A DNA stretch of 58,965 bases, filler included, from Globobulimina sp. (taxonomy: Eukaryota), in the NCBI GenBank assembly GCA_003354225.1. It is 10 parts of 10 records of this genome, joined end to end, with 100 filler letters (N's around TTAATTAATTAA, not from the genome) between each part and the next. Parts side by side here need not be neighbours in the genome. Positions count along the whole stretch, not along the records: positions 23,664 to 29,472 come from PIVH01000436.1; 9 more parts are not named here. One strand, written 5' to 3'. The notes under the pieces are model-generated. The model ran no database searches and was not told the DNA's origin. It saw only the letters and a list, made by a program, of their open reading frames with translations. This document shows, piece by piece, positions 1 through 58,965 of this stretch. Each line of letters starts with the position of its first letter. Positions within the stretch are counted from its first letter, which is position 1. The position numbers and the translations under genes were made by a program.

Positions 1-143
1 GGACTGAACACACAAAACTACAGTAAAGTGGGTTTACCGTTTTATGTGAAAAGCGGTTACGGTACATTTGAGCAGAGGACAGAAGATAAAGATATGATTG
101 TTATACTAATTGTTAGCATAGACTATGCTGTCATCACCTATTT

Positions 144-308
144 CAGTGGAGCACTTCTGACCATATCATATGGTACCATTTCAAAATTCACCATTTAGAG
201 GTACCATATGGTACCACATGGGGGCAAGTTTGAAATGGTACCATATGTATATGGTACTGGCTCCATTTATGGTACAGGTACCATATATGGTCACAGAAGT
301 GCTCCCTG
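144..308. mobile_element. 165-bp MITE-like element with imperfect TIRs and 5-bp target-site duplication
   Basis: Left end CAGTGGAGCACTTCTGACCATAT (from 144) pairs imperfectly with right end ATATGGTCACAGAAGTGCTCCCTG (to 308). TATTT flanks both sides (139-143, 309-313). Interior has repeated GGTACCAT/ATGGTACC motifs. Confidence 0.75.
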
Positions 309-341
309 TATTTGAGTTTCAAGAATCAATAGTGTTGTACT

Positions 342-413
342 ACCCTGAATAAGGCAAGTATTACAGTTAAAGAAATATTGCTTTTAATACGTAGCACTTG
401 CCTTATTCAGGGT
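342..413. repeat. 72-bp mini inverted-repeat element
   Basis: ACCCTGAATAAGGCAAGT (342-359) is the exact reverse complement of ACTTGCCTTATTCAGGGT (396-413); no clean TSD. Confidence 0.75.
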
Positions 414-480
414 TAATGCTTCTACTATAAAACATTACAGCACATTTCTAGTAGGTACATAGATAGTTAGTAATCATAGG

Positions 481-969
481 TAGGGAAGGACGTTTGTCGC
501 GATCGCGACAAAACGCGACAAATGCCGCGATTTTTGCCCTTTTCAGCCAAAAAAACCGCGATTTTGCCAATTTTCGGGAAAATGCCGCGATTTTTAGCAT
601 TTTTCGTTGAACTTTTGAAGAAATTGCCCTATTTTTAGCATTTTTTGTTGAAATTTAGAAAAAATCTCATGTATATAACAAATTGTCATTGAGATGTAGG
701 TAGTAAAAATCGAAATTTGTCGAAACTATGAAAAAATAACACAAATACTTCTCTAAACAGCAAAAATGGTTTCCAGTACAACATCTGTTACTTTTTATCT
801 AGGAATGTCGCGATTTTTCGATTTTATGCCGCGATTTTGCCCATTTTTTGCCGCGATTTGCCACGATTTTGACTATTTTTTGCCACGAATTGCCGCGATT
901 TTGCCCATTTTTTTGCCGCGACAAAACGCGATTTATGGAAAAAAATGCCGCGATAAACGTCCTTCCCTA
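481..969. mobile_element. Non-autonomous hAT-superfamily element (MITE), 489 bp
   Basis: 21-bp TIRs with 1 mismatch: TAGGGAAGGACGTTTGTCGCG (481-501) and CGCGATAAACGTCCTTCCCTA (949-969). Perfect 8-bp TSD ATCATAGG (473-480, 970-977). Many subterminal GCCGCGATTTT repeats. TAGGG ends plus an 8-bp TSD are hAT hallmarks. Confidence 0.9.
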
Positions 970-1022
970 ATCATAGGCTCAAGCTTTGAGAAGAGAATGT
1001 ATATAAATAATATAAAATATAC

Positions 1023-4000
1023 CAAAGTAACACCAATTCTTATTTCTTTTTGTAAATTGCCTGTCATTCCACTACTTCCTTTCAAAAAACCCATTCCTCC
1101 ACGCAGGAAACGGGCGGCCGACAAATTTAAGCAATCATCTAATGGGAGAGATTTAGCTCCATTTGAAGATGATGATGATTTTGCTGAAATATAATATGTC
1201 GTTTCAAGTCAAATTTATATACAAGTATAAATGTCAATTCTGTAATATAGTCATATGTTACCATACAAACGTTGTCAAATGTACCAGTAGAAACAAAATA
1301 CTAATTTACGCCAACTTACCAGTCATATTAGCAGGTGTAGCTTTACTGGGATTATGTGCAGTAGAAAGCAAAGTACCCAATAGTTTAGCAACAGAACATA
1401 GCACTTCATAAGTAGAACTTTCGAGAGCTTTGAAACAACTTGATGCTACACTTTCTAATTCATTTGTATATAAAAACGACGCTTCTGGTATCAGGGCTGT
1501 TAAACACTAAAAATGGAAATCATTTAAAATTCGTTTGTGTAGCTAGTTGTGTAGAAATTTAGAAAGTATCGTATCAGACTTAGCAATTTTAAATGCAAAC
1601 ACAAAAAGATGTACATTTGGGTACTACTTCTCGCTGTTGCGGTACAACTCGTTAGAATTCACTCCGAAGTCCGAAGAGGTACCATAGAGTGGATATAACG
1701 GCGAGAAATGTCAAAATGTACAGTTAATCATGGACTATCAGTAATTCCTAATCCATTTATACACTTACAGTAGCAGCAGCAACTCTAACAATCATAACTC
1801 TGTCTGTCATACAAGCTCTAACAGATTTGTAAATATCTTTTTGTACTGAACCACCAGCGGTGCCCAAACCTGTGACCATTTTTCCAAAAGTTAACATTAT
1901 TTCTGTTCTCCCTTGCGACTGAAAATATAAAAATTGTAACAATTAGTAGAATGAAATATATTTTAAATGATACGTCGGCATTTCTTAGTGATTTGACCAA
2001 AAGTTGGGTCGTTTCTTCAAAACTTCTACCGACCATTCTTCCTAATTTCTCATACATGGCACCAATGCAACATATGGCCGCTCTGAAATGATGAATAATG
2101 TTATACAGAATTTAGAAATGAAACAACTGTTTGGTTCAATGATGCAGTAAATCTTTTCTGTCAAATCTTGTTTTAAAATAAAAAAGTTGCAGATTACAAC
2201 AGGCAATACACATTGTATGTCAGCCTCAGTTTTATGTGGTTTATGCTATTTATGCACTATTAGTTACACATCAGTGAACAAAAATGCTGTTTTGATGATG
2301 AAAATGAAAATTGAACATTGATAATGATATCGAATTTCTAATTTCAACAGAGAAACTATTTGAACCGAATTTTGGGCAATTGACGGGTGTTACTAACAAT
2401 ATGAGAGCTAAAACTAGCTTTCTTTCGAAAAACAGTGTTTTCAGAAGGAGTTTTCTGCCTTTCCCAAAAAATTTCCTATGTTTTTCGATATTGTATTGGG
2501 TGCTAAAAACCCAATACCCAATATCGAAAAAAAACCCAATATATTGCTGCACCTCTAAGAGTGGTAACTCAAGATGGCGATTGTGAAGAGCCATATGGAA
2601 ACGTTTACCATATACTGTACACCCCTTCTCGGCGATTGTGAAAATAAGGAGACGTTTAACGGCTAACCGGGGGGTATAGATGCCTCACCCCCGATAAGAA
2701 GGTTTTATTATTTTAGGTACGGTACGGCTACCACTGAGAGTCGGTCGGTGTCACACGGTTTAGACCCCATTATGTAATTGTTGGCTGTTTCTGTTTATAA
2801 GCAGTAAATAGGAATTGCTGGGAGACATACAAATTTTTACATAGGCTTTTCGATGGATTGATGCCCTCCTAAAATGGTCACTTCAATCAATCCGACACAA
2901 TTCCTTTTTTGCGGACACCTTTAATCTGCCGAAGGTGCCTATATCTAATTCAATATTCCGTTTGTGTATAACGACTATTTTTTATGAAAAACCTAGTTTT
3001 AAACTACTGTAGATGTAACTGAACTTTTAATTTGTTTAAATCTATCGACCGCACACCTATTTTTTTACGTCCGTTCCTTTGGGCTGTTAACTTTTATTGT
3101 TTCAACAACGAGTAATAAATGTATAAATGAAATAAAACAATCAGTTGTTGCTTAGTTACGTGATCTGTTCAATTTAGGCTAAACGATTGTTGGTGTACTT
3201 TAGAGGCAAAAAAACGAAAAAATAGTCATTTTAGCTCCCCCATCGATTTTTTGGCCAATCGGGCAGACATCGAGGGCAATCGGGCAAGGCTTAGGCCCCC
3301 CCAAGCAAGTCGACCAACTACACCTATGGTACTATTAGCATACATACAATATAGTTATTCACGTACCCAGTCCAGGATAATTCAAAGGATATGGTAAACG
3401 ACCAATTTAAGCGAATTACTATAGTGGAGTGGGCCGATCGGGCTGAAATTTTGGTGAAAGTTCGAAGACACATAGGGGAACATTATCTTTCAGTTTTTTG
3501 TCGTCGATCGCGGAATGCCAAATCTTACAATTTCCGAAAAATCGATCCGATCGCCGAAATCCAACTTTTAACCCACTAAAACTAATTCAAAATGATTTAT
3601 AACCATTCCTCCAACTTATTCGAGCCATAAAATCACCAAAATCGCTCCCGATTCGGCCGTGGGATGCCAAATCTCCGAATTTGCGAGAACCGATCGGATC
3701 GCCAAAATAGATAGTTTTATCCATTAAAAGTTGTTGTTCAAAACGATTCTGCGACAAAGCGTTGGAGGTTATACATAGGTACGGCAACACATGAGGGCAA
3801 TTGTCAAGTACCCATCTAGTAGTACCAAATATAGAAACGTTACCATGTTATGGTCTAATGTACCCAACTTCAATTAAATATTAAATTAACTTACAATTTC
3901 GTAGGTAATTGACTTGGTGAGTCATCTTTATTTCTGAGTACATCATTACAAGTGTTTATTATAGAAAATAGAGCAAATGTGTCACCAACAGAGAATAATG

Positions 4001-4404
4001 TTGCCAAGCAACGAGCCAATAATTGTCGCGTAGGAGGACCAGGACCAGCTGTTATTTGAGCTGTCAATTGTTGAACAAGTCGTTCTTGACATCCTTTGAT
4101 ATCGGCCTGAAATAGTTAATAAATGCATACAATACGTGCATATAATATGGCGGTTCCGGTATGCTGGCTAGACCATGATGAGTTACCGTATACCATTCAA
4201 CTGTCATGTATAAGTGTGTCTAGTATGCCAAATGTACATGTATGGTCATGTTAAAATAAACAAGAGACAGAACAATACCTTTTGTGTAGCAGGCAAGATA
4301 CGGTCCAAAAATCGTAACCATTCATGAATGAACAATGGTTTCTGGGCTTCAGGCATTTGACCCAATGCATCTTCATTTAGTACCAAACTATGAGATTGCT
4401 CCAT
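1023..4404 (-). CDS. HEATR5: HEAT repeat-containing protein 5 (HEATR5/Laa1 family), first six coding exons; 3' part off-contig
   Basis: Exons 4404-4279, 4106-3895, 2082-1974, 1918-1769, 1506-1320 and 1183-1023 are GT-AG bounded and phase-compatible. They splice to [37 protein letters not shown]...[24 protein letters not shown]...[30 protein letters not shown]...SQGRTEI...[11 protein letters not shown]...EIRIGVTL, which matches the metazoan HEATR5A/B N-terminus. Confidence 0.93.
3421..3710. repeat. Degenerate CGATCGG-rich repeat cluster, probable transposon remnant in an intron
   Basis: Two diverged ~50-bp copies (GGAATGCCAAATCT...ATCGATCCGATCGCCGAAAT at ~3511-3560 and GGGATGCCAAATCT...ACCGATCGGATCGCCAAAAT at ~3661-3708). 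Element ends not resolved. Confidence 0.4.
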
Positions 4405-4682
4405 TATTATTAATTTTTTAACTAAAATAAATATATATTATTTGCATGAAGAAATTTGCCGAAAACTGAACTAACGTTATCAGAAGTTCGAAAGCGCAAT
4501 ATCAATCAACTACCTATTTTTAGCAGCTCACTAAACATAAAACTTGAAAAACAACAAAACAAAACTCCAGGGTTCTTAGCGATTTTCGGTAGTGGAAAAT
4601 CCTGACTTTCTTGTACAGCTCCAGTCACACAGCGGAGACACCAAGCAGCTGCTAATCGAGCTGGCATACATGGAACGAACGA

Positions 4683-4915
4683 ACGAACGTACCTCCATGC
4701 GAATTTTTAGCCGAATCCGTGCAAGGCGGAAGTCTCAGTCAAAATTCGCCAAAAATTTTCGGTCCAAACACCCCGCGAGCGCCTGTGAATTCCGCCGTGA
4801 ACGAATTTCGCTGAAATTTCGCACAAGTGTACTTGTTGTACGAACGTACCACCATGCGAATTGTTAGCCGAATCCGTGCACAACGGAAGTCTCAGTCAAA
4901 ATTCGCCAAAAAAAT
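4683..4915. repeat. Direct repeat pair (~75 bp, period ~157 bp)
   Basis: ACGAACGTACC..CCATGCGAATT..TAGCCGAATCCGTGCA...CGGAAGTCTCAGTCAAAATTCGCCAAAAA occurs from 4683 and again from 4840. Confidence 0.8.
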
Positions 4916-5131
4916 TCTGAAATTTTTGGTCTATTTTGAATCTGCCGACCGTTTTGGTTAATAATTAGACCCCTTTTAGTCATACAGATAATAAATTTAA
5001 CCGCCTTCGAAATCGCTAAAAAATTGCTAGAAAGAATTTCTAAGTATGTGTATGTAAGTTCTTCTAGCGAAGCTAGAATGGGTTGTCTAGAACTGGTTGC
5101 AATTTCAACAAAAGGGGTTTGTTTGACTTAC

Positions 5132-5473
5132 ATCAAAAGCAGCCCGAAGCACCATCTTTATTCTTTATTCTTCATCATCGCGCATTATGACATCTATACA
5201 ACGTCCCTGGAACGAAAAGAACAAACAAAAACACAGCAAAACTGCTCAACAAAAAATAAAAATGAGCATAAAAATTGACAAAACTAAATGCTTACCGCAG
5301 CTCCATTTCGTATTTTGAATGCTTCTTGCTTTGATTGAATCCTGTAACTAATTTAGAAAAAATAAAAATATCATTTTAATTTTTTGAAAATAAAATAAAA
5401 TAAAACTATTTTATTTGAGGAGTGCGTCATTGCGTCCTACACTTTGATACTGTAGGGCATGTAATTACTCACA
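5132..5473 (-). other. Putative spliced 5' leader exons of HEATR5 carrying a 29-aa uORF
   Basis: Donor GTGAGT at 5472; exon 5341-5296 (TACAG / GTAAG); exon 5206-5132 (TTCCAG / GTAAGT). A TTTTAG acceptor lies 17 nt upstream of the HEATR5 ATG. Confidence 0.45.
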
Positions 5474-5699
5474 TCGCCCAACTACCTGACGCTACATCAC
5501 CGTTCTTGCGTAAATGATAATTAACGACGCAAAAAAGATGAAATGGATACAATAAATTAAATAAAATGCAAATAAAAATAAAATACGACAATAAAATGTA
5601 TTTGATTGTAATAAGTAGTAAAATTAAATCTATTTAAAGTTGTAATTGTCAAAATGTTACTTCAAAATCTGACATTAGAAATTAACACTTTTACATATA

Positions 5700-5823
5700 T
5701 ACAGTAGAGACACTCACAATTACAGTTACAGTACAGTACACTTAACAGTACAGTACAAACAGTACAGCGTGGTACATATAGTACAGTACACTCGGAATTA
5801 CAGTTACATTACAGTACACTCAC
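5700..5823. repeat. Low-complexity TACAG/TACAC simple repeat at contig end
   Basis: Repeated ACAGTAC/TACAGTTAC units running up to the N gap. Confidence 0.6.
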
Positions 5824-5923
5824 NNNNNNNNNNNNNNNNNNNNNNNNNNNNNNNNNNNNNNNNNNNNTTAATTAATTAANNNNNNNNNNNNNNNNNNNNN
5901 NNNNNNNNNNNNNNNNNNNNNNN
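5824..5923. other. Artificial contig linker
   Basis: N44-TTAATTAATTAA-N44; stop codons in all six frames. Confidence 0.99.
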
Positions 5924-7782
5924 CAAGCCACTCTCTCTCGACTCTCCTTTTCCATATAACCGCACATACTGCGCATACAACACATGTTCAAATTCGACAT
6001 CATCATACTCCATATACGGACACCAATACTCTGACTGACAAACAATGAGTGGATCAATCTCCTTTGCATCCAAATAAGTTTCCTCATTCCCCATCAACGG
6101 CACAACACTTTTCCTCTGCCAAAATAACAATTTATCCTCCATAATCTCAACAATATCTCCGTTCTCCTCCTTCACATCCATCATCTCACAGGGATCTGTT
6201 TTCAAATTAAACAAACATCCATCAGCACAGTTTATGTCACCATCGGTATCAGTTTGACTCAATTGCAACACATCACAGCCTAACACATTATGCTGTGGGT
6301 CAGTCATAAATGCATTATTCCAGCCACATTTATACGAATCATCCGACGCATCGCAGGCAGACGCACCGCGAATATACTTCCAATCACCAAATAACAACGC
6401 ACCGCATGACTCATACGGACAATCAGTCTCATCCAAATGTAATAATATCTCTCTATCCAACAAATTCTTATCAATCTCGCCAGTTTGAATCGCATTCCAT
6501 ATATCAGCGCCATCAATTACTATCTTAATACCATCCTCTTCAATATAGTCCCATTTCGTATCCACCGCATCACCATGCAACCTTCTCGATCGCTCATATT
6601 TGAGCTCTAAGCCTGCAGCAGATAGTAAGGTCGGATACCAATCTGTTGCATGCACAGCGAACTCGTCCAATATCTCTCCTCTTCTGTCCTCACGCAAATA
6701 GCCGCCGGTAACAAATGCTGCGACGCGTACGCCACCTTCAAATGGTGTGCCTTTCGCACCGCGTAATGGCGCATTGTCACCGAAATTCATTTCCGCGCCG
6801 TTATCACTGCTGAATACAATCAAAGTATCCTGCCACAGCTCCAATTCTTTCATTCTATTTATAATGAGTTTGATCGCATCGTCGATGGACGTCATTTGAG
6901 CCATATGCATGTCATGACAGCTGCAGTCGCCACTTAAATAGACATCATCTGAGCCATCCTCAGTCAAATAGGGCAACTGCGACTTGATACTATTTATATC
7001 CACTGCTGCATCCCCGGATGGGTCACAATATAATGCCGCATATTCATTGGGTGCTTGCGGCGGGAAATGCGCCGCTTGGAAGGCTAAATAAATGAAAAAA
7101 GGATTGTCGTTTTCATTCACGGTGTCTAATAATGTTAGAAATTTATCTCGCTGTCGGTATACAGAATAATCAGTGTTTGAGTCTGGTTCTTCGTTTTCTC
7201 GCAAATCGTAATATATTAAATCAGTGTCTTTGACATAGGCCAAATGGGAATAATACGTTTCTTCGCCATTATAATAGCCAGAAAATGTATCAAATCCGCG
7301 ATATGTAGGCGTGTATTCCCACGCTTGGAAGCCGAGATGGTATTTTCCAATTAAATGCGTGGAATAGCCGTTGGACTGAAACTCGTTCGATAATAAAGAG
7401 ACTTGCCGAGTTAACGAGAATGGTGCGTTTTGCGTGAATATGCTGTGCTGTAAACCCAAATGTGAGGCATACCGTCCGCTCAACATTTGAGCTCTGTTAT
7501 TTGTGTGTTTTTGTTGGTGTTGATAGTAATATTGTGATAATTGTATGCATGGAGCTACCTGGTCGGGCTGCAAACGAACGAAACATAATTTCGTGAGATC
7601 TGCAATGATTCTGTGTGCACGAGATTGTCGATGAATGGTGTTTGCGTTTGGGTGTTTTGGTTGAACCCAAAATCGTTGAAACCTACGTCGTCGACATAAA
7701 TAAACACGATATTTGGTTGTTGAGCAAATAAAGTGTATAATAAAATGACCAAAATAAGATTAACGGCTTGGATGTTAGACAT
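5924..7782 (-). CDS. Arylsulfatase B-like formylglycine sulfatase (3' end runs off contig)
   Basis: Signal peptide, PNIVFIYVDDVG, CSPTR (CxPxR) joined across a 65-nt intron (7494-7558) to AQMLSGRY, then GKYHLG, SSDNG and LRGAKGTPFEGGVRV. Confidence 0.93.
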
Positions 7783-7849
7783 TCACGTGAGAGTTTTTTA
7801 CTTTGTTCCAAAAACCCGCCTTACTTGGAATATACTATCATATCTAAAA

Positions 7850-9529
7850 ATGAATACACCGATTTGTAAGTTCTACAAACCATACTTTAAATCAGGATGC
7901 CGGTATAAAGATCGCTGTCCTTTTGTACATTTAAATAAAACCCAATACGTTAAATATTGCCAGCTGATCAATGAACAAAATCTCCCAAATTATAACGCTA
8001 AAATAGAATACAACAAATCTTTAAATTTCGCAAAAAAACGCCGATACCGCGAAAGCATAGAAATATTAAAGAAATTATTAATTGATTATCCGTTAAATGA
8101 ACAAATACATGAATTACTCGCTAAATGTTACTGTTCTTCAAAATTGTACTAAAACGAAGCACGGAAAACATTTCAAAAATTAATTTCAATATATCCGTAC
8201 GATCCCATTCATCATAATAATTATTCAATGTTTTTATATCGGAATTATTCCAATTCTGCTGCAAAAAAACATTTTTTAAAATCGTTTGAATTAATAAACA
8301 ACCACGAATCTCCATCGTCGGCCGCTAAAACACATGGCTTATTTGCTAAATATCTGTTTGAAGTCGAGAACGATACACAAAAATCACAGCATCATTACGA
8401 CGTTGCATTGAGATTAAATGATAAAGACGCACAATGTCATTACAATTATGCTGTGTTGCTCTCTGAAATTGGATATCTAAACCATGCTGAATATCATTTT
8501 AAAAAATCTATAGCTACGGATGGAAACAATGGCGCTCCGTTTTTATGGCATCATTTTCAATACGCTCTGTTTCTGAAAAAAAAGATTCAGAAATATGATG
8601 AAGCGGAAAAACAGTTTATAAAATGTTGCCAATTAACAGTAAATTCCAGTATTTATCAACATATTTTATTTGAATATGGCTTATTTCTCGTTGAATGTCT
8701 TTCAAATTACGATTTAGGATTACGTTATTTACAGAAATCCTGTGACAATGGCTACAGTCAAAGATATCTCAGAATTTATACTTACCATAAAAATGTTTTT
8801 GAGACAACGCAAAGACCCATACAACAAACTGAAGAATATGACATATATCACATTGAAGCAAACAACGACGAAAACACAGCAGAAACAAAAGAAGAAACAA
8901 AAGAAGAACGAAAAGAGGAAAGAAAAGAAGAAAACAAAGAAGAAAGAAAAGATAATAAAAATAGGAGCAATATACCATCCTGTTCTGGAGAAGTATGTTT
9001 GCGTTTTTTTGTTGAGTAAAAATACGAAATGTAAATAATATGAATAGTTTCGACGTTTTTTGGAAGATAAGGTTTTTAATAATAGAATTATTGCAAGTGA
9101 TTACTATGCTAAATTTGCAGCTGACTCATTGAATGATATTCGCATTTTAGCTTTGAAAGAGTTTGATGACGAAATATTGAAAGAGTTTGATATTAAAATT
9201 AAAATCCATCGGATGATGTTTATGCAACAAAGAAGAAAGTTTGTCAACGATTGTGAAGCCGTTAAGATTTCCTTTAATTGTTTGTGTGTATATGATATTG
9301 CTATAAATTGTATACTGAACAGTTTGGTCAATGGTTGGGAGATATAAATATGACGGATGAGTATGAGGGTATTTTGAGTGGACATGGCATTCTTACATTT
9401 GAGTCCTTGTATCATTATGTAAATAATTCCAATGATTTGTTATATATTATTGGTCTACAAAATCAATCAGATGCTGAATGTATATGGCATTCAACTCCGA
9501 AAATGTCAAGACATAGTCATAAACAATGA
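7850..9529 (+). CDS. CCCH zinc finger + TPR repeats + two SAM-like domains; one in-frame TAA at 8150-8152
   Basis: C-x10-C-x5-C-x3-H at the N-terminus; TPR motifs (HYNYAVLL...AEYHFKKSI). Introns 8993-9047 and 9261-9322 join SAM-like exons. ORFs 7733-8152 and 8228-9019 share one frame, separated only by the TAA. Confidence 0.7.
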
Positions 9530-10264
9530 TAAATCTATAAATTATATCTTGCAAAGCTTTCTTTCTCAGGCTTCAATTGCCTTTGTTTTGTATTCTCGTT
9601 TTGTGCATTATGTTGCTTAGCTTCACAGCTTTAAAGCAATCCCACTCTTGAGTTTATTTTCCATGATCTTTTAATTGTATACACTTGTTCGATTCCAGAA
9701 TAATAAGTAAGAGGTTCAGTAGCTCAACTGATTCAGTAGCTCAACCAACAATAATATTTGCTTAATTATGATGCAATGTCTTAGGGGTTGTGCAATATAA
9801 GAACAACCCCTTAATACTATCATCGATCCGTAATAATGAACAGATTGCTAAATCAATAAAATCAGGTAATGACGGTGAAGAAAATTAAATGTAGTGTATA
9901 CAATTGCCTCCACAGTAAACGCAATAAATGAAATCAAACATATTTCATCACACATTTCTATCATCACAATTCTTTTTGGTGTCTGATGAATACAAAAGTA
10001 CTGCCAACGAGTGTATGCCCACCAAAATCCTTTGCATTTTCAGATATATTAATATGACTCATAACGAGGAATATTGGTATCTTTTCACTAAACCATTTAA
10101 GATATAAACCGCAAAACCTTATTTTGTACATGTTTTTTTTGTAATATGCTGCAAGTGGCGCATGTAAAGATGATCTCAATTAAAAATAAAAATATTTGAA
10201 TAAAATAAGAAATATCCTCATTCGAAAAATATTTCACCCAAAGAGAGGCAAAATAAAATGCACA

Positions 10265-11641
10265 TTATTCATTTATCGACACTTTGTTTGATTGTTCATG
10301 ATCACAATGGTCAATAACGATTTTAGTTTCAGTCTGTCCTATTTTTGAACCCATTTCTATCCCATCTTCGTCTTCTTGTTCACTTTTTATATCCTCGTTA
10401 ATCTGACCTCCATCATTCATATCTATTTTACATATTTCTTCAACATCTTTGGCCAACAAATGAGAGTAATTGTTATGCGAACACATATTTGTGAGTGTAC
10501 TGTCGCCTCTGTCACCGGTCGATGATGGATCTGTGTCAGATACTGAGAGCTTGCAAAATAAGTAATAAAATTCAGGAATGATCCATAACAAATAAACAAA
10601 AATAATGATAAATGATAAAATTGAATATTGAGCATTTTGATGTATTTGCTCATTAAATAACATTTGGCTCAATGTATACCACGATGCTGCAATTAAGCCG
10701 ATGCAGCACAAGCATACAATCAAAATCATGTAAGACACCATGCCTCCGACATTACTATCAATCGCATAAATCATTTGAATAATTTTATAAATTAACAAGA
10801 TGCAATAAAATATATTCGTAGACCAATGTGATGCGCAAATGGGATAAAAATCTTGTATTTTCTCCATCGGGTCGCGATCGACAGTATCATGCAACTCACC
10901 CATTTTTATGAAATCATGTTGCAATAATTTTACATCGTTGGCTCGATAATACACAATAAAATATACGCCAATCCATATTGAAAAGACCACAAAGTCAGCA
11001 ATCAAACATTTGGCCAACTTATTGGAAACGTTTTCATCTCCTTTATATTGCCCAAACTTTTCCTGTTTCATAAACTTGATAATAATGTTCATCAATTCCG
11101 ATTTGGAGGTAATAAACGCCAAGAAACTAAATGTAAACGCTACACATACAATGATAGGGCTACTGACACACAGCATATCATACCATATTTGATATTCATC
11201 ATAGCCAATATACACATTTGCATTCTTCTGTACACCATATGAAACCATCAAGATGCAATTCAATATTAAACCAATTGTGATGCTCAAATACTCAATTTTG
11301 CCCTCAGCCTTTCTCTTTTTATACGACAAAACCAATGCCAACACACACAGAAAAGCGTAGATTCCGCCCACAATCACTATGGCTTCCACACTAATTCCAA
11401 TCAACGCATCGCTCACTACAATATCAGAGCGAATAGGTTTAGAGCTGCCTGGATATGTAATATGCGCTATTGTGATATTTGCGGAGCCATTGGCAAAATG
11501 GCCAAGATTCCGTATTGTAATATTTGCCCCATTTGCTTCAACAATGCCATACAGCAATAGACCTTTAACTCGCTCACCATCTTTAAATGTAACAGGTCCA
11601 GTAATTCCTATAAACTCTATGCTGTTCATGATCTCATGCAA
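10265..11641 (-). CDS. Class C (GABA-B-like) GPCR, C-terminal part; 5' off-contig
   Basis: FIGITGPVTFKDGER is the typical end of a Venus-flytrap/ANF-receptor domain; about seven hydrophobic helices and an acidic tail follow. Confidence 0.7.
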   Translation of the reverse strand: MHEIMNSIEFIGITGPVTFKDGERVKGLLLYGIVEANGANITIRNLGHFANGSANITIAHITYPGSSKPIRSDIVVSDALIGISVEAIVIVGGIYAFLCVLALVLSYKKRKAEGKIEYLSITIGLILNCILMVSYGVQKNANVYIGYDEYQIWYDMLCVSSPIIVCVAFTFSFLAFITSKSELMNIIIKFMKQEKFGQYKGDENVSNKLAKCLIADFVVFSIWIGVYFIVYYRANDVKLLQHDFIKMGELHDTVDRDPMEKIQDFYPICASHWSTNIFYCILLIYKIIQMIYAIDSNVGGMVSYMILIVCLCCIGLIAASWYTLSQMLFNEQIHQNAQYSILSFIIIFVYLLWIIPEFYYLFCKLSVSDTDPSSTGDRGDSTLTNMCSHNNYSHLLAKDVEEICKIDMNDGGQINEDIKSEQEDEDGIEMGSKIGQTETKIVIDHCDHEQSNKVSINE

Positions 11642-11742
11642 ACTGTTGCTAATGTTCTCTGTATATGCATCAAAATTGGAGAATATTGCAAAATAAAATG
11701 ATAATAAATATATACAGATACTGTACCTAAGACATTACAGTC

Positions 11743-11842
11743 NNNNNNNNNNNNNNNNNNNNNNNNNNNNNNNNNNNNNNNNNNNNTTAATTAATTAANN
11801 NNNNNNNNNNNNNNNNNNNNNNNNNNNNNNNNNNNNNNNNNN
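11743..11842. other. Artificial contig linker
   Basis: N44-TTAATTAATTAA-N44. Confidence 0.99.
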
Positions 11843-12282
11843 TGGTCGGGCAGGTCCTCGAAGTCGGCAGAGATCTCGAACCTCGCCAATCGGTACCAGT
11901 GGCGGACATCCACCGCCGACTGCCCCATCAAGAGTCCCTTCACGGTCTTCCCTGCGATCTCACGCGTGTCGCAGAAGACGGACTCATAAGGAGTCACGTA
12001 CTGACCGCCAGGGACCTTGAAGAGGTTCATGTACTCCTGCTCGATCTCCGACTGGAGCCCCTCCAGACCCGACGCTGCCCGAAGCGACCTCCTGACATCG
12101 GCGACGAGCTCTTCACCGAAGACCTCGCCAACCGAGTCAAGGAAGGCACCCGAACGAAGCGACTCGAGGCTCTCGACCGAGGGCGGAGCCCTGAAAGCCC
12201 CGGAGAGGAAGGAGTACATCCCGATACGGAACGGACGAATCTCCGCGAGTTCACCTCGCCGTTCTAGAACAGATCCAGACAT
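11843..12282 (-). CDS. Bacterial TorD/DmsD-family redox-enzyme maturation chaperone, partial
   Basis: GC-rich segment; EYMNLF...PYESVF and LPD(H) motifs plus V..WY...F, typical of TorD/DmsD/NarJ chaperones. Truncated at the gap. Confidence 0.85.
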
Positions 12283-13259
12283 AGAATGGGAATGTTTGAT
12301 GTGCAGTTACATGAATTTAAGCATTATGGCGAGTTGTAAAATATGTTCACATCAGAAAACACATAATAATGATAAACGTTTTTCTAACAACAAAATATTT
12401 GCGGTCTTTGTTTGCGGCCCAGATCCAACCCAAAATGAACAAGATTTGAATTCGCGAAATTTGCGTGGTCAAACCTATATAGATTTGTTGCAAGATACCA
12501 ATGCCAATGATGAAGAATGGAGAGAATATATGATTTATAAAAATGAGTTTCCATCAAATGATGAAATGCATAAATGTTCCGGCATTGTAATAAGTGGTTC
12601 CAAATATGATTCATATACAAATGATGCTGAATGGAAATTGAAATTGCAAGCAATTATAAGAGATATTTATTATAATCAGAGGAAAATTAAATTGTTAGGT
12701 ATTTGTTTTGGGCATCAAATAATTATACATTCATTAAGGTATTTGTACATATTTCATGTGATAAATTTAGAGAAACTCTTTTTTTTTGGTTTCCTGATAC
12801 AGAGAGAAAGAGGAGATTGTTGTTGGTAGAAATAGTAAAAGAACATCGATGGAATTAGGATTATTTGCTATTAATTTGAATGATAAATTTGATGCATTTT
12901 GGGCGAGATATAATGTTAAAATAAGTGATGAATTATTATGGATCCATGAAGCCCACAATGACATTGTCTTTAAAATGCCGGAAAATGTAGTAAATAATGA
13001 TGATATGCGTATGGATGTAAATATTTTAGCATACTCACAATATACAGATAATGAAATGTATCACATTGGTGATTATATTTTAGGAGTTCAGGGTCATCCA
13101 GAATTTTCAACCGATTATTTATCAAAGGCCATTGTTACAAATCAGAAAGGTATCGGTTTAGATGATGATGAAATGAATGCTGTTTTGGATACAATGAAAT
13201 TAAATAAACCAAGTGTGTGTGAATGGAAATATATGCTTAAAACATGGTTAAGGGCTTGA
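12271..13259 (+). CDS. Class I glutamine amidotransferase-like (gamma-glutamyl peptidase-like) protein with N-terminal RanBP2-type zinc finger; true 5' end missing
   Basis: WECLMCSYMNLSIMASCKIC (W-x-C-x2-C-x3-N-x6-C-x2-C); GIVISGS; nucleophile elbow GICFGHQ; QGHPEF. A 64-nt intron (12739-12802) joins the two ORFs in frame. Confidence 0.85.
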
Positions 13260-13422
13260 ACCTGTTGGAAACACTTTTTTTTTGAAATTGTATACATTAT
13301 CCTTGCACTTAACAGTAGTTTTCTTTTTTTTCATCCTAGCTTTGTCAGACGTAAAAATGGATTTGAGTTTAAACAAACAAGCATTGTACGTTTGTGTATA
13401 CGATACACTCGGATACAGTTTA

Positions 13423-15632
13423 TTATAAAATGTCGAAACCAGCTCGATGTCTCAAACGAAAAATATTATCAACAACTTGTTGTGTACAGTTCATTTCCTG
13501 CTGTTTATAATCAATATCATTATCATTATCCTTATCATCATTATTGTTCCATCCAATGGGTCCCCACAAAGTAACATGCGAATCCAATCCAGAACTTACA
13601 AATATTGGCAAATGCGGATGTGTGGCGATATTGTTTACAATATTTGTTCCATTCACTAATATATTGACAATATCCCCATTTAAGCGATCATAAATATATA
13701 TTTTCTTATCGTCTGAGCCAGAAATAATATAGTTATCACTAAAAAATTCTGCCTCTTTAATCGTCTCACAATGAATATGGCCAACATATCTTCCAAAATA
13801 ATAAATATTTTCATTCAAATCATGCAAATCACTCTCTTCTCCAATTATCATTCCATTAATTCTAACATTCTCACCATTAACATCCGGATTCTCTTTCTCA
13901 TCCTCAACATAACATTTATACGCTAACTTATAATATTTATTGTCATAACAATTAATAATATCCATATTGCTATCCATTGGCGGCAACAACATGTCTTTTT
14001 CTTTATTCTTCTGCTTATTCTTCGCAATTATATTTTTATTCCATTTCATACATTTCATAATATCATTTTTATTCATATCACACAACATTTTCATATCATT
14101 TTTATTCTCCTGCAATTCAATTAATTTCGTTTCTTTTTCTGACACCAAATTAAATAAAATATCCTGGAAATTCCTCTCTGAACACTTTGTCCGTAAAACC
14201 TCTTTTCGTCGACTTACTAAAGCATCCACATGGTCCAATATGTCATTATAAAACATATTATCATCGCTAGCATTGTCACTAACATTGTTATGTATATCTA
14301 CTCTCTCTCGTGCTGCATTATGCATTCTCGAAAGCATGGCAAAGTTCAACATCTCCACAAATTCACCGTATTCACCCTCACTCTCACTCTCCTCACTCGA
14401 CAGCTCACTCAATGCACTCTCTCCATTAGCATTAATACTCTCCGCCAGCACAGGAGGCGGCGCATTGATATTCCCATCTTCCTCGTGGATAAATTGCATT
14501 ATCTCTGCAGTCTCATCATTGATGTTCGCTGTGTTTGCAAGTGACTTATTTGAGTCATAACATGTGGTTGGATTCATATACAAATAGCACGCATCGTGAA
14601 TGTGTGTAGTTAGTATCTCAGAGCCGTCACTGTTATATTTAGCATGTGTGGGATGGCAATGTTGCGGGAACTTTAGCCGAAAATTATAAAAACACGAAAT
14701 AGCATTGTTTTTATGGTATTTAAATAAGGAGTTTATCTCTGAATATTTATTATCTGTGCAAGCAGCATCACCATGTTTGCGTAAATCAAATATGCGAATA
14801 TATCCATCGCCGCAACCGGTCACCATCTCCCATGGTTTTAGAGGATTTATGTCAATGCTATACACTTCATAGTGTTTGTTGAACGTATTAAAGTCGTACA
14901 ATAGAGATTGACTGAAGCGGCCTCGATTTGTCCTTGGTCCACCACCAAAACCTTGGATGATAATATCCTGCGAACAGTGTAGAAACGTTTTTGTTTTATA
15001 TTTTCGGCGGACATCAAAGTGTCGGATAGTACCATCTGCGGAACACGAAAAGATCTCAAATGGTTTGGCCGCGTGGACGCAGATTTTGAGGATTTTGCGT
15101 GAATGATGATGGTATGAATGGAATGGTTTTATAAATAATGAACTCGCTGTTGTTTGTGGCTGGTTATTGTTTTTATGATATGGTTTGAAAGTGAATGGGG
15201 AGTGGTTGATGTCGTAAATATTAATATCTGCGTCATTTCCACCGGATGCTATTCTATTATTTATACCAAAGACACACGAATTATACATAAATTTGGCAGT
15301 GAAGACATTGCTTAAATGTCCTTTTAAAATACATAGCATTTTTGCGGTTTTACCGGTGTATTTTATACCAAATGCATCCCAGACACGGACAGTTTGATCA
15401 TCTGAACCGGTGCAAAGGTGACGACCTGATTTCTCCCAACAAACAGTATTTACACAACCTTTATGTCCGTATAAAGTCGATATTTTATGTAATGAGTGTA
15501 TAAAATCATCTTTTTTAGTTGTTGATTTTTTGAATTTGTTTGAGTAATTCTCGTATGATGAAGTTTGAGGATTATTCTTATTTGATGGCGGATTTGTGGT
15601 ATCGATTCTTTTGGGCGTCTTTTTAAAGACAT
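13423..15632 (-). CDS. DCAF-type WD40 protein (DCAF6/DCAF8/WDTC1-like); start codon out of frame
   Basis: FIHSLHKISTLYGHKGCVNTVCW...TGSDD, GHLSNVFTAKF, SCSADGTIRHFDVR, YVGHIHCETIKEAEFF, SGSDD, VNNIATHP and SSGLD. Frame is open 15639-13423, but the ATG at 15632 is in another frame. Confidence 0.85.
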
Positions 15633-15781
15633 TGTGGCGTCAGTATTACTTGAAGTTAATTACACTAAAGTTTTTTTTGTTACAAATCAGAAAGGTATCA
15701 AATGATGATGGCACGATAAATACCATAGACGCTCCATTTGACAAAGGCACACCTTACATAAAGAATTTATAAATCATGTAA

Positions 15782-16238
15782 TAAATCAAATATGCGAATA
15801 TATACATCGCCACAATAGGTCACCATCTCCCATGGTTTTGAAGAATTTATATCAATGCTATACACTTCATAGTGTTTGTTGAACGTATTAAAGTCGTACA
15901 ATAGAGATTGACTGAAGCGGCCTCGATTTGTCCTTGGTCCACCACCATAACCTTGGATGATAATATCTTGCGACCAGTGTAGAAACGTTTTTGTTTTATA
16001 TTTTCGGCGGATATCAAAGTGTCGGATAGTATCATCTGCGGAACACGAAAAGATTTTGCATGAATGATGATGGTATGAATGGAATGGTTTTATAAATAAT
16101 GAACTCTGTGTTGTTTGTGGCTGGTTATTGTTTTTATGATATTGTTTGAAAGTGAATGGGGAGTGGTTGATGTCGTAAATATTAATATCTGCGTCATTCG
16201 CGCGAATTTACCGAATTAATACCAAAGACGCGCGAATT
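15782..16238 (-). pseudogene. Decayed partial duplicate of the adjacent WD40 gene
   Basis: Near-identical to 14782-~15290 at an initial offset of 1000 nt, with substitutions and a ~40-nt deletion near 16054. Confidence 0.85.
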
Positions 16239-16285
16239 AAAAGGTTTGTACGTTTTAGAAAATAAGCTAGTCATTCAAAAAGAAG

Positions 16286-17653
16286 CTAAGTGTCATACAG
16301 ATCTTGAAACTCTTTTATCATTTCCAATAAATGGAATTCTTCAACCACCTGCATACTTTTTATAAGATACCGTTCCATTTTTTTAATATCAAATATATTG
16401 TTTGTTGAAACCAATGCAAAATTGAATGCAGACATTACATTTTCAACTTCTTCTTGGTTTTTCAAAACATAAACGTCATTGCTTCTGCCAATATATTGCA
16501 TCATAGCAGTAACACATTGTTTATAGTTATAAGATGGACGTGAATCGAATACGCGATTGCAGGTTTCATGCAATATTTTTAACATAGCAACTTTCATGTT
16601 GAATTCACGGAATTGTTTCGCTTCCGAAATATTTAATAATGCTGCATAACTTGGAAACACATCAATAAGACATGCTGTCATTAACGATTCAAAGTTAAAC
16701 AATGTTTTGATATTTTCAGTTGTTAAACTTGCGATGCCATCTCCACAATGTAAATCTTTTAAATGTACATTCTCATTCAACACATTTCCATTATGTTTAA
16801 ATGCGTTTGGTACGCCATAGATTGACTGGGTTTGAATATTGTGTTTCGTTTCTTTTATTGTCCAATCATCATTTGCATTGAAATGAAATGTTACAATCCC
16901 ATCTGTGATTTCTAACATTGTCATTTCTGACTGATATCCAATATCTATTTGCATTTTAACGTTTTTTCGATATTGAATACGTTTAATACCAGTTACATCT
17001 GCTATTTTATCAAATTGTTGTTGTGTGTTCAATAATATATGGTGTTTCTTTTTAGATTTTAATTTTTGATGTATTATTTGTTCAATTCCGTACAAATCTT
17101 TTGCTACTTTCTGCGGTAATTCAATTGCAGATGAGCCAATAGTTCTGACCCTCCTCAAAACGGATAGACATTTCTTAATGTCTACATTTTTCATTGGTAA
17201 TGCTTTTTGTTTATAATCAATTGCAAATGATATCCATTGTATATTTTGATTTGCATGTAAATATCGTTCGGGTAAATTTTCTGAACCAAACTTTAATAAT
17301 ACATGCGATTCTAATCCATACCCATCATTATCATCAAGTCTATATGCTTCGATTCCTGTCTCTCGTTGTATAAGATTCAACATTTTTTGGTACAACAGTG
17401 TAGGTACTCCTTCCGATGCTAATATAATTGCATCTTTAAACTGCTTCAATTTTGAAACCAAACAGATTTTTCCAATGGAGAGGATTGCTTTTGCTTTTTT
17501 ATCCATCGTCAGTACCAATTGTTTACCATCAAAATTTGCCGGATTTAACGATGTTTCCACCCCTGGACTGGCCAATACATATCCATTCTCCTTATCTTTA
17601 ATTGTTAATGTATGGCTAAATAGCACACCTCGTGGCGCCGATAAAATTCCTAA
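16286..17653 (-). CDS. Divergent Spo11/topoisomerase VI subunit A-like protein (TOPRIM region) with long C-terminal extension; 5' off-contig
   Basis: LGILSAPRGV, AIILASEGVPT, AYRLDDNDGYGLE...LKFGS, IQWISF and LPMKNVD align with Spo11 motifs (LNVVA..KG, CIIVTAKGQPD, LVDxDPYG...YGS, IKWLG, LPMT..D). Confidence 0.65.
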   Translation of the reverse strand, partial: LGILSAPRGVLFSHTLTIKDKENGYVLASPGVETSLNPANFDGKQLVLTMDKKAKAILSIGKICLVSKLKQFKDAIILASEGVPTLLYQKMLNLIQRETGIEAYRLDDNDGYGLESHVLLKFGSENLPERYLHANQNIQWISFAIDYKQKALPMKNVDIKKCLSVLRRVRTIGSSAIELPQKVAKDLYGIEQIIHQKLKSKKKHHILLNTQQQFDKIADVTGIKRIQYRKNVKMQIDIGYQSEMTMLEITDGIVTFHFNANDDWTIKETKHNIQTQSIYGVPNAFKHNGNVLNENVHLKDLHCGDGIASLTTENIKTLFNFESLMTACLIDVFPSYAALLNISEAKQFREFNMKVAMLKILHETCNRVFDSRPSYNYKQCVTAMMQYIGRSNDVYVLKNQEEVENVMSAFNFALVSTNNIFDIKKMERYLIKSMQVVEEFHLLEMIKEFQDLYDT

Positions 17654-17753
17654 NNNNNNNNNNNNNNNNNNNNNNNNNNNNNNNNNNNNNNNNNNNNTTA
17701 ATTAATTAANNNNNNNNNNNNNNNNNNNNNNNNNNNNNNNNNNNNNNNNNNNN
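17654..17753. other. Artificial contig linker
   Basis: N44-TTAATTAATTAA-N44. Confidence 0.99.
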
Positions 17754-17942
17754 TTATTGCCATGCTAGGTCCACAGCCAACACTTGAGTTTTTCTAAAAA
17801 AATCCAGAATATGACTGTTGTCATTTCGGCGTAAAAGACAAAATATTTTATCTTGAATGCAGCAGAAAAGGTACGGAAGTAAGTTTTATTAAAAAATAAA
17901 ATATTTTCTGGACTAAGCACGATCAAGTTTTGCATTTTTTTC

Positions 17943-20900
17943 TCATTGATTATCATCATTTTTTTTCAGTTTTTTCATATTTACAATATCAACACCAATC
18001 ATACCAAATGTAGTTTGTGGATTTCTTGTAGATTTTTCAATTTCATCCTCATTCAACCCATCATTTAATTCACTTAAACCAAATTTCTTCTTAATTTTTA
18101 CCAAACTACTTCTTGCTACAATTAATCCAAAATGACCCTTATATTTCCTCAATGCGGCACCACATAATTTAAATGCTCTCCGTAATAATGCCATATCAAT
18201 ATCTCCCTCATCCACATTCTCTTCCTTATTATTTACAACTTTTTCAATTGCTTTTTTTGCTAAAACTTTAATTAAATTTGCAATTAAATTTGGATCGTTT
18301 TTGGTCAAATTATTGTATGCAAATTCCAAATGTATCAATGCTTTGTCATTCTCATTATCTTTAAATGCTAAAAATTGCGCCAAATTAATTCTCGCATAAA
18401 TATTATTTTGATCCATATCAACTGCGGCAATGAATAACTCTCTGGCTTCATTATTCAATTTAATATTTTCTTCATTTGTTATTCCTTTATTTTTATCCAA
18501 TTTATGCATCTTAACAAATCCTAAAATATATAATGCCACGCAGCCATACCGCATATTTAACTCATCACTAGTTTCTTTATTGATTTTTATTGCGGTATTT
18601 AATAATTTTTCAGCTTTATTTAACATTTCGGCTCTATTCTGTTTAGCTGTGGTTAGAAACTGTGCATATTCCACTAATAACGGACAATATGATGGATATT
18701 CCACTAATAAATCTTGAAAAAAACTAGTTATTCTCTGTCTATCATCACATACTTTACTTATTTCTCTCAATGCAGTGATATTTAATGAATCTAATTTATT
18801 TAATATAAACCAGCAATATTCCTCTGCTTCATTTGCGTCAGCAAATAATATTAATGTCTCAACCAATTCTTGTGTTATTTGTGTCATATGTTTTATATAA
18901 TTTTTATATTTTTGATATTTAAAATTCTTTATATATTCAAATCCGTTTTTCAATAAATCGATTGGTTTCTCCCCAACATCGGATATATTCTCACATAATC
19001 TCGCCAATTGTATCCATGTTTCACTGTTTGCTTTATTCAAATCAGTAGCTTTGCGCAAAAATGGCAATGCGTGGACATATTCATTCAATGAGATGTAATA
19101 TGCCGCAAATCCTTGTAACGTTTCAATATTTTTATCATTTAATTCTAAAGATTTACTGAAATACGCTTCAATCTCTTCATTGGAACTCTCATCCTCGAAA
19201 TCAGATTTATTATCTTCGTCTGCGTCCACACAATTATTTACCACTTTATTCTGTGTCAACAAACGTGCATATTTTTGATACAAATCACTTAATAAATTTC
19301 GAACTTTCTCTTGTTTGACATCACATATTTCTTCATTTTCTTTCTTTTCTTCTTTTTTACTCATTTCGTTTTCCATTTTATTTATCCAATCATTCCATTT
19401 CTTTTTTATTTCTTTCTTATTTTTATTTAGTTTCCATAAATATTCTAAATACATAAAATACCCTTTTTTCTCATAACAGTCACTTTCTATCCATGAACAT
19501 AAATATCCTTCGCATTCGGCCATAAATGTCTCTTTTTCCTGTTGTAATTTACCAGCGGCCTCACCATCGCACATCTCGTTCAGCTTCAAATTCAAATCAC
19601 TTATTTTCTCAAAATAAATATGTATTATATTCATATATGACCCTCTATGATACGACTGATTAATGATTGAAATAAATATTTTCAAAGCAGCGTCCAAATC
19701 TGCCAAACGATAACATATTAAACCATATTCATACATTAATGCTAGCATATTACCCGTAGCATTATTCATACTTAATATAAACTGTAATTTCCTTTTTGCC
19801 TCTTCATATTCGCGCATCTCAACCAATAAAGATACATATTCCTGCAGTATGGTCACATTACATTCATTTTTTTTTAATTTTAATAAACTGCCATAAATCT
19901 CTTTAGATTTTTTATATTTCCCCATTCTTTGTAATATCGCTGCATACATTTTTAATGTCGACTCGTCATTTGACTTATTTTTGAATGATAATATCTGTTC
20001 ACATTCGCTTTTTGCCTCTGGCAATTTATTCATTTTGTTTAATGTCACCGCCATTAACAACCTGGTTTGAACTTCTTCTTCTCGATTCTCACATATTTGC
20101 AATGCATTTTGCAATTCAATCATAGCTTTTTTATTATTATCTTCATTAATAAATGCATTCCCGCGCGATAAATAATATCTGCTTTCTTTTAAAAGGTCGC
20201 TATTATACTTAGACCATTCTGCGGTTTTCATCTCAATTCCATGCGCATTATATCCGATTCTCCACAGACTTAAAGCATATCCAATATGTAAATTGACATT
20301 TTGCGCTGATAACTTTATAGCTTCACTATAAATATAATCTATCTTTGCTCGAATATGCCATATCTTTTCTGCTAAATCTTTCATATTTTTATCTTCATTC
20401 ATAACAACGTATTGCGGACCATTTTTATTGCGTTTTTCATTCATTTTCTTACAAACCTCTTCTAGCATATTCTTCATCATACTATTCATTTTTTGTCGCA
20501 ATATATCCTCATAAATGATAATAAATTCAGCCGTTTCATAGCCTAAAATGCCTCCCTTTTCATCCAAAAACGTTTCACAGATTTGTCCAGCTAAAAACAA
20601 TCGATTTTGCTGAATTAACAATTTTATATATTGCATAAATGCCTCTTTTAAATCTAATTTCTTATCATTTTCAGTCAATTTATTGCTCACAAATCGTTGA
20701 TATAAATATTTTAACTCAACAGACCTGTCAAACAATGCTCTGTTTTGCGTAATATTATAGATGTTATTTGATGCGATGCGATCCAAACTATTGATATTTT
20801 TTGCCTGCTTAAAAGATCTCAATCCATTGTCAACATCATCCACATTCAAATAACAAAGCCCTAAATATCCATAATATCTATTTATCCGTTTCCTATACTC

Positions 20901-21563
20901 CATTGATTTCAATATTTTATTTCTGTGCAGTGCTGACAAGCAATGTGTCCAGTCACTAAGTATTGAGATTGCTTTCTTGCAATACATTATACAGTCACTA
21001 AAGCGACCGACTTTGTTTAATATTTGACAATGAAGGAAATAAAAATCAGATTGTTTCATTGGCTCTGATAACACTTTTGCGCGTTCACTCGATTTTTTAT
21101 GTTCGTCTGTTGCTGTTTGAGTATTAGTTTGTGTGCTTTTTGCTTTATTGATTTCCTTTATTTGCTCAATAAATTTCCGGGAATATATTAATGCGGATTT
21201 ATATTCAAAAATTTTCATATAAACTTGAATGATTTGTTCTTTTAATATTATCGATTTTGGCTCGGTTTCTAAGCATTGTAAGAGTAATAAAATTAAGTCT
21301 TTATCACGAGATTGCGATGAATAGATCCTCATCAATTGCATTTTAGCGGAACCAGATTGATGTTTGCCGATTGCGATTGCTTTTTTATAATATTGCTCGG
21401 CTTCGTGGTAGTTGAACATTGAAGTTTGCACACCACCCATGTGCATTAATAATGCGTAATCATTTGGTGATTGTAATAAATAATCTGAGAGCAGTAGCTC
21501 TGCTTTTTTGAAGCGACGTGAGGTCACCAACTCTTTTAGCTTTGACATTGCTGTGGCGTCCAT
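17943..21563 (-). CDS. Large TPR-repeat protein (1206 aa, single exon)
   Basis: Many TPR-like units (MGGVQTSMFNYHEAEQYYKKAI, YAAILQRMGKYKKSKEIY, FAAYYISLNEYVHALPFLRKATDLN). Confidence 0.85.
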   Translation of the reverse strand: MDATAMSKLKELVTSRRFKKAELLLSDYLLQSPNDYALLMHMGGVQTSMFNYHEAEQYYKKAIAIGKHQSGSAKMQLMRIYSSQSRDKDLILLLLQCLETEPKSIILKEQIIQVYMKIFEYKSALIYSRKFIEQIKEINKAKSTQTNTQTATDEHKKSSERAKVLSEPMKQSDFYFLHCQILNKVGRFSDCIMYCKKAISILSDWTHCLSALHRNKILKSMEYRKRINRYYGYLGLCYLNVDDVDNGLRSFKQAKNINSLDRIASNNIYNITQNRALFDRSVELKYLYQRFVSNKLTENDKKLDLKEAFMQYIKLLIQQNRLFLAGQICETFLDEKGGILGYETAEFIIIYEDILRQKMNSMMKNMLEEVCKKMNEKRNKNGPQYVVMNEDKNMKDLAEKIWHIRAKIDYIYSEAIKLSAQNVNLHIGYALSLWRIGYNAHGIEMKTAEWSKYNSDLLKESRYYLSRGNAFINEDNNKKAMIELQNALQICENREEEVQTRLLMAVTLNKMNKLPEAKSECEQILSFKNKSNDESTLKMYAAILQRMGKYKKSKEIYGSLLKLKKNECNVTILQEYVSLLVEMREYEEAKRKLQFILSMNNATGNMLALMYEYGLICYRLADLDAALKIFISIINQSYHRGSYMNIIHIYFEKISDLNLKLNEMCDGEAAGKLQQEKETFMAECEGYLCSWIESDCYEKKGYFMYLEYLWKLNKNKKEIKKKWNDWINKMENEMSKKEEKKENEEICDVKQEKVRNLLSDLYQKYARLLTQNKVVNNCVDADEDNKSDFEDESSNEEIEAYFSKSLELNDKNIETLQGFAAYYISLNEYVHALPFLRKATDLNKANSETWIQLARLCENISDVGEKPIDLLKNGFEYIKNFKYQKYKNYIKHMTQITQELVETLILFADANEAEEYCWFILNKLDSLNITALREISKVCDDRQRITSFFQDLLVEYPSYCPLLVEYAQFLTTAKQNRAEMLNKAEKLLNTAIKINKETSDELNMRYGCVALYILGFVKMHKLDKNKGITNEENIKLNNEARELFIAAVDMDQNNIYARINLAQFLAFKDNENDKALIHLEFAYNNLTKNDPNLIANLIKVLAKKAIEKVVNNKEENVDEGDIDMALLRRAFKLCGAALRKYKGHFGLIVARSSLVKIKKKFGLSELNDGLNEDEIEKSTRNPQTTFGMIGVDIVNMKKLKKNDDNQ

Positions 21564-21728
21564 GCTTCAAAAGAATAGTGAGTAAGCAAACAGTTTTTTT
21601 TTCAACAGAAAAAGAAAGTCGCTTCTGATTTGTTAGTGCAAGAATGAAACGATTCTGTGAAACGATTCAAATGAAATAAAAAAAATTATTATAAATTAAA
21701 ATATTTTCTCAAATGACAGTCACAAGCC

Positions 21729-23297
21729 TCACAACAAAATATCTGACAATTCATCCTCTAATTGCTCTAAATCATCCCTGTTAAACATATCACCATTTGG
21801 AGACATTGATGGTATCGAATTCGAATCTAAATCTAAATCTGTTGTGTTCTGCAACAGCGCCTCAATTTCCACATCTTGAGCAAATCCGAGATTTATGTGC
21901 TCTCTGTGTTACATAACATCAAACAATTAACAAGCATTAATTCCGAAATGAGTATAAATGAAACATACCTTTTTTTGAGAGTTGAAATTTCAGACATTTG
22001 TAAAACATGAGAACTCTTTCCGTCTAAACTGTAATCAACAGTTGATCGCCAGATACATAACATTGACACGAGCACAATGCTAAATAATACATCCCAAATG
22101 CCATAAATTTCAATCCACTCATATCGCCACGTAATGGCAATATCATTATCAACAGCCCACAACATATTGCATGTATAGATAAATCCAATACATTGCATTG
22201 CAATTTGCACTCTTTCAAATAGGACCAAATTATCGTACCGTTTTTGTTGTTTTGACTTAACGTTAACATGTTTCTTCAATTGGTTCAAAGATCTCATCAT
22301 ATAGAAACCAACAAGTATTTGTAATGCAACTCTCAAAATAATACCCATTCTCACCATCCATGAAAATGATGTTTGAATATCCACGGCTGTCACAATTGCA
22401 TATGCAGTCAAATACGATGGGAGAAACATCAAACAGGCAAGTTTGGTAAAAGCATTCTTCCACACTCTTGAAATTGATGCAATTGTGATACCCCAACCTT
22501 GACACAAGGCAATGCCCAGTATCATAAATTCAATATCTCTGCCTGTTTTCAATGCGATAGTGACAAATTGTAAGAATCTGCTATCAACGCAGTACGTATT
22601 GGTATACAGCACAGACAAATAATGCATCGCAAATTCCACTGCAGCCAATGTTACTAATGTTAGTAAAGCGACATGATGTTTAATTACATAATCTCCACTG
22701 TAGACAGTAGATTACAAATAAATTATTTGGTTTGTTAACACATTAAAAAAATATTTCATTACTTAACTTTCTCCGTAAGGCTGCACCATAAGTGACTGCA
22801 GCAACAGTTATAATCACAGATAGAAGTCCCAACACACGTTTTTTAGAAAATTCGTTTCCGTTCAAACAACCATCAATATTATGAATTTTTAAAATTCCAG
22901 ATACTGTGTCATCAGATTTATTGTGAAATGTTAATGATACATCATGATATCCTTCGGTTGGAGTTTCAAAATTATCTTGAAAATTAGTAGAATGAGCATC
23001 AATATTTTCACTGATAATGGAATTATTATTGTGAGTAACTTGAAATAACAATGAATTTGATTTGGCGATATCCTCGAATATTATAGATAGTTCAATCATT
23101 GCTGTGAATCAAATTATAAATTTCATAAATTGAGTTGGGATGTGTTTATTAGGATATCCGTTTATTATATAAATTAAACAATCTTAACTGTTATGTGCAA
23201 ATGTAATTGATTTTTCAAAATGCGAGTCATCTTTCAATTGGAATGTAAACAGTCTACAAAACGCTGTCTGAAGAAAGAGTGCGTGTAATACTAACAT
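21729..23297 (-). CDS. TMEM87/GOST (lung seven-transmembrane) family protein
   Basis: Signal peptide MLVLHALFLQTAFC. Introns 23102-23188, 22698-22767 and 21904-21968 splice in frame. Seven hydrophobic helices ending WRYEWI...IWDVLF...CIWRS. Confidence 0.65.
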
Positions 23298-23563
23298 TAC
23301 ATCTATTCGTTGGTTGGAAGTATAAAATTGGGGTATTAATAGGATTATGAATTATGCGGATTTCCGATGTTGTTTTCTAATCATTTAGTATTGATCAGCT
23401 ACAATTTCTTGCAAGCTGATATCACTTTAGTGCCATCACTGCCATGCTCAGTCTCAGATCAATTTAATGTTTGACTGTTTTGTTTTTGAGTAAAAAATAA
23501 ATGTACACAAATTTACACGGATTGGCTGGCTTAATTTATGGATAATGCCATGTCCTCAAATTC

Positions 23564-23663
23564 NNNNNNNNNNNNNNNNNNNNNNNNNNNNNNNNNNNNN
23601 NNNNNNNTTAATTAATTAANNNNNNNNNNNNNNNNNNNNNNNNNNNNNNNNNNNNNNNNNNNN
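23564..23663. other. Artificial contig linker
   Basis: N44-TTAATTAATTAA-N44. Confidence 0.99.
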
Positions 23664-23666
23664 ATT

Positions 23667-25295
23667 ATGAATATTCAAGAAGAAACATATTATATTTCAA
23701 CAAAACAACTATTATTACTTAAAAAATGGAGTATATTATTTGGTTGGTTAGGATTAAATACTTTGGCGTTTTACATACAATTATATCATTTTAAGTATTT
23801 GTATTTATTCATAGTCCCAATTGAACCAATTACAAAATTTTTACATTTATTAAATATTTATCGGTATTATTTGATGAAATTATTTAAAAAAATATTTAAA
23901 ATAGAAGAAAAACCAGAGTTTGATGATTATATTAATGATAAAATAGTATTTACGATAACGTGTTATACTGAATCATTTAATGAAATATACGGAACACTTG
24001 ATTCGTTATGTGATTCTATTATAGAAAGTAAAAAACAAAGTGTAATATTTGTAATATATGATGGATTATCAAAAGAAAAGGGAACAGATAAATATACTTG
24101 GGAATTAATTATGGAAAAAATGGAAATAAAAAATTATATAGAAGGTATTGATTATAATGAAAATTGGAAAAAAATACCAAATAAAATTAATATTGGTGTC
24201 TGTAAATATAGAGATTTAATAATTGTAAATATTATTAAACAAGTAAATCTTGGAAAAACAGATTCACTTACATTTACAAGAGATTTATTAACAGGTCATT
24301 TAAATAATAATATAACTGAAATATTAACAACAGAAATAAATAAAAATAATTTTGATATTAGTGATGTATATTATTGTGGTTCAATGGATGCTGATTGTTA
24401 TATTGATAAGGAAGCTGTTGGGAAATTACATTATGATATAAGTTTAAAAGATGTAGTTGGTGTTAGTGGAATTGTTTATCCGAGACAAGAACAAGTTGGT
24501 TTTTGGAGTATTTATCAATTTGCTGAATATTATAGTTCTCAATTATTAACAAGATTATCAATGAGTATTATGGGTAATGTAACTTGTTTGCCAGGAGCAT
24601 TAAATATATTTGATTTACATGGATATACGGATACAGTAAGAAATGAATTTTTATTATATCCGAATAAAAGAAATATGTGTAGAACATTATCAGTAGTAGT
24701 TGGTGAAGATAGAAGATTTACAGGATTGAGTTTATATAATAATTTAACTATGAGAACTATAATTAATACAGATGTTAAAATTTATACAACTGTTCCGGAT
24801 TCACTAAAACAAATGATAAGTCAGCGAAGAAGATGGTTGACTGCTTCTTGTATTAATGATTATTATGATGTAATTGGAACAAATATTAGATTAATTGTTA
24901 GAATAGAAGCAATTGGTAATTTAATTTCGCTTAGTTTGTATTTATTTGTTTATGTGATGCTTTTATCTTTCTTTATGGGATATATAGTTCCGTTTTATAA
25001 TGAACAACCATCCATTTATTTTTTAACAATAATGATAATAATAGGTTTATTTATTTTATATAAAATTATATTAGTATCAATACGAATTAAAGAAATTAGA
25101 AATAAATGTATATATATAGTTGGTGAAATATTATTTATATTCTTTGCTCATTTATTTGTTATTTTAATGTTATTTAAGTGTATTTTATCTCTTGATAATT
25201 TTGGATGGGGTAATGTTCATCAAAATGTTATAGAAGTTATAGAAGTTGTAGAAGTTGTAGTTGATAAAAATGAAAATATTGTAGAGTTAGATTAA
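23667..25295 (+). CDS. chs: Chitin synthase (GT2), compact type, probably giant-virus encoded
   Basis: TCYTES, KQVNLGKTDS, DADC, QFAEY, VTCLPG, GEDRR, QRRRW and C-terminal FGWG motifs; TM helices at both ends. The ATG is 3 nt from the contig edge, so the N-terminus may be incomplete. Confidence 0.92.
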   Translation: MNIQEETYYISTKQLLLLKKWSILFGWLGLNTLAFYIQLYHFKYLYLFIVPIEPITKFLHLLNIYRYYLMKLFKKIFKIEEKPEFDDYINDKIVFTITCYTESFNEIYGTLDSLCDSIIESKKQSVIFVIYDGLSKEKGTDKYTWELIMEKMEIKNYIEGIDYNENWKKIPNKINIGVCKYRDLIIVNIIKQVNLGKTDSLTFTRDLLTGHLNNNITEILTTEINKNNFDISDVYYCGSMDADCYIDKEAVGKLHYDISLKDVVGVSGIVYPRQEQVGFWSIYQFAEYYSSQLLTRLSMSIMGNVTCLPGALNIFDLHGYTDTVRNEFLLYPNKRNMCRTLSVVVGEDRRFTGLSLYNNLTMRTIINTDVKIYTTVPDSLKQMISQRRRWLTASCINDYYDVIGTNIRLIVRIEAIGNLISLSLYLFVYVMLLSFFMGYIVPFYNEQPSIYFLTIMIIIGLFILYKIILVSIRIKEIRNKCIYIVGEILFIFFAHLFVILMLFKCILSLDNFGWGNVHQNVIEVIEVVEVVVDKNENIVELD

Positions 25296-25355
25296 AATAT
25301 GGAGGGTATTATTACTAATAACAATGAAAATTAAAAAAAAAGTTTTTTCATGAAT

Positions 25356-25363
25356 AAAATTGA
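25356..25363 (+). promoter_or_regulatory. AAAATTGA Mimiviridae-type early promoter motif
   Basis: Exact octamer 36 nt upstream of the ATG at 25400. A second copy at 29310-29317 precedes the ORF at 29373. Chance occurrence is possible in such AT-rich DNA. Confidence 0.55.
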
Positions 25364-25399
25364 TTTTATTATGTATACTATATATATACTTAAATTACT

Positions 25400-27490
25400 A
25401 TGAATGATCAAGTTATAATTTCAAAATATAAACATTATAAACCAATTGAAGGAACAAAATATTTTAATTTACCACCAAAAGAAGGTTGTGTTTCAGTAAT
25501 TATACCATTTTATAATGAAAAAAGAAATGAATTACAAATAACATTAAAATCATTATACGAAGGTTTTAAATATTTAAGAACTATGGAAAATAAATGGGAT
25601 GATAAAGAATTAGTAAAAATAATGATAATCCAAGATGGTTGGTATAAAGCATCTGAATCAATGAAAGAATATTTAAAAGAATTATTCCCTAAAAAAATAG
25701 ATAATAAAGATTGGTGGGATTATTATAAAGAGTTTAGTGATTTTGATTATAAAATAGATGGGCCAACAACTTTTGTTTTTGAATGTAAAAAACAAATATG
25801 TATAAACCAAGATAAAATAGAAGATAATATTCAAAGACCAGTTTTTTGTAATATAACGATGGTTATAAAAATAGATAATAGAAAGAAACATAATTCTCAC
25901 GAATGGTTTATTGGTCGTTCAGGTTTTTCAGAAAGTATGAAATCTAAATATATGTTCTGTACAGATGCTTTTACAATATTTAATAAAACTTGTATATATC
26001 ATTTAATTAATCATATGGAAAAAAATCCGGAAACATCAGTATCAACAGGGAGGCAAAGAGTTATGACTCAAAAACAACAAGGAACTGATGAAAATTATTA
26101 TTCATTATCAACATTATTAAGATACGTTCAATTGTTTGATTTTGAAACTTCAAATGTTGTTTATAATGGTGCGTTTTCATTAGGAGGTTGTTTACCGGTT
26201 GTTCCTGGTCCTTGTGGAATGTATCGTTCAAGTGATATGTTACAAAATAATGTAAGAGATTGGTATTTTGATATTGTAAATGAAGAACCAAGTAATACAG
26301 GTTTAGTATTAGGGAATTTAAGAATAGCAGAAGATAGAATATTATCATATTCATCAGTATTAAAAACAGAAGAAGAACGAAATATGGCTTTTATTCCACT
26401 TGCTATTTTTTATTTTGAGGCAGAAACAGATCTTCAACAATTCTTATTACAAAGAAGAAGATGGATTAATGGTTCAGTAGCAGGATATATTTACTTATTA
26501 TTTTCAAAACCAGAACATATCTTAAAATGGAAAATAAATATATTTAGAAAATGTTATGTTTGGTTATTATTAATGTGTCAATTTATAACATATTTTATAG
26601 TTTCACTTGGGCCAGCATTTTCAATTAATATCTTTTATTATTCATTAGGTTATTCATTATCACATATATCAACAGATAATTATGATACTATACAAACATT
26701 TACAAATCTTGCAACATTGGGAGCTTGGTGTTTATTTATTTATCATATGCTTTCACATAGAAATAATAAATTTAATTATACTATCATATATACTTTATTA
26801 TTATTTTCATTTGTTACATCTTTATTGTCAATTATAGCATTAATATTTTATTTGAATACTTTTAATAATATACCTTTATTTTTCTTAGATACTTTATTAA
26901 GTGGTAATATTATTATATATTTAGTTCTGTTGGTATTTATAATGCCGTTTGTAGCTTCTTTGTTACTATCAGGAAGAGGTCATAGTTTCTTTTATATGTT
27001 AAAATCATTTCCTTGTTATTATTTATTTTCTCATATGTTAATATCTGGTTTTGGTAGTTATTCATTTGCCAGAACTTGGGATTTAACTTGGGGCAATCGT
27101 CCATCAAGTGAAACAACATCAACCAATATGACTATTGAGGAAATGAATATTGTTAAAGATAAATTTAAAGAAAAAAGTAGAAGTGGTATAGTAGTTATTA
27201 TAATTGCTAATTTAATATTATTCTTATTACCAAAAAATATACAAATGGGTTTCGTAGGTATTTTTTTCTTTGTTGCTTTTTTCCAATTATTTTTTTCATT
27301 TATTTATTTAATATTAAATTTTCCAGATAAGATGAAATACGTATATAGAAAATACATGATGGGTGAAATTGAAAATTCAAGTCAATTACGAGAAATTGAA
27401 TTACTTGATATAGAAAGTCATCAAGAAAATAATGGAGTTATAGATATTAATACGGAAAAAGTGGATAATGTGGAAATAGTAATCCAGTAA
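25400..27490 (+). CDS. chs: Chitin synthase (GT2), fungal division-1/oomycete-like type
   Basis: PFYNE, QDGW, KIDNRKKHNSHEWF, VVPGPCGMYR, NLRIAEDRIL, ETD...QRRRWING and TWGNR; multiple C-terminal TM helices; intronless. Confidence 0.92.
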   Translation: MNDQVIISKYKHYKPIEGTKYFNLPPKEGCVSVIIPFYNEKRNELQITLKSLYEGFKYLRTMENKWDDKELVKIMIIQDGWYKASESMKEYLKELFPKKIDNKDWWDYYKEFSDFDYKIDGPTTFVFECKKQICINQDKIEDNIQRPVFCNITMVIKIDNRKKHNSHEWFIGRSGFSESMKSKYMFCTDAFTIFNKTCIYHLINHMEKNPETSVSTGRQRVMTQKQQGTDENYYSLSTLLRYVQLFDFETSNVVYNGAFSLGGCLPVVPGPCGMYRSSDMLQNNVRDWYFDIVNEEPSNTGLVLGNLRIAEDRILSYSSVLKTEEERNMAFIPLAIFYFEAETDLQQFLLQRRRWINGSVAGYIYLLFSKPEHILKWKINIFRKCYVWLLLMCQFITYFIVSLGPAFSINIFYYSLGYSLSHISTDNYDTIQTFTNLATLGAWCLFIYHMLSHRNNKFNYTIIYTLLLFSFVTSLLSIIALIFYLNTFNNIPLFFLDTLLSGNIIIYLVLLVFIMPFVASLLLSGRGHSFFYMLKSFPCYYLFSHMLISGFGSYSFARTWDLTWGNRPSSETTSTNMTIEEMNIVKDKFKEKSRSGIVVIIIANLILFLLPKNIQMGFVGIFFFVAFFQLFFSFIYLILNFPDKMKYVYRKYMMGEIENSSQLREIELLDIESHQENNGVIDINTEKVDNVEIVIQ

Positions 27491-27519
27491 AAAGTTTTTC
27501 TTTTAATAAAATTAACCTT

Positions 27520-27554
27520 CATTTTATTTGTTTATAGAATATATACAAATAATG
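27520..27554 (+). terminator. AT-rich hairpin between chs2 and chitinase, candidate giant-virus-type 3'-end signal
   Basis: TTATTTGT-t-TATA-gaa-TATA-t-ACAAATAA (27524-27552) forms a 12-bp stem with one mismatch and a 3-nt loop, 33 nt after the chs2 stop. Confidence 0.35.
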
Positions 27555-29321
27555 AAATTACAAATTACTTTAGAATCTACAAAAAATTGGGGTAATTCTG
27601 GAAATGGAGTAATGAAAATAACAAACGAAAGTGAAGAAGATATAGAAGGTTGGCAATTTAAAATAGAAACAAAAAACTTTAATATTAGTCAATTTTGGAA
27701 CTTTAATTACTCCAATGATGAAGTTACTTCAAAAGATTGGAATAAAAAAATCGTTTCAAAACAAACAATTGAATCAGATTTTGCATATTCTGGAAGTAAT
27801 ATATTTGAAGCAAGTTCTTCAACCGAAGGTATAACACTTGAAACAAAAAATACAATACCAACAGAAGAACCAATACCAGAAGAAAACATTGATATGGTAA
27901 TAAAAGATCCATTAAAAACAAAAAAAGTAATATTTGGTTATTATGCTGAATGGAGTATTTATCAAAAAGAGTTTAGTGTTGAGCTAATACCAGTTCATAA
28001 TTTAACTCATATCGTTTATGCTTTTATGTTACCGAATCCAAGTCAATCAGATTTAGATAAATTAACAGCAAAATATCCATTTCCGCCTTTACCATATAGA
28101 GCACCACCAGTAGTTCCGGAAGCAGCTTTAGTATTTCACGATGAATCGGCAGCAATATTAAATATATCAAAATTAAAAAGTTTAAAACAGAAAAATCCAC
28201 ATATTAAGTTATTAATGTCTATTGGTGGATGGACATTATCTTGGACATTTTCAAAAATAGCAGCAGATCCATTATTAAGAAAAGAATTAATAGATTCGTC
28301 TATTAAGTTTATAATAGATAATGGTTTTGATGGGATTGACATTGATTGGGAATTTGTTGGTAAACAAGGCATGTCTTATAATAATGTAGATATAGAAAAT
28401 GATGGTTCAAATTTTGTTATCTTATTAAAAGAATTAAGAGAAGCATTAGATATTGCTTCACCAAGTAAACATTTAGAAATAACAGCAGCAACTGGTTGTA
28501 ATCCGGTTGTTATTGCTAATTATGATGGAACAGAACCATATATTGATTATATATCATTAATGACATATGATTTCACAGGAGGTTGGGATACAATGGGAGG
28601 TCATTTAAGTGGAATATATAATAATCCAAAGGGAGCAATAGATAAAAGTTTCAATGTTGATTCAGCAGTTAAAAATACATTAAAAATTGGTTATCCACCA
28701 GAAAAAATTTGTATAGGTTGTCCTTTTTATGGTCGTGGATGGGAAAAAGTAACACCAGAAGATCCAGAAAATCCTATTTTTGGCAAAGCTTCAGCTCCAG
28801 CAGTTACTATTAGTGGAGATTATGGAGAACCAGGATTATCTTCTTGGAGAGATATTAGAGATGCTATTAATAAGGGAGATTATAAAGTATATGAAGACCC
28901 TATCTCAAAAGCAGCTTATTGTGTAGATAAAAATGGAAAAACTTGGTCTTATGATAGTCCAAAAACAGCACAATATAAAGCTGAATATATAAATAAAAAT
29001 AATTTAGCTGGTATAATAGTTTGGGAATTATCTGATGATACGAGAGATGGAAAAGATAATATTTTAGATACTATTATTAAAACATTGTCAATGGAAGGAG
29101 AGGAAGAAAAAGAGGATGAATCTGATATAGAAGACATTGATGAAGAAATCCCAATTGAACCTATGCCAGAACCTATGCCAGAACCTATGCCAGAACCTAT
29201 GCCAGAACCTATGCCAGAACCAGAATATGATAATTTAAGTGTATCTATTAAAAATGAAGGAACAATAGATATTATAATTAAACCAGGACAAACTATTAAA
29301 TTAACTTGTAAAATTGAATAA
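27552..29321 (+). CDS. GH18 chitinase with N-terminal CBM2-like module and C-terminal acidic/Pro-rich linker
   Basis: GYYAEW, SIGGW, intact catalytic FDGIDIDWE (DxxDxDxE), MTYDF, GCPFYGRGW, SYDSP and WELSDD. N-terminal W-GNSG...KITN...IEGWQF...FWN...DWN pattern of CBM2. Probable start is ATG 27552 rather than TTG 27528. Confidence 0.95.
   Translation: MKLQITLESTKNWGNSGNGVMKITNESEEDIEGWQFKIETKNFNISQFWNFNYSNDEVTSKDWNKKIVSKQTIESDFAYSGSNIFEASSSTEGITLETKNTIPTEEPIPEENIDMVIKDPLKTKKVIFGYYAEWSIYQKEFSVELIPVHNLTHIVYAFMLPNPSQSDLDKLTAKYPFPPLPYRAPPVVPEAALVFHDESAAILNISKLKSLKQKNPHIKLLMSIGGWTLSWTFSKIAADPLLRKELIDSSIKFIIDNGFDGIDIDWEFVGKQGMSYNNVDIENDGSNFVILLKELREALDIASPSKHLEITAATGCNPVVIANYDGTEPYIDYISLMTYDFTGGWDTMGGHLSGIYNNPKGAIDKSFNVDSAVKNTLKIGYPPEKICIGCPFYGRGWEKVTPEDPENPIFGKASAPAVTISGDYGEPGLSSWRDIRDAINKGDYKVYEDPISKAAYCVDKNGKTWSYDSPKTAQYKAEYINKNNLAGIIVWELSDDTRDGKDNILDTIIKTLSMEGEEEKEDESDIEDIDEEIPIEPMPEPMPEPMPEPMPEPMPEPEYDNLSVSIKNEGTIDIIIKPGQTIKLTCKIE
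29157..29216 (+). repeat. Coding tandem repeat (GAACCTATGCCA)x5 = (EPMP)5
   Basis: Five perfect 12-bp units in the chitinase linker. Confidence 0.95.
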
Positions 29322-29372
29322 ATATTTTTTAGAAAAATTAAAAATAATTTAAAATATATATATATATATATA

Positions 29373-29472
29373 ATGAATAAAATATTTCAAAGAACAATCA
29401 AAAGAAGTTTTGTTGATAGACGATTAATTAATCCTATGTATAAACATTATCAATTAGATACTATGAGACAAC
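29373..29472 (+). CDS. Partial ORF of unknown function (MNKIFQRTIKRSFVDRR...), truncated at contig end
   Basis: ATG after a (TA)n run and 55 nt after AAAATTGA; open to the gap. Confidence 0.45.
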
Positions 29473-29572
29473 NNNNNNNNNNNNNNNNNNNNNNNNNNNN
29501 NNNNNNNNNNNNNNNNTTAATTAATTAANNNNNNNNNNNNNNNNNNNNNNNNNNNNNNNNNNNNNNNNNNNN
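29473..29572. other. Artificial contig linker
   Basis: N44-TTAATTAATTAA-N44. Confidence 0.99.
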
Positions 29573-30265
29573 TTTACTTTTCATGTCAACAATTTTTTCA
29601 AATAAACTTACATCATATAATATCTTATCTTGATTGCACAACAAATCCAATTTATCTTTAGCAACGTTCGAGAGTTTATCGTTGCGGAGTAACAATTTTT
29701 TATCGGACAAACGCTGATATATTTTATTTTGCATTTGTGCGATTAACGTTTGACCCAATAATTTATATCCGAGAATAAAATAAATCTCCATTATGTTATC
29801 ATACGTATCGTCATCCAAACCAGTAAATAAAAGTGCATTATCAAAGGAGTAATCAGATATCAATTCGATCAACGTTTGATTGGTTGTTGCTTGCTTCAAT
29901 TTCCATTTCTGAAACAGTGATAATCCATTTGATAAATGCTCAGAAAGTCGAATTTGCGGTCGTATGGTTTGTGTCGTTGTGGGTGAAGGCAATAATGATG
30001 CCAACCACTTTAAATTCCATATTAGATTGCTATCATTATCACCATACATATTATAGAATTCATTCACGATTTCATCGATTAATTGATGTTTAGGCCTTTC
30101 GTTGATTGTAAAACTGGAACATGTGAATATTTTGTGCATAGATTTTAACAGAACATTTTTATGCTGGTCCGCATAGAATTTACTTGTTTTGTTAAAATCA
30201 ATGGATGCCCCGGAAATAGTGACATAAATTGACACAAAAAGAATGAAAGGCTGAACAAACGACAT
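29573..30265 (-). CDS. Hypothetical secreted protein, 3' truncated
   Basis: ATG 30265 gives signal-peptide-like MSFVQPFILFVSIYVTISG; open to the gap. Confidence 0.6.
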
Positions 30266-30321
30266 GAGATGAGTTTTCAAGCAAAACTTGTTTCAGTTAG
30301 AAAGTTTCCACTGTACTTTAG

Positions 30322-32547
30322 ATGGCAGAAGAAAAAGCAGCTATACATAATGACGGTTTGTTTATACATGGATGCCGTCAACAACACATTATTCACTGTG
30401 TCACTTGCGATGAAGGTGCCATTGTAAATGAGCAAGATTTAAGAAGAAGAGTGCCTGAGAATGAAGTCAAAAACGAAGATATCATAAAATGTATTGCATA
30501 TTTACATGCCTCATTCGAATACAAGGATGGAAACAATGTGTACCAACATCACGTATACGGCACAGGCACAGTAATTGATGTCGCAGCTGATGGCACTTCC
30601 TATGTACTAACCTCTGCCAGCAATATCAGACAACGTATTTACAATTGTCCAAACTGTAAGAAATATATATATGGCAAGCAAGATCATCAACAATGTGTGT
30701 CTAAGGATATTGCATTCGGCAAAGCTACAACAATGGTTAAAGCATTCAACATTAATTTTAAGAGGAAATCCTGCGTTGAAACATATAGTTTATATATCTC
30801 AGGCCGTGGACAAAAAACCACAGAATGGGTTTATTATGGCGATAACCAGCAAATATATTCATGTGATACGCAAAATATATGCATTGACGATGCGAATTAT
30901 GAAAGTGTTCCCAGTGCCGCTGGTGGCTATGATTTGGCAGTTATTACTTTCATGGATAAAACAAAATATTATCTCGATTTTAGTAAAAACGTTAAGTTCC
31001 AACCTGGCAAATATACCATAACCAAATTGAATGAGTTTAGTATTTGGGGGTTCCCGCGGGATATATTAAAGGAGAGAGCAGCACAAGATATTGAAGAAAA
31101 GGAGAAAGAAAATGAAGAAACGGAGAAACAGCAACAACAACAACAAGAAGCTGAGGATGAGAGTGAGAGTGAGAGTGAAGATGACAGCGAAGATGAGAGT
31201 GACTCCGAGAGTGACTCTGAGAGCGATTCTGAGGATGAGGAGGAAGAAGAAGTGTTAGCTATGGAAGATAAAATGGAAGAAATAGATGTGGACGAACAAG
31301 GTGGATTATATGGTATGAAATGCTGCGGTATTGAGGGCAAAGTCGCTTTCCCTATACATGCAGTGACAAATATGACTTATTTTACACAATGGAGCATCGA
31401 TGCGAGTGCTGGTCAAAATGGGTCTGTTATATGGTGTAAAAAAGACAATGCAGCGCTTGTCTGTGGTATTCATACTGGCAGTCAATGCAACGCTGTGCAA
31501 CAAACCATAAATGTTGGCCTACTCTTTACTGATTATACGATACAGAAAATTAATAACTTCATCACCAGCGAGAACAAAATGGATCAAGATGAGAAAAGGA
31601 ATAATTTTGAATTTGATGGGAGGAAAAAAATATGTGATACAATCAACAGAAAGGATGGCATTATTAAATGCATTGGAATGCTGGAAATGCGGTACAGATT
31701 AAAACACAGTGAAATAAAAACTATCTGCACTGCGACAGTAATCCATATGGATAACAATGGGAATATTTATATTTTAACTGCAGCGTCACAGATTTTGTTA
31801 GCTGAGCGAGAATGTCGCAAATGCAAAGCAAAGATATTAGCTCGGAAATGTAGTAAATGTGGTTCGAATAAAACAAAATCAACAGGAAAGAATATGGAGC
31901 CGGCGGTTATTTTTTTTTATAGGAAGTGTAATGAAAAAAATGTCAAAAAATATGAATTTGGGGAGACTTGCGATATTTATGCAGTTAGCAGTTATAGGTT
32001 TTGTGATGGATTTGAGATTGGAAAGAAGAATATTGATGCAACAGAGGGGTTCGATATTGCTGTTTGTGTGGCAAAGTGTACTGACGCAGAGGGCAGGAAT
32101 ATGTATGCAAAATGTTGTCAACATATATATTTAGCTCGGGATGCAAAGTTGGGAGGAGATAAATGCATTTTATATCTGTATGGTTATGCGAAAGAGAAAC
32201 AGGATGGAGGGGCAATGCGCGATTATTTGTGTGGAATGAGTAATAGTATGTACTTTGATAATATTAAAACTGTAGCAAATGATAACAGTAAGAAGTTGTA
32301 TATTGAGAATAAAGAGATTTTTACGTCAGATGGACAGGCGGGAGGTTGTATATATTCATATTGGGGGAATAATATCCATAGTGATAAATATTTAATATAT
32401 GGAGTCCATGTCGCTGCATCAAAAAAGAAAAAGAATCAAAGATATGGAACGTTTCTTGATATTGATAATATTGAATGGATTAAAAATGTATTTGTTCAGT
32501 TTAACGTAAAAAATATATCTGACAAATTTATTGACAATATTTTGTAA
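30322..32547 (+). CDS. Tandem trypsin-fold (V8-like) protease homologue; both domains lack catalytic His and Ser
   Basis: Domain 1: GTGTVI...LTSASN...DLAVI...DASAGQNGS...GIHTG. Domain 2: CTATVI...LTAASQ...DIAVC...TSDGQAGG...GVHVA. Both have CxxC insertions. Confidence 0.75.
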   Translation: MAEEKAAIHNDGLFIHGCRQQHIIHCVTCDEGAIVNEQDLRRRVPENEVKNEDIIKCIAYLHASFEYKDGNNVYQHHVYGTGTVIDVAADGTSYVLTSASNIRQRIYNCPNCKKYIYGKQDHQQCVSKDIAFGKATTMVKAFNINFKRKSCVETYSLYISGRGQKTTEWVYYGDNQQIYSCDTQNICIDDANYESVPSAAGGYDLAVITFMDKTKYYLDFSKNVKFQPGKYTITKLNEFSIWGFPRDILKERAAQDIEEKEKENEETEKQQQQQQEAEDESESESEDDSEDESDSESDSESDSEDEEEEEVLAMEDKMEEIDVDEQGGLYGMKCCGIEGKVAFPIHAVTNMTYFTQWSIDASAGQNGSVIWCKKDNAALVCGIHTGSQCNAVQQTINVGLLFTDYTIQKINNFITSENKMDQDEKRNNFEFDGRKKICDTINRKDGIIKCIGMLEMRYRLKHSEIKTICTATVIHMDNNGNIYILTAASQILLAERECRKCKAKILARKCSKCGSNKTKSTGKNMEPAVIFFYRKCNEKNVKKYEFGETCDIYAVSSYRFCDGFEIGKKNIDATEGFDIAVCVAKCTDAEGRNMYAKCCQHIYLARDAKLGGDKCILYLYGYAKEKQDGGAMRDYLCGMSNSMYFDNIKTVANDNSKKLYIENKEIFTSDGQAGGCIYSYWGNNIHSDKYLIYGVHVAASKKKKNQRYGTFLDIDNIEWIKNVFVQFNVKNISDKFIDNIL

Positions 32548-32579
32548 TCGTAGTGTTTTGAAGACTTTGTGTAAAATTA

Positions 32580-33080
32580 ATGATGTCTTCTTTGGGCATA
32601 TTACGTCTTTTGTGTGGCGGTCATCAAGTATCTGTTAGAAATATGTCATATCGCCAATCAAAAATATTATTATTGAGTTATCGACAGTATGAAGGAAAAC
32701 CATTTGATCAAAGGAGCAAAAATTGGATGGAGGAGCAGGAGAAAAATCGTGAATACGACATTGATCAAAACATATATGACTTTCGAAGAAAAGAGGAACT
32801 AAAAATGAAAAATAATTTTTTTCAAAATAAGCAATCAAAAATATATCAAAAACACAGACAGAAAATGGAAAGGGAATATCGAATAAATGAGCAATGGAGA
32901 CAACAAAGAGAAACACAACGAGCAAAGGACAATAATGTACATAATTTTTCCTTTTATGTAACTGATGCTGATATGAAACAAAGTAGCACCAATTCTGGGA
33001 ATAGTAATACAATGAAATATGCTCTGATTGGTGGTGCTGGAGCGATTGCCATCGGATGTTTATTGCTCGCAGCAAAGTAA
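32580..33080 (+). CDS. Hypothetical protein with charged coiled coil and C-terminal TM anchor
   Basis: 166-aa ORF; basic/hydroxyl-rich N-terminus resembling a mitochondrial presequence; hydrophobic tail ALIGGAGAIAIGCLLLAAK. Confidence 0.55.
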   Translation: MMSSLGILRLLCGGHQVSVRNMSYRQSKILLLSYRQYEGKPFDQRSKNWMEEQEKNREYDIDQNIYDFRRKEELKMKNNFFQNKQSKIYQKHRQKMEREYRINEQWRQQRETQRAKDNNVHNFSFYVTDADMKQSSTNSGNSNTMKYALIGGAGAIAIGCLLLAAK

Positions 33081-33146
33081 AATTAATCAACCTAAGTATT
33101 TGCTATTTTATCCTTGCACAACGCAAACATATCAATTTGATTATTT

Positions 33147-34241
33147 TCACAACTTGGACTGTATATTATTATTTTTAAAATCTGTGGTATTTAACCAATG
33201 CGCTAAGACTTTATTCAATTCATCTTTCTTCTCTTTCATTGTCCAATGGCCACATTCCAATAACACATTACTAATATTTGTAAAGTTTTTATTCATTTTT
33301 GTTGCTTCACTGGGTGTCAACACAAGATCATTCTTGGCAGAAACCATTAAACATGGAACCTTTATCACATATTCATCAGTAATATCACACTCCAAGTCCC
33401 AATTGACATTATTATCAAAATTCCTATACCAATGTAAGGCTTTTGTAAATCCATTCCTTTGAAATGCATCCACATACATTTGTATATCACCTTCACTCCA
33501 AAGCGGATCACGATTAATATTATCATCCACATAATATAACACACCGCGATTCTTATTTTTTCTGCATCGCACTGTCCTCATTCCTTTCCGTGTGTTTTCT
33601 CTATTTTCCTTCGGATTTGATGATGATTGCGATCTGAAAAACGCTAACATTGTTTTTCGCACATTTTGAGATAATTCTTTATCGGCCAAACCTTCGTATT
33701 GATAGTAACAAACATAATCAATTTGGCCTGTTTCTTCTGATGGAATGTGTTTGCACATATAATCAATTAATCCGTTGCAATTTTTGGAACTCCAAAATTC
33801 TTTCATTTTATGATTGTATAATTTCAATGGAGTATTTATGGATATTATACCAAGGCATTTATGTTTATAATGTAATACTTGCGACCAAGCGACCCATCCA
33901 CCAAAATCATGTCCGATAAATATGGCTTTTTCGATTTTGTAGATGTTTAATAAATCATTTAAATCTTGCGTTATATGTTGAAATGAATATTCTGACACAT
34001 CATTTGGACTGCTTTCTGCTGTGTATCCGTAACCGCGTTGATCTGGTGCTATGCAATGGAAATTATAGTTGGATGTCAGATATCTCATTTGTTCTAACCA
34101 TGAATACGAAATTTCTGGAAAACCATGACAAAATATAAGTGTTTCTGCTTTCCGCAGATGTTTATTTGTTGGGATAGTTTCCCGAACAAACATTTTAATG
34201 TTTGAACTAGGTAAAGTATGATAAACCATTCGTTCTTCCAT
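33147..34241 (-). CDS. Alpha/beta-hydrolase, soluble epoxide hydrolase-like
   Basis: HGFPE oxyanion motif, APDQRGYG, nucleophile GHDFGG, LHWYRN and catalytic CGHW. Confidence 0.92.
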   Translation of the reverse strand: MEERMVYHTLPSSNIKMFVRETIPTNKHLRKAETLIFCHGFPEISYSWLEQMRYLTSNYNFHCIAPDQRGYGYTAESSPNDVSEYSFQHITQDLNDLLNIYKIEKAIFIGHDFGGWVAWSQVLHYKHKCLGIISINTPLKLYNHKMKEFWSSKNCNGLIDYMCKHIPSEETGQIDYVCYYQYEGLADKELSQNVRKTMLAFFRSQSSSNPKENRENTRKGMRTVRCRKNKNRGVLYYVDDNINRDPLWSEGDIQMYVDAFQRNGFTKALHWYRNFDNNVNWDLECDITDEYVIKVPCLMVSAKNDLVLTPSEATKMNKNFTNISNVLLECGHWTMKEKKDELNKVLAHWLNTTDFKNNNIQSKL

Positions 34242-34381
34242 ACTGAATCAATGCAATTTGTTTTGATTCAAAAACCGTGAGCTTCCCGAAAATTTAAACA
34301 TTATTTAATAGATTTTTAGTCTTATTGTATTTCAAGGTGGGTATTTTTATTATTTATTTCTATAAGCACCGATTGAGGTGT

Positions 34382-35259
34382 TTACACATTGCAATTGCAG
34401 CTTCTCACATGTTTTTTCCAAGACGATGCTCGAGCAATTCGTTTCTTACATTTGCCGCATTGATATGGTTTATTCCCAGTATGTATTTTAATATGTTGTG
34501 TTAAATTATGTTTCCGTTTGGATGCATAATTACATTCTGTACATTTAAATGGTCTGTCATTCGAATGTGTTATCGCATGCATTTTTAAATGATATTTCGA
34601 GTGTGCCCAATAATTACATTCTGATTCAGTACATGTAAATATTATTGCTTGTGATTTTTTTCTTTTATTTTTCACTGGTTTTGAGCTTGTTTTTCCTTGC
34701 TCCATCAGTCTTTTTTTGATTTCAATCTGTTCATTTTTATTATTTGATTTATTTTCTTCATTATCATCATCATCGTCATTTAATTCATTATCCTCTTGTT
34801 CCAGTTCCATAATGCCACCATTACTATTATTGCTATTATCATTGGTCTCGTTTCCGTTCAATATATCTATTTCTTCACTTGGTATAGGCACTGAATCTTA
34901 AAAAAAAGTGTATTGTCTATAAATAGCAATACAAAAAACAATTAACTCTGTGTTTCATCATCTGAATGATCTGATAATTGTGGTTCTATCTTGGGTTCAA
35001 TGGCAATGGGTTGCACAAATGGTGAATATACATTGGTTGGATATAATTGTATCTCATCAATGGCATTTATTATCATCCTCACGTATGAGACGCTAATTGT
35101 ATGCTTTGTAAGTTCAGCAAGAACGCCCGGCATATCCCTATATGCTAATACATCTTCATGCGTTCTGATGTTCAGTTTAAATAATATATGAAAACAAGGA
35201 CTGTATTGTAATCTGTCCAATGCTTGAATTAAGATACTGGATGGAGTGGATGCTGACAT
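34382..35259 (-). CDS. C2H2 zinc-finger protein (three fingers)
   Basis: C-x4-C...H-x3-H, CxxC...H-x3-H with HTGNKPY linker, third finger CxxC...H-x3-C. A 50-nt intron (34897-34946) joins the two ORFs in frame. Confidence 0.85.
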
Positions 35260-35379
35260 TGTAAAAATTACAATATGTGATTATAACACGTGATTGATTT
35301 GGGTATTTTGGTAATATGAAAGTCGTTTTAGACTTTCTCTATTTTGTGATATAATCGAAGAAAGTATTTATAACAATTT

Positions 35380-35479
35380 NNNNNNNNNNNNNNNNNNNNN
35401 NNNNNNNNNNNNNNNNNNNNNNNTTAATTAATTAANNNNNNNNNNNNNNNNNNNNNNNNNNNNNNNNNNNNNNNNNNNN
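35380..35479. other. Artificial contig linker
   Basis: N44-TTAATTAATTAA-N44. Confidence 0.99.
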
Positions 35480-35484
35480 ATTGC

Positions 35485-37329
35485 CTAAAAACGCACACAA
35501 AAACGTATACAAACATATAAAAATAAAATATAACAAATACCGATATGAAGATCGTCAATATCTGATTTAAAACCGTCCAAACAATGACAATCATGATACG
35601 GTGCTGCTAATTGATGCTGTTTAAGTATACTATTTTTATCCAAATGTATTGCCGTCACTTCCAAACCGGTGTTTGTATCGAAAATATATGCGATACCTAT
35701 GTCTATGTTATCTCGCAACGCGACGATCTGAACATATTCAACGCGATACCCGTTATTATTGAACATCACAATCGGTACTATTAACACTTTATTATGCACC
35801 TCTTGCTCGATAATGTTAATAAATTCATTTTTTTGGATGGAATATGTAAGTCGTCGTTTATGGAAATTCTTGTTCTGATCCATGGTATTAAATACCTGCA
35901 TTTTATGCCATTTCGCCTTGAAAATTACTCTCTGACACAAACCCGCCGCATCCTCAAACTGCGCATATATGGCAGCAATGTCCGCTGCACACACTTGGGA
36001 CACATCGGGCAAATCTCGCTCAGCCAAACGATATCCATCATACATGAATACTTCCTGCATTGCTTCGGATTTTGTATACAGTGTATCCCGCATATTATAT
36101 TTATAATTGCTGTGATTTGCTGCGTTGATTCTGTCCGCAATGCAATATAAAACTTGTCCTGATTGGTTATGAAAACCGTAATTATAAATTCTAAAATCAG
36201 CAAACTCGTAAACATGTCCGCCATACGCATTCAGCGCAGTTTTTTTGTCCATAAAATCGTACACATTTTGTATAGTTTCCCGCACCATATTTGGTACAAC
36301 AGTCAGTGTTAAAATCTTTGATATTTTAATCATTCCTCGTGCTGCATACACTGCATTTGGATGATATAGATACTGCTTCGTTACCTTCATGCGGCAGTTG
36401 GTACAAATAGGAGCTGGTTTGCACGGCAATGGAGCTGATACAGATTTGCTCCATACTGGATCTAATATGTCATGTTCAACAATGGTTTTTAATGTCGCTG
36501 TCGCTGTCGCAGACTTACTCTGTTCTAATTCTCTCTGTTCTGATGGTACAAATGTATGTGCCTCAACACGTAAATTGGACATATTACATGTTTTGCTTTC
36601 ATTCTCTTCCTTTTCTTCCTTTTTTTCTTCCTTTATATAATCACTGAAAGTTGTATCCATATATTTGTTGTTTTCCCTCTTTTTTTCGTCATCACCATCA
36701 TCGTTGCGGCCATGCCAACGGTTCCAACCGTTATTAATATGGTTGCCACCGCCGCTGTTGCTGCTGCCTCCATTGTTATTATTTGAGCTGCTGTTGTTGT
36801 CTGAAGTAGTTTTGGTATTGGTATTGTTCTGTGTTTGTTGTGTATTGGTCGAATATTGCGTGGTCGTGTTAGCTGCGATGTTTTCAACGCATGAATCATC
36901 GCAAATAAATGGTTTATTTGTATCGGGAAAAGATGGATTACTGGGTACGGAGCATGGAGTGGTTGCGGTGAAATCAGTGCCGAAAGATGTGTAACTCTGT
37001 AAGTGTGCGTGTGGTGAATACTCAGTAATTGGTGTTTTGGAGCTGGTGACTTCCTTTATTTCATCGGGTGCATGGATAGAGTTTGATTTTGCGCGCGTAT
37101 GGGCATTATATTGAGGTAAATGTGTTTGGGATTGTTGTTTTTTATTTATATATTTAGGGATATGCGGTGGTGGTAATTCTGAGCTCAATTGGTGCGTGCT
37201 ATTGTTCGAATTACCTTTGAGAACATAAATATATATATATATATATATGGCCGGTTTATTATAATTATCAGGTGACACTGAACTTTGTTTTAAATCAGTA
37301 TAGCTTTTTGATGTAGAGTCATCCGCCAT
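35485..37329 (-). CDS. Hypothetical protein: disordered N-half, globular C-half (possibly DUF3825-like)
   Basis: Long ORF; probable ATG at 37329. Small introns likely near 37217-37280 ((TA)n ending CAAAG) and at ~35540. Confidence 0.65.
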   Translation of the reverse strand: MADDSTSKSYTDLKQSSVSPDNYNKPAIYIYIYIYVLKGNSNNSTHQLSSELPPPHIPKYINKKQQSQTHLPQYNAHTRAKSNSIHAPDEIKEVTSSKTPITEYSPHAHLQSYTSFGTDFTATTPCSVPSNPSFPDTNKPFICDDSCVENIAANTTTQYSTNTQQTQNNTNTKTTSDNNSSSNNNNGGSSNSGGGNHINNGWNRWHGRNDDGDDEKKRENNKYMDTTFSDYIKEEKKEEKEENESKTCNMSNLRVEAHTFVPSEQRELEQSKSATATATLKTIVEHDILDPVWSKSVSAPLPCKPAPICTNCRMKVTKQYLYHPNAVYAARGMIKISKILTLTVVPNMVRETIQNVYDFMDKKTALNAYGGHVYEFADFRIYNYGFHNQSGQVLYCIADRINAANHSNYKYNMRDTLYTKSEAMQEVFMYDGYRLAERDLPDVSQVCAADIAAIYAQFEDAAGLCQRVIFKAKWHKMQVFNTMDQNKNFHKRRLTYSIQKNEFINIIEQEVHNKVLIVPIVMFNNNGYRVEYVQIVALRDNIDIGIAYIFDTNTGLEVTAIHLDKNSILKQHQLAAPYHDCHCLDGFKSDIDDLHIGICYILFLYVCIRFCVRF

Positions 37330-37493
37330 GATGTCAGTAAAATGTGTGAGGTTCAGAGGTTGTTGAAAATGAGATGAGAGCACACTGAAATAATCACGTG
37401 TTTCAGCGAAAACGTTGAAAACACGAACTATAACATACTATACACACAACAAAAAAACAAAAAAACAAAAAAACAAAAAAACAAAAAAACAAC

Positions 37494-37851
37494 AACAGCA
37501 AAATAATTTATATGATTATCAAATGTAAACAACACATTACCGCCGTACGTCAGATATGCAGCAGGATGTTATAGTATTAAACGATGTAAAATCGATAATC
37601 AATACAAAAAAGATACAATATTATAAATATAAACATATTTTACTCAAACAAACCACATACAAAATACAGATGTATAAAACATTAAAAAAAAAATTGTTTG
37701 CTATAAATATTGATTTGACGAATTATTATTTGCTACTGGTCTCAACCTTGACGGTTGAAAAACAGCAAAATAATTTATATGATTATCGTGTAAAACATCA
37801 CATCATTGCCGTTAGATATGCAGCAGGATGATATGATGTAAAATCTAATCA
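37494..37851. repeat. Degenerate intergenic direct repeat (~90-105 bp x2) preceded by (AAAAAAAC)n
   Basis: AACAGCAAAATAATTT(T)ATATGATTATC...AGATATGCAGCAGGATG...GATGTAAAATC at 37494-~37601 and 37761-~37851. Confidence 0.7.
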
Positions 37852-40800
37852 CTTATCATATATCGAATAAATGTTTAATAAATATTTCACTGTAGCTCCA
37901 TTATTCAACTTCCTTTTTTTTAGCCGCATCCTGTTATTGTCTAATTTTAACCGCACCCTCTCTTTACCTCTCCACTCTTTTTCTGCTTGTTTTTGTTTAC
38001 GTATAGTCTCTGCTGCTTCTTTCTCTTTACGTAGCCGCTCTTCTTCTTCTTTCTCTTTACGTATCCTCGCTGCTTCTTTCTTGCGTTTGCTCCGTACTCT
38101 TTTTATTTTCTTGCGGTGTATTTCCTTTTGAATAAATTTTGACCATTTATTTATGACATTTTTAATAATCGAAAATGATGCTGATACCAATCCATACTGC
38201 AGACACACATTGTTTATGCATAATGAGCCGTAATCCAGCAATGTACTGCCACCTTTCAGGAATGTAGCTCCATTATATCCCATCTCCTTGCAATATCTCC
38301 GAAAATGTTCAATGAATTGCCATGTATTTGAATCTTGTTTGACAGAATTTTCCGCATTATTTATTAAGTAATGTGACAGTGAGATCACGAGGTGATTACC
38401 AGACCATTGCTTAACAGCTTTTGATTTCAATCCGAACTGTTTTTGCTGATATTGAGATAACATAATCATCATTTGATTCTGTATACGTTTTTATGTTATA
38501 TATATATCAATTAAATTTGAAAAATGAACATGCATGAAATGGCACACGAACCTGTACTCTTAATCGTGATATTAATTCAATGCGTGAAAAATCATAAACT
38601 CCCTCAATCAAAGAAGTTGTAGTCGCGTTACGTTTATGTAATGTATCAATCCTATCATCTTGCAAATATTCACATTGCTGTTGATTGCTCAGTAACTCCC
38701 ATCCTTCCACAGATAGTGGACATTGCAAACCAAAAATAGCAAACAATATGGTGAATGGTGTCGTTTTATCAGTCGGTAGTTCTAAAAAACAATCATAAAA
38801 TATATAACAAATCTTAACAATATCGGCTGATATGACACCCCATAAATTGCATTGTTTTTCTAATTGATGAATGAATCCAGAAACAATGCGTTTGCTCGAT
38901 TCTTTAATTCGAATGGAAGCATTTAATTCGATAGCTTGCATCGTATAAGCATTTAATATTTCAGCTGACGGTAATATGGTGACAGAATTTCGTATTTCAT
39001 CAATATTGATTTGAATCATTTGACTGGATATGCTTTTTGTGAATGATGCTTTGATCGCATTCAATGATAATGATTTTATTTCTGTCCATTTGAATTTAAT
39101 CGCAACATTTTTATTTCTTAAATTTGATACATTTTCCAGTATTGCTTGACAGCATTCTTCATCCATAACATTGTCATTTGGCATCATTAATGTCATATTA
39201 TTACAATGTCTGAATAAATTACACATGTTTGCAATATGTGGAATGTTCTGCTTCTTTACAAAAATATGTTGAACCCATACATAGTCATGACTTAATTCCC
39301 TAAAATCATATCTAATGACTCTTGGTACATTTTGTAAATGGTAATCTAACAATGACTGAATATACGGTGGCAACGCTTTATTATCGCCATACAAATCCGG
39401 TAAAATATGTCCAAGCACATCTTTAATATCATTGGTACGCTTCCATTCAGCTGTTCCATTTGCAATATTTAAAATATGTTGAATGCCCTCAATATAACGC
39501 CTATAACCGGTCCATTTGCCATTATACCATTGGAAAACACAACGAATTTGCAATATGGCATCAGTACCAAAAAATAATACTTCTTTTTCATGATCAAATT
39601 CAGATATCGCTGAGCAATCTAATCCTGGCAAAAATTCGTTGTACCGTCTCAATTCCAGCACCAATCCTAAACTTCCTTGAGCAAATTCGGTTGCTTTCCG
39701 AAACTATAAATGTTTAATATTTAATTGTGTTTTGTTGTATATATTATCAAAAACACATACATCTGTGGTCGTACTTAAAGGCACATTAAATCTCGTAATA
39801 AATTTTTTGAACATGAATTCCATTCCAATGCCTCGATAATATTTGGTTTTATCCGTACAAAATGCACCATAACTTTGTACAGATTCAGTTAATAACCTCG
39901 CCCAATTGGCAACTTTTTCATTTCTACGTTTCACAGACTCAACGCGTTCATACTGACTTTCAGATATTTTTTTCAATCTAAACGCCTCACAAAATATTTT
40001 ACAAATCAACGCATAATCGGTGTACAATTTGATAGAATGTAGATGCTGATTTGTGATGGGATCATCTTTCTGTATGTCATAGATATCCGCATAATTGCCG
40101 TTTGATGAAATTCTCTTTATTTTGTTGGTTTTTATTAATATATCACATTCATTGACTAATCCTCGCCATTGCTGCAACGGGAAATGTTTAAAATTTAATA
40201 TTTCTTGCTTCAAATTATCAAACCTCTTTTTGACAAATAATTTGTTTGATTTTTGCTTATTCCAATACCAAAATGCAACGCCGTGGTTATATACAATCCT
40301 CTCAATATCTGCTGGGTCTTTGTCTGCATTCACCTTCGTTTTCGCCATTATACTGTTGTCTGCGTAATATTTATTTATGGCGATCACCAAATTCCATTGT
40401 GATTCTGTCAAATATTGAGCAGCAATGTCCTTATTTGTTGTGTTTACGATGGAGCAAAATTGATGAATAATATGGGTGTCTGTTCCCATGTCAATGTAAT
40501 CAGTTTCATCGCCACTCATTTTGGTCTCTGACAGTTTGAGTGAATGCGGAGTGGTACCTGAATTGACTTGAAATTCTGCAAATTTCCATTTATTTATATG
40601 AACATAAATTTTCTGCCAATGCTTTCTGTCCCAACTCTCCAATGATTTAAATACTTTGCCAAACTTTGTACTGCTTAGAAATTCATGACATCCTTTCACC
40701 ATTACATTGCCGCTTAAGTGTGCTTTTTGTGCAATTTCTGCAATTTTATTACGATTTATGTCTGGATAAAGTTGGGACGCTGTCACTTGTAGTATTTTAA

Positions 40801-41279
40801 TGAAATTTCGATGGTTTAAATCATTTTTTTGGATATATTTGGACAGTATGATATTGTAAATTGCCTGTCTTTGTTTTAAACTTTTGTATTTCAGCTCGTT
40901 TCTAAGTATTTGCGATAACAAAATATCTGTTCTCTCCCCATTGGCGAATATATCGCATAAATCATCAACGAGTTGTTGTTTCTGATAACCATAAGACTCA
41001 AAAGCATTGGCCAAACCATCACAATTTGCGAAATTATTATTCTTTAAAATTGTTACTATTTTGGCATAATTTATACATTTACAATCTGCAGTTATAAATT
41101 TGCCATTATCTGATATGTTGACTGTCGATATCGATGCTACATTTTGCTTTTTATCGGCCATTACTTTGGATATTAGTTGCAATTTTTTGTCATAATACAC
41201 ATCTTCATTACTCTCTGTATATTGCAATTGATTCAATTGTTTCTCGATAGATTTAGTTTCATCTTTCGTTAATGTATAG
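37849..41279 (-). CDS. Large multi-exon protein with UBA-like domain and R-S-ExE ADP-ribosyltransferase-like domain; 5' off-contig
   Basis: Introns 39704-39760 and 38479-38551 join three ORFs in frame. UBA-like IHQFCSIV...AAQYLTESQWNLVIAINKYY. ART motifs IKLYTD...YYRG...PLSTTTD|FRKATEFA...GLVLEL...ISEFDHEKEVLF. Confidence 0.75.
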
Positions 41280-41379
41280 NNNNNNNNNNNNNNNNNNNNN
41301 NNNNNNNNNNNNNNNNNNNNNNNTTAATTAATTAANNNNNNNNNNNNNNNNNNNNNNNNNNNNNNNNNNNNNNNNNNNN
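41280..41379. other. Artificial contig linker
   Basis: N44-TTAATTAATTAA-N44. Confidence 0.99.
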
Positions 41380-41677
41380 TAAATGTAAATGCTTAAAATA
41401 AATAACAACAACAGATGAGAAGACCCATACACCATACTGACGACCATTCCAGTTGAAAGAGCCATTGCGTTACGTTGATTACGAAGGGTTTTTCTCAAAC
41501 AAAATACTAAGAAATCTTCTTCTTCTTCAAAACACTAAGAAATCAACATGGTCAATAATATATACATTAATGCATTGAATTTTTATTGACGTTGTTGATT
41601 TTTGTTTTGTTTGAAATCAAATGGTTTCATGACGGTTTAAATTAAATAACAAACAAAGTATAAAAAGTGTACGTTAT

Positions 41678-42443
41678 TTATTGAGTTTGTACAATGCCTT
41701 TTTGATGAATTAATAATGGATTTCGCATTCCATATATTTTATACTGTTCCGGTATGTCATCTTCTTGATACAACTCCTTTGAGAAATAAATCTTTCTTAC
41801 TCGACAATTTGCAAATATCTTGATTGAGTTTGTATATTTATATTTTACATTAAATACTCGTTTACATAATGACTCCAAATCAATCACAATAATATTCCAA
41901 CAGCCATTGTCTACTTTCAATGGCAACGAGCATTTATTCTCAATTAATCGAGCCAATGATTGCTTATTTGTGCAAACAAACACTTTTTCCTTTTTTTCTT
42001 CGTCGGAAATATTAATTTCAAATCCCATATATTTATTCATATTTTTTATTTGTAATATTAAAAACGGATAAGGCGTGCCAATATATTTGGATCTATTATC
42101 TGGAAACACAATCGATGCCTTCTCAAATTCGTCACTTTCTAAGGTTACCACTGGCGATGCAACCTCGGCGTCATTAATTATCCGAATCGATGATGCTGTT
42201 CTTGCATTTTCTATTGTTTACATAGTAAAATATAAATGTAACTGATAAGTGAATTCGAATAATGCAATATCATACTCTCGCATTTCCATCCTTGCAATAA
42301 AGATTTCTCGTTACATCTGTTTCAAGTTCAAACGTATAATTTAAAAATTTTGAAAGCTTAATAGTACTCAACAGAAACGGTAATATTGCAAATAGTTCCA
42401 TGGCCATTTCATCTGTGCTTTGATCAGAATCAACAAAGTCCAT
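41678..42443 (-). CDS. CFAP20: CFAP20/BUG22 (DUF667) family protein, divergent
   Basis: PFLILQIKNMNKYMGFEI...LPLKVDNGCWNII...IFANCRVRKIYFS..LY.ED.IP..YKIY matches CFAP20. Two short upstream exons can be spliced from ATG 42443. Confidence 0.8.
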
Positions 42444-42511
42444 TCTGTACCGGGCTTTCTAGAGTATTGACTAGCTCACTTCCAAAAACTTTCATTATAA
42501 ATGTAAACAAG

Positions 42512-44624
42512 TTAATCATTTTGAAGCATGAACAATTTTATTTGATTTACAGCCTTAATTATTTTAATGCGATGCCCTTTTTTATCAATATCCATTTCCA
42601 CTAAATCTTGTTCTTTAACTTCAATGATAGTCTCAAAGTCTTCAAATCCATCGTCAATAAATTTATTATAATGTTGCGGCAATTTGATTATTTTATCAAA
42701 CCATAATTTAACTTCATTTGATTCAATTAAGTGTTTCAGCTCATTATTCTCATCACCTTCCTCTTCCTCATTATTACCACCTTCCTTTTGTTCCTGTTTC
42801 AAAGCCATTAATTCCGATTTGGTCTCTTTTAATTCAGTTCGTAAATCTTTTATTATTCTCATTATATTCCATTTAGTTTCATCCATCATATTCTTATCCA
42901 AATTATTATTATCGTCCATTTTTTGTTTATATTGTTTTTTCAAATATTGATACTTCTCCACATCCTCAATTTGTACATTATTCGCACCAAATAATTTGAT
43001 AATTTGTACTTTAAATTCGAATGACGACTGTTGCTGTTTCGCAAACTCATTATATTTTAATATGTGTCCAAGATCCCACCGAACAGTGCACGTCCTATTA
43101 TTCCTTTGATTGAATGATCCGACATCGTTCCATAATATATTCAATGACTGGCATTCAAACATTATACGCACCAAAATACCATAAATATCGTTGTGTAAAT
43201 AATATGGTAACAATTTCAACGATAAAATGAACGAATTATTATTATTTACGCCTTTTGGTAAAATACGAATGATCCAAATGTCAAATTGTGGCGAATCAAA
43301 GGATTGATTGACACTGCATTCTTTGATCGATTCTATTAACATTTTATTCAATTTCCAAATTAAAATACACGATTCATTGCAAAATTGTTTATTAAAAATA
43401 TTATTTTGGTGGGTTTTATTATTTTTATATTGCGTAATATGTTGGAATTGCGAGTTGATTGGTTGCGAATAATACTGAATCGCAAATATATTTAATTGCA
43501 AAATAAACGTTATCCGCGGCCGTCTGCCAAATAGCTCCCGATTGGTTGTAATATTATATAATTGCGACAATTTCAATGCCTTTGGCAGCCAAACCATAGT
43601 TCCCAAGCGCGAATTGCTTAAATCTTTAATGGCTGTGGCTCGAGTTCCGGTTTGCAAACAAGCAAAACTCCAATGTACGCGTACATTACTTATCTTATCC
43701 GGCAATCGCTGGATATCCAAATAAATAATCACGAATCCTTGCGAGGTTTGTTTATGTCCATTGGGGAATACACACAATCTGAATCTGAAATTTTCGATAC
43801 AAAACCAATGCGTTTCCCGTGCTTTGCCAACCTCCGCATGTACAAATCGGCCATACTCTTTTCCTCGAATGGTCCATGAAATACAATGGTCAAAAGTGGG
43901 TATAATATGCGCTGGAAAACACTCATACGAACTCATATTATTTGTGTCATCATGTTTTATCTCATCAATGGCATCTTTTTTATGTTCATGATATTCATCA
44001 TAGACATTGGTGTCGACGCCTTTTGGTGTGGAGGTTGCAATGAATGCATGGTTAATATTATTAATATTGTTGTTATTATTTGGAGCGATTGGCGGTTCGC
44101 TGCGCGTCGATTGTTTAAATATGATACGATTTATTTTAATTTGTATTTCAAATGTGATTGATTCGCAATTTTTGAGTTGGCAGGATTTGAGTGGAGATGA
44201 TGACGATTGTGGTTGTAAAATATGTAATAAATGTTTACAATTAATGCTTACGTTGTTTTCCGACCATTTCGTGGCGTTAAGTTCTTTAATTTTTATGTCA
44301 TAATTTATAAATATGCTTGAAATATCATCTGGGATTGACCGGGTATGAATTGATATATATACAAATTGTGCTGTACGACTATCATTTCCTTTGCGTAAAA
44401 AAAGCGATGGTATATGTTTTGTACAAGAATGCCAGGTAATTAATACCTGTTGGATATAATGACAAATTCCAAATGCAATCGCCGCTTGACGTGATACAGT
44501 TGTCAGAGACAATCGGTGTGCTTATTTTCGTTGAACATGGGATGTAATCACCGACTATCCCATCGTATACCGCTTGTAATTCAGTGTCGGTTAGTTTCCA
44601 TTCACAGGTACATACTTCACTCAT
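42512..44624 (-). CDS. MATH-domain repeat protein with coiled coil and C-terminal SAM domain
   Basis: MATH-like W.L..YP.G repeats (WNLSLYPTG, FRLCVFPNG, WIIRILPKG). SAM: VKLWF...LPQHYNKFIDDGF...DLVEMDIDKKGHRIKII. 58-nt intron at 44389-44446. Confidence 0.8.
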
Positions 44625-44822
44625 TTTCTTTTTGAGCGTCAGAAACTTTTTGTATTGTGTTTTCAGTTTGTTACTACCTAGAAATCCGAAAATTTCTTTT
44701 TTGAAAGACGTTGGAAATTGGAATATGGTTTCTTAAGATGAAAAATAATTATCATCATCAAAGTGTTCAAACATCCCTTAAAAAGTAGTGCTCAATGTCA
44801 GTGCCAATGGAGGCAGTGTTCA

Positions 44823-45218
44823 TCAAACTTCATCATTAGTCACATTAGATGTAGGCAACGCGGCATACAAATTTAAAGCAGCGAGAAAGCCAACCATTCC
44901 AGCCATAAATTTAAAATTATCTCCATAAACTTCTTTATATTTAAAAGCAACACCAAATGTAACAACTTCAATGATACCGAATGCCAAATATTTATTTCTC
45001 CAGATTTGAGGAGATGTATCTTTGGTTAATAAATAATCCAAACAAATATATAATCCACCAAACCCGACAGAAGTGTTTAACAATAAATTTAATTGAGATA
45101 CTTCATCTTTTTTTATCTCTCTTAGTGACCTTTCAGGCATTACCAAATGGCCGACAACTCCCCAGGAACAGAAAGCAAAATTTATATACTTCACATATTT
45201 CAAAGTTTTGTCCTCCAT
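44823..45218 (-). CDS. Small four-TM membrane protein, unknown function
   Basis: ATG 45218; four hydrophobic segments in 131 aa. Confidence 0.6.
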   Translation of the reverse strand: MEDKTLKYVKYINFAFCSWGVVGHLVMPERSLREIKKDEVSQLNLLLNTSVGFGGLYICLDYLLTKDTSPQIWRNKYLAFGIIEVVTFGVAFKYKEVYGDNFKFMAGMVGFLAALNLYAALPTSNVTNDEV

Positions 45219-45623
45219 GGTGTATTTAATATAGATTTTTGAGAGATTTATGTTCAGAGAATTCAGACTACAGTGCAAGGATAGCCGAAACCAAATCCTT
45301 ACAACCCAATCTACAGAGAATTTTATTAATATCTGTATACTATGATTGGTATTTGTTTACTTTTCTTTCAATCAATGTACATGTTCAACAAAAACACGCT
45401 AAAAGAAGGAAAATATGATAGCCTCTGTTTGATCATATGGAACTATTTAAAGCCTAGTGTGAATTCACATTTGCAGGTTTTTATGAATACTATTTTGACT
45501 GTGTACAAACAAATACTAAAATAATCATTATATTGTTTTTAATTTTATTCATAATCAGTAGACTATTATTATCACAGTATTCTATTTTTGTTCTACAATC
45601 ATTAATTCTAAGAAACCAAAATC

Positions 45624-47175
45624 ATGGCACTCTCAATCACACCACAATGGAGTATGTTTATTATTTGTTTTTTTTTATCGATAATCTCTTTTACACAACA
45701 AACAAATAAAAAAATACCTACAGTAAATCTGGAATGCAGTTTAAACGCACACAAATTGACCATCATGGAGTTCACACTAATCTACTCACAAATAAATTGC
45801 ACGGTGCCTTTCCAAAAAAGGTATCTATATATAAACCGTCCGAAAATATTTGAAATATCTTTTAAATGCTCCAACATTAATGAACCAATCAGCTTTTTAA
45901 CAATTGCCAATTTACCGCCATTATCTTGGAAAGAATCGTGTGAAACCGGTTCAATTCATAAGATATTTAATGTTAACCCAATCTTTGATTTTTCTTTCAA
46001 CACAACCTCATCCCATCCAATTTCAGATATTTTTGCAAAAACAACATATTATCCAATGTCATATATATACGAACTATGTACACCACAAACAATATGTACA
46101 TCGCACATTACATCCACAAAACCATTGTCATGTTTACCAACTCCATATTCCGCGGAATCTAAACATATTCAAAGCAAATGTAGTGACGAACCCACATTCA
46201 TATCAAATCAAACAATGCCAAACAATGCAACAATTAAATGCGTTGAAGAGTATCCAAATGGATTAACAGCGGTTGATACATCTTACAGTAACTTACCAAT
46301 TAATTGTGGTGAAATTCACTTATTTCAAGTTGCAAAACCTGGCTATTATATAGCTGTTGATGCAATAAACAATTACGATCCATATAATAATGGCCAGATA
46401 ACAGTGATTCAATTACAAGCATCACGTTATGAGTGGATATTTCCTGGACAGTCTGGAATAAAATGGGATATCACCTATTTGAAACAATGCCCGTTTGAAT
46501 ATTCAATATGTATTGCTGATAAATGTAATTCTGAAGGAATTAAATATTTGCAGTTCGATCCTGAACAAACTGCAAACGGCAACAGTGATTTTGTAGTATG
46601 CAGCAATCCGTATATATTACAAAATATTGTCCCAAGGATTCCCTGTTATCATGAATGCAATGAATCTGTTAAAGTTTCATGGATTATTGGTCTATTAATT
46701 GGTGGTATTTTATTATCCATATTTCAAGTACTCTTATTTTATTTGTTTGTCGTTACATATTTTAAAATGAAATATAACAAAGATATTAATTTCGAAACAA
46801 TATTTTGGTACAGTGCGATTAAAGAAAAATTGAAACAATACAATAAAAATACGTATACTAAAAATAATCACTACACAGATAGCGAGGATGAGGACAGTTA
46901 TAATGGATTGTTTAATGAGTATAATATCGGAGATAGAGTGGAAATTGAAATCAATCGCAGAAAATATGAGTGGGGCACGATAGAATATGTTGGAAAGTTG
47001 CAGCATTTGATCAGAAAAGGTATTGATGATCGAATATATTTTGGTGTTGAGTTAGATGGAAAACATGGTGATAATAATGGGATGATTAAGAATGAAGAAT
47101 ATTTTCAATGCGCTGATGGTTTTGGAGTGTTTATACTGGAAAATGATATTAGAACATTAATAAAACAGCAAATAA
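45624..47175 (+). CDS. Type I membrane protein with Cys-rich ectodomain and cytoplasmic CAP-Gly domain; 3' truncated
   Basis: Signal peptide; single TM (WIIGLLIGGILLSIFQVLLFYLFVV); CAP-Gly IGDRVEI...GTIEYVG...YFGVELDGKHGDNNG....EYFQC..GFGVFI. Confidence 0.8.
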
Positions 47176-47275
47176 NNNNNNNNNNNNNNNNNNNNNNNNN
47201 NNNNNNNNNNNNNNNNNNNTTAATTAATTAANNNNNNNNNNNNNNNNNNNNNNNNNNNNNNNNNNNNNNNNNNNN
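47176..47275. other. Artificial contig linker
   Basis: N44-TTAATTAATTAA-N44. Confidence 0.99.
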
Positions 47276-48444
47276 TTCTTCTTCTTGCCATTTGATTGTG
47301 GATTGGAAATGCAAACTGGAACATATTTCTCTTGAATACTTAAACGATTTCTTTTCCATAAATATATTTTTGCGTCGTCACCGGCAGACAATAACAAATT
47401 GCCAGTAATATTCCATTGGACTTTCCATACCGAATCATTATGAATATTTGATTCAAATATGACATTCCATTCTAACTTATTATTCGCACTCTGGTCCTTC
47501 ATATTCATTTTCATAATCCTCTGATGTCGATTTATTTGAATTACTCGAACAAATCCATCCGAACATCCCACTGCTAACAAATGATACTTTCGCGCCAAAT
47601 GACGACTCCATGAAATGCCACAAACATTGGTATTCTTTTCATTTTTATTCAATAGCTCGATGCAACCAACACAGTGCCAATCCATATTCTTTTTTATTGT
47701 GCTCAGATTTGTCGTGGCTCTCTCCATTTTTTCTTCATTTCCATTATCAAAATATCTATAAATAAAAACACGATTTTTATTTGTCCCCACCGCAAATGAT
47801 GGCAACTCCCAACTCGATTCATTCCATGACATACAAAAAGATTTTATATGTTGCATTTTTTTATTTTTAGCATTGGCAATGTCCATAAATGGCATCTGTC
47901 GATGCCACGGCACTGACAATGGCAATGTGTCTGCAATATTTATGGAATATTGCTGTATCCATTGGGACAGATTTGTAATATCGCGCGCTGTCAATATTTT
48001 AATGACGCCTATTTTGCAGACGATGGAGAGTTTAAGTCCTAAATGTTTTGGAACGAAGGCGATGGAAGAAGCGGAATGAAAATCTAGAAAAACGCGTTTG
48101 TAACAAAATAATTTCTCACTGTTGACAATATTAATTCGATTGTTATACAACGAACTATGAGCTTGAACGTGTGCGAATATATTTATTTTCTTATCTGTCG
48201 AACACGAAGCAAATATAGACCCAAATATTGGATTGGCCCAACATATCATTTGTATGGCGGCTTTATGCGTATGGTCGATATGGTTGATTTCCTGAATGCA
48301 TTTCCAATCACAATTATTACTGTATTTCCATATTTTGATGGTTTGGTCCGAGGAACAGGTTGCTAGCATTGTTCCGTAGTAATCAAATGATACGTCGTGG
48401 ATTAGATCTTTGTGGAAGGTGTTGAAATTAAAAGTTGATGACAT
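47276..48444 (-). CDS. SEH1: Nucleoporin SEH1 (WD40)
   Basis: HKDLIHDVSFDYYG..LATCSSDQTIKIW, WANPIFG, FVPKHLGLKL, VWKVQWNITGNLLLSAGDD. Confidence 0.9.
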
Positions 48445-48497
48445 GGTTAAAATACTAAGAGACTAAAGAGAGCCAGAAAAGTTTAAATTATTTCATC

Positions 48498-49736
48498 TTA
48501 AAAGTCTTGGTCGAATTCGAATTCCTTCACCGGTTTCGGTCTTGTTCGATAATCGATATTCTTGTAACTCTTATTTATCGGAGATGTGACCGATCGTTTC
48601 TGCTCAATCGAAGCGCCCAACGATGAATAAAACCGTCGTTTATTCTCCGTGATAGTCTCGAAATATTTCTTACTGAATAAAAACCAAAACAATGAGCAAT
48701 ATCGCGCATAGTCACATAGTCGATATAGCAACAATAGAATGATAATCCCAAATACATAAATCGTCAGAACCACCACGAACATTTCAATCACAATCATCGA
48801 CACTTTGAAACTGAGCATCAAGAGAATCAAACTTGGCATTTGAATAAAAAAACAAAACACAAAACACAAATACAAATAAAAACATTGCTCAAATCTAGAC
48901 GCTTCGTGCGATGGTGATATCATATCATAACTCAATGGAATGACAGGAATGGCGCTCGTCGCTGTCGTCGGAGTGGAGGACGTTTCGTATGCATTATCAC
49001 ACACAAAATGCGCTGAATTGTTGCGAGAAACAGGCGGAACGAACCAAAATCTGTTGGGGGTTTCGTCCGCTTTCCAGGCGCCGTCGTCGGAGGCATAATA
49101 ATCCGGATATTGTTTCAAAATGTAATTTGGCGGTTTGCTGTCTATTAATAATGTGAGTGGCCGCACTGAAATGGATAAAAAAAATATAAAACACATTGTA
49201 AGTACAAATAAATCGAATATGCGACCATCTTTGTCATAGACCATGAATACAAATAAAAAATCACAGCCAAATAGCACTGATATAATGGATTGGAAGCTAG
49301 CCTGCAAAGGGGATGCGAGCAAAAAAAAGCAGTGCTTCGTGATTACGGCGGTATGGATGGCTAAAATGGTTTGTTGCGAGTGCTTATTATGTACGTCCTG
49401 TGCACCACAAATAATTATCGCAAATATGGCGGAAAGAATGGATAAAAACCATAGCTGGAATAGTCTGTATTTGATAGGGAGTGAGGTTTTGTTTTGGAAT
49501 GTTTTATACCACGATAGCGAATAAAATATGACTTTTGCGACGAATATGAATGAGTACATAAATATTAGCACTGTCAAATGTGTTTCTGATTTGCCAATAA
49601 TGAAGTTATTGTGGTGACTGGTCATAAGGAATATATTGGATAGGAGGTCGGCTATAACCCATGCGAGTTGCATCCAGAAGGTGTGGCTAATGCAGAACCA
49701 GAAGGCACAGCCACAGAGCTCGCGTACATGATGCAT
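48498..49736 (-). CDS. Multi-pass membrane protein, unknown function
   Basis: 412-aa ORF with about eight hydrophobic helices. Confidence 0.65.
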   Translation of the reverse strand: MHHVRELCGCAFWFCISHTFWMQLAWVIADLLSNIFLMTSHHNNFIIGKSETHLTVLIFMYSFIFVAKVIFYSLSWYKTFQNKTSLPIKYRLFQLWFLSILSAIFAIIICGAQDVHNKHSQQTILAIHTAVITKHCFFLLASPLQASFQSIISVLFGCDFLFVFMVYDKDGRIFDLFVLTMCFIFFLSISVRPLTLLIDSKPPNYILKQYPDYYASDDGAWKADETPNRFWFVPPVSRNNSAHFVCDNAYETSSTPTTATSAIPVIPLSYDMISPSHEASRFEQCFYLYLCFVFCFFIQMPSLILLMLSFKVSMIVIEMFVVVLTIYVFGIIILLLLYRLCDYARYCSLFWFLFSKKYFETITENKRRFYSSLGASIEQKRSVTSPINKSYKNIDYRTRPKPVKEFEFDQDF

Positions 49737-49803
49737 TTATTTTGATTTATTATTTTTTAATACTGAAAATTAAGTAAAGATTAAGTAGCTTCGCAAAAGC
49801 TTA

Positions 49804-52385
49804 ATGACTACTATTCGGTCGAAAGTTATTGATGAACTGTCTGAATTAGGGTATCCCCGCGACGATGTTATTAATTGTATCAATGATGTAAGTACACGCT
49901 TATCATGGCATATAAACTCATTTTGTTTAATATATTCACGTAAAAATAAACAATGGTTTCGTGCCCAAATAACCAATATATTTGTACATGAAGACACAAA
50001 TCAAGAATGGATCAAAGTTAAATACAGTACGAAAAGTTCAAAGGAAATCCAACGACTAAATGAAAATATAAAACCAATCGACATTGACGAGAATTGTAAC
50101 AAGCATTACGACAGAAATATAATTAAATATCTTTCAAATACATTGCAAACCACTCATTCAAGAACAATGCATTTGAGCTGGATAAATATAGCAAATTGTG
50201 TTCATCACCAAATGAATGCAACCTTAGCATCCACCATTCGATCCATTATAATCGCGCAAAATGGCAAACCAAATGACATAAATGATAATGGGAAAGTTGG
50301 TCTATATGATTTAAATGAGCAACATAGCCAAACAATGTTGAATATTTTACAAACAAAAGTAACTTTATCAACGCAAGAAACAAATTATCTCAAAACGTTG
50401 ATAAAACGTGCCCGCGTTTTTGCAGTCGCACCCATTCAAAGTTCTGTATTTGTAATTTGAGCATGAAACGTTTCTAAAACAAAAACACATTAACGTTAAG
50501 AAACACTCTTTGTTTTTGAGTGTCAGAACTTTTCCCAACATTTTCTATGAATTTTCTGACTCTGAAAAATTAGACCCACTGTACTTTAGGTGATGATATG
50601 AAGGATGTGGCAGACTCTCCAGATTCGCAGGACTTTGCCATACAAATTCCGGGATTGAATAAAGATTTATTGCAAGATATATTCGATGTACATCGTGCAT
50701 TTACATTTAATAATTGCCATTTCGATGAATATTCATTGCAGCAATTTCGACATGACATCGTTGAATGTGGCGAGAAACATTTAGGTCAACAATTTGTGCA
50801 GAAACATTTACTAAATCTGCAATTCAAAGAGGGAATGGATTTTGCGCCACCATATATCATCAATGATGACATTCTTCCGGTCGTCGACTATATTTTGGGT
50901 GTATCGCATTATGTGTATCATCTCACAAACAATGTTAAAAAACAACAAAACTTGCAGTTTGATTTAAAATTGACCGTCATCCCGAAATCTGTGGTATCTG
51001 TATATGACAGTAATATATCGTTTAATTGTAACGTTGGCCGCGTGGATAACTATTTATGTTGGAAAAATATCTACGATTATCATCGAGCGGCGTTGCGAAC
51101 AAACAGCTCCGTCGAGGACATCATTAAAGCGCTGCATCAGTGGACGGTTGAAGATGTTGTGAGTGATACGGTATCAATGTTGCATGTAATTATTGATCGG
51201 AGACATTTAAAATGCAGTAAAGACCTTTTATTTTTGTTTGGCAGTGCCGGAGATGGCTTACCTGAGTTGAATGCAAATTGCTTTGTCGGTTTAGATTTCC
51301 ATATTGATTTCGTGGACAATAAGACATCTGCGTATTTGCGGTATGGTGTTGCGGGACAATTGCGTTTCTATCCGGAAATGTTAGAGTCAGTCTTGCCAAG
51401 TTTTTTTAAGCAACAAACAGAGACATCAGATACAACAGACAATGGCAACTGTGCTGATGAATGGGCAGTGGATTTGCACGATGAGTCATTTAACAGCTTT
51501 TACCAAATAATTACAGGAGCCACGCATAGGTCAAGTAGGCGGAGCGGGGAAGCAAAGCCGAAACAGAGTCAATTGTCAATTGTCGCAGAAACGTTTAATA
51601 GTGCCACCAACGAGCGAATGGAGTATAAATGGGCTGAGATAGCAAGGCATAACACAGCAAAAGACCTATGGCTCGTTTATGATGGCAAAATATTTGATAT
51701 TACCCGATTTTTGAGGTTCCACCCGGGTGGAATTGATGTGATTTTAGAGATTGCCGCAAAAGACCAAGATATCACCAAAGCATTTCGCAGATTAAATCAT
51801 CCGCCGATTGCGGAGAGGATTATGCTGAAACATTTTATTGGCGTTCTTAAAGAAGAAAAAAGGCAAAAAGCCAAAAATAAGCCGCGATATTCGTGGATCA
51901 AACCGATATGGAATGCTGACAAAGGGAATTTGGCGTTGAATGTATTTGAGATCGATGCAATTGGAGAGAGCGCCGATGCGGATTTCAAAATATTGGTAAC
52001 GTGGAGCGGTTTCTATTCGGTGAAAATCGACATTTTAGACAAACAGCATGAAAATTTGATGTATGTCATCAATAATTTGTTTAATCGCTATGAGTTTGCG
52101 GATGTCATGGAATTGTCGCATCGTTGGAATGTTCATGATAAAACTGAAGAAACTCTGTTTTCGTACTACCATTTTGATGATGAGATAGAAAGAGAGCATA
52201 TTGTTGATCATAAAAGAATGTTTCATAAAATAAAAGATCAGATTACTGATTTACGCATAAAATATGAGACTGAAAAACCGAGATATGAGGAATTGGTAAA
52301 ATTTAGCAAAATGTTTGCCGGAATGTTCAAAGCTCATCATGTTGTCCATGATGTCAAATACATTGAATATTTAAATTTGGTTTAG
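49804..52385 (+). CDS. Multi-domain protein containing a cytochrome b5-like heme-binding domain
   Basis: YKWAEIARHNTAKDLWLVYDGKIFDITRFLRFHPGG...DITKAF...H...FIGVL. The two ORFs (49804-50460, 50598-52385) are probably joined by an intron at ~50446-50573. Confidence 0.7.
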
Positions 52386-52521
52386 CTCACTTTGAGGATT
52401 TGATTGCATGCTATTTTATTTTATTTAAGTTATATATATTGATTGTTTGTTTGTTTTTTGTGTCGTGTCTGTATATATATTTTAAAATATATACTTTTTT
52501 TGGGAAACGTTAATTTTTATC

Positions 52522-53071
52522 TTATCTTAGAATTGCAGCAATGTACAAACCTCCAACAATTACAATGGACGTTATGACAATTAAATATATTTTTGCGTTT
52601 CTTGCATTTGGAAGAATATTTGTTTCAATCCACGATCTTTCAATATTAACATACGGCAATGGGCAATTCTCACATTCTGGTTCTTTATCAGCCTCAAATA
52701 TTTTTTTGATTTTAATTTTCTTATTATTTTTAGCCAAAATGTTTGCAATTTTATTTGCTTCTCTTTCGCCGGCTTGGATCGCACCGTCCATATATCCCAT
52801 CCAATTATCGGCTAACTCTGTGCCCGCAAAATATATTTTGTTATTCTCTGCTTTTTTTAGTATCTTCCAATATGCGGAACTCATCACATTGCATCCAACC
52901 GTTCCAACATAACAACCTCCACTAAATTTTTCATCATGCCATATTTTTTCAAAATAGCCAATACATTCTGTCACTGCACACTCAGTACCAAATATTTTCT
53001 CATATTGCGCCAAAACACATTGTTTCCTCTCTTCATAACCCATTTCCATATATTTCCGGGCTTGGTTTGCT
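52522..53071 (-). CDS. Flavin-containing monoamine oxidase-like protein, C-terminal part
   Basis: EKIWHDEKFSGGCY, IYFAGTELA..WMGYMDGAIQAGEREA, and a C-terminal TM anchor as in MAO. Confidence 0.9.
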
Positions 53072-53171
53072 NNNNNNNNNNNNNNNNNNNNNNNNNNNNN
53101 NNNNNNNNNNNNNNNTTAATTAATTAANNNNNNNNNNNNNNNNNNNNNNNNNNNNNNNNNNNNNNNNNNNN
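53072..53171. other. Artificial contig linker
   Basis: N44-TTAATTAATTAA-N44. Confidence 0.99.
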
Positions 53172-53911
53172 CAACCTCGCAAAGACATCATACCAATAAC
53201 ATTAAATTTATATATATTCAATAAAAAAAGGACAGCCTCTGCCACCGTTCCCGGCAAGCTCCAAAAATCAGTCCTTTTCGCACCGGCCCTTCACTGTATT
53301 CTTGGGCGATGATTTTAAGCACTCTGAGCATGTACAACAGCACGCTCATAATAACGTATGTGGCTCCTCCTTGCATGCACACATGATCCCGTTTTAAACG
53401 GTTGCCTCACTGCGCTGCTTCGAGAGTGAGCTCAACGTTTTGAGTCCGTGTGACCTGACTTTGAGTGTTGATTGTTGCCTTTTTTTATGTGATTGGGCCC
53501 CAATCAATCCAATCCTCTTTAAAATAAACTATTTCACCCTGTCCTCACGGATACGGTAGTCTGGCCTTCAGCGTATTCCTATTCGTACGTTCTGTCGTGA
53601 TATTTTTGATAGAATCAAATAACCCCTGCAAAAATTTTAAAATAGAAAGAAAGAAAGAAAAACGGTATGTATTTTATTTGTTTTATGTTAATTATGTATT
53701 TAATTTGTTTTATGTTAATAATTAGATTGGATTTCGTCGAGAAAATGTCGCCGCCAGCTACAATTCAACGAATTACACCGCGGTGATTCGCAAATATAAA
53801 AAGCTCCAAAAAAACCTCACAAATCCTACCTACCTCAATCAAAAACCCTACCACAATTCCGACCTATTGTTACTACAAAACCTCCACAAATCCTACAGAT
53901 CAACCACCAAA

Positions 53912-56900
53912 ATGGCAGCACCGCGATGTAAAAAACCGCCTAAAATGCCGTTCAATGAACTTCGCCTGGAATGGATTTTGAATCCAAGAAACGTCGATTT
54001 CATAACCACGCATCACTGGAAACAAACGGGAGAGCAAAATGTAAGAGAAGCAGTGCGACAAAATCGATTGGTCCTCGTGCAAGGAAATAATGCCAGAATC
54101 GCTAAATCGTGCCAGTCTTTTTATTATTTGCTCGCAGATCCATTAATGAATGATGCAGACAACTCTTCGCAATGCATACCATGGTGTATATGCGGCTCGG
54201 ATATGAATGAATATTTCGGGCTTTCATATCAAATGACGAAGAAAAATAAAGTCGGTGCATACACCACGTCACAATTAACGAAGCATGGGCATTATGTTAA
54301 ATGGCTCGAAGAGCATTCAGATGCATTAAACACCAATTTACGAAAGCAATCCCGCGATATATTAAAATTAGGTGCGTCGAGTGCGGTGATTAAGGATTTA
54401 CGGCCGTTTACGTTCACAGAGGGAAAGGGCGTATTCGAATTAATAAAGGCCGCAATTAAGGTTGGCACATTATTGAAAGACATGCCGAGTGATGAACAAA
54501 TTCGTCGTATTATCCCTTCGCGTGGCACAACCAAAAGAAAAGTAAATTTGGTGCATGATGCGTATTTAATTAAGAAATTCAAGTATTTAAAGGCATTGGA
54601 CGAGGAACCGCTACCTGCCGTGCACTTTCAATTTGATTTTTGGGAGGATAGCTTTAAAAAACAGCATTTTTTGGGTTTGTTTTTCTGTTTTATGTGTATA
54701 TATTTCTTGAATTTTCTATCAGGTGTCATCGTGGCCGAGGCTGATTGGAAAACGCAGAGGATCAAGGCCTACGTTCTTGAATTTATACGTTGGGATGATT
54801 TAGTTGAAGAGGTCAATGACGACGACGAATATGATTCGGATAGTACCGAGGGCTCAGATGTCCCGAGTGAACCGGATGAGAGAGGCGGCGATGAAACCGA
54901 TGAAGAATTTACGATGATTGATGCTAATCGATGGTTAAATTCGGATGACGATGACGATGACGATGACGATGGTCACTATGGTGACGATGGCGATGGTATG
55001 GAGTCGTTGTATTGATAAAAAATTGATAAAATTCTCGCAATTGCCGGAAAAATTGATAAAATTCTCGCAATTTCGGGAAAATAATGGTCGAAAATTCGGT
55101 AATTGGCCTCGAACGTGGCGAAATCATCGAAATTGGATCAAGCATCTGACGGGATAACGATCGGTTGGTATTAATACAGGTTGGTACATAACCATTTTAT
55201 ATTTCATTAAGAATTCGGGCCAATAGGTCAATATTTTGTTTTGTCTCTATAATATCCGAGCTCAAAATAGTAATAATGTTATACAACTTAAGTTTAGTTA
55301 TTGATGATTACTTTTTTGATGCATATAAATGAAATATTGATTTATGTTCAATAAGGTTATGTACCAACCTGTATTAATACCAACCGATCGTAATCCCATC
55401 AGATGCTTGATCTAATTTCGATGATTTCGCCACGTTCGAGGCCAATTTCTGAAATTTCGACCATTATTTTCCCGAAATTTGCTATATTTTCGAAAAAAAA
55501 TAGAGAATAAAGATGACAGCAAGGATGACGTCGACGTTACTCCCAGAACAAAGATATCGTGCACGGCGGAAGCAATAGCAAGGCAGCTTGACAAGGTTTT
55601 TGAACGGAATTTTATGCCTAACATTGGTAAAAGTAGCGATACATTCATTTGCGGCGACCGCGCGAGTAATAATGTCAAGGCCGGGCGAGAATTATTAAAA
55701 AATACATTTGTCTCTGGAATTTTGCATGGATGGAATACTGTGATTTCCGCCAGTATTAAAAAGGTGACCTCGAGGTATGTCAGGAAACCGGGTCAAAGAA
55801 AAAGGAAAAGAAACCCAGATTACCTACCACGTTTAAAGAAAGCATTCGATCAATGCAAGCAATTCACGGGCCATGTAAAAAGGCGAGGTATGAATGGTAA
55901 TTTCGTCCCCAAATTGAAAGTGAGGCAGGCAGTGCGATGGAATACGCTCGCAAACCATTTGGAGCCCTTTGTCCAATCGAAGAATTTTAAAATGGCGCTG
56001 GCAGTTCGACGGTATTGGCTTAAGAATGGCAAATTCAAAGAAGCTGAGAAGAAACATAATTATCGAGATTTATTTAACAGTAAGGCTTTATTAAAAGGCG
56101 CATTGAAGGCATTAGAACCGGTTCGCGATGTATATTCATTGTTGGAGGGAGAGAAGGTACCGACCATACATATGGTCATCCCGATCGCACACAAATTACT
56201 ATACGGTCGTTGTGGGCCACGAGGCAATCAACCTCCTGTATGGCAGCAAAAAAGAGGCGATATGCCGGAAATTATTAAGTTAAAAAATGTATTATTCGAA
56301 AATGTTCGCTGCAAAGTATTGGACCATTTAAATATTGTACATTGGGGCGCTGTGATTTTGTGCCCAGCGACAAAGCTCGAATCATTTTTTCTTGGTAAAT
56401 TCAACAATGAATTTGAAAGAAGATGTCTCGCCATCGCCGATTTACGAGAAAGAATAACAAAATTAGGAAATGAAATTGAAAGAAGAGCGAATTTAGTCAA
56501 CGTTGGTGGTGATTGGGAGAATAAAGATAACGAAGTCGAAGACGAAGACGATCGCGTTGTGAATGATTTTTGTCATTTTGGATTTGAATCGGATATACCG
56601 GCGGTGAGATCCAGTGCGCGTTTAAGAGGCAACCGTGAATTGGATGAATATTTGAGAATGGAGCATGACGGCAGCGAGAAAGAGGCATTTTGGTTGAATC
56701 CGTTCACATTTTGGATGGCTCCAGATCAGCAAACGAGATTTCCATTATTATCGAGAGTGGCTGTTTGGTTATTGACGATTCCTGCTGCTTCGGCCGGTGT
56801 AGAGAGATTATTCTCGCTCGCAAGCAATATATTAAGCAAGAAAAGGGGCGGGCGCATGGCTGTCGATACATTATGCACATTAACAGAATTAAAGAAAGCT

Positions 56901-56918
56901 ATCAATTTTGATGAATGA
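53912..56918 (+). mobile_element. hAT-superfamily DDE transposase gene, three exons
   Basis: DLRPFTFTEGKG; first D in FQFDFW; second D in GDRASNN; VRWNT; FPLLSRVA...IPAASAGVERLFS (catalytic E, hAT dimerisation domain). Phase-1 introns 54675-54722 and 54996-55503 restore one frame. Element termini not visible. Confidence 0.88.
55067..55482. repeat. Foldback/MITE-like long inverted repeat inside the transposase intron
   Basis: ~127-bp arms (55067-55193, 55355-55482) are near-perfect reverse complements around a ~160-bp AT-rich spacer. A tandem AAAAATTGATAAAATTCTCGCAATT x2 overlaps the left arm. Confidence 0.9.
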
Positions 56919-57208
56919 GTTGAAATTATCATTTATGACAGTTGTCTTCGTTTTTAATATTTTTTGGCTTTGTCAGGGCCAGTTTGTTGTAATGCGCGTA
57001 TTATGCTTTTTATTTATGCTTTTCTGGGCCATTTTGTTGTATATTTATGCTTTGTCTGGGCCTTTGGTTGTGTTTGCCCGCTTTTATGCTTTGTTTTTTG
57101 TTATTTATGCATGGTTTTGTTATTTGTTATTTGTTGCGCGTTTTTTATATTTTAAAAAAATAAAAACTTTTTTACTTCAAAAAATCTCAGTAAACATCTT
57201 TTTTTTTC

Positions 57209-58390
57209 ATGTCAAGCTCTCCAGTGAGCTCAAACAATATGAGCGAAAGACAAATGGTCAAATTTGATCCATCAGCAACCACCAACAATTCCACCACCAC
57301 CAACAATTCAACCGGCATTAAAAAAGAACCAGTCGACGTAGTCGATTTATGTTCACCGTCCAGATCGAGGTCGAAAAGCTGCGGCCGTGGAAAGAAAGAA
57401 CGGAGCCGGAGCCGGAGCCGTAGCAGAGACAGTCGACGTAGCCATAAAAAAAGCAAAAGAAGACGCAGAGGTATTTATGCTATGCATCATTATTTATGCA
57501 TTTATTTATTGTATCTTTTATATTTAGATCGACGGCGACATCGACACGATTCCTTCGAGACCGAGACCAAGGCCGATTATTCTCGATCCAGCCGACATCA
57601 TAGCAAATCCAGCCGACATCATAGCAAATCGAGCCGACAACGAAGCCAATCCGCCAATTATAATTATTTATTTGATGATGATAAATGTGATCAATGGCGT
57701 GCGGCGCAAAATCAAGGCCCTGCATATAATTATAACCGGTATAACTCCACTCATGTTGTACCGGTACAAGTGCCGATGCAAATTCGTATGCCTCGTCCAA
57801 TGGTACAAGTGCCGCAGTATCCGTCGTCCGATATATATCCGTCGTCGCCGAGTAAATTAAATTCGTCGCCGAGTACTACAAATAATTCGTCGCCGGCGGT
57901 GCAGCAGCCTCGTTTTATCTTTTCTAGGTTTCTCGGCCAAAGAACGGATGAAATGTTAGTGAGAAATTTTGGCGATAAAGAAGTATTAACCCGCAACTAT
58001 TTTGCAGCCACCTTCCTAGTCGACCGACAAAAGGCGAGTGATTGGGACATGTTGGGATACGAATACCAGCCAGGTTTGGACGATCCATCTTTAACCACTC
58101 CGCAAAGTTATGGCTATTTGGACGAGAATGTTTGGCACACTGTAATTCCTGAAAAAGAGAGGCTACAAATTCAACATTTAGCGTCCTCAGTAAACCTGTC
58201 AATCGTTGGGAAAAATAAGGAAAATTGCGGCACGTTGATGATATTTTTTTTGAATGGAGCAACCTTGATAGTGAGCAGCGGAAGGACCAAAGTGTGGGCA
58301 AAATTAGGTGTTTATCGTAAAAAACGTGGACCAATTAAACATTGTATTTGTTGTGGAAGAAATAAAAATAAAAAAAAAAAAAAGACATAG
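57209..58390 (+). CDS. Hypothetical protein with RS-rich N-half and basic C-terminus
   Basis: 393-aa ORF; RSRSRSRSR tract; probable in-frame intron ~57471-57527 (GTATTT...TATTTAG); C-terminal CICC + KKKKK. Confidence 0.6.
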   Translation: MSSSPVSSNNMSERQMVKFDPSATTNNSTTTNNSTGIKKEPVDVVDLCSPSRSRSKSCGRGKKERSRSRSRSRDSRRSHKKSKRRRRGIYAMHHYLCIYLLYLLYLDRRRHRHDSFETETKADYSRSSRHHSKSSRHHSKSSRQRSQSANYNYLFDDDKCDQWRAAQNQGPAYNYNRYNSTHVVPVQVPMQIRMPRPMVQVPQYPSSDIYPSSPSKLNSSPSTTNNSSPAVQQPRFIFSRFLGQRTDEMLVRNFGDKEVLTRNYFAATFLVDRQKASDWDMLGYEYQPGLDDPSLTTPQSYGYLDENVWHTVIPEKERLQIQHLASSVNLSIVGKNKENCGTLMIFFLNGATLIVSSGRTKVWAKLGVYRKKRGPIKHCICCGRNKNKKKKKT

Positions 58391-58661
58391 TAGATTTAGT
58401 ACATTAAATTTTATTTGTTGTGGTGGTGTTTTGTTTTGTTTTTTTTTATATCATTGTATGTGTTGTCCTGTTGTGTTTCGTCTTTTTTTTCTATAATAAT
58501 AATGCATTTTATTTTATTTTTTATTACCAATCTTGCAATTTCAAATCTTGTGCAAGGATCTCCGCAACAGTCAGAGTCACTCAAATTCTTAAATAAAAAT
58601 CTTAAATAAAAAGCAGTCACCACTCACCAAAAAACAAACAAAAATTCAGTCAAATCAAACA

Positions 58662-58961
58662 TCAATATAATTCTTCATATCGGCGGTCAATATCTGCTGC
58701 CTTGCTTTTAATCATTTTTCTTTCTTTCACAATTTTTTTAATATTTTGTTCCATCATAATTTTTATTGTGTCCATATACTCCGCCACCAATTTAATATCC
58801 GCAGCATCCATTTTTAATTCGCTTATATTAATCGCCATTACACCCCTTGAATAAACATTGCCCGCCTCACCATTGACAGCATCTTCTCTTTTTAAATTTG
58901 ATATAAATTTCTGCGTCAATCGCCCCGACAACCGAAATTGCCACCTTTTCACTTGTTTCAC
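58662..58961 (-). CDS. Partial hypothetical protein at window end
   Basis: Open frame running in from the contig edge, with a coiled-coil-like tail. Confidence 0.4.
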   Translation of the reverse strand: MKQVKRWQFRLSGRLTQKFISNLKREDAVNGEAGNVYSRGVMAINISELKMDAADIKLVAEYMDTIKIMMEQNIKKIVKERKMIKSKAADIDRRYEELY

Positions 58962-58965
58962 GATT

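Follow-up and report, generated by a model that had tools for sequence, protein, structure and literature searches.

A chitin synthase and chitinase gene module on a probable mimivirus-like contig

Introduction

Among giant viruses, chloroviruses combine a compact GT2 chitin synthase (CVK2 type) with GH18 enzymes, represented by the PBCV-1 and CVK2 chitinases, and with a chitosanase. As described in PMC9614988, the chlorovirus chitin synthase (CHS) is expressed early and chitin fibres form on infected cells, while the chitinase contains two GH18 domains and GH18 chitinase(s) are absent from the virions; an adjacent cassette arrangement of the chitin genes does not feature in that description. 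Virus-made chitin is described as experimentally shown only for chloroviruses. The phaeovirus Ectocarpus siliculosus virus 1 (EsV-1) also encodes a chitin synthase according to a preprint (bioRxiv 10.1101/2025.02.06.636530), and a review lists a chitin synthase together with a chitinase for Fadolivirus within a single sentence. Apart from that sentence, our searches of article text on chitin genes in giant viruses found no account or test of such a module in Imitervirales.

Here we describe a compact chitin module on one short contig: which genes it comprises, the motifs they carry, their affinity to viral genes and how often the module recurs. It differs from the chloroviruses, which belong to the order Algavirales, in its Imitervirales-like affinity, in a chitinase that joins a CBM2 domain to GH18, and in a second synthase of the Chitin_synth_1 type, which the chloroviruses lack in the present comparison.

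Results

The chitin genes occupy one whole AT-rich contig

The window, i.e., the whole stretch of 58,965 nucleotides that was analysed, consists of ten unrelated contigs of ~5.8 kb, sorted by size and joined via artificial linkers of N's around TTAATTAATTAA. Two linkers exactly bound positions 23664-29472, and the finding therefore comprises one whole contig.

23564..23663, no strand: artificial linker N44-TTAATTAATTAA-N44, dividing the contig from the preceding unrelated contig
23664..29472, + strand: whole contig, 5809 bp, GC 0.25, 96% coding
29473..29572, no strand: artificial linker N44-TTAATTAATTAA-N44, dividing the contig from the following unrelated contig

The earlier note had described this DNA as more AT-rich than its neighbours. 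The difference itself stands, with a GC of 0.25 against 0.31-0.39 on the nine other contigs, but these "neighbours" are separate contigs behind artificial linkers: the apparent flanks of the chitin-gene contig are the linkers, and the other nine are not physically linked to it. Both ends of the contig fall in virus-like sequence. Eukaryotic genes are found on the nine other contigs, encoding CFA20, a Spo11/TopVIA Toprim domain, a hAT dimerisation domain, a C2H2 zinc finger, CAP-Gly, SAM and WD40.

On the contig, three consecutive co-oriented ORFs are uninterrupted and intronless, with spacers of 104 nt (chs1-chs2) and 61 nt (chs2-chitinase), just as the earlier note had reported, and a fourth ORF begins at the right end.

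23667..25295, + strand: chs1, 542 aa, compact GT2 chitin-synthase-like protein with Chitin_synth_2 and C-terminal transmembrane helices
25400..27490, + strand: chs2, 696 aa, Chitin_synth_1 and Chitin_synth_2, with EDR, QRRRW and TWGN
27552..29321, + strand: CBM2-GH18 chitinase, 589 aa from the ATG, with SIGG and DGIDIDWE
29373..29472, + strand: fourth ORF, first 33 codons only, cut at the contig end

ORFs of 542-696 codons in DNA of 25% GC are far beyond chance. No relative was found for the 33 codons of the fourth ORF. The markers by which the earlier note would have placed the contig among NCLDVs did not turn up: no gene for MCP, PolB, A32 ATPase or VLTF3 was found among the three whole ORFs scanned on the contig or on the nine other contigs, and none for RNAP either. 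On a fragment of 5.8 kb with three complete genes and a stub of 33 codons, this absence is uninformative. With no hallmark gene, it is homology, signals and composition that carry the assignment to a virus.

Two different predicted synthases and a CBM2-GH18 chitinase

The chs1 product matches Chitin_synth_2 (PF03142) with 78.5 bits against a cut-off of 27 and carries the motifs DAD241, EDR347, QRRRW386 and WGN514, whose positions are invariant in an alignment of 16 sequences (A1). The single sequence retrieved no match among solved structures by sequence, whereas the family profile matches yeast Chs1 best (8k3p, E 4.7e-9) and Xenopus HAS1 as well (E 3.6e-5); QRRRW and the C-terminal WGN align with QRRRW and SWGT of yeast Chs1, while HAS1 has QQTRW. 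An AlphaFold model (pLDDT 82.9, pTM 0.82) was used for fold searches, in which chitin synthases of yeast and Candida come first by E-value (about 1e-15) and Chlorella virus hyaluronan synthase is best by TM-score among solved structures (TM 0.59/0.64, rmsd 5.8). Among viral models, the best match is the GT2/chitin synthase ORF84 of EsV-1 (E 1e-28, TM 0.77/0.85), at an identity of only 20%; we know of no linkage of ORF84 to a chs2 or chitinase gene. The BFVD entry M1HWF1, which we take to be a chloroviral protein, superposes with a TM of 0.77/0.76 at only about 22% sequence identity. In the range below 36% identity, named relatives of chs1 come from chytrids and microsporidia. A homologue of 40% identity lies on an IMG/VR contig of GC 0.24 beside genes for RNA polymerase Rpb2, dCMP deaminase and GFAT, so that of the linked GFAT or UDP-GlcNAc genes anticipated earlier, GFAT is present next to a chs1 homologue on that contig. 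The chs1 product is a putative compact GT2 chitin synthase of the phycodnavirus type, although the polymer that it makes is not certain.

The chs2 product matches both Chitin_synth_1 (PF01644, 57.8 bits against 25) and Chitin_synth_2 (PF03142, 34.7 against 27). It aligns to the solved Phytophthora sojae Chs1 (7wjm, E 1.8e-28), with EDR311, QRRRW351 and TWGN564 (WGN564 in its shorter form) in register with AEDR, QRKRW and SWGT of that enzyme. A simple Kyte-Doolittle scan places six hydrophobic 19-residue segments at residues 385-639, in the C-terminal half. The chs2 product is a predicted chitin synthase of the Chitin_synth_1 type, related to oomycete and fungal enzymes.

The third gene encodes a GH18 chitinase (Glyco_hydro_18, PF00704, 262.7 bits against 29.6), which could alternatively start at a TTG at 27528 to give 597 aa. 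SIGG223 and DIDWE263, the latter inside DGIDIDWE, are present, and the protein aligns to chitinase 5gzu (E 1.1e-94) with DGIDIDWE opposite DGIDLDWE; the catalytic motifs that the earlier note had called intact are thus found in all three proteins. The N-terminal CBM_2 match is borderline (PF00553, 25.2 bits against 24), and the same CBM2-first layout scores better in relatives (E 6e-6 to 9e-22). The N-terminus contains no hydrophobic stretch, and the C-terminus has a (PEPM)n repeat with a short tail after it. CBM2-first chitinases of this kind, without signal peptide, recur in giant-virus-type loci.

A Mimiviridae early-promoter word precedes the three examinable ORFs

In mimivirus, AAAATTGA precedes roughly 45% of genes and marks early genes, as reported in PMC5294985. 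On the contig, this word or a one-base variant occurs at the following sites.

25356..25363, + strand: AAAATTGA, early-promoter word of the Mimiviridae, 44 nt upstream of the chs2 ATG
27508..27515, + strand: AAAATTAA, promoter word with one base changed, 44 nt upstream of the chitinase ATG
29310..29317, + strand: AAAATTGA, 63 nt upstream of the fourth ORF

The exact word thus stands before two ORFs, chs2 and the fourth, in agreement with the earlier note, and a further AAAATTAA lies at -39 of the fourth ORF. Because the chs1 ATG is 3 nt from the contig start, chs1 has no upstream region. AAAATT[G/A]A is found 39-63 nt upstream of all three examinable start codons (3/3; the chance of all three in shuffles is 0.0066), and its count on the contig is 7 on the plus against 1 on the minus strand. 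Window-wide, AAAATTGA is not enriched (15 found, 17.8 expected). Across nine related loci, exact AAAATTGA lies within 100 nt upstream (<=100 nt) of 43/85 ORFs, compared with 1.3-3.6% of random 100-nt windows, a share that matches the proportion in mimivirus. Upstream of the chitinase, the early-type variant is present with no sign of late expression, which speaks against a simple scheme in which chitin is built early and cut late.

Homology and phylogeny point to Imitervirales

Among the 120 chs2 matches listed, the only virus-named ones are Fadolivirus (50%), Homavirus (47%), Satyrvirus (47%) and Tupanvirus deep ocean (46%), all of them Mimiviridae and relatives at the level of orthologues; the sole other named organism source among these matches is a EukProt transcript at 41%. 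The nearest relatives (63-67%) are giant-virus MAG-type contigs with matching GC; within IMG/VR, the closest chs2 locus belongs to a giant-virus MAG contig (63%).

In a chs2 tree of 47 rows from a quick IQ-TREE search, the window chs2 and the IMG/VR giant-virus MAG fall in a 5-row clade (SH-aLRT 99), nested in a 14-row clade composed of metagenomic sequences only (SH-aLRT 100). The latter stands beside a 20-row clade (SH-aLRT 99) with Fadolivirus, Homavirus, Satyrvirus and Tupanvirus, and the EukProt group branches outside. The window chs2 therefore sits apart from the named Klosneuvirinae/Tupanvirus sequences, in a neighbouring and so far purely metagenomic clade, while sharing with that group the use of AAAATTGA as a promoter word. 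Homologues, chs2 tree, promoter word and giant-virus-MAG relatives agree with the Imitervirales affinity suggested at the outset, and this predicted mimivirus-like affinity is well supported.

The module recurs in related giant-virus loci

A chitinase shares the locus with chs2 in 12 of the 86 loci fetched with chs2, sometimes together with deacetylases; a chs1-type gene adjoining chs2 was seen in none of the 86. The closest relatives are two loci, L011 and L012 (chs2 63-67% aa, chitinase 58-64% aa, 74-76% nt), of which L012 is the best DNA relative (76% identity over 2043 nt). L011 contains the IMG/VR giant-virus MAG contig (L001); giant-virus MAG bins can include cellular contigs. As on the window contig, chs2 in L012 is directly followed by a CBM2-GH18 chitinase, and the GC of both loci (0.25 in L011, 0.265 in L012) resembles that of the window contig. 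Both have dense intronless genes, and L011 also an ankyrin array. Differences are likewise evident. The islands in L011 and L012 are larger, with two polysaccharide deacetylases, a UDP-glucose dehydrogenase-like gene (a weak match, E about 7e-6) and a further pair of GT2 synthases whose identity to the window chs1 is only about 27%; in L012, chs2 is doubled and fused (1357 aa). On the window contig, by contrast, deacetylase and dehydrogenase genes are both absent and chs1 is of another type. In Homavirus, chs2 and a GH18 chitinase gene lie on one contig (L015), about 0.9 kb apart.

The uniqueness of the cluster is weakened, since other giant-virus contigs in public data, that of Homavirus among them, also pair chs2 with a chitinase of the CBM2-GH18 type. 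The contig thus carries a real, probably giant-viral chitin module that is not unique.

Discussion

The contig is probably a fragment of a mimivirus-like giant-virus genome (Imitervirales, near Klosneuvirinae/Tupanvirus) that bears a compact chitin module. A different origin, which we regard as unlikely, would make it part of an endogenous element from a giant virus, or of a small gene island of viral derivation, integrated in the nucleus of the eukaryote whose contigs make up the rest of the window, so that the host would own, and perhaps use, the chitin genes. The contig was indeed assembled together with nine contigs bearing eukaryotic genes, the run with most of the sampled words (0.75), maybe the source sample, is labelled as one coded organism and not as a metagenome, and the preprint cited above (bioRxiv 10.1101/2025.02.06.636530) describes an integrated giant-virus element with a chitin synthase in a brown alga. 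Yet there is no junction to cellular DNA at the virus-like, linker-bounded ends, the GC departs from that of the nine other contigs, and the three ORFs are intact with the promoter word spaced as in free Mimiviridae, so that no sign of decay is seen. Far less probable is that the DNA is cellular and derives from an unsampled AT-rich, gene-dense eukaryote, e.g., a parasite or amoeba in the sample, its giant-virus relatives reflecting ancient exchange of genes or MAG contigs binned wrongly. Genes for chitin synthases and GH18 chitinases are typical of eukaryotes, chytrids and microsporidia supply the named chs1 relatives below 36% identity, the nearest chs2 clade is metagenomic throughout, and the contig has no viral hallmark gene. 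Against these points, every virus- or organism-named chs2 match above 45% identity among those listed belongs to Mimiviridae, the EukProt group lies outside in the tree, and the Mimiviridae word precedes about half of the genes (43/85) in the closest loci; moreover, ankyrin arrays, an Rpb2 gene and GFAT occur in compact intronless related loci, and the signal-peptide-less, CBM2-first chitinase recurs in loci of giant-virus type.

The product of chs1 is a separate matter. The genes could be viral and chs1 could nevertheless synthesise hyaluronan or some other polymer or oligomer that contains GlcNAc, e.g., for fibril glycans, and the module would then not be simply one that builds and cuts chitin. 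The TM-score ranking of Chlorella virus hyaluronan synthase, the HAS1 profile match and the weak UDP-glucose dehydrogenase-like gene in L011 and L012 point in this direction. Chitin synthases, however, are the best Pfam and profile matches, the QRRRW and WGN motifs follow yeast Chs1 and not HAS1, the contig has no dehydrogenase, and in locus L002 GFAT is the only gene linked to the chs1 homologue. We consider a non-chitin product quite unlikely.

For the probable mimivirus-like fragment, co-assembled with DNA that probably comes from a flagellated or ciliated eukaryote, we infer as follows what the enzymes make, when and where in the cell they act and which role they serve. The module would consist of two membrane-embedded, processive GT2 synthases, mechanistically similar and evolutionarily different, plus one chitinase, with the genes under the Mimiviridae early promoter. 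In the manner of the chlorovirus CHS on infected Chlorella, both synthases would build beta-1,4-GlcNAc chains from UDP-GlcNAc and push them across a host or virus-factory membrane. The chitinase, lacking a signal peptide, would be produced in the cytoplasm and would bind and cut chitin on contact, at lysis or entry, or in trimming the virus-made polymer. By analogy with chloroviruses, the virus may, as the earlier note proposed, coat the cell or virion in chitin and later cut it. It is conceivable, if somewhat doubtful, that an uncultured AT-rich mimivirus-like branch possesses a complete pathway to make, modify and cut chitin, by which the infected flagellate, the virus factory or the virion would be wrapped in chitin or chitosan; the two unrelated CHS classes, early promoters and cytoplasmic CBM2-GH18 enzyme would act here together with the deacetylases and GFAT of sister genomes. 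If so, the contig would tie the virus to a specific eukaryotic host and would represent the first such system beyond chloroviruses, in a heterotroph-type host assembly.

Across this contig and its relatives, a chitin synthase beside a chitin-binding chitinase recurs in mimivirus-like viruses, and in the closest clade there are entire islands that combine several synthases with deacetylases and genes for sugar nucleotides. The eukaryote-labelled assembly offers a possible host link for the virus. If the genes are active, giant viruses would use chitin or chitosan to remodel the surfaces of protist cells, and this would matter for superinfection exclusion, grazing, aggregation and the flux of carbon and nitrogen.

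Gene content and setting of the contig

The segment at 23664–29472 is exactly the fifth of ten pieces that make up the 58,965-base window, and constitutes a complete contig of 5809 bp. ORF calls, Pfam matches and a motif scan bear out the earlier note in its description of three co-oriented ORFs with intact catalytic motifs; the intergenic spacers along the contig are 104, 61 and 51 nt, and the coding share is 96%.

Genes and promoter words of the chitin-gene contig
23667–25295, +, chs1, 542 aa; Chitin_synth_2 (78.5 bits, cut-off 27); DAD, EDR, QRRRW and WGN motifs
44 nt 5′ of the chs2 ATG, +, promoter word AAAATTGA
25400–27490, +, chs2, 696 aa; Chitin_synth_1 (57.8 bits, cut-off 25) plus Chitin_synth_2; EDR, QRRRW and TWGN motifs
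44 nt 5′ of the chitinase ATG, +, one-base variant AAAATTAA
27552–29321, +, chitinase, 589 aa; Glyco_hydro_18 (262.7 bits, cut-off 29.6) and a borderline CBM_2 (25.2, cut-off 24); SIGG and DGIDIDWE motifs
63 nt 5′ of the fourth ORF, +, promoter word AAAATTGA
29373–29472, +, fourth ORF, first 33 codons, cut by the contig end

The 33 codons of the fourth ORF have no significant match among the 89 relatives' loci searched (best E 0.94). A short (TA)n run occupies 29355–29372, directly 5′ of its ATG.

Sequence reading and a script located nine artificial linkers, whose positions divide the window into contigs of 5823, 5819, 5811, 5810, 5809, 5807, 5800, 5796, 5796 and 5794 bases, ordered by descending size. 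Since such linkers lie at both edges of the chitin-gene contig, its apparent neighbours in the window are not its flanking DNA. The reading of a low-GC viral island integrated between the eukaryotic genes of this window was rejected on these grounds, the seeming flanks being linkers between size-sorted contigs. ORFs that begin or end inside linkers (e.g., 5876–7573, 29525–30280 and 47224–48444) are partly artefacts at those ends.

Features elsewhere in the window
5824–5923, 11743–11842, 17654–17753, 23564–23663, 29473–29572, 35380–35479, 41280–41379, 47176–47275 and 53072–53171, artificial linkers N44-TTAATTAATTAA-N44
16286–17626, −, Spo11/TopVIA-like gene
41678–42151, −, CFA20 (cilia/flagella) gene; profile positions 1–47 missing from the ORF
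55479–56918, +, hAT-transposase-like ORF

The GC content is 0.25 in the chitin-gene contig versus 0.31–0.39 across the nine others, so that the greater AT-richness claimed earlier holds, as a comparison with unlinked contigs. Those nine encode eukaryotic domains, i.e., CFA20, Spo11/TopVIA Toprim, hAT dimerisation, C2H2 zinc fingers, CAP-Gly, SAM, WD40, GPR180/TMEM145 and sulfatase, and a domain scan of them found no giant-virus hallmark gene. The CFA20, Spo11/TopVIA-like and hAT-like genes indicate that the co-assembled eukaryote is flagellated or ciliated, and its genetic code appears to be the standard one. The small introns that had been ascribed to these contigs are suggested solely by the CFA20 gene, which likely contains one because its Pfam match begins at profile position 48 of 185. 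Two sediment-metagenome sequencing runs share a small fraction (0.06) of sampled words, which is no evidence of habitat; none of the matching runs listed is an RNA run.

Two different classes of synthase

Residues 32–571 of chs2 align with chitin synthase 1 of Phytophthora sojae, a solved structure (7wjm, E 1.8e-28), with the EDR, QxRRW and WG motifs in register, and its C-terminal half contains six hydrophobic segments. A homologue search among 8000 candidates returned 384 proteins under E 0.001, the best 120 of which were listed. Among the matches listed, the top two share 67% and 63% identity with chs2. A virus is named as the source of just four, which come from Fadolivirus (50%), Homavirus (47%), Satyrvirus (47%) and Tupanvirus deep ocean (46%); beyond these, the single source with a named organism is a EukProt transcript (41%). 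The 63% homologue sits on L001, an IMG/VR giant-virus MAG contig. In a quick IQ-TREE search with 47 rows, the window chs2 falls with the L001 sequence in a 5-row clade (SH-aLRT 99) nested in a purely metagenomic clade of 14 rows (SH-aLRT 100); this in turn adjoins a 20-row clade (SH-aLRT 99) that contains the four named Mimiviridae, and the EukProt group lies outside these viral and metagenomic clades.

The chs1 protein has diverged further. As a single sequence, it matches no solved structure. A profile of 16 relatives places yeast Chs1 first (E 4.7e-9) and Xenopus hyaluronan synthase 1 next (E 3.6e-5). The AlphaFold model built from the 16-relative alignment is of high confidence (pLDDT 82.9, pTM 0.82). 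Ranked by E-value, its matches among solved structures are chitin synthases of yeast and Candida; ranked by TM-score, the best is a Chlorella virus hyaluronan synthase (0.59/0.64). In the comparison with predicted viral structures, EsV-1 ORF84 (E 1e-28, TM 0.77/0.85) and M1HWF1 (TM 0.77/0.76), which we take to be a chloroviral entry, come out on top; both stand far above the “chitin synthases” of the chs2 kind from Klosneuvirinae. Given these differing structural and profile matches, the contig holds two different GT2 synthase classes, with chs1 belonging to a compact, phycodnavirus-like type and chs2 to the Chitin_synth_1 type. The QRRRW and C-terminal WGN motifs favour chitin as the predicted product of chs1, and we regard another product as rather unlikely.

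The chs1 family is small: a search of 1.84 billion representative proteins gave no more than 19 at E 1e-30, and their identity falls from 51% and 47% directly to ~30%. A single-sequence scan of IMG/VR gave zero relatives and an alignment-based scan gave three; homologues occur at 40% identity on the IMG/VR contig L002 and at 38% on a giant-virus MAG contig. In L002 (GC 0.24; 4129–14344), the chs1 homologue is flanked on one side by RNA polymerase Rpb2 and dCMP deaminase genes, and on the other side, with one gene between, lies glutamine-fructose-6-phosphate amidotransferase (GFAT), chs1 standing two genes upstream. GFAT is the enzyme of the first step towards UDP-GlcNAc, and its proximity ties the chs1 type to UDP-GlcNAc supply; the linked gene of this pathway that the earlier note sought is thus present on a relative's contig.

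Chitinase architecture

The chitinase aligns with chitinase 5gzu across the catalytic DGIDxDWE (E 1.1e-94); its best homologues reach 61% identity, with 54% for a chitinase fragment from Homavirus. Its N-terminus enters CBM2 at once without a hydrophobic stretch; the CBM2-first layout is common to four chitinases among the relatives scanned (L005, L006, L017 and L027; CBM2 from residues 4–11), and the L050 enzyme has an N-terminal extension ahead of CBM2. At the C-terminus (window 28992–29321), an acidic stretch is followed by a (PEPM)n repeat and a ~35-residue tail; the same place in relatives is taken by collagen-like repeats (L027) or Pro/Glu-rich PARP-like repeats (L017). Such repeats might mark a fibre- or virion-associated form of the chitinase. 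A chitinase of opisthokont type is described in an excerpt of the ChoanoVirus report (PMC6789865).

A recurrent module in giant-virus loci

We searched 89 relatives' loci, 86 fetched via chs2 and three via chs1, with the three window proteins. Both chs2 and a chitinase are found in 12 of the 86 (L005, L006, L011, L012, L015, L017, L021, L027, L032, L033, L034 and L050), a count that includes some identical sequences from two collections, and many of the loci without a chitinase span merely 1.5–4 kb. Where chs2 is at least 45% identical, 7/15 loci have the chitinase, and four of the remaining eight are shorter than 3 kb. In addition, 14 contig sizes common to the chs2 and chitinase match lists suggest possible co-location. 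The module is not unique; the pair recurs even in Homavirus (L015), where the chitinase lies ~0.9 kb away from chs2.

The nearest relative, L012 (GC 0.265; 76% nucleotide identity across 2043 nt), is ordered as a dehydrogenase-like gene, a GT2 synthase, a polysaccharide deacetylase, a fused double chs2 and a CBM2-GH18 chitinase. It shares the chs2-then-chitinase order with the window, but its chs2 is doubled and fused: one ORF of 1357 aa (4660–8733) comprises two tandem chs2-type units, 67% and 58% identical to the window chs2, and the chitinase comes immediately after it. L011 (GC 0.25), which contains L001, carries eight co-oriented glycan genes and then two co-oriented ORFs without a Pfam match within 1–12100; its order is a GH18 chitinase, a deacetylase, a dehydrogenase-like gene, a GT2, a GT2 synthase, a deacetylase, chs2, two unknowns and a set of six ankyrin-repeat genes in whose midst a GNAT gene lies. 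Its dehydrogenase is weakly UDP-glucose-dehydrogenase-like, its GT2 synthases number three including chs2, and its two deacetylases are of polysaccharide type, a layout that suggests a putative chitosan-making island.

No true chs1-type gene was found beside chs2 in any of the 86 chs2 loci, and the GT2 genes adjoining chs2 in L001, L011 and L012 are only 26–27% identical to chs1; the window trio is thus a new combination inside a recurrent module. Main-text literature searches on giant-virus chitin genes turned up the chlorovirus work, in reviews, but no account of this cluster or what it does in Imitervirales.

Promoter signal and origin of the contig

The exact word AAAATTGA precedes chs2 and the fourth ORF, in agreement with the earlier report of a word upstream of two ORFs. 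The joint pattern AAAATT[G/A]A occurs in 3/3 examinable upstream regions (shuffle chance of all three 0.0066), and seven times on the coding strand of the contig versus once on the opposite strand. Over the entire ten-contig window, AAAATTGA shows no enrichment; only its placement and strandedness within this contig, together with the statistics of related loci, count as evidence. In nine of these, the exact word stands within 100 nt upstream of 43/85 ORFs (4/4 in L012, 8/16 in L011 and 0/4 in L003), versus 1.3–3.6% of random 100-nt windows. The available part of a review places it ahead of ~45% of mimivirus genes as a marker of early genes (PMC5294985), and the Tupanvirus paper, from whose main text chitin is absent, counts ~410 copies in intergenic regions. 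The word lends independent support to a predicted transcription system of Mimiviridae type.

Collectively, the chs2 homologues and quick tree, the giant-virus MAG relatives and the promoter word uphold the proposed Imitervirales affiliation. Most likely the contig is one piece of the genome of an Imitervirales member, on an AT-rich and so far uncultured branch beside Klosneuvirinae and Tupanvirus, and was co-assembled with the eukaryote. That it is an endogenous viral element in this eukaryote seems rather unlikely; no junction lies on the contig, and a brown alga is reported to contain an integrated element with a chitin synthase (bioRxiv 10.1101/2025.02.06.636530). An origin in the cellular genome of some unsampled AT-rich eukaryote is less likely still, the promoter statistics and virus-named homologues speaking against it.

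Implications for viral chitin metabolism

This is a genuine feature of giant-virus type; what is new is the gene combination, the module itself being already present in public giant-virus genomes. Chlorovirus CHS, in the excerpt available, is expressed from 10 min post infection and gives rise to chitinase-sensitive cell-borne fibres (PMC9614988). The promoter words suggest that the whole cassette, chitinase included, may be expressed early. With chlorovirus CHS as the model, both synthases would extrude chitin through an infected-cell membrane, and the chitinase, lacking a signal peptide, may attack chitin during lysis or entry or else trim back the polymer.
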